Assembly (NCBI RefSeq): GCF_003991155.1
Contig: NZ_CP031294.1
From: Escherichia coli
GTDB taxonomy: Bacteria > Pseudomonadota > Gammaproteobacteria > Enterobacterales > Enterobacteriaceae
Direction: 5' to 3' (one strand)
Length of the DNA stretch: 64,000 bases
Below the pieces are notes generated by a model. It ran no database searches and had not been told where the DNA came from. It worked only from the letters and a program-made list of their open reading frames with translations. How positions within the stretch are numbered: position 1 is the stretch's first letter; each line of letters starts with the position of its first letter. This document shows, in pieces, positions 1-64,000 of the stretch. A program made the position numbers and the translations under genes.

Positions 1-1198
1 AAAGATTGTCGTTAATTACACATTTTATCTTAGAAATAAACTCAGATTCATTGTCCTTGAATGAGTCACTAAAAATATCCCAAACATTGTTAACCTCACA
101 TAAAGCCTTGTGTTCTTTATATTGTTTATTTTTTTCTTCTATTATACCTCGAATATTGCTTTCAGTAGAAAGATAACCATTCTTGAGATAAAAATCTATG
201 TCATCATCGAAAGCAATTTCCGCTCGTTCATAAATAATATCAAGACTATTAATAAATGAATATACAGAATCATCCTTTTTATCATCTAACATGTAATCAA
301 ATACATGTATGTTTTTAATTGATTCTTTAAACAAGGCATAATCAACACCTGGAACACCAGAATAGTAAACCACTGAAAACAGAACCAATCTATTGATAAA
401 ACTTTCTCTAACCTTATCCTCTGCCAAGCTTAGCTCATTCCTAAGATTAACCAGAGATGTTTTTATTTTATTTAATATACGGATATTTTTAATGCCTAAG
501 TCATTTGCTAAGACTTTTAACAAAAGAAAATCAGAATCAGTTTCATAAAAAACTTTACGTAAGTTCTTCTCAGGCGTAGGATCGTATTTTATTTCGACAT
601 CAATTACTTTTTCTCTGTACTCTAAAAACTGTTTTTTTGCAGTTTCATCATGTAAATTATCTTCATTTAAAATTAGAACAACTTTGCAACCTTTTCTTCT
701 TGCTAATTCATCAATTACCCCCATAATTTCTTTAACTTCTAGCGAATTACCTTTTCTTTCAACATCATCAATACAAACCAAATAATTATTAACAAATTTA
801 TACTCAAGAGATGACAGCAGGTTATCTGTTTTGAACCCAAAAAAATCGTTCTTTCCGAAATGTATTAAAAATTTTGACAAGGAGTTGTATTTCAACCATC
901 CCCAAAACCCATTTCTATAACGAATCATAGTTCGATCCGTTTCAGATAAAATTAGTTCTTTATATTTCTTTTCATTAATTGGTGTGGCACAATGATAAAG
1001 AGTTTTTTTAATATCACCAATAGAGTTAACCCCAAACAAAGAAACATACGAATATGCATTAAAATCTAATCCTTCAGAATGCTTAGTATAAAAACTATTC
1101 CAATAATGAGTTTTACCAACGCCCCAATCTCCTTTTATGACGGCAACCCGATGATCTGAAACTAGAAAATTTTTTAGAAATGATTCTATCGATTCCAT
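1..1198 (-). CDS. KAP-family-like P-loop NTPase, partial (3' end runs off the window start)
   Basis: Manual minus-strand translation from ATG at 1198: MESIESFLKNFLVSDHRVAVIKGDWGVGKTHYWNSFYTKHSEG...; GxWGxGKT Walker A as in KAP NTPases; no complete ORF in the track for 1-1200, consistent with a frame open to the edge; very AT-rich. Confidence 0.55.
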   Translation of the reverse strand, partial: MESIESFLKNFLVSDHRVAVIKGDWGVGKTHYWNSFYTKHSEGLDFNAYSYVSLFGVNSIGDIKKTLYHCATPINEKKYKELILSETDRTMIRYRNGFWGWLKYNSLSKFLIHFGKNDFFGFKTDNLLSSLEYKFVNNYLVCIDDVERKGNSLEVKEIMGVIDELARRKGCKVVLILNEDNLHDETAKKQFLEYREKVIDVEIKYDPTPEKNLRKVFYETDSDFLLLKVLANDLGIKNIRILNKIKTSLVNLRNELSLAEDKVRESFINRLVLFSVVYYSGVPGVDYALFKESIKNIHVFDYMLDDKKDDSVYSFINSLDIIYERAEIAFDDDIDFYLKNGYLSTESNIRGIIEEKNKQYKEHKALCEVNNVWDIFSDSFKDNESEFISKIKCVINDNL

Positions 1199-1220
1199 TA
1201 GTATCAATCCTTTAATTCAT

Positions 1221-1247
1221 ATATTGGGCGTAACAAACGCCCAATAT
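1221..1247. promoter_or_regulatory. 10-bp-stem inverted repeat (atattgggcg-N7-cgcccaatat) between the KAP-like gene start and the downstream end of the partition operon
   Basis: Perfect inverted repeat read directly; no U-tract on the minus strand, so terminator versus operator is unresolved. Confidence 0.35.
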
Positions 1248-1249
1248 AA

Positions 1250-1609
1250 TCAACCTTTCTTCATCAACTCTCGTTTAATTTCATCGGTACGCATCGTAAC
1301 GTCGGCAGCTGTGATCGCCTCGTTAAGCTTCACGATGTCCTCGATTTCCTGCGGTGACTTCTCTGCCAGATGGAAAATGGCTGCTCGAATCACGTCAGAA
1401 CGAGTGAACTTCTCGAAGCGAGGGATGAACTTCATCATCTCCAGCAGTTCGAAGTATTCGTCTTCCAGTGACATTGTGCGGCTTTTAATTTTCTCTTTGC
1501 CACGAGTCGGGCGTCCCTGTGGTCTGACTGGTTGGCGCAAAGGAGTTGTGTTCTTAGCCGGTGCATCAGGCTCTTTGCGCTTTGCTAGGTCACCCATTTT
1601 CATGGACAT
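1250..1609 (-). CDS. small basic protein downstream of parA; candidate centromere-binding partner (ParG/ParB-like), function not verified
   Basis: 119 aa ORF immediately after and translationally coupled to the ParA-type ATPase; basic N-terminus; position typical of type Ib partition operons. Confidence 0.4.
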   Translation of the reverse strand: MSMKMGDLAKRKEPDAPAKNTTPLRQPVRPQGRPTRGKEKIKSRTMSLEDEYFELLEMMKFIPRFEKFTRSDVIRAAIFHLAEKSPQEIEDIVKLNEAITAADVTMRTDEIKRELMKKG

Positions 1610-2277
1610 TATTCTTCTTCCTCCAGACTCAACAGATAATCTACAAATTCTTCAAACTCGGCTTCCGCCTTTTTGTCGCGCTCGTTACCGGTCATTTCAA
1701 AGATAGAACGACCAGACTCTTCCGCATCATCATAGACGTTGCGGTTATATAGATTGACTGGCGCAGACTCGATGCCAAACGTCTCAACAATCTCTTTAGC
1801 CGCCAGAATGCGAGACACTTGTGATGGCAAAGCCGGGCACTGGTTCATGACCGCGCGGACCTTCACTTTATCGTTTACATTACGAACATTGTCGATAATA
1901 GGATCAATGTCACGTAAAGATTTCAAATCACGACGCTTAGGACGCAGCGGGATAATGATAACGTCAGCCATCAGCATCGCTTGTCGCTGAATTTCGGAGT
2001 CGAAGCCACCAGCATCTACCACTACAAACTCAGCTCTACCCTGAAGCGATTTTAGGTGCTTAATGATGTCATCCTGAACGTATGCAAAAGGAATCAGCTC
2101 AAGGTCTTCGTTCTGTCGACGGTCTTCACACCAGCTCGTTGTCGTGCGCTGAATATCTATATCGGTAATATAAACCTTCTTCTTCTTTTTGACTTTCAGG
2201 CAAACGGCAATTTGCTGGGCAACGGTGGATTTGCCAGGCCCGCCCTTTGTGCCGCCAACCACAAAGATCTTGGTCAT
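1609..2277 (-). CDS. parA: ParA/Soj-family partition ATPase
   Basis: Deviant Walker A GGTKGGPGKST near N-terminus, ~220 aa, typical small ParA architecture. Confidence 0.8.
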   Translation of the reverse strand: MTKIFVVGGTKGGPGKSTVAQQIAVCLKVKKKKKVYITDIDIQRTTTSWCEDRRQNEDLELIPFAYVQDDIIKHLKSLQGRAEFVVVDAGGFDSEIQRQAMLMADVIIIPLRPKRRDLKSLRDIDPIIDNVRNVNDKVKVRAVMNQCPALPSQVSRILAAKEIVETFGIESAPVNLYNRNVYDDAEESGRSIFEMTGNERDKKAEAEFEEFVDYLLSLEEEE

Positions 2278-2453
2278 TGGAGAGTTCCCTTTGCGTATAT
2301 AATTATCGTCTGAAACAACTTGTTTTCTTATATGTGATATAGCCTAAATGCCTACGGCTGTGGTGTAAAGGTTAAATGGTAGGTGCTGCCTTAGAATTTT
2401 TAGGCGAGAATTAATGGCTGTTAACAAAAAAGGCGACCAAAGTCGCCTGATTT

Positions 2454-3206
2454 TTAATCTTTTAGGTATAAACCTACTGGAGTTCTTGTTTTGCGGGAGA
2501 TGATAAGTACGATAAATTTCTGAACGTTAACTTGCACTTTGTTTGGGAGCCAAGAGCTTAACTCTGCATCAAGCAACAATCCTCTGTTCCACGGCAAAAA
2601 TCCGGTTTCTTTCCCCATCCCGTACTCACCTAACACATCTTCGAACGTTTCTGTTTTGGCATTGTATATACGCACATCGCCGGTTCGCATGAGAGGCCCT
2701 GCCCAGATCTTAGCACCAGGAATGGTTTGTGTATCGTCGCAGACTAAATGCTCATACCAATGAAGAAGAAAGAGATAGGTACGGTGACACAATCCTCGCT
2801 GACGACGCTCTCTGACAGTTTCGACACCAGCTACCTGGTAACATTCGATCTCATTACCGTCTTCAACAAAACTATATTCACGCAGAGCTATCCTACCAGC
2901 GATCGTATTTTTGTTTTCGTCCAGAAGCCCGGACTGGAGCACCTCTTTGATAATCTCTTCTTCAGGGGCATCTTCATCCGCTCGATCTAAGATGAATTCG
3001 CTCAGGTCGCCTTGGTCGCGCGCACCTACACGTTCCATAGAGACATACAGGCAAATGTCATCTTCTGGTTCAATGATTTCAATTTCTGAGATTTTATAGA
3101 GGTAGGCTTCATTGATAAGAAAGCCAAAACGAACAACACGAGTCTCCCCTTTATGAGGAAACTCGCTTAGATCTTTTGAATATGCGCTATCTAGTGTAGG
3201 AGCCAT
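2454..3206 (-). CDS. hypothetical protein
   Basis: 250 aa ORF, no recognised motif. Confidence 0.45.
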   Translation of the reverse strand: MAPTLDSAYSKDLSEFPHKGETRVVRFGFLINEAYLYKISEIEIIEPEDDICLYVSMERVGARDQGDLSEFILDRADEDAPEEEIIKEVLQSGLLDENKNTIAGRIALREYSFVEDGNEIECYQVAGVETVRERRQRGLCHRTYLFLLHWYEHLVCDDTQTIPGAKIWAGPLMRTGDVRIYNAKTETFEDVLGEYGMGKETGFLPWNRGLLLDAELSSWLPNKVQVNVQKFIVLIISRKTRTPVGLYLKD

Positions 3207-3574
3207 TTTGTAGCAGAATCATCAGCCTTAACCGTGCTGACAATGCTACCATGATTGCGTAAGAAGCGGCGAATAGAATGTTCAATAACCTCCGAAAAAG
3301 CCTCGATAAAACGAGACAGCTCAGGGTACTGTTTAGCTGGCTTGACTACAAAACGAACACGACCATTCAGGTAAATTGCTTCAGCTAATGGCTTCACGCT
3401 TGCACCAGCGCGCTCAACATCGTCTTTGAAGGTAACGATGAAGCGTGAGTCTTCCGGTTCAATAGCGTCATTATTGAGCTTACGTACTTCAAGCTTGTGC
3501 TGATTCAGCACATGAGTCTCGATAATACTCGTGCAATCGCGAATAGTTTGTATAGAACGTTTCTCGTTCAGCAT
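3191..3574 (-). CDS. hypothetical protein
   Basis: 127 aa ORF overlapping the downstream gene by 16 nt. Confidence 0.45.
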   Translation of the reverse strand: MLNEKRSIQTIRDCTSIIETHVLNQHKLEVRKLNNDAIEPEDSRFIVTFKDDVERAGASVKPLAEAIYLNGRVRFVVKPAKQYPELSRFIEAFSEVIEHSIRRFLRNHGSIVSTVKADDSATKWLLH

Positions 3575-3798
3575 GTGTCCACCTTAGCCGTTAACACAAG
3601 TGTCATTGCGGCACCCCTCTCGGGGTTGAAGGCTACGAGGATGCGTAGCCTGTATGTGCCCACTTACGTGGATGCCTAATAAATCTACATCAAATTACTA
3701 AATGATTCAACATGAGCTTGAGTGAACAGGCGTGTATATGAGTGAAGATGCCATCTTTAGGATAAAAGGTAAACTGAGACCACTCATCAATCATCGCC

Positions 3799-4131
3799 TC
3801 AGTTCAGGTGCCCCCACTCACACAGCCTTTCACCTATCGTATTGTGGATAAGCAACTGTCGCTCCGTTTCCTCAGTCATAAAATCCTCTCTACTCACATA
3901 GATAGGATTTGCAGCATCGCAGAATAGCACGCCTGGAGCCTGCGTCTTAATCACGCACCCATTTATCAAGCAGCTCGCGATGAACACCAGAGGCATCTTT
4001 TTGCCGCACTTCATTAACCGTTTCATTTTTGACATCCACTGTGCTTTGAAGTCGTTTTCTGTCTTCCTGTTTTGCCTTCTCTTCCATTGCTCGTCGCGCC
4101 GCATTTCCGCCCATCGTGTAAGCGCCGACAA
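3799..4131 (-). CDS. candidate o-spanin-like lipoprotein (true start probably internal, near 4026)
   Basis: ORF in alternate frame overlapping the 3' end of the preceding TM protein gene; internal MKRLMKCGKKMPLVFIASC resembles a lipoprotein signal with lipobox. Confidence 0.3.
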   Translation of the reverse strand: MSALTRWAEMRRDEQWKRRQNRKTENDFKAQWMSKMKRLMKCGKKMPLVFIASCLINGCVIKTQAPGVLFCDAANPIYVSREDFMTEETERQLLIHNTIGERLCEWGHLN

Positions 4132-4198
4132 GAACGAAAAGAACGGCAGCCAGCGTAATCAAAGCAACTTTTAGCTTTGTCATCAGGCTGCCTAGCAT
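3947..4198 (-). CDS. candidate i-spanin-like protein (N-terminal TM helix, charged C-terminal part)
   Basis: 83 aa; hydrophobic N-terminus LKVALITLAAVLFVLVGAY followed by charged region; directly downstream of putative endolysin. Confidence 0.35.
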   Translation of the reverse strand: MLGSLMTKLKVALITLAAVLFVLVGAYTMGGNAARRAMEEKAKQEDRKRLQSTVDVKNETVNEVRQKDASGVHRELLDKWVRD

Positions 4199-4199
4199 A

Positions 4200-4919
4200 T
4201 TAGACCATCCCTTTCTGGTGTCTTCTTACCTGCGACCAGGCGATAAATCCAGCCACAACAATAGTGGCAATACCGAAGATGATGCGTACTGTATCCCCGC
4301 TAGAGATATGACCTTGTGCTTTATCCATAGCAGCGGAAACCTGCGGCATAACATCGGCCAGCTGCGCCAGACCAATACCTGCTGTAACAGTTGCGCCAGC
4401 GGTTTCTTTAGTTACAGGAACAGCCTTCACGGTTTTCACCGGCTTAACGACGCCAGCTCGACGCAGACCTTCCTCAATAACTTCTGCCGCATACCAGGTG
4501 TTCAGCGTTTTTAGTGGACCTCGACCATTCTCGTGGCGAATGATTGCCTCAACCAAAGGTCGAAGGATGTCGTAATCATGCAGATCGATGATCATGTCTG
4601 CGGTTACACCAACGGCTTTAGACACCTCATTAATGTAGGCGTCAGTGTTGTTTTCATTCGGCGGTGCCCAACGTTCAATAACTTCACGAATGGTATCGAT
4701 ACTTGAGCCGTCTTTTGCGCGACGTTTGTCGTGGTAGGTAATTAGAGTCACCGCCAGCGCACGAATCCCCCAAACAGGGTCTTTAAACGTGCAAAAGCGC
4801 GGTTCGTCTGGATTCGCAACCAGACCTTGCCACGGTGATCCTTTATCAAGATTACCGGGGTTATTATTACGAATGCCTCTCGGAGTCTTCATCCTTGATC
4901 TCCTGTTATTGCAGTCCAC
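4200..4919 (-). CDS. putative phage peptidoglycan hydrolase / lysis protein with C-terminal hydrophobic anchor
   Basis: 239 aa; GIRNNNPGNL N-terminal motif; C-terminal TM-like IIFGIATIVVAGFIAW; position between holin-like and spanin-like genes. Confidence 0.4.
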   Translation of the reverse strand: MDCNNRRSRMKTPRGIRNNNPGNLDKGSPWQGLVANPDEPRFCTFKDPVWGIRALAVTLITYHDKRRAKDGSSIDTIREVIERWAPPNENNTDAYINEVSKAVGVTADMIIDLHDYDILRPLVEAIIRHENGRGPLKTLNTWYAAEVIEEGLRRAGVVKPVKTVKAVPVTKETAGATVTAGIGLAQLADVMPQVSAAMDKAQGHISSGDTVRIIFGIATIVVAGFIAWSQVRRHQKGMV

Positions 4920-5241
4920 TTTTTACGCCATACGCGGCTAACCCCAAAAGCAGTGCGGTAATAATGAACGACGTTATTTTAGAAACAATGCCGCCAAAGA
5001 ACCCACTTGAGATGGAATCTAACCGGTTAAGGAGTTTGTCCAGATTGGAGTGTTGAATACTATGTTGCGCCGGGGTCATATCACCAAAGTAGGTTTTCAG
5101 CTGATCATTGACCTCCTGGCCAATTTCTTCACGTAGCTCTTTACCTAATTTGCCAACAACCTCCCGAGCAACGATCGCGGCAATACGCTCAACTTGCTCT
5201 GTTGTAACGCCCGCCATCTCGTTCGACATGTTTTCCTCCAT
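4906..5241 (-). CDS. small membrane-anchored protein, holin-like position
   Basis: 111 aa with C-terminal TM segment ITSFIITALLLGLAAYG; first gene of lysis cluster. Confidence 0.3.
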   Translation of the reverse strand: MEENMSNEMAGVTTEQVERIAAIVAREVVGKLGKELREEIGQEVNDQLKTYFGDMTPAQHSIQHSNLDKLLNRLDSISSGFFGGIVSKITSFIITALLLGLAAYGVKSGLQ

Positions 5242-5431
5242 GAAAAGTCAAATCGGGATGGCGGATTTATATCACACTTCTCCTTTCAATTATAGGTATA
5301 TACTTACCTACCTATGCATATACCGTTTAACGGCTGTTCAAATTCGTATCTAGTAACTCACTAATATATCCCTATGATTGCGGCTGTGAGATCGCATTTT
5401 AAACCTCACAGCCATATAAATAATGTCTAAA

Positions 5432-8400
5432 TCAGTTACTTGTTGCCCCAACAGTACCTGCAAATTTCAGCCATTGACCTGACGGACTTCTATTACTACG
5501 GTAATGATAAACGAGGATTGCGTTTGTAACTCCACCGTAGTCAGCTTTATGTGACGTTGTTAAACGAATTGTATAATCACCGTTAGGTAGATTAAAAACT
5601 TCGATTATAGATTCTGCTAATTCTACAGCACCAAATCCCGTTATATTGTTGATACTGCCAGCATTGAATCCCATAGCATCGCCAAAGCCAATCCAATAAC
5701 TTTTGCTAAACGCCCCATTTGATTTTAGGTGGCTAATGAATGTGGACAAACTCATGCCCATATCCCCACCTGAAACAGAGGAAGTTCGCACAGTCATACT
5801 TGGAAGAGCACTGCTCTTCACATAGGAACTTAGAAGGTTTGTTACCTCTGTTTTCGTATAGGCATTAAGGTTAGCCGCAGTCAAAGTAATATCGGCAGAG
5901 CCATCAAACGCCACACCAGCAATTTTCCTTGCTGTCTGCAATTTTGTGGCAGTGGCAGCATTACCAGTAGTGTTCTGATTACCGGTTGTATTCACACCAG
6001 GTATTGAATCCTTAGCGGTATATACCTGCGCCCACGCAGACCATGCCGCATCAGTGGTATCTCTTCGGGAGCGAATGAAAACCGGCGCATGTGCACCGCT
6101 CGTACCACTCCAGCCAATAAGCAACTCGCCCTCACCAGCAGCACTCGCACCTTTCATGTGCAATACGTTGCCATACGTGGTCGGGTAGCTATTGCTGTAC
6201 GCCTCGTACATTTGAATGCCAGCAGTACCTTGAGCAGAACCGCTTAACGCCGTAACTCGGCCACGAGATACCAATGTATTAATGTTGATATCGCCTGAGC
6301 CATCAAACTTAACACCATTGATGTTTCTCGCTGTTTGCAACTTCGTAGCTGTTGAAGCATTACCGTTCAAACTACCATTTACGCCACCAGTCACATTTAG
6401 TCCATTACCAATTGATACAGCACCGCTGGTATTATTAATTGTAATAGGTCGCAAACCGTTCCATGAACCTAATGTGTCTCCTGATGCTGTTAGCATGAAA
6501 TATGTGTTCGATCCATCATTACGGATAAAGAACCCAAAGCTACCGTAAGCAATGCGGAAACCATTTGCATATTTTGAAATGATCTCGCCAGAAGATGTCA
6601 AACCTCCAGATAATGTACCACCGGTAAGAGGTAATGCACCGACATCAGAGGCTGTTGGTTTGTTTTTCGTGTTATATACTCTTCGCCATCCTGGAGAATA
6701 ATCTGTGCCATTAAATACATAGATAAACTCCGCATTAGTGAGAGCACCAGAGACACTCGTCGTTGTGGCCGTTGTTATACGGATCGTATAATTGTTTGAG
6801 CTACTACCGTTATTAAATACCTCTATAACAGCTCCTGCCAATGGAATAACGCCACAACCAGTTTCACTATTTGGTATGGTTGCACTATTGGCATAGGCCC
6901 ACGCACATCGAGCAATCCATGACTTTGTGTTAAATGCTCCATTATTTTGCAATAACGTCACTAACTGTGCTGTTGTTATTGCTCCGCCATTACTTCCTGT
7001 AGTTAACCAACCAGTAGGAGATGCCGGGCAACCTATATTTGCTGGCGACAAGGAAATATTTGCCGAGCCGTCAAACGACACCCCATTAATAGTACGCGCA
7101 GTCTGCAACTTCGTAGCAGTAGCCGCGTTGCCCGTTGTATTCTGATTACCAGTCGTATTAACACCTGGCAAATTAATATTCGCAGTACCATCAAAGCTCA
7201 CGCCGCCGATAGTTCTTGCCGTCTGAAGTTTTGTAGCAGTTGCAGCATTACCAGTGGTGTTCTGATTACCCGTAGTATTTACACCTGGAAGGTTGATATT
7301 TGCAGAACCGTCGAAACCAACTCCACCGATAGATCTTGCCGTCTGCAATTTCGTGGCTGTACTTGCATTACCATTCAATGAACCAGTTAATCCACCTGTA
7401 ACAGACAACGGACCTGAAACTGTTCCTCCGGTTGTTGGCAGTGCTCCAATATCTGATGGTGTAGGTTTCTGATGTGAGCTATACATCGTATAAACAACAC
7501 CATCGGTAACGCTGGAAGGCTTACTCGCTGAATATGTTGGCGAGGTATAAATAGAAACTGTCGCATTTGCAGTACAATCCCAATGGATATTTACACGAGT
7601 CGCATAATTGCCAATCTCAACGTAAATATCATATGTATCGCCGGATGTGTTGATCCAGGCGAAATTCGTTAATCCGACAGCTGTACGCTTCCACAAAGCA
7701 CCTGTAATCCCTTTGGGGTTTCCATTGCCTGCTCGTAGAACCAGTTCTGAAATGCCTGCCTGATGTGGGGAGCCGACGTTGTAACCAGCGCCACCAATCA
7801 ATGCGATGTAAACGATGGAACTCGCTTGTGGCATGGTAACCGTAGCCAGTTTGAACCACCCTGCCCCGCCAGAGAAAGACATCGTTACTGAATTTAAAGT
7901 ACCAATATCTTTCGGCGTTAATGTGATATCCGCAGTCAGTGCTTTACCGTTAACTTTTCGGTTAGATGGCACCCTGCTATTCGCATTGTCATTGGCTGCT
8001 TTAACTGCTTTTGGCGTTGCGGCCAGCGATTCACTGGTGCTGTCGACAGCACTGCTAAGTTTCACAACACCTTTAGTTGTAAGGCTTGCGTCTTCCATCG
8101 CAACTGCACCGGCAATCTCTTCAGCACGATCAGCAGCAGCTTCCGCACGGGTCGCAGCGGATTCAGCAGCAGTTTTGCTCTGAGATGCTGCCGTCGCACT
8201 GCCTGCCGCCTCTGTTGCTTTCGTGGATGCCGTCGTGGCACTGCCCTTCGCTGCTGACGCCTGTCTGGTCGCCTCATCTTTTGAAGCAGACGCAGATGAT
8301 GCCGATGACGCCGCCGAACTGGCGGACGATGCGGCAGCCGTTTTTGAGGATTCTGCGCTGGTTTCCGACGCTTTCGCGTTCGTTTCGGATGTCTTCGCTG

Positions 8401-9460
8401 CGGAAGCAGACCTCGCTGCTGCGCTGGCCTGTTCAGTGGCTTCGCCAGCCTTCGTTGTGGCTGTTGAAGCAGACGATGCGGCACTTTCTGCCGATTTTCC
8501 GGCGGCGGTGGCACTGGCTGAGGCCTGCCCGGCACTTGTTGACGCGGCACTGGCAGACGACGCAGCCGCTGTTTTTGAGCCTGCCGCAGCTGAGGCACTC
8601 TGTGCTGCTGCCGTCTCAGAAGACTTAGCGTTCGTCTCGGACGTTTTTGCCGCCTTCGCGGAATTGCCTGCCGCTGTTGCCGAGGAGGCTGCACTACTGG
8701 CGCTCAAGGATGCGTTCGTTTCTGATGATTTCGCTGCCTCTTTTGAGGCCGCCGCATCCCGGACTGAGGTGGCAGCTTCTGACGCTTTCGTGGTCGCGGT
8801 GGATGCAGAAGTGGCTGCTGATTGTTGTGACGCTGCGGCATTCGTTTCAGATTTTTTCGCAGCAGTTGCACTCGCACTTGCGGCACTTTGTGAGGATGCC
8901 GCAGCGGATGCACTTTGAGACGCTTGAGAGGCTTTTTCTCCAGCGGTATTGGCGCTTTCTGCTGCTGCGGCAGCACTGGCCGCCGCCTCACGAGCTTTGT
9001 CGCCAGCAGCATCAATCGCGTCAGTGTTATTTTTATACCACTCAACGTTTTCGTTGTGCTCGTTGACGATCTGCATTAGCGGCTTAACGGTTACTTCTGT
9101 ACCGTCTTCACGCTCGATTGTCACCTCATCCAGAGCAGTCAACCAACTGCGCATAGACTTGGAATCAGCCGACATACGCGACATTAGTGCTGTAAAGCGC
9201 GCGCTAAACTGTGTTAAGTCGCCTTCATAGGTCGTAATGATTCGGCACGGAACCTCAGACTGAGTTTCGCCGGTATAAGGTTCTGAGAGAACAATATTCG
9301 TATCGCTTATTACGCGCTTGATCTCATACAGCTTATTGTCGGGGCCAATGACGATCATCCCCGGCAACACACCATTAGCTGTTACGTTCCAGGCTGTCCC
9401 TGCCCCAACCAGAGTATTGCTACCCTGTGTAAATGTGATAGTACCTTCCCTGTACCACAT
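5432..9460 (-). CDS. phage tail fibre protein (long, Ser/Ala-rich linker, repeated GNAATATKLQTAR fibre repeats)
   Basis: 1342 aa; low-complexity A/S/T region; three or more tandem ~50-aa repeats containing GNAATATKLQTAR typical of phage fibre proteins; located downstream of J-like gene. Confidence 0.85.
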   Translation of the reverse strand: MWYREGTITFTQGSNTLVGAGTAWNVTANGVLPGMIVIGPDNKLYEIKRVISDTNIVLSEPYTGETQSEVPCRIITTYEGDLTQFSARFTALMSRMSADSKSMRSWLTALDEVTIEREDGTEVTVKPLMQIVNEHNENVEWYKNNTDAIDAAGDKAREAAASAAAAAESANTAGEKASQASQSASAAASSQSAASASATAAKKSETNAAASQQSAATSASTATTKASEAATSVRDAAASKEAAKSSETNASLSASSAASSATAAGNSAKAAKTSETNAKSSETAAAQSASAAAGSKTAAASSASAASTSAGQASASATAAGKSAESAASSASTATTKAGEATEQASAAARSASAAKTSETNAKASETSAESSKTAAASSASSAASSASSASASKDEATRQASAAKGSATTASTKATEAAGSATAASQSKTAAESAATRAEAAADRAEEIAGAVAMEDASLTTKGVVKLSSAVDSTSESLAATPKAVKAANDNANSRVPSNRKVNGKALTADITLTPKDIGTLNSVTMSFSGGAGWFKLATVTMPQASSIVYIALIGGAGYNVGSPHQAGISELVLRAGNGNPKGITGALWKRTAVGLTNFAWINTSGDTYDIYVEIGNYATRVNIHWDCTANATVSIYTSPTYSASKPSSVTDGVVYTMYSSHQKPTPSDIGALPTTGGTVSGPLSVTGGLTGSLNGNASTATKLQTARSIGGVGFDGSANINLPGVNTTGNQNTTGNAATATKLQTARTIGGVSFDGTANINLPGVNTTGNQNTTGNAATATKLQTARTINGVSFDGSANISLSPANIGCPASPTGWLTTGSNGGAITTAQLVTLLQNNGAFNTKSWIARCAWAYANSATIPNSETGCGVIPLAGAVIEVFNNGSSSNNYTIRITTATTTSVSGALTNAEFIYVFNGTDYSPGWRRVYNTKNKPTASDVGALPLTGGTLSGGLTSSGEIISKYANGFRIAYGSFGFFIRNDGSNTYFMLTASGDTLGSWNGLRPITINNTSGAVSIGNGLNVTGGVNGSLNGNASTATKLQTARNINGVKFDGSGDININTLVSRGRVTALSGSAQGTAGIQMYEAYSNSYPTTYGNVLHMKGASAAGEGELLIGWSGTSGAHAPVFIRSRRDTTDAAWSAWAQVYTAKDSIPGVNTTGNQNTTGNAATATKLQTARKIAGVAFDGSADITLTAANLNAYTKTEVTNLLSSYVKSSALPSMTVRTSSVSGGDMGMSLSTFISHLKSNGAFSKSYWIGFGDAMGFNAGSINNITGFGAVELAESIIEVFNLPNGDYTIRLTTSHKADYGGVTNAILVYHYRSNRSPSGQWLKFAGTVGATSN

Positions 9461-9505
9461 GTTGAATATGCTCCTTGATTTGGCGGGTTATCCTTGCCCG
9501 CCATT

Positions 9506-9523
9506 AAGTAAATACTTACCTAT
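9506..9523. promoter_or_regulatory. family-1 motif TAAGTAAATACTTACCTA upstream of tail fibre gene, followed by a GC hairpin and SD
   Basis: Read directly. Confidence 0.5.
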
Positions 9524-9553
9524 TTTTACCGATATAAAATTTTTTTTCCACCA

Positions 9554-12500
9554 TCACAGACGGCCAATTCTTACTCGTAGGACGTTGTTATCGTCATAAA
9601 CGTCAATCCGCTGACCATTTATAACCAATCTCCCATTGCCGCCGCTATTACCGTTGATCTCAAGCGTTCCATTTTTGCCGAACCGCCATCCAGATCTACC
9701 GCTAACAAAATTGGTAGATTGCAGATCGCCTACTTTTGCATTGGTGATTGTGCCATCCTTGATATACGCTCCATTCATATAGGCGATACTGTTTTCGATA
9801 ACAAATGGCGTTGTGATCTTCCCGTTAACAGAGTTGACCAAACCAAACCTGTCCGCCTGAACCAAAAACTGAGATAGCCCAGTGGTGTCAATACCAAGCG
9901 CAATACCGGCAACATACTTCTGCCCTCCGCTCGTTGAAGTCTCCATTTTCAACGTCCACGCGGTTGATACTTTTTTGTTGGTATCAGCAATAGCTGTTGC
10001 CTGCTGTTGAATTGTCGCGGTATTTCCATCCACCTCTGCTTTCAGAGTATCGATTCGCCCACTCAGAGCATTATCTGCCTGCGTTCTCGCTGTCGTTTCA
10101 GTTGTGACCGCCGCAGAAATGTTGGCTGCTGTTTGAGACTCTAAGTTTGTGATTTGAGTCGCCAATGCAGCATCTTGCTCTGTACGCGTTTTCGTTTCGG
10201 TTGCTACAGCCGCTTTAATATCCTCTTTGTATTGAGAGGTCAGCTTGGTGATCTGAGACGACAACGCCGAGTCAGCATCAGTTCGAGCCTGCGTTTCAAC
10301 TGCAACGGCCGCACTAATATCTTTCGCTGTCTGTGCTTTTAAACTTGAAACCTCTTTTGTTAAAGCGGTATCACCATCTGCACGAGCCGTTGTTTCTCTG
10401 GCAAGAGACGCCTCGAGATCATTAGCTTTTGCTGTAAGAGACGTAATCTGGGTAGACAATGCACTATCGGCATCAGTCCTTGCTTTTGTCTCTACAGCAA
10501 CCGCTGCGGCAATATCAGTTCCGGTTTGTGCTCGCAGGCTGTTAATTTCTCGTGAGAGCGCCTGGTCAGCACTTGCTCTGGCCTCCTGCTCCTGAGTGAT
10601 GGCCGCGGATATATCACCGTCAACCTTTGACTGAAGCTGGTTTATTTGTTTGGCTAACGCAGAGTCCCCGCTTGCTCGGGCCTCCTGCTCACTACGTATT
10701 GCAGCAGAAATATCATCATCAACCTTTGCCTGAAGTTGGGTGATCTGGCTTGCCAGAGCCGAATCTTCCGTTGCTCGGGCTTCTTGCTCTTCCTTAATAG
10801 CTGCGACGATATCGTTGCTTACTTTCGACTCAAGCTGAGTGATCTGTGTCGTCAGAGCTTCATCGGCAGATGTACGAGCCTCCTGCTCTGTACTAATCGC
10901 CGCGCTGATATCTCCTTCAAACTTAGATTGCAGCTGAGTGACACGCTTTGCCAACGCTTCATCGCCATCGGCACGAGCGGTGGACTCTTCCAGAATACTG
11001 GCCTTAATGTCTTCGCCAATTTCTACGCGAATTTCCTCAACCTTCGTGGCCATTGCAGACATATCATCAGCAAAGGTTTTCTGTGTTGTTGCGATCTTCG
11101 CGTTATTGACCATCTGCTTGTGCTGGTCTTCATCTTGACGAAGAGCCAGGTCAATATTTGTTTTGGCTAACGCCTCAATGTTCGTAGTCAGTTCTGCACT
11201 GGCACGATCGACCTCTGCAACCGTCTTTTTCATTTCTTCAACGGCAGCGGAGCTTTCCTCTACCGTTGACTGCAACACTTCCAGTTGTTTAGCGTTTGCA
11301 GCATCGCCTTCAACACGAGCCTCGCTTTCCTTAGCAATAAGAGCCGCCGCTTCATCTCTTGCAGCCTTTATTGCCTCGACTGTATTAGCGAGAGCTTTAT
11401 CGTGTTCAGATACGGTGTTTTCGATTTCAACAATTGCAGCATCAGTAGCATCAATTTTTTCAAACGCTTCATTGACCTTGTCGATCGTTGCCGAAACCTC
11501 ACCTTTAAGCTCGGTTTGTGCGTTCTCCAAAGCATCGCTACGCTCGTTGAATTTTATTTCAAAATCCGCGAGGTTATCGCTGAACTGCTTATCTAATTCA
11601 GCTATATCTTCCTTAACGTCGTTTACCGCCCCCTCCAAAGATTCGACGCTCTGGTTGATATGCTCATTTAACTCGTCAACTGCTTCTTGAGAGGCTTTGC
11701 TGTTGATGTCCTCAAGCAGAGCCTGACCAAGCTCGGAAGATGTAATTTTGCCAGTCAGGAACGACAGTACATCGCGAGTTGTCGCCTCTGTACCCAAGTT
11801 TGAGTTCGGAGGACTTAACATACCTCGCTTGTTCGATGCTCGAACCCAGTAATACCACGTTTCGCTATCCCCAAGACCAGCATGTGTAAAGGTGGTGCTT
11901 GCAGACTCTGCGATCAGTTTCGCCGTATCCAGATTGTTGGTCTGGGATGCGTAAACATTAATGTGATCAAGGTCTACCGAATCTGGATTAACCCAATTCA
12001 GTATCACATTACGATAGTCTCCAACGGCCGTTAATGACGTTGGGGCATCCGGCGGTGTCATTGTGCCCAACACCTGATAAACGGTACTGATAATCTCTGT
12101 TTTTTTACCGTTGAATGAAACCGCATACAGCTGGAAGTCGTAGCGTCCATTCTCCGCGACATTAACGATTTCGTATTGCTCTTCGGTTACACGCGCCGAT
12201 TGCCAGTTCGATACATTGTTTTCATCAGAACGTCGCCAACTGATCCAATACTCTGGAGATTTCCCTTCCCATGTTGCAGTCAGTTTTACTGACAGGTTGC
12301 CCGGGCTTGAGAGATAAGTCCCTTCAGTGATTTGCAGATTAGATGGCTTGGAGTAAGTTGGGTCCAATACCGTCGTATTCTGCGGGATCAGCGTTGCACC
12401 ATTGTCGATTGCCTCATATTTAGACGGATTGTTCTCAACAGCGGTGATGTCAAAGCTACCCGGCGTTTCCCCTTGCGCGATGTTAACGATGCGAACGCGC

Positions 12501-14287
12501 ATAGGTTCGAGGTCTGGTTCTGTAATAGTCCAGACGCCGTTCAAAACAGGCGTTTCAGCCGAAGACAGGGCTTTTGAAAACGTAACTTTTGTTATATTTT
12601 CGCCAGTTTCAAGAACATCGCGTTCAACGATTTTGCCTTCCTGATTCAGTATTCGAATAAAGCAGCCGCCTTTGGCTAACGACACAGGCGCATCGAGTGT
12701 GACGCTGTTTTTGGTAAACGCCACAATTCGACCTGAGTTACGTTTGCCTGCGCGATATTTGTTCTGAATCAGAACGGTTTCACCAGGCATCAGAAATGAC
12801 GCGTCTAAGCCGGCAGTAAATGTAATTACATCCGACTCCATTCTGGCGGTATATAAAAGCCACAAACCAACTCGGTGAGCCTGCCCTCGGCTTGTACAGC
12901 CAAATGCTACGACTTCTGTTTTACGCTCACCATAACGGCGCATTGCGTCCTGATCTTCGACGTACTCGATGTTTTGCTTATAACCGTCCTCCTTGTTGTT
13001 GTAGGTTACGAGCGCAACGGATGGGCGATCTTTACGCGCAGAACCTTTATAGGTAAACAATCCATCTTTGACGTTAGAGTTGGTAAACATCATTACCGGA
13101 TCTGATGGGCTATCCTGCATGATGTTAACCATCCCACCAGCCCAAAACACCATGCCGCGGAATGCTCCGGCAATATCCTGAATTAGCCGGTATGCGTCCT
13201 GTCGACTGGTGATCTGCGTATTGATTGCAAAGCGTTTCTCTTTGCCACCAAAGCCATCATCGACCTCTTCGTCACAATATCGACCAATCTGGTACAACTG
13301 GCCAAGGTCAATCATAGATTCCGACACATACTGACCAAGGCCATATCGAGCATTGGTCAGCAAATCAAAGAGAATCCACGCGGGGTTCGAAGAAGACAAC
13401 AGCTTAAAAGTGCCATCCCATACCCCAGCGTAAGTGTTACTGGACTCGTTATAGTTTGAAGGTACTCGAATTTTTAGGCCACGCACCAGATAAGAGCGAG
13501 ATGGCATGGTGCTGCCGAATTGCTCAGAGTTTACCTTCAATCCAACCAAAACAGAGTTTGGATAGTTCATCGGTGTATCGACAATTTCCCCGATTGAATC
13601 CACCCATGTATCGTTATAGAGATACTGGCTACTGTTATCATCGGTAATACGGACCACACGAACCTTGTATGCTCGTCCAGGCTTAGGCAGCTTCAGCTCA
13701 TAGCTACGGTAATAAACGCCGGTCTTCTTTGCTGTTAGCTTAATGCCAACGCTTTTTTCACCTTCAGCGACCACATCTACAAATGTTGAGTCGCCATTTG
13801 CTATCTGGAACTTGTACTCAACAGTCGTACCGTTCGTGTCACCAGTTTTTTTATCTATGCTTCGCAAAGAAGGAAACTTCATGATGACACGAACCCGATC
13901 AGCTTCATCGTTATCGATTGAAACCGTTACATAATGTGTTTTTTTTAACTGGATATTGACGGATTTAGGCGTTTCAACGAAATCAAAGCCAGACATTGGA
14001 GTCTGGTCTTGTGAACCGTCGCGAAAATCCCATGTGATTCCGCTGAAGTTGGAGGAACCGTCTTCATTTACAATCGGCAGATCGTCGATAAAAATAGATC
14101 TTGCGCCATTTACTAAGCCGCCAATTACCCCTTCCCCAAGAAGATCGAGGATAGCGGCCATTGCACGAGAATTTACGGTATCGTCGGCTTCAACCGGTGT
14201 ACGGCTGGAGCTTTTGCTGCTTTTTTTACCACCCGCACCGGCAATAAACAGCGGTAGCTTTTTCTTCTTGAACTGTTCCATGTTCAA
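9554..14287 (-). CDS. lambda J-like central tail fibre / host specificity protein with internal coiled-coil repeat array
   Basis: 1577 aa; conserved J motifs NYPNSVLVGLKVNSEQFGS, GVWDGTFK, AFGCTSRGQAHRVGLWLLYT; C-terminal domain resembles lambda J C-terminus. Confidence 0.9.
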   Translation of the reverse strand: MNMEQFKKKKLPLFIAGAGGKKSSKSSSRTPVEADDTVNSRAMAAILDLLGEGVIGGLVNGARSIFIDDLPIVNEDGSSNFSGITWDFRDGSQDQTPMSGFDFVETPKSVNIQLKKTHYVTVSIDNDEADRVRVIMKFPSLRSIDKKTGDTNGTTVEYKFQIANGDSTFVDVVAEGEKSVGIKLTAKKTGVYYRSYELKLPKPGRAYKVRVVRITDDNSSQYLYNDTWVDSIGEIVDTPMNYPNSVLVGLKVNSEQFGSTMPSRSYLVRGLKIRVPSNYNESSNTYAGVWDGTFKLLSSSNPAWILFDLLTNARYGLGQYVSESMIDLGQLYQIGRYCDEEVDDGFGGKEKRFAINTQITSRQDAYRLIQDIAGAFRGMVFWAGGMVNIMQDSPSDPVMMFTNSNVKDGLFTYKGSARKDRPSVALVTYNNKEDGYKQNIEYVEDQDAMRRYGERKTEVVAFGCTSRGQAHRVGLWLLYTARMESDVITFTAGLDASFLMPGETVLIQNKYRAGKRNSGRIVAFTKNSVTLDAPVSLAKGGCFIRILNQEGKIVERDVLETGENITKVTFSKALSSAETPVLNGVWTITEPDLEPMRVRIVNIAQGETPGSFDITAVENNPSKYEAIDNGATLIPQNTTVLDPTYSKPSNLQITEGTYLSSPGNLSVKLTATWEGKSPEYWISWRRSDENNVSNWQSARVTEEQYEIVNVAENGRYDFQLYAVSFNGKKTEIISTVYQVLGTMTPPDAPTSLTAVGDYRNVILNWVNPDSVDLDHINVYASQTNNLDTAKLIAESASTTFTHAGLGDSETWYYWVRASNKRGMLSPPNSNLGTEATTRDVLSFLTGKITSSELGQALLEDINSKASQEAVDELNEHINQSVESLEGAVNDVKEDIAELDKQFSDNLADFEIKFNERSDALENAQTELKGEVSATIDKVNEAFEKIDATDAAIVEIENTVSEHDKALANTVEAIKAARDEAAALIAKESEARVEGDAANAKQLEVLQSTVEESSAAVEEMKKTVAEVDRASAELTTNIEALAKTNIDLALRQDEDQHKQMVNNAKIATTQKTFADDMSAMATKVEEIRVEIGEDIKASILEESTARADGDEALAKRVTQLQSKFEGDISAAISTEQEARTSADEALTTQITQLESKVSNDIVAAIKEEQEARATEDSALASQITQLQAKVDDDISAAIRSEQEARASGDSALAKQINQLQSKVDGDISAAITQEQEARASADQALSREINSLRAQTGTDIAAAVAVETKARTDADSALSTQITSLTAKANDLEASLARETTARADGDTALTKEVSSLKAQTAKDISAAVAVETQARTDADSALSSQITKLTSQYKEDIKAAVATETKTRTEQDAALATQITNLESQTAANISAAVTTETTARTQADNALSGRIDTLKAEVDGNTATIQQQATAIADTNKKVSTAWTLKMETSTSGGQKYVAGIALGIDTTGLSQFLVQADRFGLVNSVNGKITTPFVIENSIAYMNGAYIKDGTITNAKVGDLQSTNFVSGRSGWRFGKNGTLEINGNSGGNGRLVINGQRIDVYDDNNVLRVRIGRL

Positions 14288-14298
14288 AAAATCCTTGT

Positions 14299-14892
14299 TT
14301 ACATTAGCTGGTCAATCGTGATTGAAGAACTCACAACCTGTGAGCCAACCAGAATTTCCTCGCCATAGATAAGTTGTACTGGGTTGCCCTGGTTTTCTGT
14401 ATTTTGAGGGCCGTCGAAATAATAAGAGTTCGAGTTATCTGCCTGTCTCACACTTTCGTTAGTGGCTTGCGGCGATATGATTTGTGATATGCCGCCCATC
14501 ATCAGTGACAAACCGAGAGGTGCTAAAGCAGGCATCACTACCGCCGATACAACCAACAAAGCGGCCCCTACTACCGTCTGAAACCACCCAAAAGCAGATC
14601 CACCGCTTCCTCGCGGAACAGGTGTAATGCGGATTTTGGCAATGTTGTCAGACTGCCCCATCATCTGATATTCACTTTCGTCAACAGACCACTTGTGGCC
14701 CTGTTTATTGGTGATCTGGATGTGGTAACGGTCATAGGTTTTGATATTGCGCTTCATCCATGCTTTAAACCCAGGCTTGTTGGCCTCAATTAAATCCAGA
14801 GCCTGTTTTGTATTGCGCACCTTTAGATGCCAGTGGCGGCCAAAATGTTTGGCCATAGGGCCGCCAAGCTGCACATGAACTAACTCAGACAC
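14299..14892 (-). CDS. lambda I-like tail assembly protein
   Basis: 197 aa; hydrophobic central segment and C-terminal YGEEILVGSQVVS resembling lambda gpI; synteny. Confidence 0.75.
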   Translation of the reverse strand: MSELVHVQLGGPMAKHFGRHWHLKVRNTKQALDLIEANKPGFKAWMKRNIKTYDRYHIQITNKQGHKWSVDESEYQMMGQSDNIAKIRITPVPRGSGGSAFGWFQTVVGAALLVVSAVVMPALAPLGLSLMMGGISQIISPQATNESVRQADNSNSYYFDGPQNTENQGNPVQLIYGEEILVGSQVVSSSITIDQLM

Positions 14893-15704
14893 GTCTCATC
14901 TCCCTTGAGCAAGTCTCTGTGACGCAAGTGATGCGTCGTATGTTTCTGATACATTCCGCCGTAATAAGCACGACAACTAAGACGGTCGATCTGGTGATGA
15001 AGAATCATTCCATCGCCGATATAAACCGCGCAGTGATCTGGCATTTTCCCGTATTGAATAAAGAAGACGTCCCCACGTTGAGGCTCTGTTCCAGGTGCAA
15101 GCCGTACCAATCCCTCGTTTCGGTAGTTCTGGTCGAGAATGTCGTTATCGCCGGTGTACCACGATGGAATATGCAGGTGTGCGTTCGGGTTAAGCTCGAC
15201 GTTAAACTCACGCTTCAAATAGTCCCGACACAACATCCAGCAATCGAATACGCCAAATACATACGGTCTACCCAGGTATGGCATTTCGAAACCATCAGGT
15301 GTGATCACATTCATCTCGCTAAAATGGAAAGGGGCATCTCCCTCAACATTCTTGCGAATAGCCAGAATCATCCACGGAACTTCCGTCGCTTCACAGCCTG
15401 CACGATCGGCATCAGATGCTTCTGCTGATTCATCAGTATGTGAATGCCAGATTGCGATTACGTCACCTGCATCCTCTGCCGCCATAATGTCGTCAACGTG
15501 CATTACAAAAGTGTTCTGCGGGTTCTCCGAAACATTTCGCGCTTCCATAAAGCGATATTTGTCGCCATTAGTTCTCACCAGAAAGCCACACGCTTCATTA
15601 GGGTAGCGATTTATGGCGCAGAGATAGATTTGCTGCATAACATCAGAGCCAAGCTCAGGGATTGCTTTATTACCCATATCGCGTAGCTCCAATAAACCCG
15701 CCAA
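14880..15704 (-). CDS. lambda K-like tail tip assembly protein (JAB/MPN + NlpC/P60-like)
   Basis: 274 aa; EACGFL...HSH motif pattern and C-terminal CAVYIGDGMILHH as in gpK; synteny. Confidence 0.75.
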   Translation of the reverse strand: MAGLLELRDMGNKAIPELGSDVMQQIYLCAINRYPNEACGFLVRTNGDKYRFMEARNVSENPQNTFVMHVDDIMAAEDAGDVIAIWHSHTDESAEASDADRAGCEATEVPWMILAIRKNVEGDAPFHFSEMNVITPDGFEMPYLGRPYVFGVFDCWMLCRDYLKREFNVELNPNAHLHIPSWYTGDNDILDQNYRNEGLVRLAPGTEPQRGDVFFIQYGKMPDHCAVYIGDGMILHHQIDRLSCRAYYGGMYQKHTTHHLRHRDLLKGDETCLS

Positions 15705-16401
15705 AATGGATCACTCCGTTGGCAAAATAATTCCGACGCGCATTACAGGCGTCATAACGTTTTGTGCAGTAATCAGCACCAGACATAGACGTCTGCTGGT
15801 TATTTTTGTCGAAATATGGACCGGTATAGCCGCATTCTGGCCCTCGGTATTTCCACGGGCAGGTGTTTTTAATGATCTGACGATACGGCAGTTGCACCCC
15901 CATCAAATCGAACACACTGGACAATTCAAACTCGACAACCTGATGAGTTTCGAGAGTTTTCTGTTCGATAAACCACATTTCATCCGGGAAATGTTGGTTT
16001 GGATCTGCTGTTGGGTTGCCGTCTTTAAAATTAACGGCATCGAGGAAGCGAGCCAGCGTCATCTTGCGAATAATGCGGCAGCCAACAAGATCGTCGTTCG
16101 CCTGAACTTCCGCAGAGACGGTTCCGGCAAAGTTCGATACCTGAATTTTTGGACGTGGCAACGTTCCCTGGCCAGTTTTGTCAAAGCCTGATGCTTTGAT
16201 TGGCCACGGCTCGTATGTCACTCCTTGCCAGACGACCGGTTGCATCAGTTCGTTTGTTCCGGCGTGGAAGAATAACTTCCCCCCTGAAGTTGTGTTCGAC
16301 ATATCCAGTACGAACAACTCAATGAGTGCAGAGGGAGATAAGCTCTGAATATCAGCTTTAATTCCCATTGTTTCATCCTTGAAATAAGTAGGCGCTAACA
16401 T
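15670..16401 (-). CDS. lambda L-like minor tail protein (true start possibly at 16368)
   Basis: 243 aa; ARFLDAVNF, CPWKYRGPECGY, FGGF motifs shared with lambda gpL. Confidence 0.85.
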   Translation of the reverse strand: MLAPTYFKDETMGIKADIQSLSPSALIELFVLDMSNTTSGGKLFFHAGTNELMQPVVWQGVTYEPWPIKASGFDKTGQGTLPRPKIQVSNFAGTVSAEVQANDDLVGCRIIRKMTLARFLDAVNFKDGNPTADPNQHFPDEMWFIEQKTLETHQVVEFELSSVFDLMGVQLPYRQIIKNTCPWKYRGPECGYTGPYFDKNNQQTSMSGADYCTKRYDACNARRNYFANGVIHFGGFIGATRYG

Positions 16402-16450
16402 CCTGTCAGCGCCACAATGATAGTAAATTAGTACTTACTTATCCAGATAC

Positions 16451-16786
16451 TTAAGCCTCAAATACTTGTCTGAATGTAGCAGTTAAGACACAGTACCCCT
16501 GATATCGCTTGACCGTATGACTGTCACATACAACTACAATCCGTTTTCCTCTTGGATTAACCCAATAGAACGACTCAACGCCTGCTCGCTCAGTCAGGAA
16601 GTCATCGATTGCATTAATTTCGTTGTATGATCTGGTAAAGGTTAACGACCATTCTTCTTTAATACGATTAAGACCTTGAGCCTGTCGCTGCTCGTAGTCA
16701 TCACCAAAATTAAGTACCGTTACATTCGGTTTTACGCTTTTTTCAGATTCGTAATCTGGATACCAATTAAACGTTTGTCTTTCCAT
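16451..16786 (-). CDS. lambda M-like minor tail protein
   Basis: 111 aa; size, position and FGDDY...GLN pattern as in gpM. Confidence 0.75.
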   Translation of the reverse strand: MERQTFNWYPDYESEKSVKPNVTVLNFGDDYEQRQAQGLNRIKEEWSLTFTRSYNEINAIDDFLTERAGVESFYWVNPRGKRIVVVCDSHTVKRYQGYCVLTATFRQVFEA

Positions 16787-16828
16787 CTCACATCCTTGTG
16801 AGACTGCCCCGGTCGGGGCAGTCGATAG

Positions 16829-19800
16829 TTAGTTACGTTGAGTGTTTGGGTTGAGTGATCCGCCAGGGCGTTTCTCTTGAGCGATAGTCTCAAGCGCGAT
16901 TGCTTTCATCCGTTGAGCGGCATTGTTCCATATGCTTTCTGTATCGCCGGATTCAGTTGTGCTACCGTCACTATGGACGTTGATCTCAATTGATACAGGA
17001 GAAAGAACATTTCCTCCTCCACTCATACCATCGGTACTGAGCGTTACAGGGATTGTTCGACCATCAGGCAATGGAACATACGCCTCATTCATATCGCCTT
17101 CCCCAAACAACGCCAATTGAGGTGAGTTGGCGATACCGCCTTTCTGGTATGCCCGGAGCGGGATCACGCCGTCTTTTCCGAATATGCCACCATTTGCAAA
17201 CTTCGGAATTGCAGGAATACCATTCGTGCCATCGGCAGCAGAACTGGTCAGATTGTTGAACCCGGAAGTTGAGCCAGAAGAACCGGACATCAATCCATCG
17301 AATCCACCACCAGCCCATACTGAAACCAAACCAGATGCAACTGTCGCGCCGAAATTCAACCACTTATTACCAGAGCCGGAAGCATTAGCTCCAAGCATTG
17401 CAAACGCGGCAGACAGAGCGCCGGTAACAGAGCTGAGGTTCTGCATCGAGAAGATGGAGTCCTTCACTGCTTTTGTCTCAGCATCTTTGGCTTCGGTGCT
17501 ATTAAATAGCCCTGATACCCAGCTACCAATCGCATTTGTTGCTGTGCCAATTGCGCTGGTGGTCTGCTGTGTCGTTTGCCCCAATCCAGTTACCGAACTG
17601 GACGTCTCCTTCGTGGCTTCTCCTACCGACTTGTCGCCATTAACAGTGTTGCTTATGCGCACACCTTGATTGGCAACTGCGGAAGCAACCCCGGTGAGCA
17701 AATTACCACTCTGTGAACTACCAGCTGCGGTGGTTCCCATCCCCAACATGTTCATTAGAGGCAGCGTGATCTGCGACTTCACGACCATATTGGTGATATC
17801 TTTCAAAATGGACTGAGATAGGCTGGAGAAGCTCATCTTCCCGTTAATAACGAAATCAGTCAGGACATCAGTTAAGCCACTAAACAAATCAGTCCAGGTG
17901 CTTTCGATCTGCTCTGCCAGATTTTCGTATTCCAGTGCCAACTTCTGCGTCGCAGTCCCCGTCTCTTTAATAAGCGCGGTATTGCCAGCAGCAATCAGTT
18001 GATTGATTTTCTTTGTATAAAGCGCCACAACTTTAGGATCAGACGCCTTATCACGAAGTTCTATCAACGCTTTGAGATTGCGGTTGTAGGTGTCTTCGAA
18101 ATCAGCAACTTTCTCTTCGCGAGACGGCGTATAGCCAGCACTAATAATGGAATCCGCCTCCGGTGCCCAAGTGGAGATCATCTGCTCAACATTGCGGCGA
18201 TTAAACATCTCACGATATTCAGGTGTCGCATTTTTGAGGTCTTCAAGACGTTTTTTCGCCTTGTCGATCATCTCTTGAGTGATGAACTCGTTAGGAACCG
18301 CATTAGCCAAATCTGTCAGCGATTTCGTTGTATCGCGAAGAGACTGATCAAACGATACCGTAGCCTTAGAGCTTTCACCCATTTGCCCCATAAGCTGATC
18401 GGCTTTGTCCAGAGCCTTCTGGTATCCGGCTGCCAGTTTCTGTTGCGCTGCCTGTTCCTTCTTGGCCGCACGCTGCGAGGCGTTAGCTGATCGTTGGGCT
18501 GCTTTCTCGGCAGCTGCTGCATCCTGTTCACGAGCTTTAGTAAGTGCGGCAATGGCTGCGGCACGCTCTTCATCGCTCATTTTCTCCAGAGAGCTGGCAC
18601 TGGATGCTTTCTGCAAATTAAGCTGCGTCTTGAGTTGTTTAGGCCCAATAATCGGCTTACCTTCGAAGTCCATCATCGGAGTGCCGTCAGGCAAAGTACG
18701 CTGATAAGTCGCAGAATCCATCTGGTTTCGCATATATTGCGCCAACGCCTTCTGAGCAGCTTTATCAGTTGTACCTAACCCAAGAACAGTCCCCTGGTTT
18801 GACATTACGCCCTTACCAGTTTTGGCCGCGTTATCTCTCTCGAACTCTGCCTGAGTAAGTTCCTGAGCAACGGCTTCCAAATGCTCCTGATAACCACGAA
18901 TACTGCCTTGCAGTTTCTGGATTTGCTCGGTATTGCCATCCTTTTTGGCTTTTTCAAGCTGATCATTAAGAGTCGCGATTTGCTTCTCGGTCGCATTCTT
19001 ACGAGAAGAAAGTGAATCAACCAGTTTTTGCGCAGGCTCCAGATAGCTTTTGTTTACCGTTTCACGTAACGGTGCCAATAGCTTGTTCTTTTCGTCATCT
19101 GAAAGTGAACCGTCATCATTGATTTTCTGGATCTTATCCAGAGCCTCCTGCCGGGCTTTCACGAATGTTGCCGCGAAAATCTGGTTTTCCGCTCGAATTT
19201 TCTCAATCTGAGATTCGGCAGCCTCTTTAGCCAAACGCTTTGCTACAGCGCCGTCACCAAGAGCTATCGTGCCGGTTATCTTTTGATACTCTTCCTGATT
19301 TTTTTTCAGGCGTGCTTCGATGTCAGCCTTCGACTCTTTGTGAGTAATAACACCGGCAGAGTTAGATACGTAATTAACACCCTCACCAGTTTTTAATGCT
19401 CGTTGATCAGCAAGAATCTGCTTTTCGAGCTTTTCTGCGCGGTCGGCCATTTGTGCACGTTTGGCCGCCGTCATCGCCTCTGGTATTTTCCTAATCTCGT
19501 CAACGACCTTTGAAGTTTCGCTGCGGAGCATGGTCATGTACGTGATTAGGCCAGCAACAGCTACAGTGGCAACTGTAAATGCTGCCCCTATAGGGTTTGC
19601 TGCAATGAACGCCGTTAATCCAGCAAAAGCGCCTTTAAGCCCCGTAATCGCCCCACGGATGGCGAAAATAAGAGAGGGGATCGGAGCCAGCCCCATACGT
19701 GCCGCACGATTGAATCGGGTTACTGCTGTAGCGCCGAGGTTAAATGGAGTCTGTATGGCGGTCGCCATCGTGGCAAAGGTGCTAACCATCTGGCTGCCTG

Positions 19801-21421
19801 CGCCAACTACCCCCATGATCCCTGCTCGCATCAGTTTGAACGCAACCATCGCGGCCACGACCTTACCGAGATTAATTACCAGCTCTTGGTTCTTTGCTAA
19901 CCATTGAGCAAGCTGACGCAACCCATCGATTGCCGTCGTTAACCCCGAGCCTAAAGAATTGGCAAACGAAATCCCTTCGGCGCTATTCATGATTGAAGCC
20001 AGTTCTTTCATCCCCTTCGATAGAGAATCCAGATATCCGGCCTGACCAACCCGATCAGCAAATAACGTGAATGACGTCTGAAGTTGCGCCAGCGCACCTG
20101 TGTAGGTTTGCATCATGTCTTTCGCTGCGTTCTCATTCTCCGCACGCAGACCAACAAACATCAGAGACAACGCCTGTTTTGCCTCAACCGTACCGCTGGC
20201 AACGGCTTTAGTCAGTTCCCCCATAGTGATGCCTGCGGCGTCTGCCATTGCCTGCATCGCGTTAGGAACGGCTTCACCTAATTGCTGACGTAGCTCTTCC
20301 ATTGACACAACGCCCTTACCGGACATCTGCTGAACGGCCACAGCCGCACGTTTCAACAGCTCACTATCACCACCAAAACGAGCAACGGAGTCCACCAGCG
20401 CCTTCAGAGAACCATCGGTTGGATCTAAGCCAGCAGAACGAAACTTCACGAAGGAATCTGTTAACGCCTGCATCGCGAACGGCGCATTTTGCGCCATGTC
20501 TACGATGTACTTCATATCATCAGCGGCAGCCTGGCCCGGGTTGGACTTCTCCTTATTCAACCCTCGAAGCATCACCCGCATACGTTCCATTTCGGCCGCA
20601 GCTTCAACAATAGGCTTCTGCCACCCAAACATGATGTCAGTAACCGTTCTGGCTGCATCTCCGATCTCGCCAAGCAGGAAAATGTTGCCACGAAGGCCAG
20701 AGAACATACCTCCTTCGTTACTTTTACCGCTATGGCCAGAAGCGCCGCTACGCCGCCCGCTACCACCATCGCCACTTCCAGATGTACGAACGCGTACCGG
20801 CTTGCTAATCAGTTGCTGACGTCCGATAACTTCGTCCATCTGCTCACGAACCTTTTTCAGTCCCTCGGCAGCCTGACTCGTTGTGACACCCCAATTACTG
20901 AGTCGCTTCGTCGTGGTATTAAGGCGCGTATTCATGCCACTCACGGACGCAGAGGCTTCTTTGGCCTCCGTACCAAAGCGGCTTGCGCTTTTGCTTGCAT
21001 AGGTCGCCCAATCAGAGAAATCATTTAGCTCTGATTGCACTTTACGTAATGACGCGGTGAGTTTATCTACTGAAGAAGTTGTCGTATCGACGCGCTCAAT
21101 CAGGGCTTTAAGACCAGAATTGAGGCTGGTGATGTTGCCACGCATTTTACGCGTAGCATCTGAAGCAAGCTCAAAACCGGCAGCTACATCCTGTAGTTTA
21201 TCTGCCGTAGAATCGAGCTTGCTTTCCAGAACGCCAATGATACGGGCGACCGAACCCAAAGAGCGTTCAAAGGTTTGGATTTTTTGAGCAGGCTTTGTTA
21301 CCTGCTCACCAAATCGAGTAAGCAGTTTCCCCGCACGATCGATTGACGCTGTAAACTGTTTGTCTTCCAGCGACAGGATAAACTCTACGTTTTGTGACAT
21401 TCCCTTGTCATCCTCTGCCAA
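16829..21421 (-). CDS. tail tape measure protein
   Basis: 1530 aa, coiled-coil rich, hydrophobic segments, between G/T-like chaperone genes and M-like gene. Confidence 0.85.
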   Translation of the reverse strand: MAEDDKGMSQNVEFILSLEDKQFTASIDRAGKLLTRFGEQVTKPAQKIQTFERSLGSVARIIGVLESKLDSTADKLQDVAAGFELASDATRKMRGNITSLNSGLKALIERVDTTTSSVDKLTASLRKVQSELNDFSDWATYASKSASRFGTEAKEASASVSGMNTRLNTTTKRLSNWGVTTSQAAEGLKKVREQMDEVIGRQQLISKPVRVRTSGSGDGGSGRRSGASGHSGKSNEGGMFSGLRGNIFLLGEIGDAARTVTDIMFGWQKPIVEAAAEMERMRVMLRGLNKEKSNPGQAAADDMKYIVDMAQNAPFAMQALTDSFVKFRSAGLDPTDGSLKALVDSVARFGGDSELLKRAAVAVQQMSGKGVVSMEELRQQLGEAVPNAMQAMADAAGITMGELTKAVASGTVEAKQALSLMFVGLRAENENAAKDMMQTYTGALAQLQTSFTLFADRVGQAGYLDSLSKGMKELASIMNSAEGISFANSLGSGLTTAIDGLRQLAQWLAKNQELVINLGKVVAAMVAFKLMRAGIMGVVGAGSQMVSTFATMATAIQTPFNLGATAVTRFNRAARMGLAPIPSLIFAIRGAITGLKGAFAGLTAFIAANPIGAAFTVATVAVAGLITYMTMLRSETSKVVDEIRKIPEAMTAAKRAQMADRAEKLEKQILADQRALKTGEGVNYVSNSAGVITHKESKADIEARLKKNQEEYQKITGTIALGDGAVAKRLAKEAAESQIEKIRAENQIFAATFVKARQEALDKIQKINDDGSLSDDEKNKLLAPLRETVNKSYLEPAQKLVDSLSSRKNATEKQIATLNDQLEKAKKDGNTEQIQKLQGSIRGYQEHLEAVAQELTQAEFERDNAAKTGKGVMSNQGTVLGLGTTDKAAQKALAQYMRNQMDSATYQRTLPDGTPMMDFEGKPIIGPKQLKTQLNLQKASSASSLEKMSDEERAAAIAALTKAREQDAAAAEKAAQRSANASQRAAKKEQAAQQKLAAGYQKALDKADQLMGQMGESSKATVSFDQSLRDTTKSLTDLANAVPNEFITQEMIDKAKKRLEDLKNATPEYREMFNRRNVEQMISTWAPEADSIISAGYTPSREEKVADFEDTYNRNLKALIELRDKASDPKVVALYTKKINQLIAAGNTALIKETGTATQKLALEYENLAEQIESTWTDLFSGLTDVLTDFVINGKMSFSSLSQSILKDITNMVVKSQITLPLMNMLGMGTTAAGSSQSGNLLTGVASAVANQGVRISNTVNGDKSVGEATKETSSSVTGLGQTTQQTTSAIGTATNAIGSWVSGLFNSTEAKDAETKAVKDSIFSMQNLSSVTGALSAAFAMLGANASGSGNKWLNFGATVASGLVSVWAGGGFDGLMSGSSGSTSGFNNLTSSAADGTNGIPAIPKFANGGIFGKDGVIPLRAYQKGGIANSPQLALFGEGDMNEAYVPLPDGRTIPVTLSTDGMSGGGNVLSPVSIEINVHSDGSTTESGDTESIWNNAAQRMKAIALETIAQEKRPGGSLNPNTQRN

Positions 21422-21677
21422 ATATTTGCATCAGTTGCTCTTTGGCGTCAGGGTCTGCCTTATCCTGGCTTGGATCGTAGACTTTATCTGTTACGACTGG
21501 TCTTCCAATCCTGAGTTGCAAACCCTCCATGAACGCCTTCACAGCCTCGCCATCCGCCTGGGACGCACGAGCGACTTGTAAGTTGCGGACATCCTCTTCC
21601 GCACGCAGACGGTCTATATTGCGACTGAGCATCCAGAACATCGTGAGAGGAACGTTCAGTAGCTCTAATGGCGACAC
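21408..21677 (-). CDS. tail assembly chaperone T-like segment (probably expressed as G-T fusion by frameshift)
   Basis: Short ORF in shifted frame immediately downstream of G-like ORF; canonical position. Confidence 0.45.
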   Translation of the reverse strand: MSPLELLNVPLTMFWMLSRNIDRLRAEEDVRNLQVARASQADGEAVKAFMEGLQLRIGRPVVTDKVYDPSQDKADPDAKEQLMQIFGRG

Positions 21678-21757
21678 GGCGTAGTGAGCAACTACACGAC
21701 TGAAATAGAATCCGAGATCTATTGAGACGGTCCTTGTCCCGGATTCATCGCGGGAAA

Positions 21758-22075
21758 TTACTTTGCCCCTTCGCCAGCCGCTTTTTCGTTTTCTTCATCA
21801 ATCACTTCCATAGCGAAGGTGAAGATCTGCTGGAGTTGCGGAACAGTCAGTTTTTCAAGAACTTCGTCAGGTACTGAAGGGATAACCTTACGAACCAGAT
21901 CTGCATAAGCTGTCACTTGCTCAACAGGAGACATGTTCATGAGATCTTTGCCTTCCATCTGCTTGATGGAAACGAACAGACCTACCGTCATTTCAACGAT
22001 GGGATATTCCTGACCGCCAAATTTGATGCTTTTCTTCGGAGGCAGAATGGAATCGAGATCGAGTAATTTGGTCAT
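21758..22075 (-). CDS. tail assembly chaperone G-like
   Basis: 105 aa acidic protein between major tail gene and tape measure gene. Confidence 0.6.
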   Translation of the reverse strand: MTKLLDLDSILPPKKSIKFGGQEYPIVEMTVGLFVSIKQMEGKDLMNMSPVEQVTAYADLVRKVIPSVPDEVLEKLTVPQLQQIFTFAMEVIDEENEKAAGEGAK

Positions 22076-22130
22076 TGGTTAAAATCCTTTTAAAAGAGAG
22101 GCCCATCCTGAGCCTCTGCTTAATTACTGA

Positions 22131-22877
22131 TTAATCTGCGGGGTTAATCGTTACTGACTTAGTTGCCTTCTTACCACCGCTATTGCTGGTGAAGGAGATA
22201 TTTGTAGAACCCTGCGCCACACCACGTACCAGACCCGTTTGATCTACCGTGGCCTTTTCCTGGTCTTCGGATTCCCAAACACCGGTTTTGTCTGCGGCAT
22301 CAGCTGGAGTGATTTCGGCTGTCAGTTGCACAGTTTCTCCAGCTTTTACGGTTGGAGATTCCGGTGAGATCGACACAGTTTTTACCGGTTTAGGACCGCT
22401 CATTTTGCCCAGAACGCCTTCATCATCCGGGTATGCGCTGAACTGAACAGAGAACACACGAACATCATCAGACTGGTAGGTCATAGTGAAGTTGCCCGCG
22501 GTTGCCGCTTTCGGGATGGTCAACACATAGTCGGTGGTGTCCTGCGGAGTCAGAACCAGCTCCTTCGCCACATCAATCAGGTTAACGCCCTGTGCAGATG
22601 TGATCGTGACAGAGTTGTCATCTTCGCTCAGAGTAGAACCAGGCATCAGGTCAACCATGTTTTGGAGTACAGACTCAGCCAGAGGCGCGGTGATGGTAAT
22701 GTTGCGCCCCTGAACTAATTCGGAAATTACGGTCTGCCCCAACTGATCGACGGTGACTTTCAGCGTTTCAGTGGCTACTTCAACCTGAACACCACCTTTG
22801 GTGTAACCCAAATCCACACCACCAAACGACACCTTACAGGCACCAAGTTTGATGTTTTTTACATGGGTATTAGACAT
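22131..22877 (-). CDS. major tail protein with C-terminal Ig-like (Big_2-type) domain
   Basis: Start set at internal ATG 22877 (MSNTHVKN) preceded by AAGGAG; C-terminal Ig-like repeat similar to the decoration protein domains. Confidence 0.7.
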   Translation of the reverse strand: MSNTHVKNIKLGACKVSFGGVDLGYTKGGVQVEVATETLKVTVDQLGQTVISELVQGRNITITAPLAESVLQNMVDLMPGSTLSEDDNSVTITSAQGVNLIDVAKELVLTPQDTTDYVLTIPKAATAGNFTMTYQSDDVRVFSVQFSAYPDDEGVLGKMSGPKPVKTVSISPESPTVKAGETVQLTAEITPADAADKTGVWESEDQEKATVDQTGLVRGVAQGSTNISFTSNSGGKKATKSVTINPAD

Positions 22878-22925
22878 TGATGGAAAACTCCTTTTTCCGT
22901 TAATTCTACGCATTCATTGCGCTAA

Positions 22926-22945
22926 TAGTAAGTATATACTTACTA
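22926..22945. promoter_or_regulatory. family-1 perfect 20-bp palindrome TAGTAAGTATATACTTACTA upstream of major tail gene
   Basis: Read directly. Confidence 0.55.
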
Positions 22946-22951
22946 ATTGAG

Positions 22952-23335
22952 TTAATTCAATAAATAGCCAGCAAATTCAACAGGAATGCCTGCTTCTATT
23001 AATGCCCCATCATTTTTGGGATAAATGATTGGCATCGCCATCGGTCGTACAAGTCGAAAATAAACACCACCAGATTCCGTTTCCTCTACTGGAAACATCT
23101 CAATGATTTTATGGGCTTTCTCAACCGTCGTAGTAATTGACGAACCACGCACAATGATTGTGAATGATTCGTGATAAAAGCCCTGTAGCTCATGATCGAT
23201 GCTGATGCCGGTATTTGGGTTAATAAGCAGGACGCCAGATTTCACATTGGCAGGCAAGTAGTGACAGAAAATGTCAGTCCCGACCGTGCCAATCTTTGCC
23301 TTCTGCATCAAACTTGCAAACGCTTCAATAAACAC
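22952..23335 (-). CDS. tail terminator-like protein (gpU position); start uncertain (GTG at 23335 or ATG at 23308)
   Basis: ORF track 22952..23458 overlaps upstream gene by 120 nt; GTG with GAGAGG SD overlapping upstream stop proposed. Confidence 0.4.
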   Translation of the reverse strand: MFIEAFASLMQKAKIGTVGTDIFCHYLPANVKSGVLLINPNTGISIDHELQGFYHESFTIIVRGSSITTTVEKAHKIIEMFPVEETESGGVYFRLVRPMAMPIIYPKNDGALIEAGIPVEFAGYLLN

Positions 23336-23336
23336 A

Positions 23337-23810
23337 TTAACCTCTCGTAAATCCGGCTTTTCTGGCAGCCTCAAGAATCGCTTCTGAGAACTGCTTCTCG
23401 CTAATTTCCACCGCTCTTTCCAGAAAGTGTGGCCCAACACGGGGTTTAACACCGGCAATTGGTGGGTTTGTCACGTTCTTCATTCGAGAAAGATAACCGA
23501 GTCGGTATTTACCCAGCTCCATGTACTTAGCATAGTCACCTACTTCTACGCCCGGATGCCCCTGACGTGGTTTTGCTCCAGACACAGAAAGCTCAATACG
23601 CAGCCCTGAATAACCTTCTTTAATCACCCTGGCAAAGATGGCTGTCTCCAGAGATCCGGTTTCCAGCGGGGCCATTGCACGGCTGAGACGCTCAACCAAA
23701 CGCGCCAGCTTTTCCATGTCCCGGATAAGATATCGCTTAAATGCTTTCTGGCTGTTGTTGAGTCGATTCCCCGCACGTTTGAACTGATGCGCATCGTATT
23801 TCAGACCCAT
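23337..23810 (-). CDS. tail completion / HK97 gp10-like protein
   Basis: 157 aa, position between head-tail joining genes and tail terminator. Confidence 0.45.
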   Translation of the reverse strand: MGLKYDAHQFKRAGNRLNNSQKAFKRYLIRDMEKLARLVERLSRAMAPLETGSLETAIFARVIKEGYSGLRIELSVSGAKPRQGHPGVEVGDYAKYMELGKYRLGYLSRMKNVTNPPIAGVKPRVGPHFLERAVEISEKQFSEAILEAARKAGFTRG

Positions 23811-24145
23811 ATATTCGCCCCTACTTCAAGATGCCCAGGTCTTCCTCGTAGCCCCCAGCGGCGATGAACACTGGACACCTTTAATTTTTGACCTTCAAGG
23901 ATCAGCACATCATCAAGTTGTACAGCCGCTTCTAAAGGGACAACTAACACAGCATCAAACAGCTCCAGACTCGCCTTACCACGACTACCAGAGCTATCAG
24001 CACGAACTGACGATTTCTCATTACTCTGTTCGAACTTAACCACGCCGACATTCGTCTTCCTGACGAATTGTAATTGCGCCTCGCCGTAAACGTTCTTTGC
24101 GCCAAAGCGGTAGATCGCAATTTCTGTTTGCCACGAAATATTCAT
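23801..24145 (-). CDS. head-tail joining protein (hypothetical)
   Basis: Start set at internal ATG 24145 (MNISWQ) with GAGAGAGAG upstream; position. Confidence 0.4.
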   Translation of the reverse strand: MNISWQTEIAIYRFGAKNVYGEAQLQFVRKTNVGVVKFEQSNEKSSVRADSSGSRGKASLELFDAVLVVPLEAAVQLDDVLILEGQKLKVSSVHRRWGLRGRPGHLEVGANIWV

Positions 24146-24224
24146 GCTCTCTCTCTGTTGTTGTCGGTCGCTCTCATTACTGGCCAAAAACCCTTTCGAC
24201 CAAAAGTAAATAATGCGACTGGCG

Positions 24225-25058
24225 TTACGCACGGCGAACAATCATACGGTTGTTGATGTAACTGACCAGCAAGCGCCAGGTACTGCGAGCCACATGAACG
24301 TTTGCAGCTTTACCGGTACGGTACATGTTGGTTGTTTCACCGATTGACTCTGACAAAATGCCATCCTCTCGTGCTGCGGCAACATCATTGCCATTTGCGA
24401 TCTCACACGCTTCGTTGACAACGGCAAGCATCAACGCTTCTTTGAAGTAGTCAGGGAACTCTTCAAACTTCTCCTGCGTCATCTTTTCCCAATCGACTAA
24501 ATCATGCCGGTACGCTCCATCTGCTCCCCACGGAATGTCATACACATTCAGCATATTTTGAGGGCGATCGTATCGGTCAAAGTCGATACGTAGAATTTTG
24601 CGGATTGAGAACGGTAAAGTTTTAATTCGTCTGGTAGCCTCAATGAGACGCTTGCGCATTAAGCCTTCACCATCCGACAGCAAAGTGTCCCCATTCAGCA
24701 TATCGATCGCCTGCATTTGAGCATCAGCGACAGTTGCAAACGACTGTTCTGGTATCGACAGTTCAAAACTATTCAGCAGAACATACATTTGCCGCTCTTC
24801 ATGCGTCAGACCCGATGCAACAGCCTTCACAATGACGTACCGCAGATCGCGTTCTTTCTCAGAGAGCTGGTTATATTCAGCCGACACGACAACCGGAATC
24901 GACATTTGACCGCTGGTAATTTCTAGCGGCTCGCCATCAACGAGAATAGCCCCGGTGCTGTCCTTTACTGTGTAGGTAGCAGATTCGATATCCAGCACGT
25001 TGAAGGCAAATGAAAGGGAAACAGCTTCACCGCTACGATACGAGTCGATCTGCGCCAT
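24225..25058 (-). CDS. phage structural protein (head completion/connector candidate)
   Basis: 277 aa in head-tail joining region. Confidence 0.45.
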   Translation of the reverse strand: MAQIDSYRSGEAVSLSFAFNVLDIESATYTVKDSTGAILVDGEPLEITSGQMSIPVVVSAEYNQLSEKERDLRYVIVKAVASGLTHEERQMYVLLNSFELSIPEQSFATVADAQMQAIDMLNGDTLLSDGEGLMRKRLIEATRRIKTLPFSIRKILRIDFDRYDRPQNMLNVYDIPWGADGAYRHDLVDWEKMTQEKFEEFPDYFKEALMLAVVNEACEIANGNDVAAAREDGILSESIGETTNMYRTGKAANVHVARSTWRLLVSYINNRMIVRRA

Positions 25059-25492
25059 TACTCACCGCCTTGTGCTTTCAGGATGCCTTCAATCATCTCG
25101 ACAATTCCTTTCGCTTTGACACCAACCTGATTACCAATCACACGTAGACCGGCAATGCCTTCATTGTCTGCAATTGACTCCAACTCTTCTCGTGTGAAAG
25201 TCTGGATCTGTTTGGCCGGTTCATCTGGTGTCCCACGTTTCATTGGCACAATGTCAGGTGCTGCTGGCTCGGTAATCAGGTCTGCGGTCAACTCGCCACG
25301 ATCACTGTATGCGGCAGACGGAGAAACATTTTTGCCCTCGACTGTTGATGCTCGCATTGAGGCACAAATCCTTTGCTGATCGATAAAAGGCAACTCCGCT
25401 ACGGACACCCCGTTCTCGAACTGAACGCCGCACAACATTCCCGAATAACCGGAAAATTGCGGTTCTAATAAAACAATTTTTGCTGGTTTCAT
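25058..25492 (-). CDS. phage hypothetical protein
   Basis: 144 aa, translationally coupled to downstream gene. Confidence 0.45.
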   Translation of the reverse strand: MKPAKIVLLEPQFSGYSGMLCGVQFENGVSVAELPFIDQQRICASMRASTVEGKNVSPSAAYSDRGELTADLITEPAAPDIVPMKRGTPDEPAKQIQTFTREELESIADNEGIAGLRVIGNQVGVKAKGIVEMIEGILKAQGGE

Positions 25493-25536
25493 AACGCATT
25501 CTCTCTACATGGGCGGCTTTCGCCGCCCAATATTGA

Positions 25537-26457
25537 TTATTCCTGTGCAGCAGTGACTTCTACGGTCGCTGTCGCTTTGTGGCTACCATCTTGGGTAGTA
25601 ACCTCGATTGTGGCAGTACCAGCCGCAACGCCAGTTACAACACCGGTTTCGCTATCCACCGTTGCAAACTCGGTATTTTTGGATTCCCAAGTAACGGTTT
25701 TATTTGTTGCTCCTGCCGGCTCGACATTTGCGGTCAGCTGAACAGTTTTGTTTGCCTCAACGGTTGTGCTATTTGGGTCGATTTCGACGCCGGTAACAGC
25801 CACAACAGGCGCAGTTACTTCCACCGTTGCAGTTCCCTTTTTGCTGCCATCTTGGGAAACGATCTCAATCGTCGCAGTGCCAACTTCTACACCAGTAACG
25901 TTCCCGCTCTGGTCTACCGTTGCCTTGTCTTCATTTTTGGAAGACCAAGTAACTGCCTTATTCGTCGCATTTGACGGCTGAACATTCGCTTTCAGACTGA
26001 CTGATTTCCCTTTCTCAACAGAGGTTGAGTCTGGCGTTACCGTTACGGATTGAACGGCTACCGGATTTACGGTGACTTCCACTGACGCGGAAAGCTGGGT
26101 TTCCTGATCAGTTGCGGTAATTTTCACTTTGCCTGGTGCTACGCCAGTTACTAATCCAGTGCCGTTGACGGTTGCAATTTGATCATTGGCTGACTTCCAG
26201 GTGAATGAACTGGCACTCTTACCCATAGTAATACCTGCACTAAGTTGAACAGTTTTCCCAACCAAAACTGACGGTGAAGCCGGGGTTATGTTTACGGATT
26301 GGGAGAAGGGAACCGCCTGCAAACAAGCAGATAGCTGACTTTGTTGTCGCTCGGTTAAAGGTTCATCGGAGATAGAATTGGTAAATCCGGCACGGCACAT
26401 ATGCCCCGTAAAATCCGAAAATGCCTCTTCCGTAATCTTCATCTTTTGTTCTGGCAT
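25537..26457 (-). CDS. capsid decoration-like protein with three Ig-like (Big_2-type) domains
   Basis: 306 aa; three ~80-aa repeats with VTGV...AGTATIEVT pattern; directly downstream of major capsid gene. Confidence 0.65.
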   Translation of the reverse strand: MPEQKMKITEEAFSDFTGHMCRAGFTNSISDEPLTERQQSQLSACLQAVPFSQSVNITPASPSVLVGKTVQLSAGITMGKSASSFTWKSANDQIATVNGTGLVTGVAPGKVKITATDQETQLSASVEVTVNPVAVQSVTVTPDSTSVEKGKSVSLKANVQPSNATNKAVTWSSKNEDKATVDQSGNVTGVEVGTATIEIVSQDGSKKGTATVEVTAPVVAVTGVEIDPNSTTVEANKTVQLTANVEPAGATNKTVTWESKNTEFATVDSETGVVTGVAAGTATIEVTTQDGSHKATATVEVTAAQE

Positions 26458-26467
26458 TTCTCGCTCC

Positions 26468-26499
26468 TACAAAAAGGGTGGGCGTATAGCCCACCCTTT
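26468..26499 (-). terminator. stem-loop with T-run between major capsid and decoration genes (attenuator/terminator)
   Basis: aaagggtgggc-gtata-gcccaccctttt read directly; followed by SD and ATG of next gene. Confidence 0.5.
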
Positions 26500-26530
26500 A
26501 ACATAGATAATTACTTATCTACTTCACTGA

Positions 26531-27406
26531 TTAAATTTTTACATTGGTCAGTGCAGCGATAGCCTTATCGTGCTTATTCGCCAGAGAGCAGTACCACTTC
26601 ACACGGGTACGTACTGCGTCTTTGTTCTGTACAGTACCAATGTTTTCAACAACGATACCTGCGTTGTCGCCGCCATACAGACCAGTAACGCCGTTCTCTT
26701 CTGACAGATGCAGGCAGTAGATGCTTGCTTTGCCAGAATCGGTCGGGATGAAGTCGTTGATGATGAACGGAACGCCGTTATGACACAGCATCGGACGACC
26801 GAAGTTCTCCATCATGATTTCAGACGGACCTACGTTTACTGTACGCAGCAGCGCACGGTAAGCACGCAGGTGCTCTGAACGCATCATGATGCAGTCAGCA
26901 CCAAGATCTTTCACCGCATCGACCAGTTCGTCGAACATAGAGAAAGTCATAGATGCACCGGCGATATCGATCTTCTGATCTGCGTGCATCAGGCGTGGAA
27001 TGCCGTCAAACGCCTTGTTGTTGGAGCTGGAGTCACCCAAAATCAGGTTGCGACGGAACGCACGAGCCAGACCTTTAACTTTCTGACGAACCTGAATAGC
27101 CAACTGGTTGTTGGTGTCGGCCATAGTGGTCGCCAGGAATTTATCAACGTCTACGTCACCAGCCAGAATACGCAGTTTCGCAACGCATTCTTCGAAGGTT
27201 GCTGCACCTTCAGGGATGGTGTCGTTAACGTCGATGAAGGTAGCTTCACTCAGCGTTTTTTCACGGTTGTACAGATATGCCTTTGAATTAATTTTCATAA
27301 AAGGCAGGATGGCAAACAGGTCATCGCGATCGATGATAGTTTCGATCACACCCTGTTCAAGTTCGTTGTTAGACAGCTTTTCAGCTTCTTCACGCAGTAA
27401 TGGCAT
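26531..27406 (-). CDS. major capsid protein (HK97-fold candidate)
   Basis: 291 aa, position between scaffold and decoration genes. Confidence 0.7.
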   Translation of the reverse strand: MPLLREEAEKLSNNELEQGVIETIIDRDDLFAILPFMKINSKAYLYNREKTLSEATFIDVNDTIPEGAATFEECVAKLRILAGDVDVDKFLATTMADTNNQLAIQVRQKVKGLARAFRRNLILGDSSSNNKAFDGIPRLMHADQKIDIAGASMTFSMFDELVDAVKDLGADCIMMRSEHLRAYRALLRTVNVGPSEIMMENFGRPMLCHNGVPFIINDFIPTDSGKASIYCLHLSEENGVTGLYGGDNAGIVVENIGTVQNKDAVRTRVKWYCSLANKHDKAIAALTNVKI

Positions 27407-27431
27407 CTATCAATTCCCTTTGATTTAGATG

Positions 27432-28319
27432 TTACTTAAGTCCAATTTTCCCCAGACCGGAGGCCAACTTATCCATAGTCGACTTGTTCTTCGGTTGGGA
27501 TATTGTGTAGGTCGATTTGGAATGTGAGCCTACACCCTGCTTGGCTTCGCTACGCATCAATGCGTCAGCTTCCGGATCTGCCCGCACAATGCGTTCAATC
27601 GCGGATTCAAACGGCAACGGCTTACCTTCACCGTCAACCAGAACAGCTCGTTCTTTGTGACCTGCCGGTTTGTCATAACCCACTACGCTACCGTCTTCAC
27701 CCACTTCAAAATGAGAACCGTAGATCACGCGGGCTTTTGCCGGGGTCATCAGAACTTTGTCACGTAGGAAGAGAGAGTTACTGAAGGAAGCGCCCACGGT
27801 CATCTCGACTAATTGAGATTTCAGTGATGCGTTTTCACTTTCCAGTGCTGCATAACGTTCGTCACGCTGTGCCAGCTCTGCCTGGTGTGCTTCGATCATC
27901 TGTTTTTTAACAGCATCGAACTCACCACGACGCTCCAGTTCAGCTTGCTCCGCCTCACGACGTGCGTTTTCTGCGGCCTGTTCAGCTTCTAAAAGCTGGC
28001 GAGCACGAGCCGGATCGATATCACCGTACTGAGCAAGCTGATCGGCCAATGTGCGCTCTTTCTCTTTGCGCTTCATGTTCTCCTTCAGCAGTTCAGCACC
28101 AGCTTTCTTGGTTTTACGAAGTTCGGCCAGTAACTCTTCCTGAGTCATGCCAGCGTATTCGTCATCGCCCTTCGGCTGCTCTTTTTGTTCACCCTGTTTG
28201 TCAGGATCTTGTGTACTCTGCTCATTATCAGCAGCTACACCGCCAGCGCCTCCACGCTCATGCGCTTCAGCGACATCCATCAGACCACGACGGGCCAAAA
28301 GCATTTGCCACAGATTCAT
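27432..28319 (-). CDS. scaffolding protein
   Basis: 295 aa, highly charged coiled-coil (EAEQAAENARREAEQAELERR), between portal and capsid. Confidence 0.6.
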   Translation of the reverse strand: MNLWQMLLARRGLMDVAEAHERGGAGGVAADNEQSTQDPDKQGEQKEQPKGDDEYAGMTQEELLAELRKTKKAGAELLKENMKRKEKERTLADQLAQYGDIDPARARQLLEAEQAAENARREAEQAELERRGEFDAVKKQMIEAHQAELAQRDERYAALESENASLKSQLVEMTVGASFSNSLFLRDKVLMTPAKARVIYGSHFEVGEDGSVVGYDKPAGHKERAVLVDGEGKPLPFESAIERIVRADPEADALMRSEAKQGVGSHSKSTYTISQPKNKSTMDKLASGLGKIGLK

Positions 28320-28340
28320 AAAAATTCCTTTTGTTACTTA

Positions 28341-29915
28341 TCACTCGTTCTCTTGAGTAGATGAGTCCCCATTCCCTCGGGGTTGATCTTGCCCGCTTTC
28401 TTGGGCTGCACCACGATCATAAGTAAGTACTGACTTATTTTCAAGGGTATTTAGATCATTTTTTGGAGGAAAATTCAAGAGATCTTTATCAAATTCCTTT
28501 TTCATCGCCTCAGTAATGTTCGGGAAAATCTTCTCAATAAGCATTTCCATCTGGTGACGACGTACAGAGTCCGGTGCCTGAAGTAATGACAGTTTCTCGG
28601 CAACAGAAAATTCATCAGTAAGGCCACGAATATCGAAACTTTCTGGATATGCAATTAAAGAGTGGTCTTCGTCCAGATCTACCCCCATCCATTTCGCAAC
28701 CAGTAGCATGATTTGGCGTTCAGCCCTTTCCAGACGCTCTGCTTTTGTGACAAGCAAGCTATTTACACGCTGGAAGTCATACATTTTTGCGGCACCAGAT
28801 GAATTATCGATTCCCTGTGCGTTGTCCTGCTTCGTTCGCTCACCAGCTACACCAACTGAATGGTAGATTTCGTTAATCACCGTCTTAATCGTAGTGATGA
28901 TCATCTGAGCTTGTTTCGGGTCTGGTGACAGATAAAACGGCTGGTTTCCACCTTCAGAATCGTAGGTGAAGACTCGCTTTGTGCCCATTTCAAGCACTTT
29001 AGTGTGGTTTTCATCACCAGGTAAAAGCGACTGTACCGGTATAGCCAACTGGCTAAATGTCTGATCCTGAATAATGGCATCAAGGTTTGACAGATAGTTT
29101 GCAACCGCACGATCAAGATAAGCGATATCATCGATCAACGATGGGCTGAAATACGGTGATTCACTTTCTCCAATACAATCAACAGGAAACACAGGAACTA
29201 CGCCGAGATTATGCTCACCGCTATCCTCTAAAATAACTTTTGCCTGACGGCGACCTGCTCCACCAGCGCCCTTCTTCACTTCCTCACGGAACAGATACCA
29301 CTCGTTTTGTGTCCACAGACGATAACGTTGGTATTCCTGACCTGTAGAAGTAAAAGGATCTGCGTCATCACGAGCGACTTCCACAATTAACGCCCACAAC
29401 ATATTCCCGTCGTCGTCCCATGCCACATCCAGCATTTGCTGAGGTGAAATCCAGTAGGCGTAGGCGCGAGCATCTTTCTTTTTCTCGTCAGCTACTGACT
29501 CAACATCACCACTCATCGTGCTATCGACAACAACCCATATGCGACCGTAAATAGACGACTGCAAATCAATAGCGGCCATAAATGAGTCAATAGAGGCATT
29601 CTGGCGAGTCGCACGTTTCCAGAAATTGCGGATCTGCTCTGGTGCCTCTTCGATATTTCTATGAATGTCTTCTTTAAAGAGATATTTGTTGATGAGGTTT
29701 ACCACCTCACGAGTGTGGTTGAAGCGATAAGCACGTTCAACTCGCTCCTTAAACTCCTGATCTCCCTCTTTAAAGTAACGAAAGATATTGTCTGTAAACC
29801 AACCACGCCCGCCAGCGTAAGTGCTGGCGAGGAAGTCCCAATGTTCTTTTTTCTTTTCGTATTCCGGGTGGCGTCGCGCCACCAGATCCTTAATTTGTTT
29901 GTCGTTCAATTCCAT
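28341..29915 (-). CDS. portal protein
   Basis: 524 aa, immediately downstream of large terminase. Confidence 0.7.
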   Translation of the reverse strand: MELNDKQIKDLVARRHPEYEKKKEHWDFLASTYAGGRGWFTDNIFRYFKEGDQEFKERVERAYRFNHTREVVNLINKYLFKEDIHRNIEEAPEQIRNFWKRATRQNASIDSFMAAIDLQSSIYGRIWVVVDSTMSGDVESVADEKKKDARAYAYWISPQQMLDVAWDDDGNMLWALIVEVARDDADPFTSTGQEYQRYRLWTQNEWYLFREEVKKGAGGAGRRQAKVILEDSGEHNLGVVPVFPVDCIGESESPYFSPSLIDDIAYLDRAVANYLSNLDAIIQDQTFSQLAIPVQSLLPGDENHTKVLEMGTKRVFTYDSEGGNQPFYLSPDPKQAQMIITTIKTVINEIYHSVGVAGERTKQDNAQGIDNSSGAAKMYDFQRVNSLLVTKAERLERAERQIMLLVAKWMGVDLDEDHSLIAYPESFDIRGLTDEFSVAEKLSLLQAPDSVRRHQMEMLIEKIFPNITEAMKKEFDKDLLNFPPKNDLNTLENKSVLTYDRGAAQESGQDQPRGNGDSSTQENE

Positions 29916-29928
29916 TTGAATAACCTTA

Positions 29929-29946
29929 GATAATTACTTACCTATC
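29929..29946. promoter_or_regulatory. family-1 motif GATAATTACTTACCTATC between terminase stop and portal start
   Basis: Read directly. Confidence 0.5.
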
Positions 29947-31198
29947 GAGAACCACCAAGAATAACACGGTTTTTGACTGGATACCTACGATGTACTGGAT
30001 AGCCCAATGCGTCTGCACTATGCTCAATGCCACCTGTCTTATCCATATCTCGTGTTCCAGGCTTGTAGATGACTTTTTCCAGTGAATCAATCAAATGCTT
30101 GCACTTCGGATCGATATACAGCCGGATATCTCCAGATGCGGTCATCAGCATTCGGTTAACAGCATTAACACGATCCGCAATTGGCGGGTGCTTTTTCGAA
30201 TAATCGACACGTAAGAATCCCTTCTCTTTGAATATGTCGACGTCAGACTCCCCGCGAGCATGTTGGCGATAAGCACCTGCCGGATCTGGAAATACCGTTA
30301 TCTGTGATTTCCAGCGCCAGAAGCGTCTCTCAAGCTCATCACAAACCTCTGCCGTGTTAGAGGAAAAGAGCACCAATTCATCAATTGCCCATAGCTCACC
30401 ATTTGGCTGAGGTTGCAAAATTACTGAAGACATCGGGTCAATGTTGAAGTCCTGCCCTACCCATATAGGCAACCGAGGGTTGAACTGAAGCGGTTTTACA
30501 TGCACGTTACGATCGAACGGGTAGTAAACGCGCCCGGACATGTTCTCAAAGCTCGCCAGGTACTCCTGAGCGAACGATTTCGGGTCCATATCGTTCTTAG
30601 CAGCTTCAATTTCCGCCGTAGGTACAAACGGAGAATCGGCAGTTACAAACTGCCAGCTCTTCCACTGTCCCTTTCTTTGCAGCTCTACGTTCTGGCCTAT
30701 AGTCCACAGTTTGTGAAATTCCGAGAAGCCTTTTGGCGTACCAATGATCAGTGCACCGCCGCGTGTCGATGAAAGAGTAGGTCGTAACACCTTGTACCAG
30801 GTGTCAGCCTTCATATCCTGAAATTCATCAAGCACTACAAAATGCAACGCTACGCCGCGCAGAGTGTCAGGCTTATCAGCACCTTTGAGGGCGATCTCCG
30901 AACCGTTCTTCAACACGATTGTCATCGTGGTGTCGTTCTTTTTCCTAACCCACTTACGAGGCAGAACTTCCTGTAGATCGTCCCACAAAATCTGGCGAGC
31001 CATCTGGTAAGTAGGAGCGACATACCAGACTCTTTGCTTTTTTTCCTTTGCCGCCGCACGAATAATAGTGGAGATCGACAACCGGGATTTTCCCCAGCGT
31101 CGACCAGCACAAACAACTTTAAATCGATGCGGAGACTGGAAGACTTTCATCTGTCCAGAATGCAGTTGCACAAGACTGAGCGAGGACGGGATTGCCAT
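29942..31198 (-). CDS. terminase large subunit
   Basis: Walker A CAGRRWGKS, Walker B-like VVLDEFQ, C-terminal nuclease-like region; upstream of portal. Confidence 0.8.
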   Translation of the reverse strand: MAIPSSLSLVQLHSGQMKVFQSPHRFKVVCAGRRWGKSRLSISTIIRAAAKEKKQRVWYVAPTYQMARQILWDDLQEVLPRKWVRKKNDTTMTIVLKNGSEIALKGADKPDTLRGVALHFVVLDEFQDMKADTWYKVLRPTLSSTRGGALIIGTPKGFSEFHKLWTIGQNVELQRKGQWKSWQFVTADSPFVPTAEIEAAKNDMDPKSFAQEYLASFENMSGRVYYPFDRNVHVKPLQFNPRLPIWVGQDFNIDPMSSVILQPQPNGELWAIDELVLFSSNTAEVCDELERRFWRWKSQITVFPDPAGAYRQHARGESDVDIFKEKGFLRVDYSKKHPPIADRVNAVNRMLMTASGDIRLYIDPKCKHLIDSLEKVIYKPGTRDMDKTGGIEHSADALGYPVHRRYPVKNRVILGGSR

Positions 31199-31830
31199 TA
31201 TTCGTCCTCCCCTTCACTTCCATCATCTGTCGCATCAAATTCGCTTAGAGCTTCTTCTTCCAACGTCTCAAGCAATTCGTCATCGATGATTTCAGGCTCG
31301 TCGTCTTCCTGACGTAATTTCGCCACCTGGGAAGGCGTAAGCTCACCAAATACCAGGTTCGGAATTTCTTCCTCGTCATTTTCCGCATGATCCATGCCCA
31401 ATGCTTTGGACGAAACTTCAAAGCATTTTGCAAGGGTATTACTGGCTCTCTGTAAGCTCTTGAGAGAATCCTCAATCGCCCCTAAAGGCTTACCCTCACG
31501 TTTGGCCGTAGTGACTTCGACCATCACCATCTGCCCCAACGCATACGCCCAGCCGTCATAACGTGTACGACGTTCTTCTATCTTTTCCGCACGGGCTTTA
31601 GCGCGAAGCTCTGCGTCAGATTTAAGAGACTCACGAACCATCTTCCCAACAGAGTCCGCGCCTTTCTCTAATCCTCGCTTTTTGAAATGTCTGGAGAGTG
31701 TTTCACGACGAATGCCGTACTCTTCCTCCAGCTTTGAGAGTGTATATTCGCCTGACGTCCATTTGGCTTCAGCTTCGGCCCACTCCGCTGGTGTCAGGCG
31801 AGTTTTTACCTCGTCTTTTTCGACCGTCAT
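31198..31830 (-). CDS. terminase small subunit candidate (HTH, acidic C-terminus)
   Basis: 210 aa, start of terminase large subunit overlaps its stop; N-terminal HTH-like segment. Confidence 0.5.
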   Translation of the reverse strand: MTVEKDEVKTRLTPAEWAEAEAKWTSGEYTLSKLEEEYGIRRETLSRHFKKRGLEKGADSVGKMVRESLKSDAELRAKARAEKIEERRTRYDGWAYALGQMVMVEVTTAKREGKPLGAIEDSLKSLQRASNTLAKCFEVSSKALGMDHAENDEEEIPNLVFGELTPSQVAKLRQEDDEPEIIDDELLETLEEEALSEFDATDDGSEGEDE

Positions 31831-31925
31831 AGATCCCTCTAAAACACACAGAGCGCGTCCATGCGCTCTAAAACAACTTGTTTACTGCATCTGCTAACCA
31901 ACTTGTTTTCTGGGGTGTTTAATTA

Positions 31926-31993
31926 GGTCTGGCATGTCTTACGAAGCCTGCTTCCGTATATATTTAATAAGTTACTTATTATTTATATATACA
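31926..31993. repeat. long imperfect palindrome (gcctgcttccgtatat-AT-rich core-atatacagatgcagg), copy 1 of 2
   Basis: Read directly; second copy with same arms at 62229-62289. Confidence 0.7.
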
Positions 31994-32025
31994 GATGCAG
32001 GTCTTTAAATAAGCTCCCAGACCGA

Positions 32026-32292
32026 TTACATCACCAGTAACTTCGCTTTGGCTCGACCTAAAGTGGTTAACCCAAGAGTCCGGCGGTGATAGCGATTGTC
32101 ACTGCGTTGGCGCGTATGCCCTTTCTCCACCAGCCCCTTTTTTATCAGAGCGCGAATTGAGAACTGGATACTTTGCTTGGTTGTCTTGTACGGCAAAACT
32201 TCAAGCAATTCGTCCAGGTCAAGTAGATGACCTCGCTCATAACCGAGATTGAGCGTTTTGATGATGTCCTTTTGTTTGTCGGTTAACGTCAT
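32026..32292 (-). CDS. small winged-helix/HTH-like DNA-binding protein
   Basis: 88 aa basic protein, last gene of the ParB/ABC/GNAT operon. Confidence 0.4.
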   Translation of the reverse strand: MTLTDKQKDIIKTLNLGYERGHLLDLDELLEVLPYKTTKQSIQFSIRALIKKGLVEKGHTRQRSDNRYHRRTLGLTTLGRAKAKLLVM

Positions 32293-32301
32293 GGCAAATC
32301 C

Positions 32302-33192
32302 TTATGCCGGTAAAGCAATTTCTAACGGTTTATCCAAAGGTTGTTTGTCGAATGCCAGCAGTGGCAGCGTGTCAGGCAGTCGACGGCCAAAGTCAGGGTT
32401 TCGGTACACACCATACAACGGAGACGTAAAGCTCAGGTTGTGAATGTCCTTGAGCAGCTTCACAATGCTGGCCTCGTCCACCAGACTGTCGGCAATGTCC
32501 TGAATCGTCGTGCCACGATTCCGCCCAGCTTTTGCCAGGGAACTGTTCTTATGGTAGTCCGCCACCAAATCGCGCAGCGCACGGCGACGACGAGACTCGC
32601 TCATAGCGAACAACTCTTTGACGATCGCCTCGTTATCACCCGGGTCGGAGCGGAAATGGCGCTGGAACACACGCAGTGCACTTTCATAGCTCTTCGGTCG
32701 CTCAGGGCGGATGAACTTAAACCCTGCTTTCATGGCGAAGGGATTGTATTTGCTCATCGAGGACTGGATCTCAATGATTGGCCGGTCATGCATCCTGCTA
32801 ACCAGGTTAATCATTCTATAAGAGACGCCTACGCCACGATACTGAGTATCCACAACTGAGCGACTGATCACCGCAAAGTTGTTATTCACGTACCGACCCC
32901 AGTACTGGTTAGCCACGGTGGTATTAGTGGTTGGTTTCAACTTAGGAAACATGCGGTGGCGAGGTGCCAACAGTAGTTTCGGGTAAGCCATAACCACGAC
33001 GCCCACCAGACGGTCATCAAGTTCGCAGCGATAGTAAGTTGGCGCGAAAGGTTTGCCGTCTGTTTTGTAGTGAAGCGACTTAAGAGCGTGCCAGTCCTCT
33101 ACAGTTCCCTTTGTAACAGTCATTCGCTCCAGAAAGTCCAGATGACGCGGAAACTCTTCAGGGCGGTAGCGTTTAATGATGATGTCCGTCAT
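32302..33192 (-). CDS. GNAT-like acyltransferase-domain protein (tentative)
   Basis: 296 aa; central QYRGVGVSYRMINLV resembles GNAT acetyl-CoA motif A, followed by KAGFKFI. Confidence 0.35.
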   Translation of the reverse strand: MTDIIIKRYRPEEFPRHLDFLERMTVTKGTVEDWHALKSLHYKTDGKPFAPTYYRCELDDRLVGVVVMAYPKLLLAPRHRMFPKLKPTTNTTVANQYWGRYVNNNFAVISRSVVDTQYRGVGVSYRMINLVSRMHDRPIIEIQSSMSKYNPFAMKAGFKFIRPERPKSYESALRVFQRHFRSDPGDNEAIVKELFAMSESRRRRALRDLVADYHKNSSLAKAGRNRGTTIQDIADSLVDEASIVKLLKDIHNLSFTSPLYGVYRNPDFGRRLPDTLPLLAFDKQPLDKPLEIALPA

Positions 33193-33854
33193 GAATGGAC
33201 CTCATCATGACTACCATTGTGATATTCCACCTTCACGCGTTCTTTGTAGTGCTTGGTGATCTGCATATCAGGGCGCAGCGCGTTCTTCAGGTCTTCGTGA
33301 GTCGTCGCCACCATTACCGTCGCACCAACCTTTCGAGCGGCACGCTGGAGGTTAGACGCCACAACCTGAGCGGTTACACGGTCGAGAACAGCGCCGAACT
33401 CGTCAGCAGCCCATACTTTAGCGCCTGACTCAATCAGTTTGGCAATCTTGAGACGATATTTCTGGCCGTCTGACATTTCAGAAGGCTTGCGAACAAACAG
33501 ATATGCATCGTTCAGACCAGCCATAGATAACAACCCAAGCGCATCACTGGTCGTTTTGCCCAACTGATCGATGACGTTAACCTCATTATCGAAGGTAAAA
33601 TCATCGATGGAGGCTACAGACAGCCCTTCATCCTTCATCTGTCGTTGCAACTCGCGCAGCACAACGGATTTGCCGGAACCGGATTGGCCGGTGATGTACA
33701 CCACATCGCCCTGCTTCACTTCCAGCTCCAGATTGTCGTAAAGCGTCCACTCTTTTTCGTCCAGGCCAAGCCCGAACGACTCAGCGATTTCCAACGTGCG
33801 CGTGGTTTTATTTACGCGTGTCTGAAACGATACGTTGATGATGTATTTGCTCAT
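33189..33854 (-). CDS. small ABC-type ATPase (nucleotide-binding domain only)
   Basis: Walker A GQSGSGKS, ABC signature LSDGQKYR, Walker B VWAADEFGAVLD, H-loop TTHE. Confidence 0.7.
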   Translation of the reverse strand: MSKYIINVSFQTRVNKTTRTLEIAESFGLGLDEKEWTLYDNLELEVKQGDVVYITGQSGSGKSVVLRELQRQMKDEGLSVASIDDFTFDNEVNVIDQLGKTTSDALGLLSMAGLNDAYLFVRKPSEMSDGQKYRLKIAKLIESGAKVWAADEFGAVLDRVTAQVVASNLQRAARKVGATVMVATTHEDLKNALRPDMQITKHYKERVKVEYHNGSHDEVHS

Positions 33855-34519
33855 GCAGCCATCTCCCCGGAAGAGATCTTCTCCGCATATGCCACAAATG
33901 CGTCTACCCCGCTTTCTCCCGTCATTTCTTCCATATGGGCAAGCAAATCACCAACAACAATGGCAGAGCCAGCAGGGAGCGTTTTAAAGCCCAATACGTC
34001 GACAACACGTACTTCTTCCGCTGCAACTTCACGACTGATCTCGGTGTGTTCATCCTTCTGTCGTTTAGTTTCTTCGCCAAGATCGATAACTAGCGAGTCG
34101 GTGTCCATTTCTTCTGTCATACTGCCAACGAGAACATTCAACTCACGCTCTTCAAAGCCGAAAACCTCGATATCGTCCAGAACAAGCGACTCAAGCTCTT
34201 TCTGTAGCTTAATTGCATCGTAATCAATGCTGGCAAGTCGGTTATCTTCAAGGCGCTTCGCACGAACCTCGTCATCACTGAGATCATCGCGAACAATAAC
34301 CGGTACGCGCTCAAGTCCAGCAAAAATTGCAGCCTCACGGCGGCCGTGGCCAGTAATAATTACGTCGTTCTTATCGACCGTAATTGGCTGGTCAAATCCG
34401 CGCTTTTTAATGGCTGCGGCTAGATCTCGGATCTGCTGTTCATCATGCTTTTTGGCATTCATCTCATAGGGAATAAGATCTGCCGGGTCGCGATATACGA
34501 TTTCAAACTTTTTGGTCAT
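33851..34519 (-). CDS. ParB/Srx-fold domain protein 2
   Basis: Start at ATG overlapping upstream stop (TAATG); ParB N-domain-like QPITVDKNDVIITGHGRREAAIFAGLERVPVIV. Confidence 0.65.
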   Translation of the reverse strand: MTKKFEIVYRDPADLIPYEMNAKKHDEQQIRDLAAAIKKRGFDQPITVDKNDVIITGHGRREAAIFAGLERVPVIVRDDLSDDEVRAKRLEDNRLASIDYDAIKLQKELESLVLDDIEVFGFEERELNVLVGSMTEEMDTDSLVIDLGEETKRQKDEHTEISREVAAEEVRVVDVLGFKTLPAGSAIVVGDLLAHMEEMTGESGVDAFVAYAEKISSGEMAA

Positions 34520-35217
34520 TACATACGCTCCTTGTAGTAGTCGACCAGCCACACCAGAGCCTCACCAGCGTTCTCCATTTCATTACCGGTGTTAATAGCC
34601 TGCTCTTTGATGATGTTTTTTATGGTTTCTGCAACACGATCTGACGCATCGAAAGTTACTTTGAAGCGCATGGTCTGATGTTCCGCACCCACACGTTCGG
34701 TTTTCTCTCGTTTGTCGGTATCGACAGGCTCATCACTACCACGAGACAACGCCTCCAGTGCTTCAAGGTCGATTGCCGCCTCTTTTGCTAAAACCATCGA
34801 GATTTCGTCGTCATACGGAGCGATTTCAGACAGTTGATAGTCAAGTTCTGACTGAATTTCTTCAATGAAGCGTTGCAATGCGATTTGGTCGTCTTCACCG
34901 TATCGCTCGTTGTCCACCAGTGACATCTGTTTAGCTACGACATCGCTAATTTTGCCCACAGAAAGCACCGGAACCGTTGAAATTCCTTGCTCAATAGCAG
35001 CACGCCAGCGATGTTCGCCGCCGAGGATTTCAAAAAATCCATCTTCAAGTTCACGAGCCAAAATTGGCTTAAAAAAGCCCAATTTTTCGATAGAACCTTT
35101 CAGTTTTTCAAAATTCTGCGCACCAACCGAATTGGTGTTCCAGGTATTCGGGCGAAGGTTGGCAACATCAACCTGCAAAATCGTGATTTTTACATCCATT
35201 TTATTGCTACAATCCAC
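34519..35217 (-). CDS. ParB/Srx-fold domain protein 1
   Basis: ParB N-domain-like segment FEILGGEHRWRAAIEQGISTVPV. Confidence 0.65.
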   Translation of the reverse strand: MDCSNKMDVKITILQVDVANLRPNTWNTNSVGAQNFEKLKGSIEKLGFFKPILARELEDGFFEILGGEHRWRAAIEQGISTVPVLSVGKISDVVAKQMSLVDNERYGEDDQIALQRFIEEIQSELDYQLSEIAPYDDEISMVLAKEAAIDLEALEALSRGSDEPVDTDKREKTERVGAEHQTMRFKVTFDASDRVAETIKNIIKEQAINTGNEMENAGEALVWLVDYYKERM

Positions 35218-35281
35218 TAAGTAATCACTTACTTATTATAATAGCCAAATAACATACAAAAGGCACTAAGGAAAGAGGTTT

Positions 35282-36841
35282 ATGACTGTTCGGATTGTAT
35301 CTAACGCAGTAAATGCGCTTATTTCTGGCGCAGATGACAAGGTAAAGCAACTGGTGCAGCAAATGTTGAGCTACGAAGTCGAGACTGGCGACTGGAAGGG
35401 CACAAGCACGATGTTCAACTGGAGTAAAAACTCGTTCCCTGCTGGCTTTGCCAAGCCTGTAGCGGCGAACTTGAACAAGGCGGGCATCAAATGTGTTCAT
35501 ATCCGCAAAGACAAAGCCCCGGCGCTTGGTAAACCAAATCCTGCGGTTAACCCATTCCCATACAATCCTGATTATGCGTATCAGGATCAGACTGTGGAAA
35601 CACTGGTTCGAGAGGGAATGATGATTGCGCAGATCGCTACTGGTGGCGGGAAATCTAACGTTGCCTGCAAAGCAGCTGCACGTATCGGTCGAATGACATT
35701 ATTTTTAACAACCCGCTCTGTTCTGATGTTTCAAATGGCCGAAAACTTCCAGAGATCCATCGACTACCGCGCCGAAAATGGCGAACCGTGGTTAAAAGAC
35801 CAAAAGGTTGGAGTCATTGGCTCGGGTGAGTTCCAGGTATCACGACATATCAACGTCGCTACAGTTCAAACTCTTGCAAGTTTCCTCGAAGAACCACCAC
35901 GCGATGCAACACCAGATAAGAAAAGCTACCACCTCAAACGTCGGGAGTTGGTGAAACGCTTCCTTTCAAGTGTCTCTCTTCTTATTCTGGAAGAGGCGCA
36001 TGAGTCTTCAGGCTCAAATTTCTATGACATCGCCAGATTATGTGTGAACGCAGACTATCGTCTGGCGCTTACAGCCACGCCGTTCATGAAGGATTCGACG
36101 GAAGCCAACATGCGCCTGATGGCGGTGGCCGGGCGAATTGAAATTAAAGTCACAGAAAAGTACCTGATTGATCGAGGCATTCTGGCAAAGCCGTACTTCC
36201 TTTATCATAAAGTTGCCTACAAGCCAGACGAGGCCAGAATCAAGGCCGAACTTGCCAACAAACACCTCAATTTTAGAGTTGGTATGAGCACCGCCTACCA
36301 AAAGGCTTATCAGTTGGGGATCGTGTATAATTTGGGACGTAACGAGGCCATAGTGCGCGAGGCATTGCTTTATAAGCAACATTCACTCAACTGCATGACT
36401 CTGGTTCGTCTTAAACGCCACGGGCAAATCCTGATGGAGATGATGAAGGAGTCAGGTCTTAAAGTTGATTTCATCTATGGGGAATCTAACCAGACGACAA
36501 GGCAAGCAAAGCTGAATAGTTTAGCGTCTGGTGAAATAGATGTTTTAATAGGCTCGACTATTCTGGATGTTGGTGTTGATGTGCCAAGCGTTGGTGCGGT
36601 CATTCTTGCTGGTGGTGGGAAAGCAGAAGTTGAAATGAGACAGCGTGTCGGTCGTGGCTTACGAGCCAAAAAAAATCAGGCAAACGTGTGTTTTATCACC
36701 GATTTCATTGACATTAGCAACAAATACCTGTTGTCTCACTCTTATGAGCGAAAACACATCATCGACACCACACCTGGCTTTGCAGAAGGTGTATTGCCTA
36801 TTGATGGAGCATTCGATTTTGGAGTTCTGAAACGAGATTAG
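35282..36841 (+). CDS. superfamily 2 helicase (DEAD/DEAH-like, ResIII-type)
   Basis: Walker A ATGGGKS, motif II LILEEAH, motif III LTATP, motif VI QRVGRGLR. Confidence 0.85.
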   Translation: MTVRIVSNAVNALISGADDKVKQLVQQMLSYEVETGDWKGTSTMFNWSKNSFPAGFAKPVAANLNKAGIKCVHIRKDKAPALGKPNPAVNPFPYNPDYAYQDQTVETLVREGMMIAQIATGGGKSNVACKAAARIGRMTLFLTTRSVLMFQMAENFQRSIDYRAENGEPWLKDQKVGVIGSGEFQVSRHINVATVQTLASFLEEPPRDATPDKKSYHLKRRELVKRFLSSVSLLILEEAHESSGSNFYDIARLCVNADYRLALTATPFMKDSTEANMRLMAVAGRIEIKVTEKYLIDRGILAKPYFLYHKVAYKPDEARIKAELANKHLNFRVGMSTAYQKAYQLGIVYNLGRNEAIVREALLYKQHSLNCMTLVRLKRHGQILMEMMKESGLKVDFIYGESNQTTRQAKLNSLASGEIDVLIGSTILDVGVDVPSVGAVILAGGGKAEVEMRQRVGRGLRAKKNQANVCFITDFIDISNKYLLSHSYERKHIIDTTPGFAEGVLPIDGAFDFGVLKRD

Positions 36842-36843
36842 TT

Positions 36844-37122
36844 ATGAGTGAAAAGAAAACAACTTACTGTCAGGTAGCATTGTCTGATAAGGCCAATGAC
36901 AAACTTGGAAAGTTTCAAGTGAAACTAAAAGAAAAAAATATCAAAATGTCTAAGGCTGAAGTCATAAATACCATTCTGGAACAATTGACAATGGCCGACT
37001 TTGACAAGGTTATATCTTCTGTCGGGGCTTCCGCTAAGACTCGTGAGAAAATCATGCGTATCTATGAGAACTCTAATATGACAAAGGAAGATCTCAAAAC
37101 GCTATTAAGCAGATTAAAATAA
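36844..37122 (+). CDS. small protein, possible ribbon-helix-helix DNA-binding protein
   Basis: 92 aa, start 3 nt after helicase stop (coupled); RHH assignment tentative. Confidence 0.4.
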   Translation: MSEKKTTYCQVALSDKANDKLGKFQVKLKEKNIKMSKAEVINTILEQLTMADFDKVISSVGASAKTREKIMRIYENSNMTKEDLKTLLSRLK

Positions 37123-37148
37123 TCACGCTATCAATTAGGGAGACAAAG

Positions 37149-37613
37149 ATGAAGTCTCCCATACTGTTCACTTTCTGTTCTAAAACTATCATGAAATACT
37201 CGCTTCTCCCTCTACTAACGTTACCAGTGTTGATGCTTGCCGCGTGCCAATCACACCCAATATCAATCCATGACGCCAAACCAGCACCGCAGGCCAAAGT
37301 GTTCAAGTATCAAAGCGCAGCGCCAGCTACGTTGGTGGTAATGAGAGACACAGGTTTTGTAGGAGCTGGATGTGATGCTTCCATTTTCATCAACGGCGAA
37401 ACTGTCGCAAAACTGGCTACAGGCGAAAAAGCGACTTTCCATTTAAATGCCGGAGAATTAATTGTGGGTGCATCTCTTGAAGGTGCAGGTTTATGTGCTC
37501 TAAACCCCGCTCGTCAAGAGCGAGAAACGACTCTGAAGAATGGAGACACAAAAGCGTTCAGGGTGTTTACCAGCAATTCTGGTGACATCGACATTCTGCC
37601 AACAACTCTGTGA
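37149..37613 (+). CDS. putative lipoprotein
   Basis: Signal peptide with lipobox-like LAAC (MKYSLLPLLTLPVLMLAAC). Confidence 0.55.
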   Translation: MKSPILFTFCSKTIMKYSLLPLLTLPVLMLAACQSHPISIHDAKPAPQAKVFKYQSAAPATLVVMRDTGFVGAGCDASIFINGETVAKLATGEKATFHLNAGELIVGASLEGAGLCALNPARQERETTLKNGDTKAFRVFTSNSGDIDILPTTL

Positions 37614-37617
37614 TGAC

Positions 37618-38142
37618 ATGACAACCAAAGATATTACCTACGGTATCCAAGCTGAACTCTGGCCGCGAGATTACACTAACGTTGAAAAACTACTGATGTT
37701 CTGGCGCAGAGAACAAATTCCTGTAAGGGTCACTCTCGAAGATGGCCAGGCGTTTTGCATGTACGTTTATGGCCTCATGCCATCTCGTAACAAAGTTGAC
37801 CTTTGCCCAGCCCCTTTTGACAAAGAAAATCGTATAAGGCTCCCACTTGAACGCATTAGTACAATTGAATCAGGTGTGGTTGACAGTATCGCTCACGATT
37901 TCAAAGGTCGACTAACAGTTCACCCTGATTATGTCGATAATCGGCCATCACGCCGCGATTTTTTTGCAATTTGCAACCAAGCCTACAAAGCAAACAAATC
38001 TATAAGGGTGTACATGGCGGATGGCCGTGAAATTGAGGGGGTGTCAGCAGGCGCAGATGCTTGTCAGGTTACACTACGTGTCGAGAACGGTAGAAAAATA
38101 GTTGTTTTGTTCGATTGGGTTGAACGAATTTTGCCTTTTTGA
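37618..38142 (+). CDS. hypothetical protein
   Basis: Start set at in-frame ATG just after upstream stop; ORF track 37540..38142. Confidence 0.4.
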   Translation: MTTKDITYGIQAELWPRDYTNVEKLLMFWRREQIPVRVTLEDGQAFCMYVYGLMPSRNKVDLCPAPFDKENRIRLPLERISTIESGVVDSIAHDFKGRLTVHPDYVDNRPSRRDFFAICNQAYKANKSIRVYMADGREIEGVSAGADACQVTLRVENGRKIVVLFDWVERILPF

Positions 38143-38145
38143 GTT

Positions 38146-38454
38146 ATGAAATCGATATTGTTACCACCATTATTTTTACTTTGCTCAGTTGCGGCAAATG
38201 CAATGGACTATAAGCCTGTCATTCAGTCGCTGATGAATGACGTGTGCTCAACGTCTCAGAATGTATCAGTTTGCATGTATCAATTTTCGGCAGCCGTAAA
38301 AGCAGGAAAAGCGATAGGCGAGAATGTGGAACTGTGTAAGAAAGTGGCAAATGAAGAACGGGCAATGTTGGATTGCGAATCTAGCGAGTCATCGGCACAG
38401 TTCGTTGATGCGCTATTTGACACCAATCGTAAGGCTGTAGAGTCTGTTCAATAA
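38146..38454 (+). CDS. small secreted protein (signal peptide)
   Basis: MKSILLPPLFLLCSVAANA signal-peptide-like N-terminus; 102 aa. Confidence 0.5.
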   Translation: MKSILLPPLFLLCSVAANAMDYKPVIQSLMNDVCSTSQNVSVCMYQFSAAVKAGKAIGENVELCKKVANEERAMLDCESSESSAQFVDALFDTNRKAVESVQ

Positions 38455-38645
38455 ATCTATAAGGTTAATAACCGGCTAAGTCCGGTTATTATTTTTCACA
38501 TCACTTCTTTATATCTACAAATCAAATAACCTAAATATATATAAGGTCTAAAGCCGCAATCAATTATTTATTTAGGGAACACCTTCGACGATCTCGCTTT
38601 TATTTCTAGGACTTTCATCCCTGCAAAAAATTTAAAAAAAAACAC

Positions 38646-38673
38646 TTGCAATCTTTTTTCGCATATCGATAAT
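38646..38673 (+). promoter_or_regulatory. sigma70-like promoter candidate (TTGCAA-N16-GATAAT) preceded by A-tracts
   Basis: Hexamers read directly upstream of the 38739 operon; not validated. Confidence 0.4.
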
Positions 38674-38738
38674 TGAACTCGTCGAAAGCGAAGACGCTAA
38701 CGACAATAAATTTTAAATTTACATAAGGAAAAATTATC

Positions 38739-39389
38739 ATGGCTAACATTATCATTTCTAAAAAATCCATCATTGAAGCTGCTTCCATTGTATCCGATGA
38801 ACTGCGCGAAAAAGCAGATCTGGCAACTCAAACATATAACGAACATTATAAAAATGGTACGCACACTAAAGCAGACAAAGCAAATATGCAAGCTGCGACC
38901 ACTAAACTTGCTTACTTCATCAACAACGTCGTAAACGCAGTAGAAGACGAAAAATTATGCTCTGTTTTCTACTATGCGATTAAAGCAAGCAAACAAGCGC
39001 CAGAAGTATTTTTCCGTGATGCAATGACTAATAGTTATTCTCTGGAAAAACTGGTTTATCTGGTTAAATCAATTAAATCTGGTAAATGCGTTTATTCCAT
39101 CGCTGATATGTCTGGATCTCGTGTATTCGCTTTAATCGATATGATTAACGACGAGATCGACACGTTCACTAATGGCGCTGTTTTCGATTTAATGAATGAA
39201 GCTAAAAAAGCGTGTGAAATTAAATTGGACGCTGGTTATACTCAAGCCAACCAGTTGATCAATCTTTGCGAACGTCTTGGACTTGTTGAAAAAGTCAAAG
39301 GAGCTGGGAGCGCGAAAGCTGGTACTCAGCAATATCGCTTCATTAAAAATGATTTCTACAATTATTTAGCTGATGCTTTCAAAGCGTAA
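38739..39389 (+). CDS. hypothetical protein (AT-rich)
   Basis: 216 aa ORF with upstream promoter candidate and downstream hairpin. Confidence 0.55.
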   Translation: MANIIISKKSIIEAASIVSDELREKADLATQTYNEHYKNGTHTKADKANMQAATTKLAYFINNVVNAVEDEKLCSVFYYAIKASKQAPEVFFRDAMTNSYSLEKLVYLVKSIKSGKCVYSIADMSGSRVFALIDMINDEIDTFTNGAVFDLMNEAKKACEIKLDAGYTQANQLINLCERLGLVEKVKGAGSAKAGTQQYRFIKNDFYNYLADAFKA

Positions 39390-39437
39390 TTAATGGAATC
39401 AAGCGCCCACTATGGGCGCTTTAAAGGAGCTTTGAAA

Positions 39438-39641
39438 ATGGTCAGCTATGACAAGATCCGCGCGGAATATCGCGCAAAGTATCGCGCTTATAAACTAGAA
39501 TTAATCGATGATTTAATCGCGCAACGCGACCAATTAAATTTTACGTTTTCTGATTTGCTTAACAGCAAGCGAGATTGCAAGCGCAAACGTGAATACTTAC
39601 GTTTAAGCGCATTAATCGGAAAACTTCAAAATTCTATTTAA
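39438..39641 (+). CDS. small hypothetical protein
   Basis: Start at ATG preceded by AAAGGAG; ORF track version starts inside the upstream hairpin. Confidence 0.35.
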   Translation: MVSYDKIRAEYRAKYRAYKLELIDDLIAQRDQLNFTFSDLLNSKRDCKRKREYLRLSALIGKLQNSI

Positions 39642-39661
39642 TTTTTTTAAGGAGCTTAATC

Positions 39662-39892
39662 ATGTTTGTTCTTATCGCTGGCGTTAACGTCCATAACGAA
39701 TATTATGTTAATCGCATCGCTGGGATCGCTGGTTACGCTGGGCGCGCAGTCGAGTTTATCGATGAAACAACGCGTAAAATTGATTTATTGAGCGACCAGG
39801 AGCGAAAAAAAGCAGACGTGAACGACGCTGATATATTTTTAATGTTAAAAGCGTTTGTAGAAATGGGATTTAAAATCAGTTTACACAAATAA
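39662..39892 (+). CDS. small hypothetical protein
   Basis: 76 aa, SD AAGGAG upstream; followed by two tandem terminators. Confidence 0.4.
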   Translation: MFVLIAGVNVHNEYYVNRIAGIAGYAGRAVEFIDETTRKIDLLSDQERKKADVNDADIFLMLKAFVEMGFKISLHK

Positions 39893-39897
39893 AATCG

Positions 39898-39925
39898 AGC
39901 GCCCACTATGGGCGCTTTTTTCGTT
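39898..39925 (+). terminator. intrinsic terminator (gagcgcccac-tat-gggcgct + T-run); same hairpin also at 39401-39422
   Basis: Stem-loop and T6 run read directly. Confidence 0.7.
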
Positions 39926-39942
39926 TCCAATACTTCCACAAT

Positions 39943-39970
39943 AACGCGCCATTGATGGCGCGTTTTTTAT
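39943..39970 (+). terminator. second tandem intrinsic terminator (aacgcgccat-tga-tggcgcgtt + T-run)
   Basis: Stem-loop and T6 run read directly. Confidence 0.65.
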
Positions 39971-40383
39971 TGTCTTTAACTCACTCCAACAACATAAAAA
40001 TAAGCGCCAAAATAACGCCATAAACGCGCTTTTATATCCTTACCAGTACATACCCATTACTTAACACATTAACGCGCTTAAAACGCGTTATATTGCGCTA
40101 TAGCGTATGGTTAATCATTGGCTTTTAGTCTTGCTATGTGATCCGCGTTTATTTGTCGGCGCGGATCGGCATTTTGTTTTGTTCCGTATCCGCTCGCGTA
40201 TTATGTGCGCGTGATTTTTCACATAATCACACCACTTAATCACGTATGTGATTATGCTACGAAAGAAATCTGGATGTCTCAGGCGACGAAAGTCATCATA
40301 ATTTTCCCCGCTCGCCTGTCCGACAACCGCTGGTTGGATTCCACCAGCTTCCCGATGTTTTTTTCTACATAAAGGCGAATGCA

Positions 40384-40460
40384 GCCGTTTCCCGAAAAAA
40401 TCCTGGCCGTTTCCCGTCGGCTCATGAATACGTTCCTCGCCGTTTCTGAAAATTTCCCTG
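40384..40460. repeat. three iteron-like repeats GCCGTTTC(C/T)(C/G)
   Basis: gccgtttcccgaaaaaa / gccgtttcccgtcgg / gccgtttctgaaaatttccctg read directly. Confidence 0.5.
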
Positions 40461-40509
40461 CGGCAGCTGGTGGCTATAGAGAAAGGGCCGTTTCTGGCCC
40501 TCTTCTCAG

Positions 40510-40992
40510 TTACACGCCATCAAGGATGTGGATGCGGTTGCTTGCGTATACATTCAGCATAAAGTTAGCGCAAAACAGTTTCCATGTATCAACGCCAGCG
40601 GTATACGTAATGTTTTTGCATTTAATCGCATTGTTGGCGATCCGCATCCCCTGCGATACTGCTTCATCGTCGGAAAATTTGAACGACGATTGAGTTTTAA
40701 TCCAGACAGAAATCTGCGTAGCGAACTCAATCAGCTTGGACTGGCAGAATCGCCCGGAGCGCACCGGAAAGACGAACGTTCCGAATCCAGAATTTACCAC
40801 ATATGCTTTCTCAAATACCCGCGAGTAACGACGATTGCCAATGATGTCGCGTGCAATAATGCATTTTTCTTGTGCTGACAGTTCTACCGTCTCATTGTCG
40901 CGCCATGCACCAAGTACTCGTTTTTCAATGTCAGAGAACGTTACAGCGATATTGCCATGTGCGGGTGCGTTTACAGTAGCGATAAAATTCAT
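40510..40992 (-). CDS. hypothetical protein
   Basis: 160 aa; conserved family-2 box immediately upstream of start. Confidence 0.55.
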   Translation of the reverse strand: MNFIATVNAPAHGNIAVTFSDIEKRVLGAWRDNETVELSAQEKCIIARDIIGNRRYSRVFEKAYVVNSGFGTFVFPVRSGRFCQSKLIEFATQISVWIKTQSSFKFSDDEAVSQGMRIANNAIKCKNITYTAGVDTWKLFCANFMLNVYASNRIHILDGV

Positions 40993-41009
40993 GATTAATT
41001 CCTTATCGT

Positions 41010-41045
41010 AAATAACAAATTGTTTTCTTGTTGGTGTTAATTATC
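41010..41045 (-). promoter_or_regulatory. family-2 promoter/operator-like box (AACA-N3-TGTT core + TCTTGTTGG extension)
   Basis: aaataacaaattgttttcttgttggtgttaattatc read directly; about 20 bp upstream of ATG 40992. Confidence 0.6.
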
Positions 41046-41167
41046 GTTGTACGAATAAGGCGTCAAAGTGGAAAGTTGCGGTAGCCGGACGGGAACAGGT
41101 GGGTTTGTCGGTTGCCTGGAGGTAAGAGGTTGGTGTTTTTAGCCTGCGGGAAACAGGATGGTCATTT

Positions 41168-41191
41168 AAGGCCACCAGCATTGGTGGCCTT
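41168..41191. terminator. GC-rich hairpin (aaggccaccagcattggtggcctt); near-identical hairpin at 41651-41674
   Basis: Inverted repeat read directly; the two copies share flanks gtcatttaag / ccttaat. Confidence 0.45.
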
Positions 41192-41196
41192 AATCT

Positions 41197-41478
41197 TTAG
41201 TGGAGCAGACCGATGTCGATGGTATCCCCTGAATCATCCACACGGATCATCAGCATGGCAAAGGCGTTTAGTGGATAGCTTGCGTGCCATTCAGGGAAGC
41301 GGTCATCTCGCATGAAGTCGGCAATGTCGTAAACGCATCCCTCAAAGTGGAAGAATCGCGTGCTTACCTGCTCGTCATAATCCACATGATCCATTTCTTG
41401 CTGTTCTGTTTCCGGCAAGTCCAGCCATGATTCAAGAAATACATTTTGTGCTTTAGGGGTAATGGTGAAATCAGTCAT
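41197..41478 (-). CDS. small acidic hypothetical protein
   Basis: Start set at ATG 41478 with GAGGA SD; family-2 box upstream. Confidence 0.5.
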   Translation of the reverse strand: MTDFTITPKAQNVFLESWLDLPETEQQEMDHVDYDEQVSTRFFHFEGCVYDIADFMRDDRFPEWHASYPLNAFAMLMIRVDDSGDTIDIGLLH

Positions 41479-41495
41479 GAGCATATCCTCACTGC

Positions 41496-41529
41496 GTAAA
41501 CATGTTGTTTTCTTGTTGGTGTAATTATC
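41496..41529 (-). promoter_or_regulatory. family-2 promoter/operator-like box
   Basis: gtaaacatgttgttttcttgttggtgtaattatc. Confidence 0.6.
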
Positions 41530-41813
41530 GCAGTGTAGATAAGGCATAAAAGAAGTTAATACAGGCTGAATACACAAGAAAGGTTCTGGAAGTTGATAGC
41601 CAGGTTTCAAACTAACCTTCGGTTATTAAAAGTCATTTAAGACCACCAATGCTGGTGGCCTTAATAATTATCGCCCGATTACGCTAAGGATCTTTTCCTC
41701 AACTGATTTGTTGTTGCGACTAAACTGCCTTGCGTATCTGATGACAGAAGAGGCGTTTTGCTTTCTGACCATCTCGGCTCTTTCCTTCAGGCGTTTCTTG
41801 AAATCGCCCATAT

Positions 41814-42188
41814 TTACCACCAGGCGCAGAAGGTCAGTCTGTTATTGTGAAAGTCGTGGTTCTTAATCAGATCTTCCACAAGCTCTTTCAACTCCCCCAC
41901 ATCATGCCAGTAACCTTCATCGTACTCCTGACTGCCGAAGAAAAAACCTTCCCGGGTAGGCAAGTACTCTTCGCAATTACTTTCGTTTATGTGCATCAAA
42001 TGAGCCTTCAGAAAACAAATGTCATTCATCGTTAATTCTAAAAGCTCACAATTTTCGACTTCACCTACGTTGCGCTCCATCCACCCAACGAGCGCATTGA
42101 ACTTACGGAAGTAAGCAACCTGCTTTCTGGATGCCTCGTTATTCAGATCGTTTTTAGGCTGTGTCTCGATATAGATATCAAGTCCCAT
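41814..42188 (-). CDS. hypothetical protein
   Basis: Start set at ATG 42188 (MGLDIYIE) with AAGGAAA SD. Confidence 0.45.
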   Translation of the reverse strand: MGLDIYIETQPKNDLNNEASRKQVAYFRKFNALVGWMERNVGEVENCELLELTMNDICFLKAHLMHINESNCEEYLPTREGFFFGSQEYDEGYWHDVGELKELVEDLIKNHDFHNNRLTFCAWW

Positions 42189-42242
42189 GATGGTTTCCTT
42201 ATTAAGTTGCTTCAGTGAAATCATTTTCACAAATCAGATAAG

Positions 42243-42266
42243 GCAGAAAACAAATTGTTATCGGGC
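42243..42266. promoter_or_regulatory. family-2 palindrome core (agaaaacaaattgtt), inverted orientation relative to the other copies
   Basis: Read directly. Confidence 0.5.
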
Positions 42267-42305
42267 ATAAGAAAATGGCGCGGTTTACGCGCCATTCAAA
42301 GAGGA

Positions 42306-42701
42306 TTAAGCGAATACGCTTTCAGGGATTAAGGTGTCAGCAGGAATGCCGGAGGTAATGCGCAGGCCGTACTGACCAATCCAGGTAGTGTTGGTATTCA
42401 GGCTGGAGGCGAATACGGTGTTAACCATATTCATCATGGTTTCAAACACCTCTTCATCAACCTGGCGGAAGTAGTTCTCGATTTTCAGCAGCAGCGGGTC
42501 AGTTGCATCGAAAATAGACTGGTATTGAGTCGCGTACTCGCCGCCGGAGGCATCACCTTTACGCACGATCGTACTGGCCTGGACTTCGGCACCAGTTTCG
42601 GTGTTGTACGTAACAACGGTGATTTTTGCCACATTCTTACCTTCGGCGGTTTCAGAGGCATAGTAAACATCAACTGTCAGTTTTTCGCGTTTAACGGTCA
42701 T
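42306..42701 (-). CDS. hypothetical protein
   Basis: Start set at ATG 42701 (MTVKREK) with GGAGAG SD; family-1 palindrome and terminator upstream. Confidence 0.5.
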   Translation of the reverse strand: MTVKREKLTVDVYYASETAEGKNVAKITVVTYNTETGAEVQASTIVRKGDASGGEYATQYQSIFDATDPLLLKIENYFRQVDEEVFETMMNMVNTVFASSLNTNTTWIGQYGLRITSGIPADTLIPESVFA

Positions 42702-42764
42702 TTCACTCTCCGTAGTGTTTTGGTTATTTTTATATTCTATGATCGTAAGTATGTACTTACAATA

Positions 42765-42792
42765 CAAAAAAGCCCCGTAAGGATGGCGGGGC
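42765..42792 (-). terminator. intrinsic terminator (agccccg-taaggatggc-ggggct with T-run on minus strand)
   Basis: Read directly; downstream of gene 42828..43139. Confidence 0.65.
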
Positions 42793-42827
42793 TGTCGTAC
42801 TGTCGACTAATTACCACTTGCACATTA

Positions 42828-43139
42828 TCAGGCTATTGCCATCACTGATGCTCTCTGAATCTCTTGCTGGGCCACGCGGTTAACTTCCATCAAAGCCAGT
42901 TCGAGCTGATGTTCCGGCCACATTCTTTGAAATGCCACCCAGCCTTTTCCACGCTGGCGACGAACATTCATTACATAACGAGTAAAGGTGTATTTATCGA
43001 AAGACACCGCTGTTTCACGGAACAGACGAATAGAGGTTCCATTGGCAACGATGTCCAGCAAAGTTAATTGAGCAACCAGCGCAGGCTTCTCTTTTCTCTT
43101 CTGGTCTTTGTCCAGACCAAGAACCAATGATTTTTTCAT
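42828..43139 (-). CDS. hypothetical protein
   Basis: Start set at ATG 43139 (MKKSLVLG); family-2 box upstream. Confidence 0.5.
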   Translation of the reverse strand: MKKSLVLGLDKDQKRKEKPALVAQLTLLDIVANGTSIRLFRETAVSFDKYTFTRYVMNVRRQRGKGWVAFQRMWPEHQLELALMEVNRVAQQEIQRASVMAIA

Positions 43140-43147
43140 CACAACTC

Positions 43148-43186
43148 CGTAAACAACTTGTTTTCTCAATGGCGTAAATAATACCA
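43148..43186 (-). promoter_or_regulatory. family-2 promoter/operator-like box
   Basis: ccgtaaacaacttgttttctcaatggcgtaaataatacc. Confidence 0.6.
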
Positions 43187-43292
43187 GTAAGAAAACGGCT
43201 ACAAAGCATATTGATCAGGTGCATGAGCGATATGCAGGTTCTTCCCTGCGGCTATAGAGAAATTAAGCCAGCATTGCTGGCTTTGGTTAGGT

Positions 43293-43622
43293 TTACTCGA
43301 ATACTTCAAGAAACTCCTGAACGTCCCAATGCTGGACAAGGTGAAGATAGACCTTAGAAATAACATCATTCTCGCTATCGCATGTGAAGTAGTACTTCTG
43401 GCTGCGGTTGTATGTGTCCACACAAAATTCGCTCATATCCATAAAGTCAGCATCTTCACCCATGTCGCAAATCATCAAAGCAGGTGCGTCATCACGAGTC
43501 ATCAGCTCAAGCACCCACCGCGAATTGATCAGAGTGGAAGACCAACCTTCTAACTCATAAAACTGATCAAACTCTTTTTGAGTTAATTTCTTGATTTGGT
43601 TGATGTCGATATTTGCAAACAT
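43293..43622 (-). CDS. small acidic hypothetical protein
   Basis: Start set at ATG 43622 (MFANIDIN) with AAGGA SD; family-2 box upstream. Confidence 0.5.
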   Translation of the reverse strand: MFANIDINQIKKLTQKEFDQFYELEGWSSTLINSRWVLELMTRDDAPALMICDMGEDADFMDMSEFCVDTYNRSQKYYFTCDSENDVISKVYLHLVQHWDVQEFLEVFE

Positions 43623-43630
43623 AAAGCAAT

Positions 43631-43666
43631 CCTTAAACAACATGTTTTCTTGATGGTGTTATTATC
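43631..43666 (-). promoter_or_regulatory. family-2 promoter/operator-like box
   Basis: ccttaaacaacatgttttcttgatggtgttattatc. Confidence 0.6.
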
Positions 43667-43792
43667 GCAATAACGCACAGGTGAAAAAGGATTTTATTCC
43701 GGTGAATGTGGTTTTGGCAGTGAGTTTTCAGGTTCAGTACCGAGTACACTTTTTACATTATTCTGATTTAGTGGCCGAAGGTGGCTGGTGGG

Positions 43793-44125
43793 CAGAATAA
43801 TCCTCTCCCCGAAAACCTACTGAAATCGATTGTGACCCGTTGGCTGTCTGGCACAATTACGCTGTAACTGGGCATTCAGAGGGAATCCAGCGGTAAGTAA
43901 GTTCGCCTGCACGTGAGCGCCTCTCTTCTTCCCGCACATTACAGGTGGGTAGCCGCAACTCTCCCTCTCGCTATACCGGTACGCCGCCGTTCCTGAACCG
44001 GCATCGAGCCTTCTCCCGAAATCCACACAGGCAACTCGACCGTTTCCCTGAAAACCTCCAGCCGTTCCCCGAAGGCAACCCAGCCGTTTCTGTAGCGGGA
44101 TGCAACCTTTTCCCTGTATGGACCG
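43793..44125. repeat. array of about 7 iteron-like repeats (C(C/T)GTTTCCC(T)GAA-type)
   Basis: ctccccgaaaacc, cttctcccgaaatcc, ccgtttccctgaaaacc, gccgttccccgaagg, gccgtttctgtagc, ccttttccctgtatgg, gccgttcctgaacc read directly. Confidence 0.5.
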
Positions 44126-44229
44126 AAGGCTGACCGTAGGGGTGTTACGGGGGATAAAATCAGGAGTTGAATAAATACGAAAAAGGAGGCGACACCCCTC
44201 CTTCTCTCCCCACTTATACATACCTGGCT

Positions 44230-44830
44230 TCTTCGCTATACATGTTGTGTTTTATTCGTGTTTTATCTGTCTCAACCTCTCTATGGACGTTAATACTCAC
44301 TCCTTCCAGAACGTTCTATACGGCGACTAATTCTGTTGGTGAATTGGGTGTGTTGTTCTCTCTGTCGGTGTATGTGGTTTCGTTCGTTTTGCGGTGGTTC
44401 TTCTATGGGGTGTTCTCGTCGTTTTGGTGATTGTTCTTCTCCGTGTATGGAGTAATGGCAGGTGGGCGATTCCTTTCGTTATTGTGTTTGAGTTGTTTGT
44501 CTGGAGTGCGTGAAGGGCTTTTGTAGTTATTCGTGTGTTGGGTAATGGCGTTTCCCGTGATTGTTCTGTTTCGTGTCTTTTGGGATTGAGAGAAACCTTG
44601 CGGTTACAGGCTTCGTTGGGGTTTCAGTGATTCTGGTGTTTCTTCGCTGTTTGGGTAATGGCGTGTCGTGGGTATCGCGCGTATGGAAGTTTCGAATTGC
44701 CTGTGAAAGTTAGGTTGGTTGTCCGGTAGCCTGAGAAGAAGAGGTGGGTCTTTTCGGTAGCCTGCCATAAAGAGGTTGGTTGTTTTTGGTAATGGCATAT
44801 GTGTTATTTAGTTGTTTTGTTATGCCTGAA
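44230..44830. repeat. strongly strand-skewed (G+T-rich on plus strand) non-coding tract with degenerate ~60-bp repeats (ggtaatggc..., cggtagcctg...)
   Basis: Base composition and repeated words read directly; ORFs in the tract are low-complexity and rejected. Confidence 0.5.
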
Positions 44831-45036
44831 AATAAGTTGTTTATATGGTTATGTAACGCAACGGGAACGATTTTGAGCGTGTGTTTTTGTTGGTAGTGTG
44901 TTGGGTCGTCTGTGGTGAAAATTGGACGCTGTGGCGCTGTCTGCTGCGTAGAATTACGGGTATAAGCAGTGATGTGTGAAAACGTCAATTTTTTAGACCA
45001 AATCGGGTGAAAGCGTTGATGTTTCGTTGATCTGTT

Positions 45037-45074
45037 ATTCAGTTGTTTTCTTATTGGTATAAACAACTGTAACC
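45037..45074. promoter_or_regulatory. family-2-related box with split arms (cagttgttt-N12-aaacaactg)
   Basis: Read directly. Confidence 0.45.
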
Positions 45075-45176
45075 TATTGATATTTAAGGATGTGATTCCA
45101 GGCATGGAAGGGGAGTAGTGGCGATCAACGGATTCTTATAGAAAAGAATCAAATTGTGACCGCCATTATCAATGTT

Positions 45177-45911
45177 TTACTTAGTTTTGTTTAGCAGAGA
45201 GAGAATTTCATCACTAATTTCACTCGCCTGTTTGATAGCCAATGCAGTTACCTCTTCTATGGTTGGTGACTGTTGATGCTCATATTTGGTTTCGGTTATG
45301 ACAATGTGTTCTTCACCAGAATTTGCGCATAGTGCCGCATTGACGATAAGGTTTGAGTAAGAATTTAGCAGAGCACTGTTGATGAACGCTTTCACGGTAT
45401 TACTGTCTGCACCAAATACATCTTTTCTGACCGCTTCAGCCTCACAGCGAACCCCTGCAGCAACATCGTGAAGAACATGTATGGCCTTGGAGCTTGTTTG
45501 TTCACAGTACTCAATCATTATTGTCGAATTGTTCTGTTCAACAAACGATCTGATGCCTGACGATTTACCCATAGCATCGAAGGCAGCGTGACCCGCACTA
45601 GTAGAGATATCTTCATAGAGTTCTTCATCGCTATCTTTTTCTTCAGGTGTCGAGGTGTCTTCATCGTCGTAATAGATATTGCCTTTAATCAGTGTCTTGG
45701 ACACTTGATATAAACAATAAGAAACGAGATTTAAGCATTGGATTTTAGCTGTATTGTCCTTTGTCGCCTCGCTATTCAGTTCTTTCGCTTCTTCAGTAAG
45801 GCTGTTGATAAGACTTTGTATTTTTTCCAACGCGTTAGGTGCACACTCCGCGTTGTCCATAAAGAATTTATAACCAGTCCCAGGGATTTCTAAACTTTTC
45901 AACTTTTTCAT
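45177..45911 (-). CDS. hypothetical protein
   Basis: 244 aa ORF. Confidence 0.5.
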   Translation of the reverse strand: MKKLKSLEIPGTGYKFFMDNAECAPNALEKIQSLINSLTEEAKELNSEATKDNTAKIQCLNLVSYCLYQVSKTLIKGNIYYDDEDTSTPEEKDSDEELYEDISTSAGHAAFDAMGKSSGIRSFVEQNNSTIMIEYCEQTSSKAIHVLHDVAAGVRCEAEAVRKDVFGADSNTVKAFINSALLNSYSNLIVNAALCANSGEEHIVITETKYEHQQSPTIEEVTALAIKQASEISDEILSLLNKTK

Positions 45912-45956
45912 TTCTTTGATAATCCTAAAAACAAACTACCAATGCTTTAATATCTG

Positions 45957-46256
45957 TTACCAGTTCCAGCACTCAAGCCCTTCAACGACCGGCGCACCAC
46001 AATCAAAATGTACAGAGTCAAAGCCTACATCAAGTACTTTCTGAATGTTAGCAATCGCGCCTTCGGATATACCATATCGACGCAAGTCCTCTTTCCAGAC
46101 ATCATCCTGTAACCCAGCGTGGACAATACAACCGCCGTCAATTTGTGAAACCCAATCCAGCTCATTGCTTGCGATCATGAATCGGCGAGCATCTTCCTCT
46201 GATGTATGAGATGAGCTGATCAATGCCACCTGGTAGGCTTGGGTAATGTTCAACAT
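45957..46256 (-). CDS. hypothetical protein
   Basis: 99 aa; two family-2 boxes upstream. Confidence 0.5.
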   Translation of the reverse strand: MLNITQAYQVALISSSHTSEEDARRFMIASNELDWVSQIDGGCIVHAGLQDDVWKEDLRRYGISEGAIANIQKVLDVGFDSVHFDCGAPVVEGLECWNW

Positions 46257-46266
46257 TTCAACAACT

Positions 46267-46340
46267 CCGAAACAATTTGTTTTCTTATGTGGCTTATTAT
46301 CTCAATCAACAAAAGGTAGAAAACAAATTGTTTTAGGGTT
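46267..46340. promoter_or_regulatory. two facing family-2 boxes (46267-46301 and 46315-46340)
   Basis: ccgaaacaatttgttttcttatgtggcttattatc and ggtagaaaacaaattgttttagggtt. Confidence 0.55.
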
Positions 46341-46417
46341 TGTTAAAGTCAGAAGGGGTTGTGTCTATATGAAAATGCCCAGCGTGTTGCCGGGCATTGC
46401 GAACAGAGGTTGTTTAA

Positions 46418-48451
46418 TTACTTAACCTGGTGGCCTGGTTTAGCACCAGCATCCGGGCTTAACAGGAAGATATCTTTCCCGCCGGGGCCAGCAGCCATCA
46501 CCATGCCTTCGGAGATACCGAAGCGCATTTTACGCGGAGCCAGGTTAGCCACCATAATGGTGTGACGACCAATCAGTGCCTGTGGGTCTGGATAAGCAGA
46601 ACGGATGCCTGAGAAGACATTACGCTTTTCACCACCGAGATCCAGTGTCAGACGCAGCAGTTTGTCAGAACCTTCGACAAACTCCGCGTTTTCAATCAGC
46701 GCCACACGCAGGTCAACTTTGGCGAAGTCGTCAAAGGTGATGGTTTCCTGAATCGGGTCGTCAGCCAGTGGGCCAGTTACCGGTGCAGCTGTGGCTTTCA
46801 CTTCTTCTTTGGATGCTTCCACCAGTGCTTCCACCTGTTTCATATCGATACGGTTATACAATGCCTTGAACGGATTCACTTTATGGCCCAGCAGCGGTTG
46901 CTGGATACCATCCCAGGTCAGTTCTGTATTCAGGAATGCTTCTGCACGTTCAGTCAGTTTCGGCAGTACCGGTTTCAAGTACGTCATCAGCACGCGGAAC
47001 AGGTTAATGCCCATAGAGCAAATCGCCTGCAGATCGGCATCGCGTCCTTCCTGCTTCGCCACCACCCACGGAGCCTGTTCATCGACATATCGGTTAGCCA
47101 GGTCAGCCAATGCCATGATTTCACGGATAGCTTTACCAAATTCGCGGCTTTCCCATGCTTCGCCAATCACTTCAGCGGCATCAGTAAAGGTTTTGTACAG
47201 TTGCGGGTCAGCCAGTTCGCTTGCCAGCACGCCGTCAAAACGCTTGTTGATAAAGCCTGCATTACGGGAGGCCAGGTTAACCACTTTGTTCACGATATCG
47301 GCATTCACGCGCTGAACGAAATCCTCCAGGTTGAGATCGATATCATCAATGCGCGAAGAGAGTTTCGCAGTGTAGTAGTAACGCAGGCTGTCGGCGTCAA
47401 AATGATTCAGCCAGGTGCTGGCTTTAATAAAGGTGCCGCGAGACTTGGACATCTTCGCGCCGTTCACCGTCACATAGCCGTGAACAAACAGGTTGGTCGG
47501 CTTGCGGAAGTTGCTGCCTTCCAGCATGGCAGGCCAGAACAGGCTGTGGAAGTAAACAATATCTTTACCGATGAAGTGGTACAGCTCGGCTGTGGAGTCT
47601 TTCTTCCAGTATTCATCGAAGCTGGTGGTATCGCCGCGCTTGTCGCACAGATTCTTGAAGGAACCCATGTAGCCAATCGGCGCGTCCAGCCAGACGTAGA
47701 AATATTTGCCCGGCGCGTTCGGAATTTCAAAACCGAAGTAAGGCGCATCGCGGGAGATATCCCACTGTTGCAGGCCGGATTCAAACCACTCCTGCATTTT
47801 GTTCGCCACCTGCTCCTGCAACGCACCGCTGCGGGTCCATGCCTGCAACATTTCGCTGAAAGAGGGCAGATCAAAGAAGAAGTGTTCGGAATCACGCATT
47901 ACCGGGGTAGCGCCAGAAACCACCGATTTCGGCTCGATCAATTCAGTCGGGCTATATGTTGCGCCGCAGACTTCACAGTTATCGCCGTATTGATCTGGCG
48001 CTTTACATTTCGGGCAGGTGCCTTTCACAAAACGATCCGGCAGGAACATGCCTTTTTCCGGGTCGTACAACTGAGAGATAGTGCGGTTTTTAATAAAACC
48101 GTTCTCTTTCAGGCGAGTATAGATAAGCTCAGACAGCTGGCGGTTCTCTTCGCTGTGCGTCGAGTGATAGTTGTCATAGCTGATGTTAAAGCCTGCGAAA
48201 TCAGTCTGGTGTTCCTGACTCATTTCGCCAATCATCTGCTCCGGTGTGATACCAAGCTGCTGTGCTTTCAGCATGATCGGCGTACCGTGGGCATCGTCGG
48301 CACAGATGAAATTAACCTCGTGGCCGCGCATTCGCTGGTAACGAACCCAGACATCAGCCTGGATGTGCTCCAGCATATGGCCGAGGTGGATTGAGCCGTT
48401 AGCGTACGGCAGCGCGCACGTCACCAGAATTTTCTTCGCGACTTGGGTCAT
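46418..48451 (-). CDS. metG: methionine--tRNA ligase
   Basis: Near-full-length match by recall to enterobacterial MetG: HIGH-type motif [16 protein letters not shown], zinc knuckle CPKC...C..C, C-terminal tRNA-binding domain; start set at MTQVAKK (ATG 48451), the ORF-track start is an upstream artefact. Confidence 0.95.
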
Positions 48452-48608
48452 AGTAGGCATTACTTCTTTGTAGTGAAAAGGGGCTTGATAGTAACAAAAT
48501 GGCCTTATGTCTGCCATGTGATAACAGCATTTCTCATAAATGATTAAATGTCGTAGCTGGAGTACACTACAAGGCGACAATTGCGCAAATTAAAATAAAG
48601 GAGACGGG

Positions 48609-49709
48609 ATGAGCGAGTCCAAATCGCCGGATGCCCTGAGAGCAATGGTAGCCGGTACGCTGGCTAATTTTCAGCACCCAACCCTGAAACACAACCTGAC
48701 TACGCTTAAAGCGTTACACCATGTTGCGTTGATGGATGACACACTGCATGTCGAACTAATCATGCCTTTCGTGTGGAATAAGCCTTTTGAAGACCTGAAA
48801 GAGCAATGTAGTGGTGATCTGCTCCGTATCACTGGCGCAAAGGCTATTGACTGGAAGCTGTCGTACAACATTGCCACGCTTAAGCGCGTCAAAAACCAAC
48901 CAGGCATTAATGGCGTTAAGAACATTATCGCCGTCAGCTCAGGCAAGGGCGGCGTGGGTAAATCCTCCACGGCGGTAAACCTGGCACTGGCGTTGGCTGC
49001 TGAAGGTGCGAAAGTTGGTATTTTGGATGCCGATATCTATGGTCCATCAATTCCAACCATGCTGGGCGCGGAAAACCAACGTCCAACCTCACCTGACGGT
49101 ACTCACATGGCACCTATCATGTCTCATGGCCTGGCAACCAACTCTATTGGTTATCTGGTCACCGACGACAATGCAATGGTGTGGCGTGGACCGATGGCCA
49201 GCAAGGCGCTGATGCAGATGTTGCAGGAAACTCTATGGCCTGATCTGGACTATCTCGTTCTCGATATGCCGCCGGGCACTGGTGATATTCAGTTGACGCT
49301 GGCGCAGAACATTCCTGTAACTGGTGCGGTTGTGGTAACTACGCCGCAAGACATCGCGCTGATCGATGCGAAGAAAGGCATTGTGATGTTCGAAAAAGTC
49401 GAAGTGCCGGTACTGGGTATCGTCGAAAACATGAGTGTGCATATTTGCAGTAACTGCGGTCATCACGAGCCAATTTTTGGCACCGGTGGCGCACAGAAAC
49501 TGGCCGAGAAATACAACACGCAGTTGTTAGGCCAAATGCCACTTCATATCTCTCTTCGTGAAGATCTGGATAACGGAACACCAACCGTTATTAGTCGTCC
49601 AGATAGCGAATTTACGGCTATTTATCGTGACCTCGCAGATCGCGTTGCCGCCCAAATGTATTGGCAAGGTGAAGTAATACCTGGCGAAATCGCATTCCGC
49701 GCAGTGTGA
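48609..49709 (+). CDS. mrp: Fe-S cluster carrier ATPase Mrp/ApbC
   Basis: Walker A SGKGGVGKS, CxxC motif (CSNCGHH), conserved divergent arrangement with metG as in enterobacterial chromosomes. Confidence 0.93.
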   Translation: MSESKSPDALRAMVAGTLANFQHPTLKHNLTTLKALHHVALMDDTLHVELIMPFVWNKPFEDLKEQCSGDLLRITGAKAIDWKLSYNIATLKRVKNQPGINGVKNIIAVSSGKGGVGKSSTAVNLALALAAEGAKVGILDADIYGPSIPTMLGAENQRPTSPDGTHMAPIMSHGLATNSIGYLVTDDNAMVWRGPMASKALMQMLQETLWPDLDYLVLDMPPGTGDIQLTLAQNIPVTGAVVVTTPQDIALIDAKKGIVMFEKVEVPVLGIVENMSVHICSNCGHHEPIFGTGGAQKLAEKYNTQLLGQMPLHISLREDLDNGTPTVISRPDSEFTAIYRDLADRVAAQMYWQGEVIPGEIAFRAV

Positions 49710-49714
49710 TAAAA

Positions 49715-49734
49715 GGCGGTGCATTGCACCGCCT
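49715..49734. terminator. hairpin between convergent mrp and umuD'-like genes (ggcggtgca-ttgcaccgcc)
   Basis: Inverted repeat read directly. Confidence 0.55.
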
Positions 49735-49745
49735 AATCAGTTCTC

Positions 49746-50135
49746 CTACATCACGGGACAATCATCAAACTCGCCACTTCTTGCGTCGTTGATAATGTGA
49801 GTGATCACACCAAACACGGCATTGCTGCCCGTGCATCCATCGTCATCCTTTGGCAATGCTTCCTTCTTACCGGTTCTTAAATCCTCCAGATGCTGACGTG
49901 GGTACTTCCGGTATCTTTTTACGCGATATTCCCCATCCAGAGCGCATACAAGCAGAGAACCATCAACCGGGGTAAGTGAGGAATCGACCACCAGCAATGC
50001 ACCCTGTAATATTCCCTCACGATGATGACTATCAGCTGCCCTCATGAAGTAGGTCGCTGAAGGATGTCTAATTATCTGCTGATCAAGAGAAATACGGCTC
50101 TCAGCATAATCCGCCGCAGGAGAAGGGAAGCCCAT
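49746..50135 (-). CDS. UmuD'-like (pre-cleaved UmuD / HumD-type) S24 peptidase-fold protein
   Basis: Begins M-GFPSPAADY, i.e. at the position of the UmuD self-cleavage product; lacks the N-terminal arm; divergent C-terminal tail. Confidence 0.7.
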   Translation of the reverse strand: MGFPSPAADYAESRISLDQQIIRHPSATYFMRAADSHHREGILQGALLVVDSSLTPVDGSLLVCALDGEYRVKRYRKYPRQHLEDLRTGKKEALPKDDDGCTGSNAVFGVITHIINDARSGEFDDCPVM

Positions 50136-50233
50136 AGCGTTTTCACCTCAGAGTACTGTTTATCCATACAGTATACATTAAAGATGCTTGAAGTGTGCAA
50201 TAGCGCGATGCTTTGCGCTCGTCTGGTGGCGCG

Positions 50234-50485
50234 TTATTTTTTGGCTATATCTTCTTTCTGATATACCGGATCGTTTCCTTTTGGCAGCAGGAGGCTTAAC
50301 TGCCGGTAGTGCCGTAGCCGTTCCATGAAATAGGTGCGCAGGTTCTCAGGTTGCTCACGGGCTACCTGTTCCGCTATGACGGGTATGTTCAATCGCTCTT
50401 TGTAGGCAACCCCCCTGGCAGCCAGGTCAACGTTAACTTTATTCCTTTCTTCCTGGCTTTTGGCTGCTATGTTCCAGTTGCTCAT
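50234..50485 (-). CDS. hypothetical protein
   Basis: 83 aa ORF. Confidence 0.4.
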
Positions 50486-50747
50486 GTTTAAGGCTCACAT
50501 TTCCAGATGGTATTCTGAACACCCGTACCAGGCGCAAGATGAGGGTTAGCGTTCGCGCTATGCAGATATACAGCTTTAGACTTTCCGTATTGCTGACAGG
50601 CTTTATCTGCGTTTTTTGGCAGGCTATCCAAGCCAATACCAGCCATCGAACTGGATGCTAACCTTTTCACCGTCATTGTATTGCACCATCGCACACCCAG
50701 ACATAGCTAAAATCGCACCGACAATACCGCTTTTCCAAAAAGCTCTA

Positions 50748-50769
50748 ATTAGGTCATTCGTTACCTAAT
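50748..50769. promoter_or_regulatory. inverted repeat attaggt-N8-acctaat upstream of hsdM (candidate operator)
   Basis: Read directly. Confidence 0.3.
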
Positions 50770-50837
50770 GTCCGAACTGCTAAAGCATCCAAGTTGCTGT
50801 AGAATCACATCCAATTACTTAAACCTGAAATAAGTGG

Positions 50838-52396
50838 ATGAAAATGACAAGTATTCAACAACGTGCAGAGCTTCATCGCCAGATCTGGCAAATTGCTAAC
50901 GATGTCAGGGGTTCAGTCGATGGATGGGATTTTAAGCAGTACGTTTTGGGCGCGCTTTTTTACCGTTTTATCAGCGAAAATTTTTCCAGTTATATTGAAG
51001 CCGGTGATGACAGTATCTGTTATGCGAAACTGGATGACAGCGTAATTACTGATGACATTAAAGACGATGCCATCAAAACTAAAGGCTACTTCATCTACCC
51101 CAGTCAGCTTTTCTGCAACGTAGCTGCGAAAGCAAATACTAATGACAGACTGAATGCAGATTTAAACAGCATCTTCGTTGCTATCGAAAGTTCTGCTTAC
51201 GGTTATCCTTCAGAAGCTGACATCAAAGGTTTGTTTGCTGATTTCGATACCACCAGTAACCGCCTGGGTAACACCGTTAAAGATAAAAATGCCCGCTTGG
51301 CTGCGGTTCTGAAAGGGGTTGAAGGGCTAAAACTTGGTGACTTCCATGAACATCAGATTGACCTGTTCGGTGACGCCTATGAGTTCCTGATTTCTAACTA
51401 TGCGGCGAATGCCGGTAAGTCCGGCGGCGAGTTCTTTACACCGCAGCACGTCTCTAAGCTGATTGCACAACTGGCTATGCACGGGCAGACCCACGTTAAC
51501 AAAATCTACGACCCGGCAGCAGGCTCCGGTTCGCTGTTGTTGCAGGCGAAAAAACAGTTTGATGACCATATCATCGAAGAAGGTTTTTTTGGTCAGGAAA
51601 TCAACCATACGACCTATAACCTGGCGCGTATGAACATGTTTTTGCACAACATCAACTACGACAAGTTTGATATCAAGCTGGGTAATACACTGACTGAGCC
51701 GCACTTCAGAGATGAAAAACCGTTTGATGCCATCGTTTCTAACCCGCCGTATTCGGTGAAATGGATTGGCAGCGATGACCCGACGCTGATTAACGATGAA
51801 CGTTTTGCCCCGGCTGGCGTTCTGGCCCCCAAATCCAAAGCTGACTTTGCGTTTGTATTACATGCGCTGAACTATCTTTCGGCCAAAGGTCGCGCTGCGA
51901 TTGTCTGCTTCCCAGGCATTTTTTACCGTGGCGGCGCGGAGCAGAAAATCCGTCAGTATCTGGTCGACAATAACTATGTCGAAACCGTGATTTCACTGGC
52001 ACCGAATCTGTTCTTTGGCACCACTATTGCCGTCAATATTCTGGTGCTGTCTAAACATAAAACGGATACCAAAGTTCAGTTTATTGATGCCAGCGAACTG
52101 TTCAAAAAAGAGACTAACAACAACATTCTGACCGATGCTCATATCGAACAGATTATGCAGGTATTTGCCAGCAAGGAAGATGTTGCTCATCTGGCGAAAT
52201 CTGTTGCGTTTGAGACTGTTGTCGCGAATGACTATAACCTGTCGGTGAGCAGCTATGTGGAAGCGAAAGATACTCGCGAAATTATCGATATCGCTGAGCT
52301 GAATGCTGAGCTGAAAACCACGGTCAGCAAAATCGACCAGTTGCGTAAAGATATTGATGCGATTGTTGCTGAGATTGAAGGTAGCGAGGTACAGGC

Positions 52397-52400
<4 letters not shown>
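50838..52400 (+). CDS. hsdM: Type I restriction-modification N6-adenine DNA methyltransferase subunit
   Basis: NPPY motif ([10 protein letters not shown]), AdoMet-binding motif, 520 aa; operon with hsdS and hsdR. Confidence 0.93.
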
Positions 52401-53656
<1,256 letters not shown>

Positions 53657-53777
53657 TTGACCATTGCTACCGACCGGATCACCTTAACATCCGGTCTATA
53701 TAGAGACTATTTTTTACACGCCGGAAGTCGCCCTTAAAGCCCTTCCGGCCCTTGCCAGACGGCACAAAGGATGCGCT

Positions 53778-56700
53778 ATGACTCATCAGACACACACCAT
53801 TGCTGAATCCAATAACTTTATCGTTCTTGATAAGTACATCAAAGCCGAGCAAACAGGCGACAGCTACCAGAGCGAATCGGACCTGGAACGTGAACTGATT
53901 CAGGATCTGCGGAATCAGGGCTATGAATTTATTTCCGTAAAATCTCAGTCGGCGATGCTGGCCAACGTTCGGGAACAGCTTCAGAGCCTCAATGGTGTGA
54001 TGTTTAATGACAGCGAGTGGCGGCGCTTCACGGAGCAGTATCTGGACAACCCCAGCGATGGTATTCTGGATAAAACCCGTAAAATCCATATCGACTATAT
54101 CTGCGACTTTATTTTTGACGACGGGCGACTTGAGAACATCTATTTGATAGATAAAAAGAATCTCATGCGCAATAAGGTGCAGATTATCCAGCAGTTTGAA
54201 CAGACGGGTTCTCATGCTAACCGTTATGACGTCACGATCCTGGTTAATGGTTTACCGCTGGTGCAAATCGAACTAAAAAAACGCGGGGTGGCGATTCGTG
54301 AGGCTTTCAACCAGATACATCGTTACAGTAAAGAGAGTTTTAACAGCGAAAATTCCCTGTTTAAGTATCTGCAACTGTTTGTCATTTCTAACGGCACCGA
54401 TACCCGTTATTTTGCCAACACGACAAAGCGCGATAAAAACAGTTTTGACTTCACCATGAATTGGGCGAAATCAGACAACACGCTGATTAAAGACCTCAAA
54501 GACTTTACCGCTACCTTTTTCCAGAAACATACTCTGCTGAATGTTCTGGTGAACTACAGCGTTTTTGACAGTAGTCAGACGCTACTGGTGATGCGACCGT
54601 ACCAGATTGCCGCCACCGAGCGCATTCTGTGGAAAATTAAGAGTTCCTTTACAGCGAAGAACTGGTCAAAACCGGAAAGCGGTGGGTATATCTGGCATAC
54701 TACCGGTTCTGGTAAAACCCTCACCAGCTTTAAAGCCGCGCGTCTGGCAACAGAGCTGGACTTTATTGATAAAGTCTTCTTTGTGGTCGACAGGAAAGAC
54801 CTCGATTACCAGACCATGAAGGAATATCAGCGTTTTTCGCCAGACAGCGTCAACGGCTCGGAAAATACCGCAGGCCTTAAACGAAATCTGGATAAGGACG
54901 ATAACAAAATTATCGTCACTACTATTCAGAAACTCAATAACCTGATGAAAGCAGAAAGCGACCTGCCTGTATATAATCAGCAAGTGGTGTTTATATTTGA
55001 TGAATGCCACCGCAGCCAGTTTGGAGAAGCGCAGAAAAACCTGAAGAAGAAATTCAAACGCTATTATCAGTTTGGTTTTACCGGCACCCCTATTTTCCCG
55101 GAAAACGCTTTAGGCTCAGAAACGACCGCCAGCGTATTTGGTCGTGAATTGCATTCGTATGTAATTACCGATGCGATTCGTGATGAAAAAGTGCTCAAAT
55201 TCAAGGTGGACTACAACGATGTGCGGCCACAGTTTAAATCTTTAGAGACAGAAACCGACGAGAAAAAACTGAGTGCGGCTGAAAATCAGCAGGCATTTCT
55301 TCATCCCATGCGTATACAGGAAATTACGCAATATATTCTGAATAACTTCCGCCAGAAGACCCACCGTACTTTCCCAGGTTCCAAAGGCTTTAATGCCATG
55401 CTGGCAGTGAGTAGCGTGGATGCCGCGAAAGCCTATTACGCGACGTTTAAACGGTTACAAGAGGAAGCAGCTAATAAATCGGCTACCTATAAACCGCTGC
55501 GTGTTGCAACAATCTTCTCCTTTGCCGCCAATGAAGAACAAAATGCCATTGGTGAAATTTCCGATGAAACTTTTGATACCAGCGCAATGGACAGCAGTGC
55601 TAAAGAGTTTCTTGACGCTGCAATTCGTGAGTATAACAGCTATTTTAAAACTAACTTCAGCACCGACAGTAACGGTTTTCAGAACTACTATCGTGATTTA
55701 GCCCAACGGGTTAAAAATCAGGATATCGATCTGTTAATTGTCGTTGGGATGTTTTTAACCGGCTTCGACGCTCCAACATTGAACACGCTATTCGTCGATA
55801 AAAACTTGCGTTTTCACGGCCTGATGCAGGCATTCTCCCGTACCAACCGCATTTATGACGCTACTAAAACCTTCGGTAACATCGTCACTTTTCGGGATCT
55901 GGAACGCTCAACCATTGATGCCATAACGCTGTTTGGTGATAAAAATACTAAAAATGTGGTGTTAGAAAAGAGTTATGCTGAGTATATGGAAGGCTTTACA
56001 GATGCTGCCACTGGTGAAGCTAAACGCGGCTTTATGGCAGTAGTTTCAGAACTGGAACAACGGTTCCCTGACCCTGCCAGTATTGAAAGTGAAAAACAGA
56101 AGAAAGACTTCGTAAAACTGTTTGGTGAATACCTGCGTGCCGAGAACATCCTGCAAAACTATGATGAATTTGCCACGCTGAAAGCCCTGCAACAAATCGA
56201 TCTTAGCGATCCTGTTGCGGTAGAAAAATTCAAAGCAGAACATTATGTGGATGATGAAAAGTTCGCTGAATTGCAAACAATTCGTCTCCCTGCTGAACGC
56301 AAGATTCAGGATTATCGTTCTGCCTATAACGATATTCGCGACTGGCAGCGCCGTGAGAAAGAAGCTGAGAAAAAAGAGAAATCAACCACTGACTGGGATG
56401 ACGTAGTTTTTGAGGTCGATTTGCTGAAGTCTCAGGAAATAAACCTGGATTATATCCTTGGACTGATTTTCGAACACAACAGACAAAATAAAGGCAAGGG
56501 CGAAATGATCGAAGAGGTCAAACGCTTAATTCGTTCAAGCCTGGGGAACCGGGCGAAAGAGGGCCTGGTGGTCGATTTTATTCAGCAAACGAACCTGGAT
56601 GATTTACCAGACAAAGCCAGTATCATTGAGGCATTCTTTACGTTTGCTCAACGCGAACAGCAACGTGAAGCAGAAGCATTGATAAAAGAAGAAAATCTCA

Positions 56701-56894
56701 ATGAAGAGGCGGCGAAACGCTATATTCGCACGTCTTTAAAACGCGAATACGCCACCGAAAATGGCACAGAATTAAACGAGACATTACCAAAACTTAGTCC
56801 GTTAAACCCGCAATATAAAACGAAAAAACAGACCGTTTTCCAGAAAATCGTCACGTTTATTGAAAAGTTCAAAGGAGTAGGTGGGCAGATATAG
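53778..56894 (+). CDS. hsdR: Type I restriction enzyme endonuclease/translocase subunit (EcoR124I HsdR-like)
   Basis: 1038 aa; SF2 helicase motifs (TGSGKT, DECHR), N-terminal nuclease domain; sequence recalled as very close to EcoR124I HsdR. Confidence 0.93.
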
Positions 56895-56952
56895 TGTATT
56901 AATCTGAACCAGATCTGGCAGACATCTGTGCAAATTGCAGATAGCTGTCAGA

Positions 56953-57363
56953 TCAAACCATCGTAGGGATGTTTGTATCCACTTTGAACTCAGGTACACC
57001 AACGAACTCTTTAACCTTCATCTGGTAGCCGGTTCTGTCAGTTTTGATGACTTCCTGTTTGCCCTCTATAAACTGCTCACGCCACTCGTCGCGACGGGAA
57101 GCTGGCATGATCAGCAAAACGTTAGTCATATCCGTGACCTTCCTCCAGTACTCGGCCCAAATATTCTGTTTCACCCATTCCAGATCGACTTTATCCAGCC
57201 AAGCTCGATTCAAACGTGAGCGTTCTTCATCTGGTCGATGGTTTAGTCTCAGCAGGCGATTAATCATGTTGTGGCGTTCGTCGCCATAAACGAAGTCGTG
57301 TACCTGATACATGAAGGCGATCTCTTTCTCGCACTCGGCCACGATTTCGTGGATGACATTCAT
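56953..57363 (-). CDS. hypothetical protein
   Basis: 136 aa ORF; heptamer repeat directly upstream of start. Confidence 0.45.
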   Translation of the reverse strand: MNVIHEIVAECEKEIAFMYQVHDFVYGDERHNMINRLLRLNHRPDEERSRLNRAWLDKVDLEWVKQNIWAEYWRKVTDMTNVLLIMPASRRDEWREQFIEGKQEVIKTDRTGYQMKVKEFVGVPEFKVDTNIPTMV

Positions 57364-57370
57364 TTCCTGC

Positions 57371-57398
57371 CGATAGTCGATAGTCGATAGTCGATAGC
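57371..57398. repeat. heptanucleotide tandem repeat (CGATAGT)x4, 8 bp upstream of the 57363 start codon
   Basis: Read directly. Confidence 0.85.
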
Positions 57399-57443
57399 AG
57401 CGTTTGAGTTGGGATCGTCGATGATGGAAAGGGCTGTATTCAT

Positions 57444-57484
57444 AATAGCACCATTAAGAAGTGATTTGTTTAATGGTGCTATTA
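57444..57484. terminator. 14-bp-stem hairpin (aatagcaccattaa...ttaatggtgctatt)
   Basis: Read directly; downstream of gene 57547..58218. Confidence 0.5.
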
Positions 57485-57546
57485 TTTCAAAAATGAAAAG
57501 GTACTAAATAGAAATAAACAGGCAATCCTTCAAATAAAGGCATTGG

Positions 57547-58218
57547 CTAATCATACTTGGAGGTATTTATCACCAGAATTTTGTTTGTATAAATCTTCTT
57601 AATATCCCATGTGACATTACCGGAATACCATTGACCGTTATATACTTGGTTTCCAGTTGCACCTGTCATTGTTACATAGACAGGTCTGTCGTAATCGGTT
57701 CGTCTATAGTTATATACTCCAACCATAGCAGGCATTACCGCACATGGATACCCCATATCTATTGTAAATTGAGGGTCAGAAATAGTGATAAGTTTCGCAT
57801 CAAGGGGCATCATCTCACCGTGATACACCATTGCGCCTGCGCTGTTATACATGGCAATGCCATAGCCAGAATGTGGTAACACCATATCAGAAAAAGCATA
57901 AACTGTTATTGTTCCGGGGCTACCATTTACCTGATGCAATCTGAGAGCATTGTATCCGTTACTATGTTCATGAATAAACATCATGTTCGCCTTATTACTG
58001 CTTTTTATGAAAAAAAAACATGATTTGTTTGATGGGATTGATGTTTGAAAAACAGAACCTTTAGATGTAGACATTGTCCCTTTATTAATCAGATTTTGCG
58101 GAGTAAATTCAGGACTCATCCACAAACTTCCATCTGATTGAGTAATTGACATCCCGAACATAATTATCCCCAGTATGTGTATATGTAAGAACCAAGCCCC
58201 GTATATAAATTTGACCAA
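57547..58218 (-). CDS. hypothetical protein (AT-rich; contains T9 homopolymer on coding strand)
   Basis: 223 aa ORF; overlaps upstream ORF by 55 nt in another frame. Confidence 0.4.
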   Translation of the reverse strand: MVKFIYGAWFLHIHILGIIMFGMSITQSDGSLWMSPEFTPQNLINKGTMSTSKGSVFQTSIPSNKSCFFFIKSSNKANMMFIHEHSNGYNALRLHQVNGSPGTITVYAFSDMVLPHSGYGIAMYNSAGAMVYHGEMMPLDAKLITISDPQFTIDMGYPCAVMPAMVGVYNYRRTDYDRPVYVTMTGATGNQVYNGQWYSGNVTWDIKKIYTNKILVINTSKYD

Positions 58219-58445
58219 CTAACCGTATTTCCATTAATAGTAACATTTGGAACAGGTAAATTGATGTAGTTGTCGTTGTTAAGAGGCATTAATGACCACA
58301 CGGCATGTAGTGATTTACCCGGTGGCGGATTAGAGTACGTCTTAGAGCCTGATGACGCCGTAAATCGATCAAGAAAAAAAATAGGTGTAAGGAAGCCAGT
58401 AACGTTAATTCCTTTATTGTTGTAAATCCCTGTACCGTATGCCAT
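58164..58445 (-). CDS. hypothetical protein (possibly N-terminal part of a frameshifted gene with 57547..58218)
   Basis: 93 aa ORF, AT-rich. Confidence 0.3.
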   Translation of the reverse strand: MAYGTGIYNNKGINVTGFLTPIFFLDRFTASSGSKTYSNPPPGKSLHAVWSLMPLNNDNYINLPVPNVTINGNTVSWSNLYTGLGSYIYTYWG

Positions 58446-58499
58446 TTTTCACCCTTGTTTTTATCAACACAATATGGCCGATCATGCGGCCATATCAGA

Positions 58500-59069
58500 T
58501 CAATTAGAGCTTTGAAAGACTTTGTGTGGTTGTGTTGCGAGGTTATGTCGATGGCTTAACTCACGCATCATGTCTTCAAGGCGACTCTTTGTGTCGTCGA
58601 GTTGGTCGGCCATTGCTCCCAAAAGCTGACGAACGGCCATAGGATCATCGCTGTTTAGTGATGGCATTTTATAACCCGCCTGAGAAGACATAAGATTGAA
58701 CGCAGACATCAACATCGTTAGAGAGGATTTAAGCCCAGCAATTTCACGATCTTTGCTGGCAATAATCGTCTCACTCTTGTTAGTGTCATCAGTTCGTTGA
58801 GTCTCGCTCACCATATCCAAAGTCGCCTGCAACTTATCAGCGCGCTCTTTTTCAGCAAGATAATGAACACCGAAATGATGTGCTAAAGCTACAACCTGAG
58901 TTGGCTCTTCAAAGGTGGACTCAAAATTAAGTGCTGTAACCACTCTCTCAAATATGGAAACGTCTTCTATTCCTCGAAGAATGGCTAACATTTTGACCAG
59001 TTCATTAGCATCCATTTCTTCGAATAAGGCGTTTTGTTCATCAGCTATCGCTTTGCATTTCTTGCACAT
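58500..59069 (-). CDS. hypothetical protein
   Basis: 189 aa; family-2 box upstream. Confidence 0.5.
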   Translation of the reverse strand: MCKKCKAIADEQNALFEEMDANELVKMLAILRGIEDVSIFERVVTALNFESTFEEPTQVVALAHHFGVHYLAEKERADKLQATLDMVSETQRTDDTNKSETIIASKDREIAGLKSSLTMLMSAFNLMSSQAGYKMPSLNSDDPMAVRQLLGAMADQLDDTKSRLEDMMRELSHRHNLATQPHKVFQSSN

Positions 59070-59084
59070 GTGTTTTTCCTAATT

Positions 59085-59119
59085 CTTAAACAAGTTGTTT
59101 TCTTATTGGCTTTATTGTG
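59085..59119 (-). promoter_or_regulatory. family-2 promoter/operator-like box
   Basis: cttaaacaagttgttttcttattggctttattgtg. Confidence 0.6.
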
Positions 59120-59366
59120 ATGTGGCATAAAAGGGGAGCAAGCTAAACGTAAAGGTGCAAACTCTCTATTTCGGTCAACGAAACACAAGGGCCATTTGGC
59201 CCTTGTTATTAACACGTTGCTTTACGGACTAGCGGATAAGCGAAGTAGATCGCCAGACCAATGAGGACGCCATCAGAAATGACAGACATCATCTTTCCCG
59301 TAAAATCCACCAACACCGCCATCACCAGAAGAGCAATGACGATCACAAGCCGGAATCTCTCAAGCA

Positions 59367-59792
59367 TTAGAGATAAGCATCCAGTGACAACTGAAGCGCC
59401 TGGGCGATCTTTTTCAGTGCCTGCTCTTCTTGTTCACCAATGCCATCCTGATCGGCAATATCAAGGCACAGACACAGAACATCGACCGCCTCTGGAGTAC
59501 CCGCAATATCAGACAGCTCACGAATAGCCTGTGCATTAGCAGAACGAGGGGACGCTTCGTAACGAGCACGGATATTGGCGCTCATTTGGGCAATTTCACC
59601 AGCAAACGGAGAAAACGCAGGCAGAGCTGCAATTGTCTTCTCAAGAATGGCAATTTCTTTTGCGTCACATGTGCCGTCGGCATAGGAGATCATGTACGCG
59701 CCCCACACGGTGGCCTCAACCGCATCACGGTTCTCCATTTTTTTGACTTCGATAACTGCTTTACGAGTTTTCTTTTTGAAGAAACCTAACAT
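59367..59792 (-). CDS. TerB-like (tellurite-resistance TerB domain) protein, tentative
   Basis: 141 aa; two D-x-DG-x-x-x-x-E segments (SYADGTCDAKE, IADQDGIGEQEEQA) as in TerB. Confidence 0.45.
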   Translation of the reverse strand: MLGFFKKKTRKAVIEVKKMENRDAVEATVWGAYMISYADGTCDAKEIAILEKTIAALPAFSPFAGEIAQMSANIRARYEASPRSANAQAIRELSDIAGTPEAVDVLCLCLDIADQDGIGEQEEQALKKIAQALQLSLDAYL

Positions 59793-59812
59793 GTGTTTTC
59801 CTTTTGTTATTT

Positions 59813-59838
59813 GTCAAAACAAGTTGTTTTATAGTTTC
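59813..59838 (-). promoter_or_regulatory. family-2 palindrome (aaaacaagttgtttt)
   Basis: Read directly, about 20 bp upstream of ATG 59792. Confidence 0.55.
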
Positions 59839-59885
59839 ATAAATTGCTTACGCAAAGATGGTCAATGCATATGCACTAACAGCCG

Positions 59886-60074
59886 TCAGAAATAACCAAG
59901 TACCGAACCGACTGGAAAAACAAAAATCCCAACTACACGAGCCAAGGTCATGCCAGCCTGAAACTGGAGATCGCCAGAGCAAACAAGTTTTATAATGTTC
60001 GATACCCAACCGGCGGCCATGAGGGCAAGAATTGCCAGCCAAATTTTTCCAAAGTGATTTGAAAACCAGTTCAT
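59886..60074 (-). CDS. small membrane protein
   Basis: 62 aa, two hydrophobic segments. Confidence 0.35.
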   Translation of the reverse strand: MNWFSNHFGKIWLAILALMAAGWVSNIIKLVCSGDLQFQAGMTLARVVGIFVFPVGSVLGYF

Positions 60075-60083
60075 ACAACCGCC

Positions 60084-60578
60084 TTAGTCACAGCATGATC
60101 CTGAGTAACCGGATGAACTTGAGGTATCGCATCCACCGTCATCCCATCCAGAGTGACAGGACGCTCTACTGGAGTGGTGGTAATTGTCGTCGACGGAGGT
60201 GTGGTGATGGATGAACCCGGCATCAAAAGGCTCTGGCCGGCTGGAACGGCTACCGTCGCCAGTGAAACTATAATGAGAACGTAGGCCATTGGTTTCAGCC
60301 TCTTTCTTTGAAAATTTTCCATTCGAACTGTCCTTGTTGTTTTTCTCCTTCACTAAAGGCCGTGTACTTTTCGCTTCGCGTGAAGAACCAGAGGCAACAA
60401 TCGCCCCCACGTTCGCAACAACTGACGCTTGATTATCTAAACGTTCATTCAGCAACCGAACGGTAGTCTCTAGTTCATCAAGACGTGACATAACACGACC
60501 GCTAAACAATTCGGCCAAAATTTGACGTAAAGAACGAGGACGTTTAGTTGCAGAAGTGAAATAGGTTTGACGTGCCAT
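60084..60578 (-). CDS. hypothetical protein (C-terminal half may be artefactual; a signal-peptide ORF is embedded in another frame)
   Basis: 164 aa ORF; embedded ORF 60071..60322 begins MAYVLIIVSLATVAVPAG. Confidence 0.3.
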   Translation of the reverse strand: MARQTYFTSATKRPRSLRQILAELFSGRVMSRLDELETTVRLLNERLDNQASVVANVGAIVASGSSREAKSTRPLVKEKNNKDSSNGKFSKKEAETNGLRSHYSFTGDGSRSSRPEPFDAGFIHHHTSVDDNYHHSSRASCHSGWDDGGCDTSSSSGYSGSCCD

Positions 60579-60723
60579 GTGGACTCCATCCAGTGTCAGA
60601 AAGAGTTGCGGCTGGCGATTGCCAGCCGCCTTTCTCGTTCCATCCTGGAACTGTGTCTTACCGACACATTGTCATCCTGACGCTGATAAGATACATGATT
60701 TAAAATGATAGGTAAACACTTAC

Positions 60724-61317
60724 TTACCACTTGTTATAAACAAAACCAATATCTTTCTTGTGAGGCATATCTGCTGCTGAAAAAGCTGCGATCTTCGCGA
60801 GTCGATCACATATTTCATTTTCACGATGCCCGGCGTGACCTTTAACCCACTTCCAGCGAACATTATGTCGACTTGCGGCCTCATCCAGACGTTTCCACAG
60901 ATCAACATTCTTTACCGGTTTTTTATCAGAAGTCATCCATCCATTACGTTTCCACCATTTCATCCACTGTGTCATGCCGTTTTTCAGATACTGGCTATCA
61001 GAGTACAAAATAACGTTGCATGGATATTTCAAACGCTCCAGCCCGATAAGTGCGCCCATCATCTCCATGCGGTTATTGGTGGTGCTATGAAAACCATCTG
61101 AGAACTCGCGTTCCTCACCACGATACTGGAGAACGATACCGTAACCGCCCGGGCCACCCGGATTTTTAAGGCAAGAGCCATCACTAAAGATTTTCACGGT
61201 TTTGAGCTGGGGATTGAACTCTACGACAGGCGTTGTGGGATTGGTGCGGGGAGAATTTTTGTTTTTGGCTTTTTTGCGAGTTTTTGCTTGCGATCGGGCT
61301 GGTGTCTTCGTCGTCAT
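60724..61317 (-). CDS. RNase HI-like ribonuclease with basic N-terminal extension
   Basis: Start set at ATG 61317 (MTTKTPAR) with AGGAG SD; four acidic residues align with the RNase HI catalytic D/E/D/D positions by recalled alignment to E. coli RnhA. Confidence 0.75.
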
Positions 61318-61900
61318 ATAAACTCCTGAATCAAGCGCCGCGCCGATTTTTTCCTCGCGCGTGCGCACACGCGTGCGTGTTAATAATTATTAAAATAAAC
61401 AAATTACTTCCCAGAACAGGTTTTTTATAAACCTGAACTGAACGAACGAAGTGAGTGAAGTTCACCTCGAACGAAGTGAGAGGTTGTCTTTTCAGGTAAT
61501 ACTCTCCCAGGGAGGTGAGTATAAAATTCCTCACCAACCTGGTCGTTTCATAACCTGAAAAGCTATGGTCTAAGTCTACTGCCAGCTTAGACTTGGGAAG
61601 TTATGGATGACAGCACCCCAGAACCGAGATCTTCCCACACTTTATGAAGGGGAGTACTGGATTCAACCTCTCGAAACACCCCAGACTCGACAATCATAAA
61701 GTGACCCTTGTCTCTGCTCACTTTGGTTCCCCCTTCCCCGACACCTAAACGGCACCGGTTCTACGCTGGTAGTGAGCTTTTTTAAACCTGACGCCAGTGA
61801 CGCTTACCCCCACCCATCAGGTCGAGTCTCCAGTCTACGACTGGAAACTATCAGATCTTAGCACTTACAATTCACTTTATGAATAGTTTGTACTTATCTA

Positions 61901-62155
61901 TCATTTCGATTGATTATTTTTTCGACCATGTAGTTGAACATTCAAGGCAAACACCTCGTTGATCAACTCACCTAAAAGCTGTTCAACAAGTTCGCGATGC
62001 TCCCCAAGATGCAAGCACTTAATTGCCCATTCGTACAAGTTGAAAGCCTGCTCACGATCTTTCATCATTTCACGAGCCTGGGCCAGAAAATCGCTCTCTA
62101 CGAGCGCAACGACATTAGTCGGATATGACATGTTGGTTTCCTTAAAGTGGTTCAT
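61901..62155 (-). CDS. small hypothetical protein
   Basis: 84 aa ORF. Confidence 0.35.
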   Translation of the reverse strand: MNHFKETNMSYPTNVVALVESDFLAQAREMMKDREQAFNLYEWAIKCLHLGEHRELVEQLLGELINEVFALNVQLHGRKNNQSK

Positions 62156-62228
62156 AAAATCGATTTTAAAGCGTCTGGGAAGGGGTTCTAGTGGATTCTG
62201 TAGTGGTGTTCAGGTCTGGGAGTCTCTG

Positions 62229-62289
62229 ATATAAAACAGCCTGCTTCCGTATATTAATAATTAATATGTAGTTATTTATATATACAGAA
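62229..62289. repeat. long imperfect palindrome (agcctgcttccgtatat-AT-rich core-atatacagaagcaggct), copy 2 of 2
   Basis: Read directly; same arms and orientation as 31926-31993. Confidence 0.7.
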
Positions 62290-62317
62290 GCAGGCTAATT
62301 ACAGACGCCAGAACAAA

Positions 62318-62911
62318 CTAAGCAGCCTTCTTTGATGGTCTTTTTTTCCTGATCACATTCGCAGGATCATACCCTCCCAGACTTTTCATGACGTCCAAAG
62401 GGATCTTGCTTATAGAGTGCCCAGCGTCCTGACAGAATCCTCGAAAAACAACGAGCATACTGCCACCGGGGTTGATGTTTACTTCTACCTGACCCAAATT
62501 GACGTCAGGCTCGACAAACGCTACGCGGCCACCAGACAGAATAATCGTCTCATTCGCACACTCTGTTGCACGCTCATACCACTTTGTATCGAGGGATTGA
62601 GGAATTAGCATCACTGTTGTAACTCCGCGAGCCTGCTCACGTATAGCCGCATCAATCCAGGGGGAGATTTTGGAGTAGGGTGGATTGAGGAAGGCAATTG
62701 TACCTGGCTGTCCCCATTCAGATTTCAAAGCATCACGCTCAACGCCTATGAAATTAGGCAGCTTCGCATTGTCCTTGTTGCAGGCAACGTCAACATCAAA
62801 TGTCACTCCAAGATAACGTTGAATGGCAGAAAACAGCCAGTCAGGTGTTCTCCAGAGGTCACGAAGAGAGTTGTCGCGCTTTCGCTGTTTGATTTTTTCG
62901 GCTGCAATCAT
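62318..62911 (-). CDS. phage-type DNA N6-adenine methyltransferase (Dam-like)
   Basis: FLNPPYSK catalytic motif, 197 aa. Confidence 0.75.
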   Translation of the reverse strand: MIAAEKIKQRKRDNSLRDLWRTPDWLFSAIQRYLGVTFDVDVACNKDNAKLPNFIGVERDALKSEWGQPGTIAFLNPPYSKISPWIDAAIREQARGVTTVMLIPQSLDTKWYERATECANETIILSGGRVAFVEPDVNLGQVEVNINPGGSMLVVFRGFCQDAGHSISKIPLDVMKSLGGYDPANVIRKKRPSKKAA

Positions 62912-62922
62912 CTTCTTTCTCG

Positions 62923-62942
62923 ATAGGTAAGTGATTACCTAT
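62923..62942. promoter_or_regulatory. family-1 palindrome ATAGGTAA-gtga-TTACCTAT, 12 bp upstream of the methylase start
   Basis: Read directly. Confidence 0.55.
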
Positions 62943-62976
62943 TTTTGCATTTGATTTTATGTCTGACAATCAAATA

Positions 62977-63020
62977 AAACGCGCCAGAAATGCAAACGAG
63001 AAGCTCTCTGGCGCGTTTTT
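62977..63020. terminator. hairpin with flanking A/T runs (aaaacgcgccaga...tctggcgcgtttt), candidate bidirectional terminator
   Basis: Read directly. Confidence 0.55.
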
Positions 63021-63094
63021 GTGGTGCTGGATATGTGATTGGCTTACCCAGCACTATAAAGCTCTCTATGGGCTTTATTTTCAGTAGGGGGACG

Positions 63095-63904
63095 TCATCC
63101 AATAGTGTACTCCGCTACAAACTTCTTAACGATCGGTGATTCTTCGTTCAATGTTAGATTTCCACCGTCTCTAACGGCAATTCCTGTCGCTGGAAATACA
63201 GCCATCATTTGCCCAGCCTGAGTTGACGCAGTGTTAAGCGGATACGGTTTTTCTGGATTGCTCATTAAAGCAATCTTAATACTATTACTTGTAGCCTTCT
63301 TTTCTGTGAGAAGGTGTCTCATGGAAATTACCGTGTAAACACTAATATCTGGACCTCCGCTAAACCAATTAAGAAGGTTTAATATCTTATCCTTTGCTTT
63401 GACAGGCGCGTTTTCGTAAGCGTCTAAGAAAATATCTGTTTCTAAGCCTGCTTTATTGAAAAACGAATCATCTTTATCACTTAAAGTAAAACGAGGACCT
63501 CTTGCAGTACGCGCTTTTTTATTTGTGTTGCTATCATTTGACTGTTGAACTTTTAATTCATCATTAACATCAACACACTCTTCAACCTCAATCAATCCCA
63601 ATTGTTCTGGCTCGTTTTCGGCAGATTCAACACTTTCAGCGTTAATTACGTTTATAGGCTCATGCGCTAACTCCAACTCATTTAAAGCAGAGCTGAAATC
63701 ACCTGCTTTTTCTTCATTGAACAGTTCTTCGGCAACATCATCAGAACTCATGGCTACGCCAGCATCGAGGCCGAGCAGCAGATCGTCAATATCATCAGTA
63801 TTTTCAACCTGTGCGGCTTTTTTTACTGGCTCATCAAGTGATTGCAACATGGCTGTCAGCTCGTCCAGATCATCATTTGCCATTACATTTTCAACCGAAC
63901 TCAT
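63095..63904 (-). CDS. acidic hypothetical protein
   Basis: 269 aa, very acidic N-terminal half. Confidence 0.45.
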   Translation of the reverse strand: MSSVENVMANDDLDELTAMLQSLDEPVKKAAQVENTDDIDDLLLGLDAGVAMSSDDVAEELFNEEKAGDFSSALNELELAHEPINVINAESVESAENEPEQLGLIEVEECVDVNDELKVQQSNDSNTNKKARTARGPRFTLSDKDDSFFNKAGLETDIFLDAYENAPVKAKDKILNLLNWFSGGPDISVYTVISMRHLLTEKKATSNSIKIALMSNPEKPYPLNTASTQAGQMMAVFPATGIAVRDGGNLTLNEESPIVKKFVAEYTIG

Positions 63905-64000
63905 GTAAGTCTCCTTCTGCTTGGTTACATTTGCGTTTCGATAGCTACATTTTGACTAAACCTATCAGGCGGAAAAGTATTAAATACAGGCAGGAAATGA

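What the first reader, a model, noticed from the sequence alone, without database searches (positions are those of the whole stretch)
1..1198. AT-rich KAP-type P-loop NTPase gene at the element edge next to parA
The partial gene has the GxWGxGKT Walker A characteristic of KAP NTPases, a poorly characterised family often found in defence islands and on mobile elements. Its strong AT bias suggests foreign origin, so it may be cargo of the phage-like element.
Basis: partly seen in the sequence, partly recalled or inferred. Interest (0 to 1): 0.45.

Follow-up and report, generated by a model that had tools for sequence, protein, structure and literature searches.

The report
KAP-type ATPase cargo gene, phage-plasmid hotspot
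The AT-rich partial gene is a real, intact, membrane-free KAP-type ATPase that sits as swappable cargo in a variable slot of an SSU5-like E. coli phage-plasmid and is most likely a single-gene anti-phage defence protein, but no experiment has tested its function.

Summary
Window 1-1198 (minus strand) holds the first 399 codons of a 564-aa gene (WP_000443723.1) with no stop codon. It has the Walker A motif GDWGVGKT and the Walker B motif LVCIDDVER, and its GC is 0.31 against 0.47-0.49 in its neighbours. The window is a slice of a circular 110.7-kb SSU5-like phage-plasmid, so the "edge" is only the window edge.

Pfam KAP_NTPase is passed, marginally (25.6 bits, cut-off 20). The protein has no transmembrane helix. 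AlphaFold gives a P-loop domain followed by a 360-aa all-helical repeat-like domain with no enzyme fold.

The gene fills a slot between the partition genes and the replication genes. Relatives with 99-100% identical flanks carry instead a DUF2971 gene (PADLOC candidate PDC-S31) or a two-gene module. Alleles in the same slot are only 76%, 44% and 39% identical, against 82-100% for the flanking proteins, and the divergence is concentrated in the C-terminal domain.

The closest tested relative is Reve, a P4-satellite single-gene KAP defence. The homology covers the NTPase domain only (HHalign 98%).

Best reading: a stand-alone sensor-ATPase defence cassette. This is a new member of a known kind, and the function is inferred. 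In passing, five E. coli chromosomes carry a type I-E CRISPR spacer that matches the gene exactly.

The parts
1..1198 (-). First 399 of 564 codons of the KAP-type P-loop NTPase gene (WP_000443723.1). The last 165 codons lie upstream of the window.
   Evidence: Translation is open throughout. It is identical to L002:8504-10198, minus strand. Pfam KAP_NTPase scores 25.6 bits, above the cut-off of 20. phrog_4740 matches over the full length, E 2e-165.
1109..1132 (-). Walker A / P-loop, GDWGVGKT (residues 23-30).
   Evidence: Motif search. G22, W24, G25, G27, K28 and T29 are invariant in 52 diverse homologues.
758..784 (-). Walker B, YLVCIDDVE(R) (residues 139-147), the KAP-style hhhhDD[LV][DE]R motif.
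   Evidence: C141 and D143 are invariant, and D144, E146 and R147 are at least 90% conserved. The motif aligns with Reve's IIDDLER and PifA's MDDLDR.
482..490 (-). N-I-R motif (N237, R239), invariant, at the start of the helical region after the NTPase core.
   Evidence: N237 and R239 are invariant. The motif aligns with Reve's ETNIRIIN.
1..583 (-). Window-resident part (residues 206-399) of the all-helical C-terminal domain (206-564), the most variable part of the protein.
1199..1249 (-). Cassette-specific leader. It holds a 12-bp GC-rich hairpin (1222-1246) directly after the stop codon of the upstream partition gene, then an AAGGA Shine-Dalgarno sequence (1208-1212) 9 nt before the ATG. The right-hand cassette junction is at about 1249/1250.
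   Evidence: Alignment of six phage-plasmids: identity begins exactly at the stop codon of the 119-aa gene, and each cassette type has its own hairpin. RNA fold -17.9 kcal/mol, z -4.3.
1250..1609 (-). 119-aa small partition-module protein (backbone, conserved flank of the slot). Function inferred from its position after ParA.
   Evidence: phrog_5111 matches over the full length. It is 91-99% identical across E. coli, Salmonella and Klebsiella phage-plasmids. It has no Pfam hit.
1609..2277 (-). ParA-family partition ATPase (backbone).
   Evidence: NCBIfam ParA_partition E 1.8e-33, 115.8 bits, below that model's 180-bit cut-off. Annotated ParA in phages SSU5, Cyrano and PhiR41_1.
470..502 (-). 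Protospacer inside the gene (codons 233-243). It is matched 33/33 by a type I-E CRISPR spacer in five E. coli chromosomes and has an ATG (AWG-type) PAM at 503-505 on the minus strand.

Best explanation
The gene encodes a soluble, single-polypeptide KAP-type (STAND-like) P-loop NTPase. It has an N-terminal ATPase of about 205 aa and a C-terminal alpha-helical repeat-like domain of about 360 aa. It is an exchangeable accessory cassette of about 1.76 kb in a hotspot of SSU5-like phage-plasmids, between the parA/small-partner partition operon and the hyp246-DnaB-like helicase-primase replication operon.

The most likely function is protection of the lysogen, and so of the phage-plasmid, from superinfecting phages or competing mobile elements.

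Proposed mechanism (inferred): the fast-evolving helical C-terminal domain binds a phage-encoded protein. This triggers NTP-dependent oligomerisation or ATP turnover by the conserved NTPase, which blocks phage development. No nuclease, protease, TIR or pore domain is present, so the output is either the NTPase activity itself or sequestration/remodelling of the bound target.

Shown here: the gene is intact, the motifs are present, the protein has no TM helix, the two-domain fold, the cassette nature with precise junctions, allelic diversification concentrated in the C-terminal domain, presence on mobile elements, and NTPase-domain homology to the validated defence protein Reve.

Inferred: the anti-phage phenotype, the trigger, the oligomerisation and the output.
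For: - Family and fold:
  - Pfam KAP_NTPase is above its cut-off.
  - Walker A, Walker B and NIR motifs are invariant across 52 homologues.
  - AlphaFold2 pLDDT is 88.6, with a P-loop domain plus a helical domain.
  - The C-terminal domain matches only helical-repeat folds.
- Cargo status:
  - With flanks 99-100% identical, the slot holds KAP, or DUF2971 (PADLOC PDC-S31, E 1e-41), or a two-gene module. Phage SSU5 carries the last two together.
  - The junctions are sharp, at the partition-gene stop codon and about 12 nt past the cassette stop codon.
- Arms-race signature:
  - Same-slot alleles are 76%, 44% and 39% identical, against 82-100% for the flanking proteins.
  - Divergence is concentrated in the C-terminal domain: 50-60% there against 80-100% in the N-terminal part.
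- Mobility:
  - Homologues lie in an ICE conjugation module, next to IS66, inside a Mu-like prophage, or as solo low-GC insertions, with no conserved partner gene.
  - One homologue lies next to a DUF2971 gene.
- Link to known defence:
  - Every one of the 52 members hits the PADLOC candidate PDC-S49 through the NTPase domain.
  - HHalign against Reve gives 98.1% probability, E 8.7e-14. Reve is a 586-aa, GC 0.30, single-gene KAP system from P4 satellite hotspots. It lowers plaquing of the four Drexlerviridae phages read here by 1e-2 to 1e-6.
  - Other KAP-type proteins defend in a Walker-B-dependent way (EF_KAP, PMC12632615) or exclude T7 (PifA).
Against: - No experiment exists on this family. 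PHROGs lists it as unknown function and NCBIfam has no model for it.
- The matches to PDC-S49 and Reve cover only the NTPase domain.
- No effector domain is recognisable.
- Most sampled chromosomal contexts are not classical defence islands: the neighbours are housekeeping genes or genes of unknown function.
- No promoter was identified. Promoter-like sites are not enriched over shuffled sequence.
- Some copies are frameshifted (H47 and H48).
Confidence: 0.55

Rival explanations
1. The protein is a replication or partition accessory factor of the phage-plasmid, for example a DnaC/DnaI-like loader or ORC/Cdc6-like initiator ATPase serving the adjacent DnaB-like helicase.
For: The gene is co-oriented with, and sandwiched between, the parA operon and the hyp246-DnaB-like helicase-primase genes. 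The best Foldseek PDB hits are RFC, ORC and Cdc6 AAA+ proteins. The only PDB sequence hits are the DnaI helicase loaders, at E 0.06-0.6.
Against: The gene is absent from most SSU5-like relatives whose helicase, ParA and flanking genes are 99-100% identical, and is replaced there by unrelated genes. It is present in only about 136 PLSDB records, against 736 that match the 6-kb backbone query. Distant homologues are solo genes with no helicase next to them. The structural matches are generic (TM 0.2-0.27) and the sequence hits are not significant. At 39-76% identity between alleles, it diverges far more than the replication proteins do.
Confidence: 0.07
2. The protein is a weapon for competition between mobile elements rather than against lytic phages. 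It would exclude related phage-plasmids, conjugative plasmids or satellites, or act as a counter-defence or addiction module that benefits the element itself.
For: The gene is carried almost only on mobile elements: phage-plasmids, an ICE transfer module and a Mu-like prophage. A Klebsiella SSU5-like plasmid lowers both phage plaquing and plasmid uptake (PMC8969562), although that plasmid's gene content was not checked here. PifA on the F plasmid is thought not to have phage exclusion as its primary role.
Against: The closest tested relative, Reve, and the other KAP proteins were scored as anti-phage. There is no antitoxin-like partner gene. No anti-defence family was matched.
Confidence: 0.2
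3. The gene is silent or decaying AT-rich cargo with no current function in this host, for example because it is silenced as xenogeneic DNA.
For: GC is 0.31. No convincing promoter was found and a stable hairpin lies just upstream. Frameshifted copies exist.
Against: One exact protein sequence of this allele (cluster P0001, 100% identical to the CMS-2020a copy used as query) is found intact on more than 900 contigs. All catalytic motifs are kept across about 3,000 clusters at 50% identity. The full-length architecture is conserved, and the gene is retained in the same slot across three genera.
Confidence: 0.1

Closest known systems
Reve (single-gene KAP P-loop defence from P4-satellite hotspots; bioRxiv 10.64898/2026.02.27.708500)
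   Same: Both are single genes of similar size (586 aa for Reve, 564 aa here) and similar GC (about 0.30), carried in a mobile-element hotspot in E. coli. Both have an N-terminal NTPase with the same motif series: GxWGVGKT, Y-x-S-[LV]-x-G-x-N-S, IDD[LV]ER, EKV, and NIRI[IL]N. HHalign gives 98.1% probability, E 8.7e-14, over residues 6-268. Neither has a TM helix. Both hit PADLOC PDC-S49 through the N-terminal part only. Human ORC structures (for example 5uj7) appear among the Foldseek hits here and are reported as the top Foldseek hit for the KAP-domain entry of that paper's file S3, whose heading was lost; it is assigned to Reve by its position in the file and by the main text.
   Different: The C-terminal halves do not align. 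BLASTP finds only the P-loop region, at E 1e-5. Reve has a measured phenotype against Drexlerviridae; this protein has none.
PADLOC candidate PDC-S49
   Same: The NTPase domains are homologous. All 52 family members hit it, with a best E-value of 4.9e-28.
   Different: Only profile positions 8-214 of 624 are matched. The rest of the protein is not covered, so this is a sister family and not a member. PDC-S49 is itself only a candidate, and no paper in the library mentions it.
PifA of the F plasmid (classical TM-less KAP NTPase; T7 exclusion)
   Same: Both are plasmid-borne, lack TM helices, contain a KAP_NTPase domain and have a large C-terminal extension.
   Different: PifA is a core KAP (148 bits), 741 aa long, and is paired with the repressor gene pifC. 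HHalign against this family gives only 47% probability, around Walker B.
Tmn (YobI family) and EF_KAP
   Same: Both are P-loop NTPase single-gene defences. EF_KAP's defence depends on Walker B; Tmn's involves enhanced ATP turnover. In both the non-ATPase regions are proposed to be sensors or effectors.
   Different: Both are membrane proteins: Tmn has two TM helices inserted in the P-loop domain, and EF_KAP has N-terminal TM helices. This protein has no TM helix (maximum Kyte-Doolittle 19-residue average 1.35). No PADLOC family other than PDC-S49 and PDC-M01A matched at E <= 1.
Bacterial STAND/Avs-type NTPases
   Same: The logic is the same: a P-loop NTPase followed by a helical-repeat domain that varies fastest. 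Avs4, Apaf-1 and a TPR-STAND protein appear among the weak Foldseek hits.
   Different: Pfam nSTAND3 and NACHT score below their thresholds. There is no N-terminal effector domain, and the protein is much smaller.

Membership tests
KAP family P-loop NTPase (Pfam PF07693) | Score above the curated Pfam gathering threshold over most of the domain | tested here: met
   25.6 bits against a cut-off of 20, residues 12-254 on profile positions 12-278 of 293. The full-length protein scores 24.7 bits and homologues score 27.5-38.1 bits. The match is marginal compared with PifA at 148.5 bits.
KAP family P-loop NTPase (Pfam PF07693) | Walker A of the form GxWGxGK[ST] and Walker B of the form hhhhDD[LV][DE]R | tested here: met
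   GDWGVGKT at residues 23-30 and LVCIDDVER at 140-148. Both are invariant or nearly invariant in the family. Both align to the same motifs in Reve, and Walker B aligns to that of PifA.
KAP family P-loop NTPase (Pfam PF07693) | Transmembrane helices associated with or inserted in the NTPase domain (typical of the family but not universal; PifA lacks them) | tested here: not met
   The maximum 19-residue Kyte-Doolittle average is 1.35. Three of 52 homologues reach 1.6 (maximum 1.67); these peaks were not examined further. The region between Walker A and Walker B (residues 75-132) is a soluble helical insert with low pLDDT. PifA also lacks TM helices.
KAP family P-loop NTPase (Pfam PF07693) | Alpha-helical (superhelical) extension after the NTPase domain | tested here: met
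PADLOC PDC-S49 (defence candidate) | Full-length match to the family profile | tested here: not met
   Only profile positions 8-214 of 624 are matched, E 2.4e-22. All 52 relatives behave the same way.
Reve (P4 hotspot KAP defence) | Homology over the whole protein | tested here: not met
   HHalign gives 98.1% probability, but only over the NTPase domain (6-268 against 4-237). The C-terminal halves are unaligned.
Reve (P4 hotspot KAP defence) | Anti-phage phenotype on expression | not testable with these tools
   This needs plaque assays. Reve itself reduces plaquing of the four Drexlerviridae phages read here by 1e-2 to 1e-6.
Tmn / YobI family | Two TM helices inserted within the P-loop domain; match to Tmn models | tested here: not met
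   No TM helix. No PADLOC family other than PDC-S49 and PDC-M01A matched at E <= 1.
STAND NTPases (NACHT / nSTAND3) | Pfam score above threshold | tested here: not met
   nSTAND3 scores 17.3 bits against 27.2, and NACHT scores 11.6 against 26.7.
DnaC/DnaI helicase loaders | Significant sequence or structural match | tested here: not met
   The PDB profile search gives DnaI at E 0.06 and 0.59, over the P-loop only. No helicase-loader chain is listed among the 50 Foldseek PDB matches shown.
PHROG phrog_4740 | Full-length profile match | tested here: met
   E 2e-165, residues 1-563 on profile positions 4-626 of 627. The category is 'unknown function'.

The most novel reading that the evidence does not exclude
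The protein is an effector-less KAP NTPase whose helical domain is both sensor and output. It would not kill the cell. It would use ATP to capture or remodel a replication or assembly protein of an incoming phage or rival phage-plasmid. The AAA+ initiator/clamp-loader-like ATPase, the position next to the replication module, and the swappable C-terminal specificity domain all fit this. It would be a non-abortive, replication-level exclusion system whose target range is reprogrammed by exchange of the C-terminal domain.
Probability: 0.12. Interest if true: 0.7.

Novelty: new member of a known kind. Interest (0 to 1): 0.4.

Why it matters
SSU5-like phage-plasmids are common in clinical E. coli, Shigella sonnei, Salmonella and Klebsiella. 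What their accessory slots encode affects how these strains respond to phages, including therapeutic ones. This locus offers a clean natural experiment. It has one precisely bounded slot with at least three interchangeable cassettes, two of which are PADLOC defence candidates. It also has a KAP-type family of about 3,000 clusters at 50% identity, with no tested member, whose C-terminal domain diversifies while the ATPase stays constant. Showing a phenotype would add a large family to the defence catalogue. It would also give a tractable system, through allele swaps between 76%-identical E. coli versions, for working out how effector-less KAP NTPases sense and stop phages.

Tried and rejected
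- Foldseek against afdb50 was unavailable.
- Foldseek against PDB gave only generic AAA+/STAND similarity (TM 0.2-0.27). The PDB sequence-profile search gave nothing significant.
- NCBIfam has no model for the protein.
- The promoter/terminator consensus scan was not enriched over shuffled sequence and gave no usable promoter for the gene.
- Rfam (gathering thresholds) and tRNA scans of the whole window found nothing.
- No paper in the library mentions PDC-S49.
- The Klebsiella plasmid with a measured anti-phage effect (Kp1604 p2, OK644452) is not in the searchable collections, so I could not check whether it carries the homologue.
- The F-plasmid record AP001918 was absent, so NC_002483 was used instead.
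- I looked for a conserved partner gene next to distant homologues and found none. The only recurrence was DUF2971.
- The helicase-loader idea was considered and rejected, because the gene is dispensable in near-identical relatives.
- The short plus-strand ORFs across 1-1198 (49-56 aa) were not examined further. They are presumed to be by-products of the AT-rich sequence.

Full report
**1. What is in the sequence**

The reverse strand of window 1-1198 is open for 399 codons, starting at the ATG at 1196-1198, and it runs off the start of the window. Megablast places the window at positions 32001-96000 of NZ_OW849379.1. That record is a circular 110,667-bp IncFIB plasmid from an E. coli clinical isolate, and it carries tail, lysis, ligase, primase and helicase genes like Salmonella phage SSU5. 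It is therefore an SSU5-like phage-plasmid.

The complete gene is L002:8504-10198 (minus strand). It encodes 564 aa and is annotated only as 'P-loop NTPase fold protein' (WP_000443723.1). Its first 399 residues are identical to the window translation.

The gene order is parA, a 119-aa partner gene, this gene, a 246-aa hypothetical gene, a DnaB-like helicase and a primase, all on the same strand.

- Walker A, GDWGVGKT, is at residues 23-30 (window 1109-1132).
- Walker B, LVCIDDVER, is at residues 140-148.

The AT bias is strong. GC is 0.306 and GC3 is 0.25, against 0.47-0.49 and 0.47-0.56 in the five neighbouring genes.

**2. Family assignment**

- Pfam: KAP_NTPase is the only family above its curated cut-off (25.6 bits against 20, covering 12-278 of 293 profile positions). 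nSTAND3 and NACHT fall below theirs. Homologues score 27-38 bits.
- PifA: the classical KAP protein PifA of the F plasmid scores 148 bits, so this family is a peripheral branch of KAP. HHalign of the family profile against PifA gives only 47% probability.
- Other libraries: PHROGs has the family as phrog_4740, a full-length match (E 2e-165) of unknown function. NCBIfam has no model.
- Family size: an exhaustive HMMER search finds 3,041 clusters at 50% identity with E <= 1e-3, and 556 with E <= 1e-30. Most of the 150 best listed are 530-610 aa and align end to end.
- Conservation: in 52 diverse members the invariant residues are the P-loop, a YxYxS motif after it, C141/D143 of Walker B, N177, K196, N237, R239 and R556.
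- Membrane association: there is no transmembrane helix. The maximum 19-residue hydropathy is 1.35, and PifA and Reve also lack one.

**3. Structure**

AlphaFold2 with the 52-sequence alignment gives pLDDT 88.6. The model has three parts:
- a P-loop alpha/beta domain (residues 1-205);
- a poorly ordered helical insert between Walker A and Walker B (residues 75-132);
- an all-helical domain (residues 208-563).

Foldseek against the PDB returns only generic AAA+/STAND ATPases (RFC, ORC, Cdc6, Avs4, Apaf-1) at TM 0.2-0.27.

**4. The gene is a cassette in a hotspot**

Relatives whose flanking genes are 98-100% identical carry different genes at exactly this position:

| Element | Slot content |
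|---|---|
| pDETEC87 and phage Cyrano | A 251-267-aa DUF2971 protein, a full-length match to PADLOC candidate PDC-S31 (E 1e-41) |
| pMTY18780-3 | A two-gene module (250 aa + 140 aa) |
| Phage SSU5 | Homologues of the two-gene module together with DUF2971 |

The junctions are sharp. On one side, identity starts at the stop codon of the 119-aa gene (window about 1249/1250). On the other side it starts about 12 nt beyond the cassette's stop codon.

Each cassette type brings its own stable 12-13-bp hairpin directly after the partition-gene stop codon. The free energies are -18 to -22 kcal/mol, with z-scores of -4.3 to -6.7.

The KAP-type cassette is found in:
- 136 PLSDB records (75 Klebsiella, 20 E. 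coli), against 736 records that match the 6-kb backbone query;
- 27 of 5,426 complete E. coli genomes at 80% or more of its length, with all the long matches on plasmids;
- one deposited phage genome, CMS-2020a.

**5. Diversification**

The same slot in another E. coli plasmid, a Salmonella plasmid and a Klebsiella plasmid holds alleles only 76%, 44% and 39% identical to this one. ParA, its partner, the 246-aa protein and the helicase are 82-100% identical across the same plasmids. All four alleles have GC 0.29-0.31.

Between the two E. coli alleles, the first 360 residues or so are 80-100% identical and the last 200 or so are 50-60% identical. This fits a conserved ATPase motor joined to a rapidly changing or recombining specificity domain. 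The association with this slot is old, so the gene is not a one-off foreign insertion.

**6. Contexts elsewhere**

More distant homologues (30-36% identical) were found in these settings:
- inside the conjugation module of an integrative element in Salmonella salamae;
- next to an IS66 element in Oleispira;
- inside a Mu-like prophage;
- as single low-GC insertions among housekeeping genes or genes of unknown function. GC was measured only for the loci, and it was below the flanks in all five.

There is no conserved neighbouring gene. The one recurrence is a DUF2971 gene adjacent to the homologue in a Pseudomonadales genome. The protein therefore works alone.

**7. Links to known defence proteins**

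Every family member hits the PADLOC candidate PDC-S49, but only through the NTPase domain (profile positions 8-214 of 624). This makes it a sister family and not a member.

[quoted passage not shown] It gives strong protection against Drexlerviridae, with efficiency of plaquing of 1e-2 to 1e-6 for the four phages read here.

I extracted the Reve sequence from the preprint's supplement. It is 586 aa, has GC 0.30 and has no TM helix. HHalign against my family profile gives 98.1% probability and E 8.7e-14 over the NTPase domain, matching motif for motif. The C-terminal halves do not align.

Other precedents from the literature:
- EF_KAP gives Walker-B-dependent defence that is not abortive infection, and KAP domains are found fused to diverse C-terminal regions (PMC12632615).
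- PifA excludes T7.
- Tmn, of the YobI family, senses the T2 RIIB protein and raises ATP turnover (PMC13001434).

**8. Interpretation**

The best-supported reading is a stand-alone sensor-ATPase defence cassette carried by the phage-plasmid.

I put 0.55 on the defence function. The structural and cargo statements are far more secure, at about 0.9.

The mechanism is inferred. The C-terminal helical domain would recognise a phage protein, and the NTPase would drive oligomerisation or ATP turnover. The output step is unknown because no effector domain is present.

The rivals are:
- a replication or partition accessory role (0.07), weakened by the gene's dispensability in near-identical relatives;
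- competition between mobile elements, or a benefit to the element itself (0.2);
- silent or decaying cargo (0.1), weakened by conservation of the motifs and by one intact protein sequence of this allele being found on more than 900 contigs.

**9. Novelty**

This is a new, untested member of a known kind: single-polypeptide KAP-type NTPase defence proteins with variable C-terminal regions. The most useful product of this analysis is the well-defined three-cassette hotspot and the pattern of C-terminal diversification. Both are directly testable.

**10. Side observation**

Five E. coli chromosomes carry a 32-nt type I-E CRISPR spacer, in the ygcE-queE array, that is identical to window 470-502. 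The match extends one extra base into the repeat. The protospacer has an ATG (AWG-type) PAM. In NZ_CP024269.1 the spacer is second from the AT-rich end of the array, which I take to be the leader end. E. coli CRISPR adaptation has therefore sampled this cassette.

Noticed in passing
window 470-502 (PAM at 503-505); L018:1501-1533: Five of 5,426 complete E. coli chromosomes carry a type I-E CRISPR spacer (array between ygcE and queE) identical over 33/33 nt to the KAP gene, covering codons 233-243. The protospacer has an ATG (AWG-type) PAM, and the PAM's G is included in the match. In NZ_CP024269.1 the spacer is second from the AT-rich end of the array, which I take to be the leader end.
   Followed up: partly
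window 1222-1246; L003:7017-7070; L004:6958-7004: Each of the three cassette types carries a different 12-13-bp GC-rich hairpin directly after the stop codon of the 119-aa partition gene (-18 to -22 kcal/mol, z -4.3 to -6.7). The structure and position are conserved but the sequence is not. It may be the parA-operon terminator or an insulator that travels with the cassette.
   Followed up: partly
window about 2385-3600 (ORFs 2454-3206 and 3191-3574, minus strand): There is a second variable slot on the other side of parA. This plasmid has a 250-aa + 127-aa pair (phrog_3307 and phrog_2594, unknown function, no PADLOC hit). CMS-2020a, Cyrano and NZ_CP020118.1 have instead a DUF1778 antitoxin / GNAT (KacT-type) toxin pair.
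   Followed up: partly
outside the window: L002:3801-4946 (+) = NZ_OW849379.1 26801-27946: A third variable spot lies next to the primase gene. In this plasmid, a 381-aa Sel1/TPR-repeat protein on the opposite strand lies there, with a weak PADLOC PtuA-like P-loop hit. It is absent from pMTY18780-3 and Cyrano, and pDETEC87 has a 350-aa hypothetical gene at the same position; whether that gene is unrelated was not tested.
   Followed up: no
L008:5001-6707 compared with window 1-1198 and L002:8504-10198: Two E. coli alleles of the gene are mosaic. Residues 1-360 are 80-100% identical and residues 361-564 are 50-60% identical. This suggests recombinational exchange of the C-terminal domain.
   Followed up: partly
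window 5432-9460 (minus strand), especially 8001-9000: A 1,342-aa tail-fibre ORF contains a long Ala/Ser/Thr-rich low-complexity stretch. Locally this raises GC to 0.59 and gives an AT skew of -0.33. RefSeq annotates a shorter CDS here (37432-41016 in the record).
   Followed up: no
PLSDB records NZ_CP053233.1 and CP022461.1 (hits H47 and H48): The KAP gene matches these records in 4 and 2 tblastn pieces respectively, so it is frameshifted or disrupted in some E. coli and Shigella sonnei phage-plasmids.
   Followed up: no
window 1250-1609 (minus strand): The 119-aa gene after parA is annotated 'RelE/ParE putative toxin' in phage Cyrano. It has no Pfam hit, is 91-99% conserved across genera, and sits where a small centromere-binding partition partner would be expected. 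The toxin label looks doubtful.
   Followed up: partly
L016:10001-12613: In a Pseudomonadales MAG, a KAP-family homologue lies directly upstream of a DUF2971 gene that is homologous to the alternative cassette of the phage-plasmid slot (30% identity over 117 aa). The two cassette types therefore also travel together outside phage-plasmids.
   Followed up: partly

What the first reader, a model, noticed from the sequence alone, without database searches (positions are those of the whole stretch)
1250..2277. Plasmid-type partition module next to siphovirus genes - possible phage-plasmid lifestyle
A small ParA with a deviant Walker A and a downstream small basic protein form a type Ib-like partition operon in the same element as tail and head genes. 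No integrase is seen in 64 kb. That combination fits elements maintained as low-copy plasmids in the lysogenic state.
Basis: inference. Interest (0 to 1): 0.45.

Follow-up and report, generated by a model that had tools for sequence, protein, structure and literature searches.

The report
Partition genes of SSU5-type phage-plasmid

Summary

- **The genes:** window 1609-2277 (-) encodes a 222-aa ParA with the deviant Walker A KGGPGKST. Its best solved relative is ParF of TP228, the type Ib archetype. Window 1250-1609 (-) overlaps it in TAATG. It encodes a 119-aa basic protein (pI 9.6) that has no family assignment.
- **The element:** the window is 99.96% identical to 32001-95981 of a circular 110,667-bp IncFIB E. 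coli plasmid of the SSU5/pHCM2 phage-plasmid group.
- **Location:** the par module occurs in 263 of 5426 complete E. coli genomes. All 264 copies are on plasmids and none is chromosomal.
- **Integrase:** a tyrosine recombinase does exist, 14.6 kb outside the window. It does not contradict plasmid maintenance.
- **Centromere:** no classical parS repeat array was found. A ~75-nt promoter block upstream of parA is far better conserved than neutral sites and is the centromere/operator candidate.
- **Side result:** the palindrome in that block (AAAACAAGTTGTTT) recurs at about 13 other promoters. It belongs to the phage backbone, not to ParB.

The parts
1609..2277 (-). parA: 222-aa ParA/ParF-type Walker ATPase. 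It has the deviant Walker A KGGPGKST (residues 11-18), an A' motif DIDIQ and a Walker B motif VVVDAGG. There is no N-terminal HTH domain.
   Evidence: ORF. Pfam MipZ, AAA_31, CbiA and ParA. PDB ParF 4dzz at 1.4e-10. NCBIfam NF041546 ParA_partition at 115.8 bits, below the cut-off of 180. PHROG 164. Motifs are invariant across 8 relatives down to 40% identity. dN/dS about 0.04.
1250..1609 (-). parB-like gene: a 119-aa centromere-binding-protein candidate. It has an invariant N-terminal MGDLAK(R/K) peptide, a variable linker, a basic arm (PQGRPTRGK), a predicted ribbon-helix-helix core (strand 44-48, helices 50-60 and 70-82) and two further C-terminal helices.
2341..2369 (-). Putative par promoter: -35 TTTACA (2364-2369), a 17-nt spacer, and -10 TAGGCT (2341-2346).
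   Evidence: Read from the sequence. The same hexamers and spacing recur in diverged relatives L010, L013, L014, L016 and L020. The consensus scanner did not report it, because the -10 matches only 3 of 6. This is an inference, not mapped.
2341..2384 (-). Conserved non-coding block that overlaps the promoter. It is the best candidate for the ParB-binding centromere/operator. It contains TAGGCATTTAGGC (2342-2354) and ACC boxes at 2378-2380, 2370-2372 and 2362-2364, in 8-bp phase.
   Evidence: About 2-3 differences in 73 nt between the window and Salmonella or Klebsiella relatives (alignment). Synonymous sites of the adjacent genes are saturated, with dS 1-2. Homology starts here and ends at the parB stop. 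The 12-mer TAGGCATTTAGG occurs a second time just downstream of parB in SSU5. The box phasing is a post-hoc reading. No tandem array was found by TRF.
2312..2327 (-). Palindrome GAAAACAAGTTGTTTC, about 14 nt downstream of the -10. It is an operator-like site shared with about 13 other promoters of the element. It is not ParB-specific.
   Evidence: 21 matches at 3 mismatches or fewer in the window, against 1.3 expected. Each site is 18-75 nt upstream of a gene start. The arms are invariant and the spacer varies in diverged relatives. It is retained in pMT1, which lacks this ParAB. It is absent upstream of the same ParAB family on non-SSU5 backbones.
2431..2448 (-). Intrinsic-terminator-like hairpin plus T-run, ending the upstream 250-aa gene. 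It would insulate the par promoter from read-through.
   Evidence: Terminator scan; sequence.
1220..1248 (-). Perfect 12-bp inverted repeat (TATATTGGGCGT-N5-ACGCCCAATATA) directly after the parB stop. It may be a terminator stem without a T-run. It is specific to this lineage.
   Evidence: the repeat finder I24. Not conserved in relatives.

Best explanation
This is the active-partition cassette of an SSU5/pHCM2-type phage-plasmid. The prophage replicates as a low-copy circular plasmid of about 110 kb.

The proposed mechanism is as follows. One promoter (-35 TTTACA, -10 TAGGCT) drives parA and the translationally coupled small gene. The 119-aa protein dimerises through a ribbon-helix-helix core. 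It binds the conserved block that overlaps this promoter, and so marks the plasmid and autoregulates the operon. ParA-ATP dimers coat the nucleoid. The partner's invariant, disordered N-terminal peptide (MGDLAK-R/K) stimulates ParA's ATPase. The resulting ParA gradient moves sister plasmids apart, as in ParF/ParG of TP228.

What is shown: the gene identities, the predicted RHH fold, the operon synteny, purifying selection, the constrained upstream block, and exclusive plasmid location.

What is inferred: the DNA site bound, ATPase stimulation, autoregulation and the stabilising effect.
For: - **ParA:** ParF-like, with all NTPase motifs.
- **Synteny:** parA and the small gene are adjacent in every locus, down to 40% identity.
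- **Selection:** dN/dS is 0.04-0.06.
- **Upstream block:** about 97% conserved where dS is 1-2. Homology stops exactly at the parB stop, so the cassette is promoter block plus two genes.
- **Location:** 264 of 264 E. coli copies are on plasmids.
- **Host replicon:** circular IncFIB with Rep3-type RepA.
- **Relative:** Cyrano is a 5.5-copy plasmid that produces virions, and the small gene is expressed in lysogens.
Against: - No partition assay exists for this module, as far as I could find.
- No iterated parS array was found.
- The RHH fold rests on a model of an artificial tandem fusion with a shallow alignment of 11 sequences. Foldseek gave no significant hit.
- The small protein has no detectable sequence similarity to ParG or omega.
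- ParA scores below the NCBIfam equivalog cut-off.
- At 5.5 copies per cell, together with the toxin-antitoxin genes annotated on related plasmids, partition may add only part of the stability.
Confidence: 0.85

Rival explanations
1. The element is an integrating prophage. The window simply misses its integrase and att site, and the ParA pair is a relic.
For: A tyrosine recombinase of the Phage_integrase family lies 14.6 kb outside the window on the same replicon. A preprint reports S. Agona chromosomes that carry an integrated plasmid with an SSU5-like repB/parA region but no phage structural genes.
Against: None of the 264 copies in complete E. coli genomes is chromosomal. The records that match the window are closed circles with RepA. 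Both par genes are under strong purifying selection. Cyrano was measured as a 5.5-copy plasmid.
Confidence: 0.02
2. The small gene is a RelE/ParE-type toxin, as annotated in phage Cyrano, and ParA is an orphan ATPase.
For: Cyrano CYRAN_29, which is 100% identical to the window's 119-aa protein, is labelled 'RelE/ParE putative toxin' and is listed among lysogen-expressed genes.
Against: There is no Pfam, NCBIfam or PADLOC hit to any toxin family. The predicted fold is beta-alpha-alpha RHH plus helices, not the RelE alpha/beta fold. One third of the protein is a disordered basic tail. It is always paired with ParA and never with an antitoxin gene.
Confidence: 0.03
3. The pair is mainly a regulatory or positioning device with another target. 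Two versions are possible: an RHH repressor with a MipZ/MinD-like ATPase acting on host division, or a global regulator of phage genes like KorB/IncC or omega/delta.
For: PGAP names some orthologues 'division plane positioning ATPase MipZ'. The par promoter carries a palindrome shared with about 13 other promoters. RHH partition proteins such as omega are also global repressors (my knowledge).
Against: The MipZ match covers only the shared N-terminal NTPase part, and ParF scores equally well over the whole length. The palindrome persists in pMT1, which has no homologue of either protein. It is missing upstream of the same ParAB family on other backbones. Its binder is therefore not this protein.
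Confidence: 0.05
4. The cassette is intact but redundant. Stability comes from copy number, multimer resolution and toxin-antitoxin systems, and par contributes little.
For: Cyrano has 5.5 copies per cell and several TA pairs. The slots that flank the par module are variable and hold TA or defence genes.
Against: The genes and their promoter block are strongly conserved across genera, with dN/dS about 0.04 and the block about 97% identical. The module is retained in 253 near-full-length copies in E. coli alone.
Confidence: 0.05

Closest known systems
ParF/ParG partition system of plasmid TP228 (type Ib)
   Same: ParA is small, has no HTH domain and carries the deviant Walker A. It aligns to ParF over residues 9-200 at E 1.4e-10. 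The partner is small, with a flexible basic N-terminal tail and a predicted RHH dimer core. The operon order is ATPase then adaptor. The candidate binding region lies upstream and overlaps the promoter.
   Different: The partner has no detectable sequence similarity to ParG. It is longer (119 aa against 76) and has two extra C-terminal helices. No array of tetramer boxes like parH could be shown. ParA falls below the NCBIfam ParA_partition cut-off.
SSU5 / pHCM2 / pLF82 (Cyrano) phage-plasmids
   Same: The par module is 86% identical in nucleotides to SSU5 and 98% to Cyrano. The gene order is the same: tail fibre, lysis genes, par, helicase, primase. The element is a circular IncFIB replicon of about 110 kb.
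   Different: Only the accessory slots on either side of the par cassette differ. Here they hold a KAP-type NTPase downstream and two unknown genes upstream. Cyrano has KacT/antitoxin there.
delta/omega of pSM19035 and VirC1/VirC2 of Ti plasmids
   Different: There is no sequence similarity to omega. Unlike omega, the small protein here does not appear to own the dispersed operator sites.
P1 ParA/ParB and N15 SopA/SopB (type Ia systems of other phage-plasmids)
   Same: They play the same biological role: active partition of a plasmid prophage.
   Different: Type Ia ParA is about 400 aa with an N-terminal HTH, and its ParB carries ParB_N and HTH domains. Here ParA is 222 aa and the partner has no ParB_N domain. 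The related plasmid pMT1 uses a P1-type pair instead.

Membership tests
Type Ib (ParF/ParG-like) plasmid partition systems | Small Walker-type ParA (about 190-310 aa) with the deviant Walker A KGGxxK[ST] and no N-terminal HTH domain | tested here: met
   222 aa, with KGGPGKST at residues 11-18. ParF 4dzz at 1.4e-10 over residues 9-200. Motifs are invariant in relatives.
Type Ib (ParF/ParG-like) plasmid partition systems | ParA reaches the curated NCBIfam equivalog score for 'ParA family partition ATPase' (NF041546) | tested here: not met
   115.8 bits against a cut-off of 180. It is the best-scoring family by far, but this ParA is a diverged lineage.
Type Ib (ParF/ParG-like) plasmid partition systems | Small centromere-binding partner with a ribbon-helix-helix dimer fold, encoded directly downstream | tested here: met
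Type Ib (ParF/ParG-like) plasmid partition systems | Flexible N-terminal tail of the partner that stimulates ParA ATPase through a basic residue | not testable with these tools
   The sequence is consistent with this. MGDLAK(R/K) is invariant, and residues 1-25 are predicted disordered. The activity itself is untested.
Type Ib (ParF/ParG-like) plasmid partition systems | Centromere of iterated short repeats upstream of parA that overlaps the promoter | tested here: inconclusive
   No tandem array was found. A constrained 44-75 nt block overlaps the promoter, and its 8-bp-phased ACC/GGC boxes were read post hoc. A second TAGGCATTTAGG copy flanks the operon in SSU5 only.
Type Ib (ParF/ParG-like) plasmid partition systems | Stabilises an otherwise unstable replicon | not testable with these tools
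   I found no published assay for this module.
SSU5/pHCM2 phage-plasmid group | Collinear nucleotide homology to known members | tested here: met
   99.96% identity over 64,000 nt to NZ_OW849379.1. Hits to SSU5, Cyrano and Klebsiella phage-plasmids.
SSU5/pHCM2 phage-plasmid group | Maintained as an extrachromosomal replicon with its own initiator | tested here: met
   264 of 264 places are on plasmids and none is chromosomal. The record is circular and IncFIB, with Rep3-type RepA. RepA lies outside the window.
SSU5/pHCM2 phage-plasmid group | Complete set of siphovirus structural and lysis genes; virion production | tested here: met
   The genes are present by annotation. Virions are shown only for the relative Cyrano, not for this copy.
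RelE/ParE toxins (label given to the small gene in Cyrano) | RelE/ParE domain or fold | tested here: not met
   No Pfam, NCBIfam or PADLOC toxin hit. The predicted fold is RHH plus helices.
MipZ division-site ATPases (PGAP name of some orthologues) | Full-length match to MipZ | tested here: not met
   The Pfam MipZ match covers only residues 4-132, aligned to profile positions 2-150 of 262. ParF aligns over the whole protein. All copies are on plasmids, next to an RHH partner.
Type Ia (P1 ParAB / F SopAB) partition systems | Large ParA with an N-terminal HTH; ParB with ParB_N and HTH domains | tested here: not met
   ParA is 222 aa with the Walker A at its N-terminus. The partner has no ParB_N domain.

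The most novel reading that the evidence does not exclude
The par promoter is wired into a phage-wide regulon. A 14-16 bp palindrome (AAAACAAGTTGTTT) sits about 14 nt downstream of the -10 of parA. It also sits at about 13 other promoters in the window, and there are 18 sites on the whole plasmid. These promoters include those of the small-terminase/late operon, the helicase, the primase and nrdB.

The palindrome probably serves as the dispersed operator of the prophage's master repressor, in the way C1 operators work in P1. The best candidate repressor is the 128-aa HTH protein next to the integrase.

If this is right, partition-gene dosage is tuned by the lysis-lysogeny switch. That link has not been described for type Ib systems. 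Separately, the 119-aa partner would define a very small, unannotated RHH centromere-binding family (PHROG 5111).
Probability: 0.35. Interest if true: 0.4.

Novelty: already known. Interest (0 to 1): 0.15.

Why it matters
SSU5/pHCM2-type phage-plasmids are common in E. coli, Salmonella, Klebsiella and Shigella, and some carry resistance genes. How they are inherited therefore matters for surveillance and for curing strategies. That they are plasmids with a ParA gene is established.

This check adds three modest points:
- **The partner gene:** it is unannotated, or mislabelled as a toxin, and is most likely the RHH centromere-binding partner.
- **The cassette:** the mobile unit is exactly the promoter block plus the two genes.
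- **Regulation:** the promoter shares an operator-like palindrome with the phage's lytic promoters.

None of this changes the known picture of these elements.

Tried and rejected
- **parS repeat arrays:** I searched around the operon with the repeat finder and TRF and found none. The downstream region is not conserved at all.
- **The palindrome at 2312-2327 as the ParB site:** I first took it for the ParB operator. I rejected that for three reasons. It is dispersed over the element. pMT1 keeps it although it lacks both proteins. It is absent upstream of the same ParAB family on other backbones.
- **Sequence identification of the 119-aa protein:** this failed everywhere. The only hint was a sub-threshold NCBIfam hit to the archaeal RHH regulator aCcr1.
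- **Exhaustive HMM search:** the family is tiny, with 18 representatives among 1.84 billion proteins, so no link to an annotated family emerged.
- **Consensus promoter scan:** it missed the conserved promoter.
- **Palindrome and lysogen expression:** I compared palindrome-bearing promoters in Cyrano with the published list of lysogen-expressed genes. The overlap is only partial: par, 101-102 and 108-109. The direction of regulation therefore stays open.
- **Rfam and tRNA scans of the window:** both were empty.

Full report
**Observation.** The finding's coordinates are exactly two minus-strand ORFs. One is a 222-aa protein at 1609-2277. The other is a 119-aa protein at 1250-1609. The stop of the first overlaps the start of the second in TAATG. 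The first protein begins MTKIFVVGGTKGGPGKST, which is the deviant Walker A of ParA/MinD ATPases placed at the very N-terminus. It hits Pfam MipZ, AAA_31, CbiA and ParA, PHROG 164 'ParA-like partition protein' and NCBIfam ParA_partition. The NCBIfam score is 115.8 bits, below the curated cut-off of 180. Its best solved relative is ParF of TP228, the type Ib archetype, at E 1.4e-10 over residues 9-200. The second protein is basic, with pI 9.56 overall and 11.4 for residues 1-45.

**What the element is.** Plasmid records match window 1-3600 at 100% identity, and phage records match its par module at up to 99%. The whole window aligns at 99.96% to positions 32001-95981 of NZ_OW849379.1. That record is a circular 110,667-bp, non-mobilizable IncFIB plasmid of E. 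coli. Its annotation shows a full siphovirus set: tail fibre, tape measure, capsid, portal, terminase and lysis genes. It also shows a large replication and nucleotide-metabolism set, a Rep3-type RepA, and a tyrosine recombinase with a divergently placed HTH regulator. RepA, the recombinase and the HTH regulator all lie outside the window. The par module is 86% identical to that of Salmonella phage SSU5 and 98% identical to that of phage Cyrano, also called pLF82. SSU5 is a reference phage-plasmid (PMC7969092). Cyrano was measured at 5.5 copies per cell and produces siphovirus particles (PMC9928086).

**Plasmid or chromosome.** The 1139-nt module occurs in 263 of 5426 complete E. coli genomes. 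All 264 places are on plasmids and none is on a chromosome. The 'site-specific integrase' on the same replicon (record 17344-18447; Pfam Phage_integrase) means the statement 'no integrase' holds only for the window. With no integrated copies, a role in multimer resolution is the more likely one. That is my inference, by analogy with Cre of P1. A preprint notes S. Agona chromosomes with an integrated plasmid that carries an SSU5-like repB/parA region but no phage structural genes.

**The small protein.** It has no Pfam, PDB, PADLOC or convincing NCBIfam match, and PHROG 5111 has no assigned function. An exhaustive profile search found only 18 representatives among 1.84 billion proteins. Alignments show four features:
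- an invariant N-terminal G(D/G)L(A/G)K(K/R) peptide;
- a variable linker;
- a basic arm;
- a stretch I(K/R)SRTxS(L/M)E(D/E)E ... (T/S)RSDV(I/F)RAA.

The last stretch reads like the strand, helix A, turn and helix B of ribbon-helix-helix repressors.

**Operon conservation.** I examined eight diverged loci, in which the partner is down to 40% identical. These were Klebsiella and other phage-plasmids of about 107-110 kb and three unrelated contigs. In every one the small gene directly follows a 221-229-aa ParA. On SSU5-type backbones the pair always sits between the lysis cassette and the helicase-primase genes. dN/dS is 0.04-0.06 for both genes, and dS reaches 1-2 against SSU5 and pJN2-26.

**Cis elements.** Homology between lineages begins about 107 nt upstream of the parA start and ends at the parB stop codon. 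The mobile cassette is therefore the promoter block plus the two genes. The flanks are variable slots. The block from 2312 to 2384 differs at only 2-3 of 73 positions between E. coli, Salmonella and Klebsiella versions, although neighbouring synonymous sites are saturated. It is therefore functionally constrained.

Comparison with deeper relatives identifies a shared promoter: TTTACA at 2364-2369, 17 nt of spacer, and TAGGCT at 2341-2346. No tandem or iterated parS array was detected. The remaining conserved bases include TAGGCATTTAGGC and three ACC boxes in 8-bp phase. The phasing is a post-hoc reading. In SSU5 the 12-mer TAGGCATTTAGG occurs again just after parB. This block is my candidate for the centromere/operator, with low confidence in the details.

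**A palindrome that is not parS.** The most deeply conserved element is GAAAACA-N2/3-TGTTTTC at 2312-2327. Its arms are invariant and its spacer varies. It is not specific to par. The window has 21 matches at 3 mismatches or fewer, against 1.3 expected. That amounts to about 14 sites, each 18-75 nt upstream of a gene start and about 14 nt after a -10-like hexamer. The whole plasmid has 18 sites against about 1 expected. Cyrano has them before the small terminase, parA, helicase, primase, nrdB and many small genes. Yersinia pestis pMT1 uses a P1-type ParAB and has no homologue of either protein here, yet it keeps six sites at homologous promoters. Loci with the same ParAB family on other backbones lack the palindrome. 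So the binder is a backbone regulator. The best candidate is the 128-aa HTH 'putative repressor' next to the integrase. This is an inference. Published lysogen expression overlaps only partly with palindrome-bearing promoters, so I cannot say whether the site represses or tunes par.

**Mechanism.** The best-supported reading is a type Ib-like, ParF/ParG-style partition machine. The RHH dimer would bind the promoter block, mark the plasmid and autoregulate the operon. Its N-terminal basic peptide would activate nucleoid-bound ParA-ATP. The resulting ParA gradient would separate sister plasmids. The shown steps are gene identity, predicted fold, synteny, selection, the constrained upstream DNA and exclusive plasmid location. 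The inferred steps are the DNA site, ATPase stimulation and the stabilising effect. I found no experimental partition assay for this module.

**Verdict.** The sequence is essentially identical to deposited plasmids. SSU5's ParA is already annotated as a partition protein. Novelty is therefore 'already known' and interest is low. The small additions are the likely RHH identity of the unannotated or mislabelled partner, the exact limits of the cassette, and the shared operator-like palindrome that links the par promoter to the phage's other promoters.

Noticed in passing
window 2313, 31870, 31896, 38094, 41012, 41497, 42247, 43151, 43635, 44829, 46269, 46320, 59087, 59816 (14-mers): A dispersed palindrome, AAAACAAGTTGTTT, at 2 mismatches or fewer. 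It lies about 14 nt after a -10-like hexamer and 18-75 nt before gene starts. The window has 21 matches against 1.3 expected, and the full plasmid has 18 sites. The sites lie before the late/terminase operon (a double site), parA, and clusters of small genes. In Cyrano they also lie before helicase, primase and nrdB. pMT1 retains the palindrome. It looks like the operator set of a phage master regulator. A full-text search for SSU5, phage-plasmid, repressor and operator together returned no paper.
   Followed up: partly
window 1-1198 (-), continuing beyond the window start: The 3' part of a 564-aa KAP-family P-loop NTPase gene. It matches the PADLOC candidate defence family PDC-S49 at 5e-22. 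It occupies the variable slot just downstream of parB. Cyrano and SSU5 hold unrelated genes in that slot.
   Followed up: partly
window 2388-3600 and 1-1249: Mosaic break points lie exactly at the edges of the par cassette. Different plasmid lineages share either the left flank or the right flank with the window. In Cyrano the upstream slot holds a KacT toxin and its antitoxin. Here it holds two genes of unknown function (PHROGs 3307 and 2594). Both sides of par look like accessory-gene hot spots.
   Followed up: partly
window 33189-35217 (-): Two adjacent ParB_N (ParB/Srx) domain proteins plus an ABC-type ATPase, between the terminase region and a DEAD-box helicase. They are conserved in pMT1 and Cyrano. 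They are not the partner of the small ParA, and their role is unknown.
   Followed up: no
NZ_OW849379.1 16963-18447 (outside the window): A tyrosine recombinase ('site-specific integrase', 367 aa) overlapping tail-to-tail with a 128-aa HTH protein. Cyrano calls that protein the putative repressor. The pair is conserved in pMT1. No integrated copies were seen in E. coli.
   Followed up: partly
L006 (SSU5) 2472-2483 and 3592-3603: The 12-mer TAGGCATTTAGG from the par promoter block occurs a second time 19-30 nt downstream of the parB stop in SSU5. pJN2-26 has the same copy with one mismatch. This recalls centromere sites that flank the operon, as in pB171 par2. The window has no such second copy.
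   Followed up: partly
window 46418-56894: A cargo block inside the phage-plasmid: metG (methionyl-tRNA synthetase), apbC/Mrp-type ATPase, an S24 peptidase (UmuD/LexA-like, 129 aa), DNA polymerase III theta, and a complete type I restriction-modification system hsdM-hsdS-hsdR (annotation).
   Followed up: no
window 1220-1248: A perfect 12-bp inverted repeat with a 5-nt loop directly after the parB stop. It has no T-run and is not conserved in relatives.
   Followed up: partly
window 5432-9460 (-): The tail-fibre ORF is 1342 aa here, but the otherwise near-identical plasmid record annotates a shorter CDS (37432-41016). The alignment of the window to that record carries a 19-nt length difference. 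The protein has a long Ala/Ser-rich stretch and repeated NTTGNAATATKLQTAR units.
   Followed up: no

Follow-up and report, generated by a model that had tools for sequence, protein, structure and literature searches.

In an SSU5-like phage-plasmid of Escherichia coli, the lysis cassette combines a C-terminally anchored endolysin with a tail-anchored protein of an uncharacterised family

Background

Since 2019-2022 it has been recognised as an open question by what route endolysins that carry a membrane anchor at their C-terminus get to the cell wall without a holin or the Sec system. A locus on an E. coli plasmid raises this question anew. The window analysed here is a stretch of 64,000 nt (contig NZ_CP031294.1), and on its minus strand, at 3799-5241, there are four closely spaced genes for a 107-aa protein, a 230-aa endolysin, an 83-aa i-spanin and an o-spanin lipoprotein (Table 1). 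Which of these proteins might open the way to the murein, and what is the role of the protein in the holin position?

Results

The cassette and its carrier

Together, the four genes make up a genuine late lysis cassette, which belongs to an SSU5-like phage-plasmid of E. coli. The E. coli plasmid NZ_OW849379 is 100% identical to the window, 949 plasmid records match the region of the lysis cassette, and SSU5-like phage-plasmids are common across E. coli, Klebsiella, Salmonella and Cronobacter. The gene order, with a small membrane protein followed by the endolysin and the i-/o-spanin, is canonical. All four proteins match PHROG families (Rz, Rz1, endolysin and phrog_5093; E-values in Table 1), and the first two genes have pN/pS ratios of 0.06-0.08. 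By these E-values and ratios, the reading frames and their overlaps are beyond chance. Pfam and NCBIfam scans gave no significant match for any of the four proteins, and a scan of the cassette for promoters and terminators revealed nothing above the shuffle expectation. The 202-nt gap separating the tail-fibre gene from the cassette contains a 9-bp inverted repeat, which was not called by the terminator scan and may form an RNA hairpin, without a U-tract.

Table 1 Features of the lysis cassette and its upstream gap (all positions refer to the window)
Feature	Position	Strand	Basis
Tail-anchored membrane protein of 107 aa (phrog_5093) at the holin position	4906..5229	-	GGAGG Shine-Dalgarno sequence and ATG 5229; PGAP CDS 4906-5229; PHROG E = 2e-68
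107-aa protein: C-terminal transmembrane helix, ~residues 77-101, then 6-residue tail VKSGLQ	4927..5001	-	hydropathy
107-aa protein: core motif YFGDMTPAQHSIQH	5050..5085	-	alignment of 49 family members
230-aa predicted endolysin, Enc34/M4Lys type: PHA02564 catalytic domain and C-terminal membrane-anchor region	4200..4892	-	PDB 7Q47; PHROG 873 'endolysin', 9e-89
Catalytic domain of the endolysin, residues 1-150	4443..4892	-	residue mapping; AF2 pLDDT >90 across residues 1-150
Lys-rich linker, helix A (residues 164-182; SAR-like, weakly hydrophobic, Gly/Ala/Ser/Thr-rich) and acidic loop of the endolysin	4296..4442	-	39 homologues
C-terminal transmembrane helix of the endolysin, ~residues 200-222, and basic tail RRHQKGMV	4203..4295	-	hydropathy; AF2 helix 200-226
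Predicted i-spanin (Rz-like), 83 aa	3947..4198	-	PHROG 1026 'Rz-like spanin', 4e-25
Predicted o-spanin (Rz1-like) lipoprotein precursor, 75 aa, +1 frame	3799..4026	-	PHROG 1275, 2.7e-25
Inverted repeat, 9 bp (GGCTGTGAG, 14-nt loop, CTCACAGCC)	5382..5413	-	read straight off the sequence

The same cassette is found in Salmonella phage SSU5 (SSU5_026-030) and Escherichia phage Cyrano (CYRAN_22-25), with 83-94.5% DNA identity and the same gene order and sizes. In these two phages holin, endolysin, Rz and Rz1 are known from annotation alone. SSU5 differs from the window in that its tail-fibre gene and its cassette are separated by three additional moron genes. The Rz1 called in Cyrano (39 aa, not overlapping Rz and without signal peptide and lipobox) is probably mis-started. 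In RefSeq the genes are named 'hypothetical' or 'membrane protein', the latter being the PGAP name of the 230-aa endolysin, and the o-spanin is missing from the PGAP table; the annotation can therefore be corrected.

The enzyme part of the endolysin

The open reading frame with the GIRNNNPGNL motif spans 4200-4919 and encodes 239 aa from a GTG. The true start is the ATG at 4892 behind an AGGAG, in agreement with the PGAP, SSU5 and Cyrano annotations, and there is therefore no overlap with the upstream gene but a gap of 13 nt. Residues 1-151 align with the Enc34 endolysin (phmmer E = 1.5e-54 against PDB 7Q47, which was checked to be this structure, that of LysT84 being 7RUM), and the endolysins of chi-like phages are approximately 55% identical over the full length. 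W75, Y86 and E121 align with W79, Y95 and E131 of Enc34, for which roles have been reported (PMC8943055), and these positions are near-invariant across 39 homologues. On the strength of these alignments, the 230-aa protein is predicted to be a muralytic enzyme of the Enc34/M4Lys type and most likely an N-acetylglucosaminidase. Muralytic (N-acetylglucosaminidase) activity and a TMD-dependent lysis that requires neither holin nor Sec have been described only for M4Lys and, in part, for Enc34 (PMC7143992, PMC8943055).

M4Lys of Salmonella phage BSPM4 and ORF39 of Enc34 belong to chi-like phages (Casjensviridae). They share with the endolysin of the window the catalytic domain with its Trp/Tyr/Glu residues, the motifs of the linker and the TMD with the basic tail behind it, and here as there the gene is located between a gene for a small protein with a single TMD and overlapped spanins of the Chi family. 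The carriers are different, a phage-plasmid of approximately 110 kb in the case of the window and a siphovirus of approximately 60 kb in the case of M4Lys and Enc34.

The C-terminal region of the endolysin

Across the 39 homologues, the flank preceding the hydrophobic region has a net charge of +2.1, the loop of -1.4 and the tail of +2.3, and helix A contains no Lys or Arg and 61% Gly, Ala, Ser or Thr. The linker region (pN/pS = 0.07) is under the same constraint as the enzyme domain. The succession of basic flank, SAR-like helix, acidic loop, strong TMD and basic tail suggests an N-in/C-in hairpin. The same topology was predicted by the Siskin authors (PMC6498227); the predictors applied to M4Lys gave N-out, i.e. 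an N-terminus in the periplasm (PMC7143992). In the window endolysin helix A is weakly hydrophobic, stays under the TMD threshold in hydropathy analysis and is less hydrophobic than in some homologues; Pro183 lies just beyond its C-terminal end. The AF2 model of the full protein has pLDDT values <50 at residues 155-199 and contains no membrane helix at helix A.

The C-terminal 80 residues resemble class II holins and pinholins in layout, with a basic flank, a first helix rich in Gly, Ala, Ser and Thr, an acidic loop, a strong TMD and a basic tail. S68 of phage 21 possesses a SAR-like TMD1 and a TMD2 in N-in/C-in topology. Unlike class II holins, the module of the endolysin is fused to an enzyme, lacks similarity to holin families, and has a first helix whose insertion is not supported by AF2. 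A comparison of the C-terminal 82 aa with holin families and with small 2-TMD proteins of other cassettes revealed no similarity beyond the endolysin's own family. Membership in the SAR endolysins was rejected, since a weakly hydrophobic N-terminal signal-anchor-release domain is absent: the N-terminus (MKTPRGIRNNNPGNLDKGSPW) is hydrophilic and hydrophobic segments are only present at the C-terminus.

M4Lys by itself lyses E. coli without a holin, and azide, which inhibits Sec, does not stop this lysis; truncation of the TMD abolishes lysis, and the TMD by itself is bacteriostatic (PMC7143992). Full-length ORF39 of Enc34 is toxic and its truncated form is not, and the route of the enzyme into the periplasm is unknown according to the authors (PMC8943055).

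The 107-aa protein in the holin position

The open reading frame of the first gene spans 4906-5241 and its true start is the ATG at 5229, behind a GGAGG. The upstream ATG, at 5241, belongs to the Shine-Dalgarno context. It is missing or out of frame in five related loci, and a dual-start holin/antiholin pair (ATG 5241/5229) was rejected for this reason. The spacing of 13 nt to the endolysin gene is the same in nearly all of approximately 70 loci, and the gene is under strong purifying selection (pN/pS = 0.06).

The protein belongs to phrog_5093, for which PHROG gives the label 'unknown function', and it has no Pfam or NCBIfam family. The 57 representatives of phrog_5093 have one architecture in common. 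We aligned 49 members drawn from a library of 1.8 billion proteins: 47 possess a C-terminal TMD, followed by a tail with a median length of five residues, and a hydrophobic peak within the first 60 residues was seen in none of the 49. The 107-aa protein consists of an anionic two-helix N-domain, predicted to be cytoplasmic, and a single C-terminal TMD, which is its only hydrophobic stretch. AF2 models it with a pLDDT of 91.6 and with helices at residues 10-48 and 53-103. The net charge of the N-domain is -4 (family median -3). G49 at the turn between the helices as well as H56 (5064-5062) and H60 (5052-5050) are invariant, D71 is kept in at least 90% of the 49 aligned members, and a Gly at position 96 within the TMD is conserved among the closer homologues.

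With its 107 aa, its one TMD and its location 13 nt upstream, the protein conforms to the description of a holin as a small membrane protein adjoining the endolysin gene. Neither the protein nor any of the 49 relatives matched a holin family in Pfam, NCBIfam or PHROG, and no meaningful match was obtained when its model was compared with viral structures or when a profile search was run against the PDB. Holins of class I have three TMDs and those of class II two, whereas class III is characterised by an N-proximal TMD with a large periplasmic C-domain; for the proposed class IV the topology is an N-terminal TMD with N-out/C-in orientation. One TMD lying right at the C-terminus, with only six residues behind it, fits none of them. 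Lethal, timed formation of holes in the inner membrane by the 107-aa protein is putative.

The upstream partner in the chi-like phages has an N-terminal TMD and belongs to phrog_7686, in contrast to the C-terminal TMD and phrog_5093 of the window. Homology of the 107-aa protein to this chi-like 'class IV holin' was rejected (BLASTP E = 17, hhalign probability 2%). Nevertheless, the 107-aa protein, the chi-like 'class IV holin' of Siskin and the Mu gp25 'releasin' (DUF2730) are all approximately 100-135 aa long, all combine one TMD with an anionic helical cytoplasmic domain of approximately 70-80 aa, and all occur in lysis cassettes with several endolysin classes (PMC9239132, PMC6498227). They differ in the position of the TMD, which is N-terminal with N-out/C-in orientation in Mu gp25 and the Siskin holin and located at the very C-terminal end of the 107-aa protein, tail-anchored with N-in orientation. 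A match to DUF2730 was found in 0 of the 49 phrog_5093 members, and the likeness to Mu gp25 is a functional resemblance only, without sequence relationship.

Genetic contexts of phrog_5093

Among cultured phages, the family was found in 12 SSU5-like records and in no others. Its homologues in metagenomes are always the first gene of a lysis cassette, followed by one of four endolysin types (PHA02564 with TMD, Peptidase_M15_3, GH108 and SLT-type). In the 11 contexts surveyed, the gene that comes next after phrog_5093 codes for an endolysin or a holin, while the endolysin types are unrelated and the genes upstream differ. A search for related loci with the family alignment returned SSU5-like loci only; a hand-made degenerate DNA pattern led to one more phrog_5093 locus.

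All eight contexts in which the endolysin lacks a C-terminal anchor (L005, L008, L097, L098, L099, L010, L093, L138) contain a small multi-TMD protein as a separate component, and none of the three lineages with a C-terminally anchored endolysin (window/SSU5, L094, L092) does. If the contexts are taken as independent, Fisher's exact test gives p of approximately 0.006 for this split in a small survey, but the lineages are not completely independent of one another, as several contigs have flanking genes in common (radical SAM, 398-aa protein). The additional proteins are called holin-like mainly on the basis of their architecture. A Pfam holin match (Holin_2-3) was obtained only for L010 and, weakly, for L093, where the protein is located between the phrog_5093 protein and a SAR/signal endolysin; the protein of L008 matches a PHROG holin with E = 0.007, and L138 has a 3-TMD protein alongside its phrog_5093 protein. 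A tblastn search with a 2-TMD partner against cultured phages gave no match. No further holin-family protein was detected in the 64-kb window, which covers 58% of the approximately 110-kb plasmid, or in SSU5, of which the first 50 kb were covered.

The spanin pair

The ATG of the i-spanin is located 1 nt past the endolysin stop codon, and hydropathy places its N-terminal TMD at approximately residues 8-27. The o-spanin starts at ATG 4026 inside the i-spanin gene, 80 nt ahead of the Rz stop at 3947, and extends 148 nt further to 3799. The overlap encodes only the signal peptide of the o-spanin. The Cys of its lipobox (LING/C, 3957-3955) is conserved and carries a Val and no Asp at +2. The reading frame is kept in 45 DNA variants, all 45 of which have GC/VIK, whereas the first Cys (FIASC) is missing in 10. 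In nearly all of the approximately 70 related loci the o-spanin begins 80-89 nt before the Rz stop and ends 136-163 nt after it. By these sequence features, the last two genes are a two-component spanin of the Chi family, to which SSU5 has been assigned, in the overlapped layout (PMC6139136). As this architecture is the commonest (228 of 528 systems; PMC6139136), the overlap is ordinary. It resembles P2 LysB/LysC and other overlapped spanins, in which the +1-frame o-spanin starts inside the i-spanin and continues beyond the i-spanin stop, an N-terminal TMD is part of the i-spanin and the o-spanin lipobox lacks Asp at +2. In comparison to P2, the i-spanin is short and the overlap is limited to the signal peptide.

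Comparison with the first-pass annotation

The first-pass annotation, made from the letters of the DNA, had proposed a lysis cassette, and the PHROG matches to endolysin, Rz and Rz1 bear this out. Its hydrophobic segment at the end of the hydrolase, its single C-terminal TM in the holin-position protein and its spanin-like pair that overlaps rather than being embedded were all recovered here, the first two with corrected starts (230 instead of 239 aa for the hydrolase, ATG 5229 instead of 5241 for the holin-position protein). The 239-aa protein had been taken for a peptidoglycan hydrolase, a reading that a profile search pointing elsewhere was to overturn; the opposite was found, since the 230-aa protein matches the crystallised Enc34 endolysin domain with its catalytic residues conserved. 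The suggested HMM search against lysozyme and transglycosylase families remained without a match in Pfam and NCBIfam, and it was the PDB and PHROG searches that identified the endolysin. The arrangement had been called atypical, which does not hold for a canonical gene order with the most frequent spanin layout. The assignments had also been called weak, and this is true of the holin-position protein, which has no holin family, but not of the endolysin and the spanins.

Discussion

Much of this cassette is already known. Endolysins of the M4Lys/Enc34 type have been published, the cassette is annotated in SSU5 and Cyrano, and overlapped spanins are ordinary. The new part is the 107-aa protein, a member of an uncharacterised family with a tail-anchored shape seen in no described holin.

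We propose the following course of lysis, to which, taken as a whole, we give about an even chance of being correct. The endolysin, made without a signal sequence, would build up at the cytoplasmic face of the inner membrane, tethered by its C-terminal region. This region would adopt the N-in/C-in hairpin of class II holins and pinholins and act as a built-in holin-like module, making a membrane lesion through which the enzyme gains access to the murein, and with such a module a separate canonical holin would be unnecessary. The 107-aa protein would not be a stand-alone canonical holin but a partner that acts on holin-like transmembrane modules and sets or triggers the timing, be it as co-holin, antiholin or in a releasin-like manner. 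Once the murein is broken down, the spanins would fuse the inner and outer membranes. The first-pass annotation had already considered a non-canonical export or lysis logic, and the experiments with homologues speak for this idea: M4Lys lyses without holin or Sec and needs its C-terminal TMD (PMC7143992), and the Enc34 authors leave the route into the periplasm open (PMC8943055).

It is possible, though in our view doubtful, that the 107-aa protein is instead the true and sole holin, with a new tail-anchored topology (N-in, C-out), that it forms holes or pinholes, and that the endolysin TMD merely tethers the enzyme until this holin fires. Its gene opens the cassette and, as is the case in lambda, P22 and P2, directly precedes that of the endolysin, its annotation in SSU5 and Cyrano is 'putative holin' or 'Holin', and apart from the spanins the cassette encodes no other dedicated small membrane protein. 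Its TMD is conserved, including Gly 96 in closer homologues, and its association with four endolysin types would be expected of a generic hole-former. Moreover, P2 has its holin ahead of the endolysin and its antiholin behind, so that the phrog_5093 contexts can be read in the opposite way, with a multi-TMD gene behind the endolysin as the antiholin. What makes a holin role doubtful is that distant homologues co-occur with separate holin-like proteins (Holin_2-3 proteins in L010 and L093, the 3-TMD protein in L138). In addition, no holin family was matched in Pfam, NCBIfam or PHROG, an invariant His in a soluble domain is not a holin feature, and the chi-like gene in the equivalent position is neither lytic nor needed for lysis by M4Lys (PMC7143992).

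We consider it unlikely that the catalytic domain is already exported and kept inactive in the periplasm on an N-out/C-in anchor, from which depolarisation would release it as in a mirror image of SAR endolysins, with the 107-aa protein as pinholin or releasin. The endolysin begins with MKTPRGIRNNNPGN and carries no N-terminal signal, azide does not block lysis by M4Lys (PMC7143992), and the Lys-rich flank (net +2.1) ahead of the hydrophobic region would be held in the cytoplasm by the positive-inside rule; these points stand against the periplasmic N-terminus predicted for M4Lys and the basic tail after the TMD, which favours C-in (PMC7143992). A SAR-like tethering and release was proposed by the Enc34 authors (PMC8943055), LysAP of phage AP1 (GH24, with a C-terminal TMD) reportedly needs its TMD for localisation (PMC8879335), and a cytoplasmic protein that is tethered to the membrane and sets anchored endolysins free has a precedent in Mu gp25 (PMC9239132). 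Finally, the 107-aa protein might have no part in lysis and lie between the tail-fibre gene and the lysis genes in another capacity, for instance as a moron, as an exclusion protein or as an accessory to the tail fibre. The family label 'unknown function' would allow this, and the corresponding slot behind the tail-fibre gene of SSU5, which holds Cor and membrane-protein morons, might suggest it. Such a role is very improbable, since in 11 contexts whose endolysin types are unrelated its gene immediately precedes one for an endolysin or a holin, and since the 13-nt spacing is kept in nearly all of approximately 70 loci and purifying selection on the gene is strong.

If the built-in module and the partner role of the 107-aa protein are taken together, a wider reading can be put forward tentatively, which we hold to be less probable than the course of lysis proposed above. 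Endolysins of the SSU5 and chi types might be natural holin-endolysin fusions, in which the C-terminal hairpin makes the lesion, and phrog_5093 might be an unrecognised class of tail-anchored lysis proteins. Its members could represent either a fifth topology of holins or a timer of general use, in which a cytoplasmic two-helix domain with the invariant G...HxxxH site, perhaps a sensor of metal or pH, gates holin-like transmembrane modules. In either case they would have kept their place at the head of the cassette while endolysin and holin modules were exchanged.

The SSU5-like and chi-like cassettes offer a natural comparison, as the same endolysin and spanins are combined with unrelated upstream partners of mirror-image topology, and the phrog_5093 family also occurs with ordinary endolysins and separate holin-like proteins. 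The unrelated partner and these contexts make two ideas testable, namely that the anchor of the endolysin may be a built-in holin and that phrog_5093 may constitute a new class of tail-anchored lysis regulators or holins.

Gene organization and surroundings

The lysis cassette is genuine, and relatives already have it annotated. It consists of four closely packed minus-strand genes (window 3799-5241), with 94.5% identity to Escherichia phage Cyrano and 83% to Salmonella phage SSU5, whose annotations name them holin, endolysin, Rz and Rz1. RefSeq labels three of them hypothetical, membrane protein and hypothetical, and leaves out the o-spanin. The first 12 kb of the window (1-12000) match 949 plasmid records from Escherichia, Klebsiella, Enterobacter, Yersinia, Salmonella and others, and are 100% identical to NZ_OW849379.1 (E. 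coli isolate 162 plasmid P2, IncFIB, 110,667 bp) from position 32001 onward. This plasmid is an SSU5-like phage-plasmid, and the match is taken to the whole window by extension.

Features of the lysis cassette and its surroundings in the window
Feature	Position	Strand	Remarks
Gene 1, 107-aa protein	5229-4906	minus	ATG behind GGAGG
Gene 2, 230-aa endolysin	4892-4200	minus	ATG 4892; 13-nt gap after gene 1 includes AGGAG
Gene 3, 83-aa i-spanin	4198-3947	minus	ATG 1 nt past gene 2 stop; N-terminal transmembrane helix
Gene 4, 75-aa lipoprotein precursor (o-spanin)	4026-3799	minus	+1 frame; ATG 4026, 80 nt ahead of gene 3 stop
Predicted lipidated Cys of o-spanin	3957-3955		Second Cys; Val at +2
Inverted repeat	5382-5413		Perfect, 9 bp, 14-nt loop; 19 nt past tail-fibre stop codon; no U-tract after
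Tail-fibre ORF, 1342 aa	5432-9460		Upstream of cassette; PGAP start 9016 versus 9460 for ORF
Low-complexity stretch of tail-fibre ORF	roughly 8000-9000		Long, Ala/Ser/Thr-rich; GC 0.53
Spanin-ParA slot	2454-3574		Two genes of unknown function: phrog_2594 (127 aa), phrog_3307 (250 aa)
119-aa ORF	1250-1609		Directly 3' of ParA; phrog_5111, unknown function
52-aa two-helix membrane protein	59209-59367		PHROG 'TciB-like inhibition of cell division or resistance to colicin' (E=3e-21); only other small multi-TMD protein of the window with a family match

The sequence observations of the first-pass annotation (a hydrolase ending in a hydrophobic segment, a holin-position protein with only a C-terminal transmembrane domain (TMD), overlapping spanin genes) were confirmed. 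Its 239-aa hydrolase kept its identity but not its length; the GTG at 4919 is rejected as a start, and ATG 4892 is used in PGAP, SSU5 and Cyrano alike. The ATG at 5241 is likewise an artefact as a start of gene 1; it is part of the ribosome-binding context, and five related loci have it mutated or out of frame.

The tail-fibre ORF contains at least six copies of the repeat GN(A)STATKLQTAR.I.GV.FDGS.NI, and its product is labelled a P1 S homologue in Cyrano. The inverted repeat following it might act in RNA processing or stability, or as an attenuator preceding the lysis genes. Downstream of the cassette, the two genes before the ParA partition gene occupy a slot that varies among relatives, with a KacT acetyltransferase toxin-antitoxin pair in Cyrano and two other hypothetical genes in SSU5. 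The 119-aa ORF is labelled 'RelE/ParE putative toxin' in Cyrano; its location points to a partition (centromere-binding) partner for ParA rather than a toxin.

Spanins

Genes 3 and 4 match the Rz-like (4e-25) and Rz1-like (2.7e-25) PHROGs, and SSU5 has been assigned to the 'Chi' spanin family by Kongari et al. (PMC6139136). The spanin genes do overlap, as previously noted, but this is not atypical: overlapped is the commonest spanin architecture (228 of 528 systems; PMC6139136). The overlap encodes the o-spanin signal peptide only, and 45 DNA variants retain an intact o-spanin frame. Since GC|VIK is kept in all 45 and the first cysteine (FIASC) is absent in 10, the second cysteine is the predicted lipidation site. 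A separated, reordered layout occurs in a related phage-plasmid lineage (L094, 3501-6179; GCA_001676155.1, LZEW01000035.1; 107-aa homologue 56% identical), where three unrelated genes separate endolysin from spanins and the lipoprotein gene lies ahead of the i-spanin homologue.

Endolysin

By homology, the 230-aa protein is clearly a wall hydrolase. No Pfam or NCBIfam model matches it, but it hits PHROG 873 'endolysin' (9e-89) and the crystallised catalytic domain of the endolysin from Hafnia phage Enc34 (PDB 7Q47, E=1.5e-54). Its E121, W75 and Y86 correspond to Glu131, Trp79 and Tyr95, named as catalytic by the Enc34 authors (PMC8943055), and AlphaFold models residues 1-150 with pLDDT above 90. 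The homologue M4Lys degrades purified murein with N-acetylglucosaminidase specificity (PMC7143992). The catalytic domain is found in 793 phage records. Mu-like Pseudomonas phages have it as an endolysin in its own right, T7-like phages within internal virion or tail proteins; its presence inside large virion proteins (e.g. PDB 9vvp Gp29, E=6e-22) is the reason why PHROG 873 is placed in the 'head and packaging' category. Chi-like phages (55% identity along the entire protein) and SSU5-like elements carry the C-terminally anchored version, and clusters at 90% identity that span the complete endolysin number at least 120.

A strongly hydrophobic helix spans residues of about 200-222, with RRHQKGMV after it. 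The region before this helix is no passive linker: its constraint equals that of the enzyme domain (pN/pS 0.07) and several residues are invariant in 39 homologues. Across these homologues, a basic flank (net +2.1) precedes a weakly hydrophobic 19-residue helix A (no Lys/Arg, 61% Gly/Ala/Ser/Thr), an acidic loop (net -1.4), the second helix, which is a strong TMD, and a basic tail (net +2.3). By the positive-inside rule, this charge pattern would correspond to an N-in/C-in hairpin, as also predicted for the phage Siskin homologue (PMC6498227). Class II holins and pinholins share this topology and likewise have a SAR-like first helix. Since AlphaFold does not confirm a membrane span at helix A (pLDDT below 50), and helix A of the window's endolysin falls under the hydropathy threshold used for TMDs, the topology stands as a prediction.

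The suspicion of a non-canonical lysis logic was justified, given the published behaviour of such enzymes, and for relatives of this endolysin it is already in the literature. On its own, M4Lys lyses E. coli in 20-60 min and azide does not block this; removal of 13 C-terminal residues abolishes lysis, the TMD by itself is bacteriostatic, and the upstream 'lysis protein B' is dispensable and has no lytic effect (PMC7143992). Enc34 ORF39 is toxic at full length and non-toxic when truncated, and its authors know of no mechanism by which a C-terminal signal exports an N-terminal domain (PMC8943055). LysAP of phage AP1, a GH24 endolysin with a C-terminal TMD, behaves similarly (PMC8879335).

Holin-position protein

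The holin-position protein is what sets the cassette apart from its chi-like relatives. The 107-aa protein belongs to phrog_5093 ('unknown function') and has no match in Pfam, NCBIfam or holin PHROGs. Its TMD lies at the extreme C-terminus, whereas that of the chi-like upstream protein is N-terminal, and homology between the two was rejected (BLASTP E=17; profile-profile probability 2%). PHROGs and RefSeq label this chi-like 'holin', in which a coiled coil accompanies the N-terminal TMD (Salmonella phage KFS-SE1 gp36, L003 2150-2488; PHROG 7686), as 'Rz-like spanin', probably a mis-annotation.

Among 50,697 GenBank phage records the family occurs in 12, all SSU5-like, and 1.8 billion representative proteins, searched exhaustively, yielded 57 relatives of uniform build (100-150 aa). 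The N-terminal part is acidic (median net charge -3), the motif YFGDMxPxxHxxQHxR contains invariant G49, H56 and H60, D71 is present in at least 90%, and 47 of 49 members have one extreme C-terminal TMD, followed by a tail whose median length is 5 residues. AlphaFold (pLDDT 91.6) predicts helices 10-48 and 53-103 with the invariant Gly at their junction, the second extending from the His pair directly into the membrane. As only six residues follow the TMD, the protein would have to be tail-anchored with a cytoplasmic N-domain. Selection is strong on N-domain and TMD alike (pN/pS 0.06). In Escherichia phage CMS-2020a (CP054387.1, 35089-36115) the endolysin is 100% identical to that of the window and the adjoining 107-aa protein 84%, which indicates a recombination breakpoint between the two genes; the pair is thus not strictly co-inherited.

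Homologues accompany several endolysin types. The window/SSU5, L094 and L092 cassettes combine a PHA02564 endolysin carrying its own C-terminal anchor with no separate small multi-TMD protein. Soluble Peptidase_M15_3 endolysins (L005, L008, L097, L098) come with a separate protein of 73-91 aa and 2 TMDs, then spanins, and a GH108 endolysin (L099) with a separate 106-aa membrane protein. Where the endolysin is SLT-type with an N-terminal signal/SAR segment, a Pfam Holin_2-3 (L010, L093) or 3-TMD protein (L138) lies between homologue and endolysin. A separate multi-pass holin-like protein thus occurs in 8/8 contexts without an anchored endolysin and 0/3 with one, most being 'holin-like' by architecture alone and flanking genes common to some contigs limiting independence; L091 and L096, both short contigs, were ambiguous. 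A search for further holin-family genes in the 64-kb window and in the first 50 kb of SSU5 was negative. L005, L097, L098 and L138 (metagenome and IMG/VR, GC-rich; L138 from a 109-kb contig), which carry distant homologues, have in common a radical-SAM gene before the lysis cassette and a conserved ~398-aa gene behind it. They may be distant SSU5-like phage-plasmids of other hosts with exchanged endolysin and holin modules.

Proposed role of the anchored endolysin and its partner

The 107-aa family is a lysis-cassette component irrespective of endolysin type, and probably insufficient as a holin on its own; the anchored endolysin appears to take the place of a separate holin. In the most economical reading, the C-terminal hairpin would be a built-in holin-like module, and the tail-anchored 107-aa protein would serve such modules as a co-holin, an antiholin or a timer, or work on them like gp25, the releasin of Mu. 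Mu gp25 and the chi-like protein are also membrane-tethered anionic cytoplasmic proteins, although anchored at the opposite end (PMC9239132). The main rival, in which the 107-aa protein itself is a holin of new topology, seems to us less likely.

Both the endolysin and the spanins are new representatives of kinds already known and published. What is new is their pairing with an uncharacterised partner family of mirror topology, which makes the lysis mechanism accessible to experiment.

Follow-up and report, generated by a model that had tools for sequence, protein, structure and literature searches.

A side tail fibre gene of an SSU5-like Escherichia coli phage-plasmid, with a heptad-repeat stalk and repeat-flanked distal modules

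The gene at positions 5432..9460 (-) of the window (the whole 64-kb stretch of E. coli DNA analysed here) is intact and of an ordinary type: it encodes a side tail fibre of an SSU5-like E. coli phage-plasmid. We consider it very likely that its product is built from an N-terminal anchor, a coiled-coil stalk and a knobbed shaft, and that the gene evolves by the exchange of cassettes. The long Ala-, Ser- and Thr-rich (A/S/T) stretch of the protein is a conserved module common to lambda-type prophages, most probably a coiled coil rather than a disordered linker.

Identity and position of the fibre gene

The ORF comprises 1342 codons plus a stop and has no internal stops (ORF listing and translation). 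An interruption by a stop or frameshift in the A/S/T region, which the first-pass annotation had named as evidence that would speak against its reading, was found nowhere in this single ORF. At the nucleotide level, the gene is 100% identical to ‘phage tail protein’ genes of non-mobilizable E. coli plasmids of 110-112 kb, and the tail fibre of Cyrano/pLF82 shares 96% nt and 91% aa identity with it. The gene is covered over at least 80% of its length by 86 plasmid records, the 24 best of which keep the ORF intact at 97.7-100% identity. A PHROG search with the fibre protein returned tail fibre families as the top matches (E = 0), and an NCBIfam scan gave 0 matches. Together with the structure matches to Mu S/S' and T4 gp34 described below, the PHROG result and the length of the ORF bear out the earlier call of a very long tail fibre gene, which was correct; the gene is of an already known kind. 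Matches from the homologous-protein search all stayed below about 1.75 times the query length, so that their shortness carries no biological meaning.

A J-like tip gene (1577 aa) lies 93 bp upstream of the fibre gene, and the fibre stop is separated by 190 bp from the start of the holin gene, the largest ORF between them being at most 37 aa; the endolysin gene likewise lies beyond the fibre. This order (J-like, fibre, holin) is common to Cyrano and SSU5, and the fibre would be expressed as part of the late tail operon.

The N-terminal anchor domain (MWYREGTITFTQ...; aa 1-146; 9023..9460 (-)) was recognized by its identity to the SSU5 fibre, with 78% nt identity to nt 1-515 of the SSU5 fibre gene, and the same N-terminus is present in the fibres of CMS-2020a and SSU5. 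The prophage tail fibre N-terminal domain PF08400 is absent from the window fibre even at E <= 1 in a Pfam scan in which the side tail fibre (Stf) of phage Turner scores 241 bits for this domain.

The heptad stalk and its overlapping reading frames

The stalk (aa 147-454; 8099..9022 (-)), delimited by autocorrelation and heptad layout, consists of 43-44 unbroken heptads of the form xSAxxAx. The first-pass annotation had placed an A/S/T/K/E-rich linker at 8020-9015; the composition was described correctly (A+S+T make up 73% of residues, and C, F, H, P, W and Y are absent), though the limits given differ somewhat from those found here. This extreme composition, without aromatics, Pro or Cys, and the lack of any Pfam or NCBIfam domain over the stretch would suit a disordered, flexible low-complexity linker in which exact sequence and length are unimportant, as first proposed; nevertheless, we regard that reading as very improbable. 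Autocorrelation is elevated at all multiples of 7 (z = 7-11 vs. shuffles), with periodicity peaks at 7.0 and 3.5; every one of 43 heptads has Ala at the same register position (aa 152+7n up to 446), and the positions 3 or 4 residues from it are mostly Ser or Ala. AF2, run on the single sequence as a monomer, predicted a continuous helix over aa 128-495 (pLDDT ~75-85; mean of the stalk model 71), although the monomer models reached a mean pLDDT of only 67-71 and folded the stalk back on itself. Differences from phage Turner within the stalk number 24, 16 and 77 at codon positions 1, 2 and 3, respectively; because they pile up at position 3, the stalk is under purifying selection for protein sequence in the annotated frame. 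Lambda Stf was previously listed among long coiled-coil proteins (PMC1322226), and stalk lengths among homologues vary by whole heptads only (see below). The same composition accounts for a second feature of the stretch. Over the stalk, three of five non-coding frames are nearly stop-free (1, 1 and 3 stops in 924 nt), whereas a control segment elsewhere in the gene has 11-21 stops per frame, and ORFs of 113-231 aa consequently occur on both strands, e.g., 8223..8918 (+) (231 aa). Their length, the existence of 326-327 aa versions in CMS-2020a, and hypothetical-protein annotations in some public records could be taken to mean that one of them is a real gene, but we judge this extremely unlikely: these frames are open owing to a codon usage dominated by GCN, TCN, AGY, ACN, AAA and GAA, the ORF translations simply mirror the heptads, and the concentration of changes at position 3 of the fibre frame is unexpected if another frame were constrained. 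Stop statistics and codon-position bias thus uphold the initial view that the overlapping ORFs are spurious; they are compositional artefacts.

The stalk is followed by a junction motif (MEDASLTTKGVVKLSSAVDSTSESLAATPKAVKAANDNAN...; aa 455-505; 7946..8098 (-)), defined by alignment to Mu S residues 105-156 (PDB 8ju3, 5yvq; E = 1.5e-07 to 2.4e-07). The Mu chains in the PDB have no counterpart of the stalk, and match only this motif and the distal domains. Heptads in homologues were counted with the junction motif as a fixed anchor, using an alignment-free register count because global alignment split gaps arbitrarily in the repetitive stalk. Stalk register and its offset to the junction motif are identical in all homologues, and among homologues that share an N-terminus the motif is shifted by multiples of 7 residues only, being found at position 359, 366, 415 or 464 in lambda-type proteins and at 356 or 461 in SSU5-type proteins. 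Homologues with both ends have stalks of 28-47 heptads (~29-49 nm), with one outlier of 10.

The closest relatives of this part of the gene are found in lambdoid Stf genes (lambda Stf; StfR of the Rac prophage of K-12), which likewise follow J, share 87-95% nt identity with the stalk DNA (including stfR of K-12), carry the same KG(I/V)VxLSS...ATPKAVK junction motif, and in some members (Turner) include a gp34-trimer domain. They differ in having the PF08400 anchor in place of the SSU5-type one, in the downstream Tfa (PF02413) and the Collar/Phage_fiber tip domains that the window fibre lacks, and in heptad number (32-47 vs. 43 in the window). The stalk module was found in 4067 of 5426 complete E. 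coli genomes (75%), and stalk DNA occurs in up to seven prophages per genome.

Connector repeats and exchange of distal domains

Beyond the junction, the fibre contains five copies of a GNAATATKLQTAR motif, each within a connector repeat of 40 aa/120 bp (TRF period 120; repeat family D1 spacing 120/120). Three copies stand in tandem (aa 686-805; 7046..7405 (-); TRF, D1 family and unit alignment), and two are dispersed: repeat 4 (aa 1022-1061; 6278..6397 (-)) and repeat 5 (aa 1155-1194; 5879..5998 (-)), both identified from the motif, the D1 family and unit alignment. Units share 24-36 of 40 residues in the alignment, and match one another at BLASTP E values of 1e-14 to 1e-23. Tandem ~150-bp repeats had been reported at 6950-7400 and 5900-6010; repeats are present at both places, but the period given by TRF is 120 bp, and the second place holds no tandem array, only the single dispersed copy at 5879-5998. 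The copy at 6278-6397 had been overlooked. The Pfam families Phage_fiber_2 and Phage_fiber were considered as candidates for the 40-aa repeat, and gave no match even at E <= 1. The repeat sequence NAxTAxKLxTARTI...FDGSAN aligns to residues 87-133 in the C-terminal region of phage L Dec (PDB 6e3c), although the similarity is low (E = 0.01-0.09) and Dec, a capsid decoration protein with a single copy, is not a fibre.

The repeats separate a series of distal domains. Knob domain C (aa 506-665; 7466..7945 (-)) has no Pfam or PDB sequence match, and was recognized by homologous copies in CMS-2020a, where a second copy lies near the fibre tip, and in SSU5, where the copy is diverged. Domain E (aa 813-935; 6656..7024 (-)) is a Mu S'-type shaft domain that matches residues 186-334 of 8ju3 (Mu tail fibre S/S') with E = 1.4e-27 (phmmer). 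The adjoining domain F (~aa 936-1021; 6398..6655 (-)) is of the gp34-trimer type (PF21446, Gp34_trimer; 101 bits against a cut-off of 27), and matches Mu S (5yvq residues 243-340) and the C-terminal region of T4 gp34 (4uxe, 5nxf, 5nxh; E ~1e-21) among PDB entries. With T4 gp34, the proximal half-fibre to which gp35-37 are joined, only this one domain of ~85 aa is shared; in the single-chain fibre of the window it occupies a central position. Knob domain G (aa 1062-1154; 5999..6277 (-)) was delimited by comparison with Cyrano, and the C-terminal domain I (aa 1226-1342; 5435..5785 (-)), a second Mu S'-type copy, forms the fibre tip; domains E and I are paralogues (32% identity; E = 3e-14).

Knob G is a swappable cassette. 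Relative to Cyrano, identity within the knob falls to 5-8 of 30 residues per block, while the flanks are 93-100% identical; the swap spans aa ~1047-1150, with its left breakpoint in repeat 4 and its right breakpoint just upstream of repeat 5. Several homologues turn 95-97% identical from aa 1148 on, and the blocks of high identity to CMS-2020a and phi458 stop inside the tandem array. These boundaries agree with the early suggestion that the repeats are tied to the shuffling of fibre modules: as far as sequence comparison can tell, short repeats mark exchange points of putative receptor-binding modules between phages, an association that rests on a handful of non-independent comparisons (a systematic breakpoint count from BLAST HSP ends yielded only six events, too few for use). 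The knob G cassette type is present in 222 plasmids and, at 57-77% aa identity, in fibres of SSU5, P1 (Sv'), Goslar and Ro157c2YLVW, and a remote relationship links the domain to Mu S' residues 324-406. SSU5 gp21 and the CMS-2020a fibre, from other SSU5-like phage-plasmids, have in common with the window fibre the N-terminal anchor and the position of the gene, as well as the stalk, C, the 40-aa repeats, G, and the Mu S'-type and gp34-trimer modules, but differ in the order and copy number of modules. Homology to the variable C-terminal segment of Mu S/S' (gp49/gp52; 5yvq, 8ju3) and P1 S/S' extends to 57% identity over 279 aa with P1 Sv'. The window phage is a siphovirus rather than a myovirus, and its fibre carries the S'-type domain twice, with one copy terminal.

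The fibre tip, proposed function and implications

The fibres of SSU5 and CMS-2020a score 42 bits for the Peptidase_S74 domain (PF13884), the C-terminal intramolecular chaperone of T5 pb1/endosialidase-type fibres, which was detected neither in the window fibre (Pfam scan) nor elsewhere in the 64-kb window. They end in this domain and are followed by a gene for a gp38-type adhesin, whereas the allele of the window and Cyrano ends in domain I. No homolog of Tfa, P1 U/U', the gp38-type adhesin or the small phi458 ORFs was found in the 64-kb window (tblastn; best E = 0.17), and a Tfa gene (PF02413, Caudo_TAP) is absent downstream of the fibre. The allele could accordingly be a truncated or decaying fibre, non-functional or dispensable, from which a deletion took the true tip and its chaperone. 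In support of this, P1 Sv' matches aa 1040-1318 and then runs ~190 aa further, followed by the U' chaperone; in addition, domain I, which is terminal here, has a paralogue inside the fibre, and the Mu S' domain that corresponds to it lies internally. Nevertheless, we consider truncation improbable in view of the intact ORF and its conservation in the plasmid records cited above. Moreover, several 50%-identity clusters end with domain I, 0-3 residues from the C-terminus, and the C-terminal 190 aa are nearly the same as in Cyrano despite the exchange of the neighbouring knob, which suggests that this region has been retained through recombination. Cyrano produces virions upon induction, which is the extent of the report (PMC9928086). 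A site-specific inversion switch at the C-terminus, of the kind present in P1, Mu and some lambdoids, with the window showing one orientation, deserves almost no credence. The distal modules do have homologues in the invertible Sv' segments of P1 and Mu, and the stalk-sharing phages Turner and phi458 have an invertase adjoining their fibre genes; however, the 64-kb window contains no invertase (tblastn with P1 Cin), no cix-like site at <= 6 mismatches, and no inverted alternative tip or U/U' gene downstream, where the holin gene follows.

We therefore retain the reading of an intact side fibre with three parts, and propose that the protein forms a homotrimer. Judging from its position, the SSU5-type anchor would dock on the tail tip. 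The stalk would form a parallel alpha-helical coiled coil of 43 heptads, ~45 nm long, in which a core of small residues (the invariant Ala with mostly Ser/Ala beside it) would keep the three chains in register. Beyond the KGVVKLSS...ATPKAVK junction, a distal shaft predicted to be beta-rich would carry the knobs C, E, gp34-trimer, G and I, linked by the five connector repeats. Mu fibres are reported to recognize the lipopolysaccharide (LPS) core (PMC11821841), and the distal knobs of the window fibre may, in like manner, bind a surface saccharide reversibly, most likely the LPS core; such binding would position the virion ahead of irreversible adsorption mediated by J. More tentatively, and with a low degree of confidence, the observations can be joined into a picture of a chaperone-free fibre with a re-used Mu S'-type shaft domain as its tip and a stalk that serves as a length-quantised ruler; if so, in-register recombination between phage-plasmids and prophages would reset fibre length to the depth of the host surface layer.

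The value of these findings lies mainly in annotation and interpretation, and they leave intact the accepted picture of tail fibres as modular and horizontally exchanged. As a result of the three nearly stop-free non-coding frames over the stalk, public records truncate or split the fibre gene: NCBI assemblies call just its last 509 codons (checked on contigs), and the phi458 record shows an antisense “hypothetical protein”. For the design of chimeric fibres, natural junctions are offered by the heptads near aa 175 and the tandem repeats near aa 762-805, with repeats 4 and 5, which flank the knob cassette, as further candidates. The presence of stalk DNA in several prophages of one genome makes it a ready substrate for recombination, and it probably also causes assembly breaks. 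The fibre gene would evolve by cassette exchange, with heptad DNA and connector repeats acting as conserved junctions at which anchors, stalks of whole-heptad length and knobs may recombine among phage-plasmids, lambdoid prophages and P1/Mu-type phages.

The fibre gene and its place in the tail operon

The minus-strand ORF at 5432..9460 is an intact, selected tail-operon gene that encodes an anchor, a coiled-coil stalk, a junction motif, and a beaded distal part built of known fibre domains. The ORF runs uninterrupted for 1342 codons. The first-pass annotation was right in most of what it observed, and its identification of a very long tail fibre gene is borne out by synteny and by homology to the tail fibre of phage Cyrano; an interruption of the gene in the low-complexity region was looked for as a refutation, and the ORF proved continuous. 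The fibre ORF starts 93 bp downstream of a J-like host-specificity gene (1577 aa; 9554..14287, minus strand) and is followed by a holin gene (4906..5241) and then by endolysin-like and spanin-like ORFs; this J-like/fibre/lysis order is the same in Cyrano and in Salmonella phage SSU5. Identical copies (100%) of the gene, labelled "phage tail protein", are carried by non-mobilizable E. coli plasmids (110-112 kb), and 86 plasmid records include 80% or more of its length. It shares 96% nucleotide and 91% amino acid identity with the tail fibre annotated in Cyrano, which is pLF82, a phage-plasmid from strain LF82. Cyrano forms siphovirus virions upon ciprofloxacin induction (PMC9928086). From synteny, plasmid identity, and the Cyrano match, the window is assigned to an SSU5-like phage-plasmid, with ORF 5432..9460 as its side tail fibre gene.

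Several neighbouring features were also recorded. The J-like central fibre protein contains at least nine tandem 33-residue repeats at aa 1126-1421 (window about 10025-10912, minus strand) with the consensus DISAAIxxEQEARxxxDxALxxQIxQLxxKVxx, accompanied by a protein autocorrelation peak at lag 33 and a TRF period of 99 bp at 10572-10789; the repeats have the look of a coiled-coil extension that was inserted close to the C-terminal end. The ORF at 4200-4919 (minus strand; 239 aa), whose first 14 nt overlap the 3' end of the holin ORF, lies where Cyrano has its annotated endolysin; its C-terminal end is hydrophobic (IIFGIATIVVAGFIAW), and it has no Pfam match at E <= 0.001. Downstream of the lysis genes, window 2454-3574 (minus strand) holds two ORFs (250 aa and 127 aa) at the position of a KacT-type toxin/antitoxin pair in Cyrano.

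A heptad-ordered stalk on widely shared DNA

Residues 147-454, previously described as a low-complexity linker, are 73% Ala+Ser+Thr, and Pro, Cys, and aromatic residues are absent. Residue autocorrelation in this segment peaks at all multiples of 7 (z = 7-11 vs shuffles), with Fourier peaks at 3.5 and 7.0 residues. Set out in rows of seven, the stalk reads xSAxxAx, stutter-free, with Ala at one register position (aa 152, 159 ... 446) in every one of 43 consecutive heptads. The single-sequence AlphaFold2 prediction is a helix from aa 128 to 495 (pLDDT about 75-85), the monomer model being folded back on itself. The gap-free match to the stalk of phage Turner (88% nucleotide identity over 954 nt) includes 24, 16, and 77 substitutions at codon positions 1, 2, and 3, respectively, and this third-position excess argues that the annotated fibre frame is under purifying selection. 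Strict heptad order, predicted helix, and selection on the frame identify aa 147-454 as a predicted coiled-coil stalk, and the linker reading is wrong in kind. The coiled-coil rise is about 0.148 nm per residue, giving a predicted rod length of ~45 nm for the 308 residues. A published list of long coiled-coil proteins already includes lambda Stf (PMC1322226).

Heptads were counted without alignment, by backward steps of seven from a conserved TxKG(I/V)VxLS motif; the register and the 15-residue offset to this motif are identical in all homologues. With lambda-type N-termini (first register Ala at 127), the motif lies at 359, 366, 415, or 464, equivalent to 32, 33, 40, or 47 heptads, and with SSU5-type N-termini it lies at 356 or 461 (28 or 43 heptads). 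Among homologues with the same type of N-terminus, motif displacements are multiples of 7 without exception. Such whole-heptad length steps are expected of a register-constrained coiled coil, not of a disordered linker.

The stalk DNA is a shared module. In many lambdoid phages, the side tail fibre gene is 87-92% identical to gene nt 525-1478, and phage phi458 matches nt 525-2287 at 95% identity, whereas similarity to SSU5 is limited to the first 515-741 nt of the gene; these match limits therefore put the boundary between SSU5-type anchor and lambda-type stalk some three heptads inside the coiled coil, near aa 172-175. This 954-bp stretch of stalk DNA (window 7983-8936) recurs at >=80% nucleotide identity across complete E. 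coli genomes: 4067 of 5426 contain it, with a maximum of seven places in one genome, and stfR of the Rac prophage in K-12 is among these places. Database homologues are mostly "partial" proteins on short contigs; the shared stalk repeat seems to break short-read assemblies.

Three of the five non-coding frames over the 924-nt stalk contain 1, 1, and 3 stops, compared with 11-21 per non-coding frame in a control region of this gene. These frames are nearly stop-free because the codon set is dominated by GCN, TCN, AGY, ACN, AAA, and GAA, and they account for the ORFs, 113-231 aa long, that lie on each strand; stop counts and codon set thus confirm the earlier remark on spurious overlapping ORFs. 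This has a practical cost, in that the fibre gene family is mishandled in public annotation. In the phi458 record (L002 4440-7329), a hypothetical protein is annotated antisense to the stalk, and the true Stf ORF of 966 codons is split; in NCBI assemblies of sister phage-plasmids (L006 5493-9530; also L007-L009), an intact fibre ORF of 1345 codons is reduced to a call of its final 509 codons, with 2.6 kb left unannotated.

Distal modules, connector repeats, and module exchange

The junction motif (aa 455-505), which matches Mu S 105-156, is followed by knob C (aa 506-665), for which there was no match in Pfam or PDB sequences. Domain E (aa 813-935) matches residues 186-334 of Mu S' (8ju3; E = 1.4e-27) and precedes a gp34-trimer domain (PF21446, 101 bits; Mu S 5yvq 243-340; T4 gp34). 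Beyond knob G (aa 1062-1154), the fibre ends in domain I (aa 1226-1342), a paralogue of E (32% identity, E = 3e-14). In a set of 1.8 billion representative proteins, close relatives of domain I whose C-termini are complete end 0-3 residues beyond the domain, and in 30-40% relatives it is internal, in fibres of up to 3594 aa.

Five copies of a repeat motif occur in the fibre: three in tandem (aa 686-805; 7046-7405, minus strand), a dispersed repeat 4 (aa 1022-1061; 6278-6397, minus strand), overlooked at first reading, and a dispersed repeat 5 (aa 1155-1194; 5879-5998, minus strand). Of the tandem ~150-bp repeats initially reported, the tandem array near 6950-7400 stands, while its unit measures 40 aa (120 bp) and the supposed second array at 5900-6010 is a single copy. 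Units 1 and 4 form one subtype (30 of 40 residues common) and units 2, 3, and 5 another (33-36 of 40); nucleotide identity among the copies is only 71-77%. The unit matches no Pfam model; among structures, its sole counterpart is the C-terminal part of Dec from phage L, which it matches weakly.

Mosaic boundaries in these fibres fall at conserved junction sequences. Compared in blocks, the window fibre and that of Cyrano have 93-100% identity except at aa ~1047-1150, where 5-8 of 30 residues are identical; the breakpoints of this knob swap lie inside repeat 4 and just before repeat 5, and database proteins carry a third knob type in the same flanking context. Plasmids with the window-type knob number 222 and include SSU5-like as well as P1-like sizes; the knob also recurs, at 57-77% amino acid identity, in the fibres of SSU5, P1 (Sv'), Goslar, and Ro157c2YLVW. 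High-identity blocks shared with the phage-plasmid CMS-2020a (aa 1-764) and with phi458 (aa 175-762) stop inside the tandem array, and other proteins are 95-97% identical from aa 1148 on, or have matches ending at aa 804-808 or aa 1219. The SSU5 and CMS-2020a fibres have the same module set as the window fibre but differ in order and copy number. Breakpoints at repeats thus lend support to the proposed repeat shuffling, on comparisons that are few and non-independent.

At 3001-8580 of CP053388, an unannotated record, the sister phage-plasmid CMS-2020a encodes a 1576-aa fibre with reordered modules, two copies of knob C, and a C-terminal Peptidase_S74 chaperone domain; the fibre gene is followed by one for a 279-aa Gly-rich gp38-type adhesin (PF05268, 238 bits).

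Tip folding and inferred function

SSU5 and CMS-2020a both combine a C-terminal Peptidase_S74 domain with a downstream gp38-type adhesin, and a Tfa/U chaperone serves Turner, P1, and Mu; all these elements are missing from the window allele. The S74 domain is absent from the window fibre protein, the 190 bp between fibre stop and holin contain no ORF over 37 aa, and no Tfa, U, or gp38 homologues were found across the 64-kb window. P1 Sv' extends about 190 aa past the end point of the window fibre. There are three candidate readings: the terminal domain of Mu S' type may fold without help and form the tip, a helper may be encoded elsewhere, or the fibre may be partly defective. The allele is conserved, which argues against decay. 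Neither an invertase nor a cix-like site was found in the 64-kb window, and therefore the tip would not be switched by inversion here.

We infer that the fibre would be a homotrimer attached to the tail tip by its N-terminus. By analogy with Mu fibres and with SSU5, its distal knobs would reversibly bind a surface saccharide, probably LPS core. For Mu fibres, recognition of LPS core has been reported (PMC11821841). The window fibre gene would evolve via homologous recombination in shared stalk DNA and at connector repeats. Mosaic tail fibres are long established (see also RBPseg, PMC12143355); all of the findings fit this picture, and identical genes are already annotated publicly. Within it, the strictly quantised, invariant-Ala stalk is one modest point of interest, and the apparently chaperone-less tip is the other.
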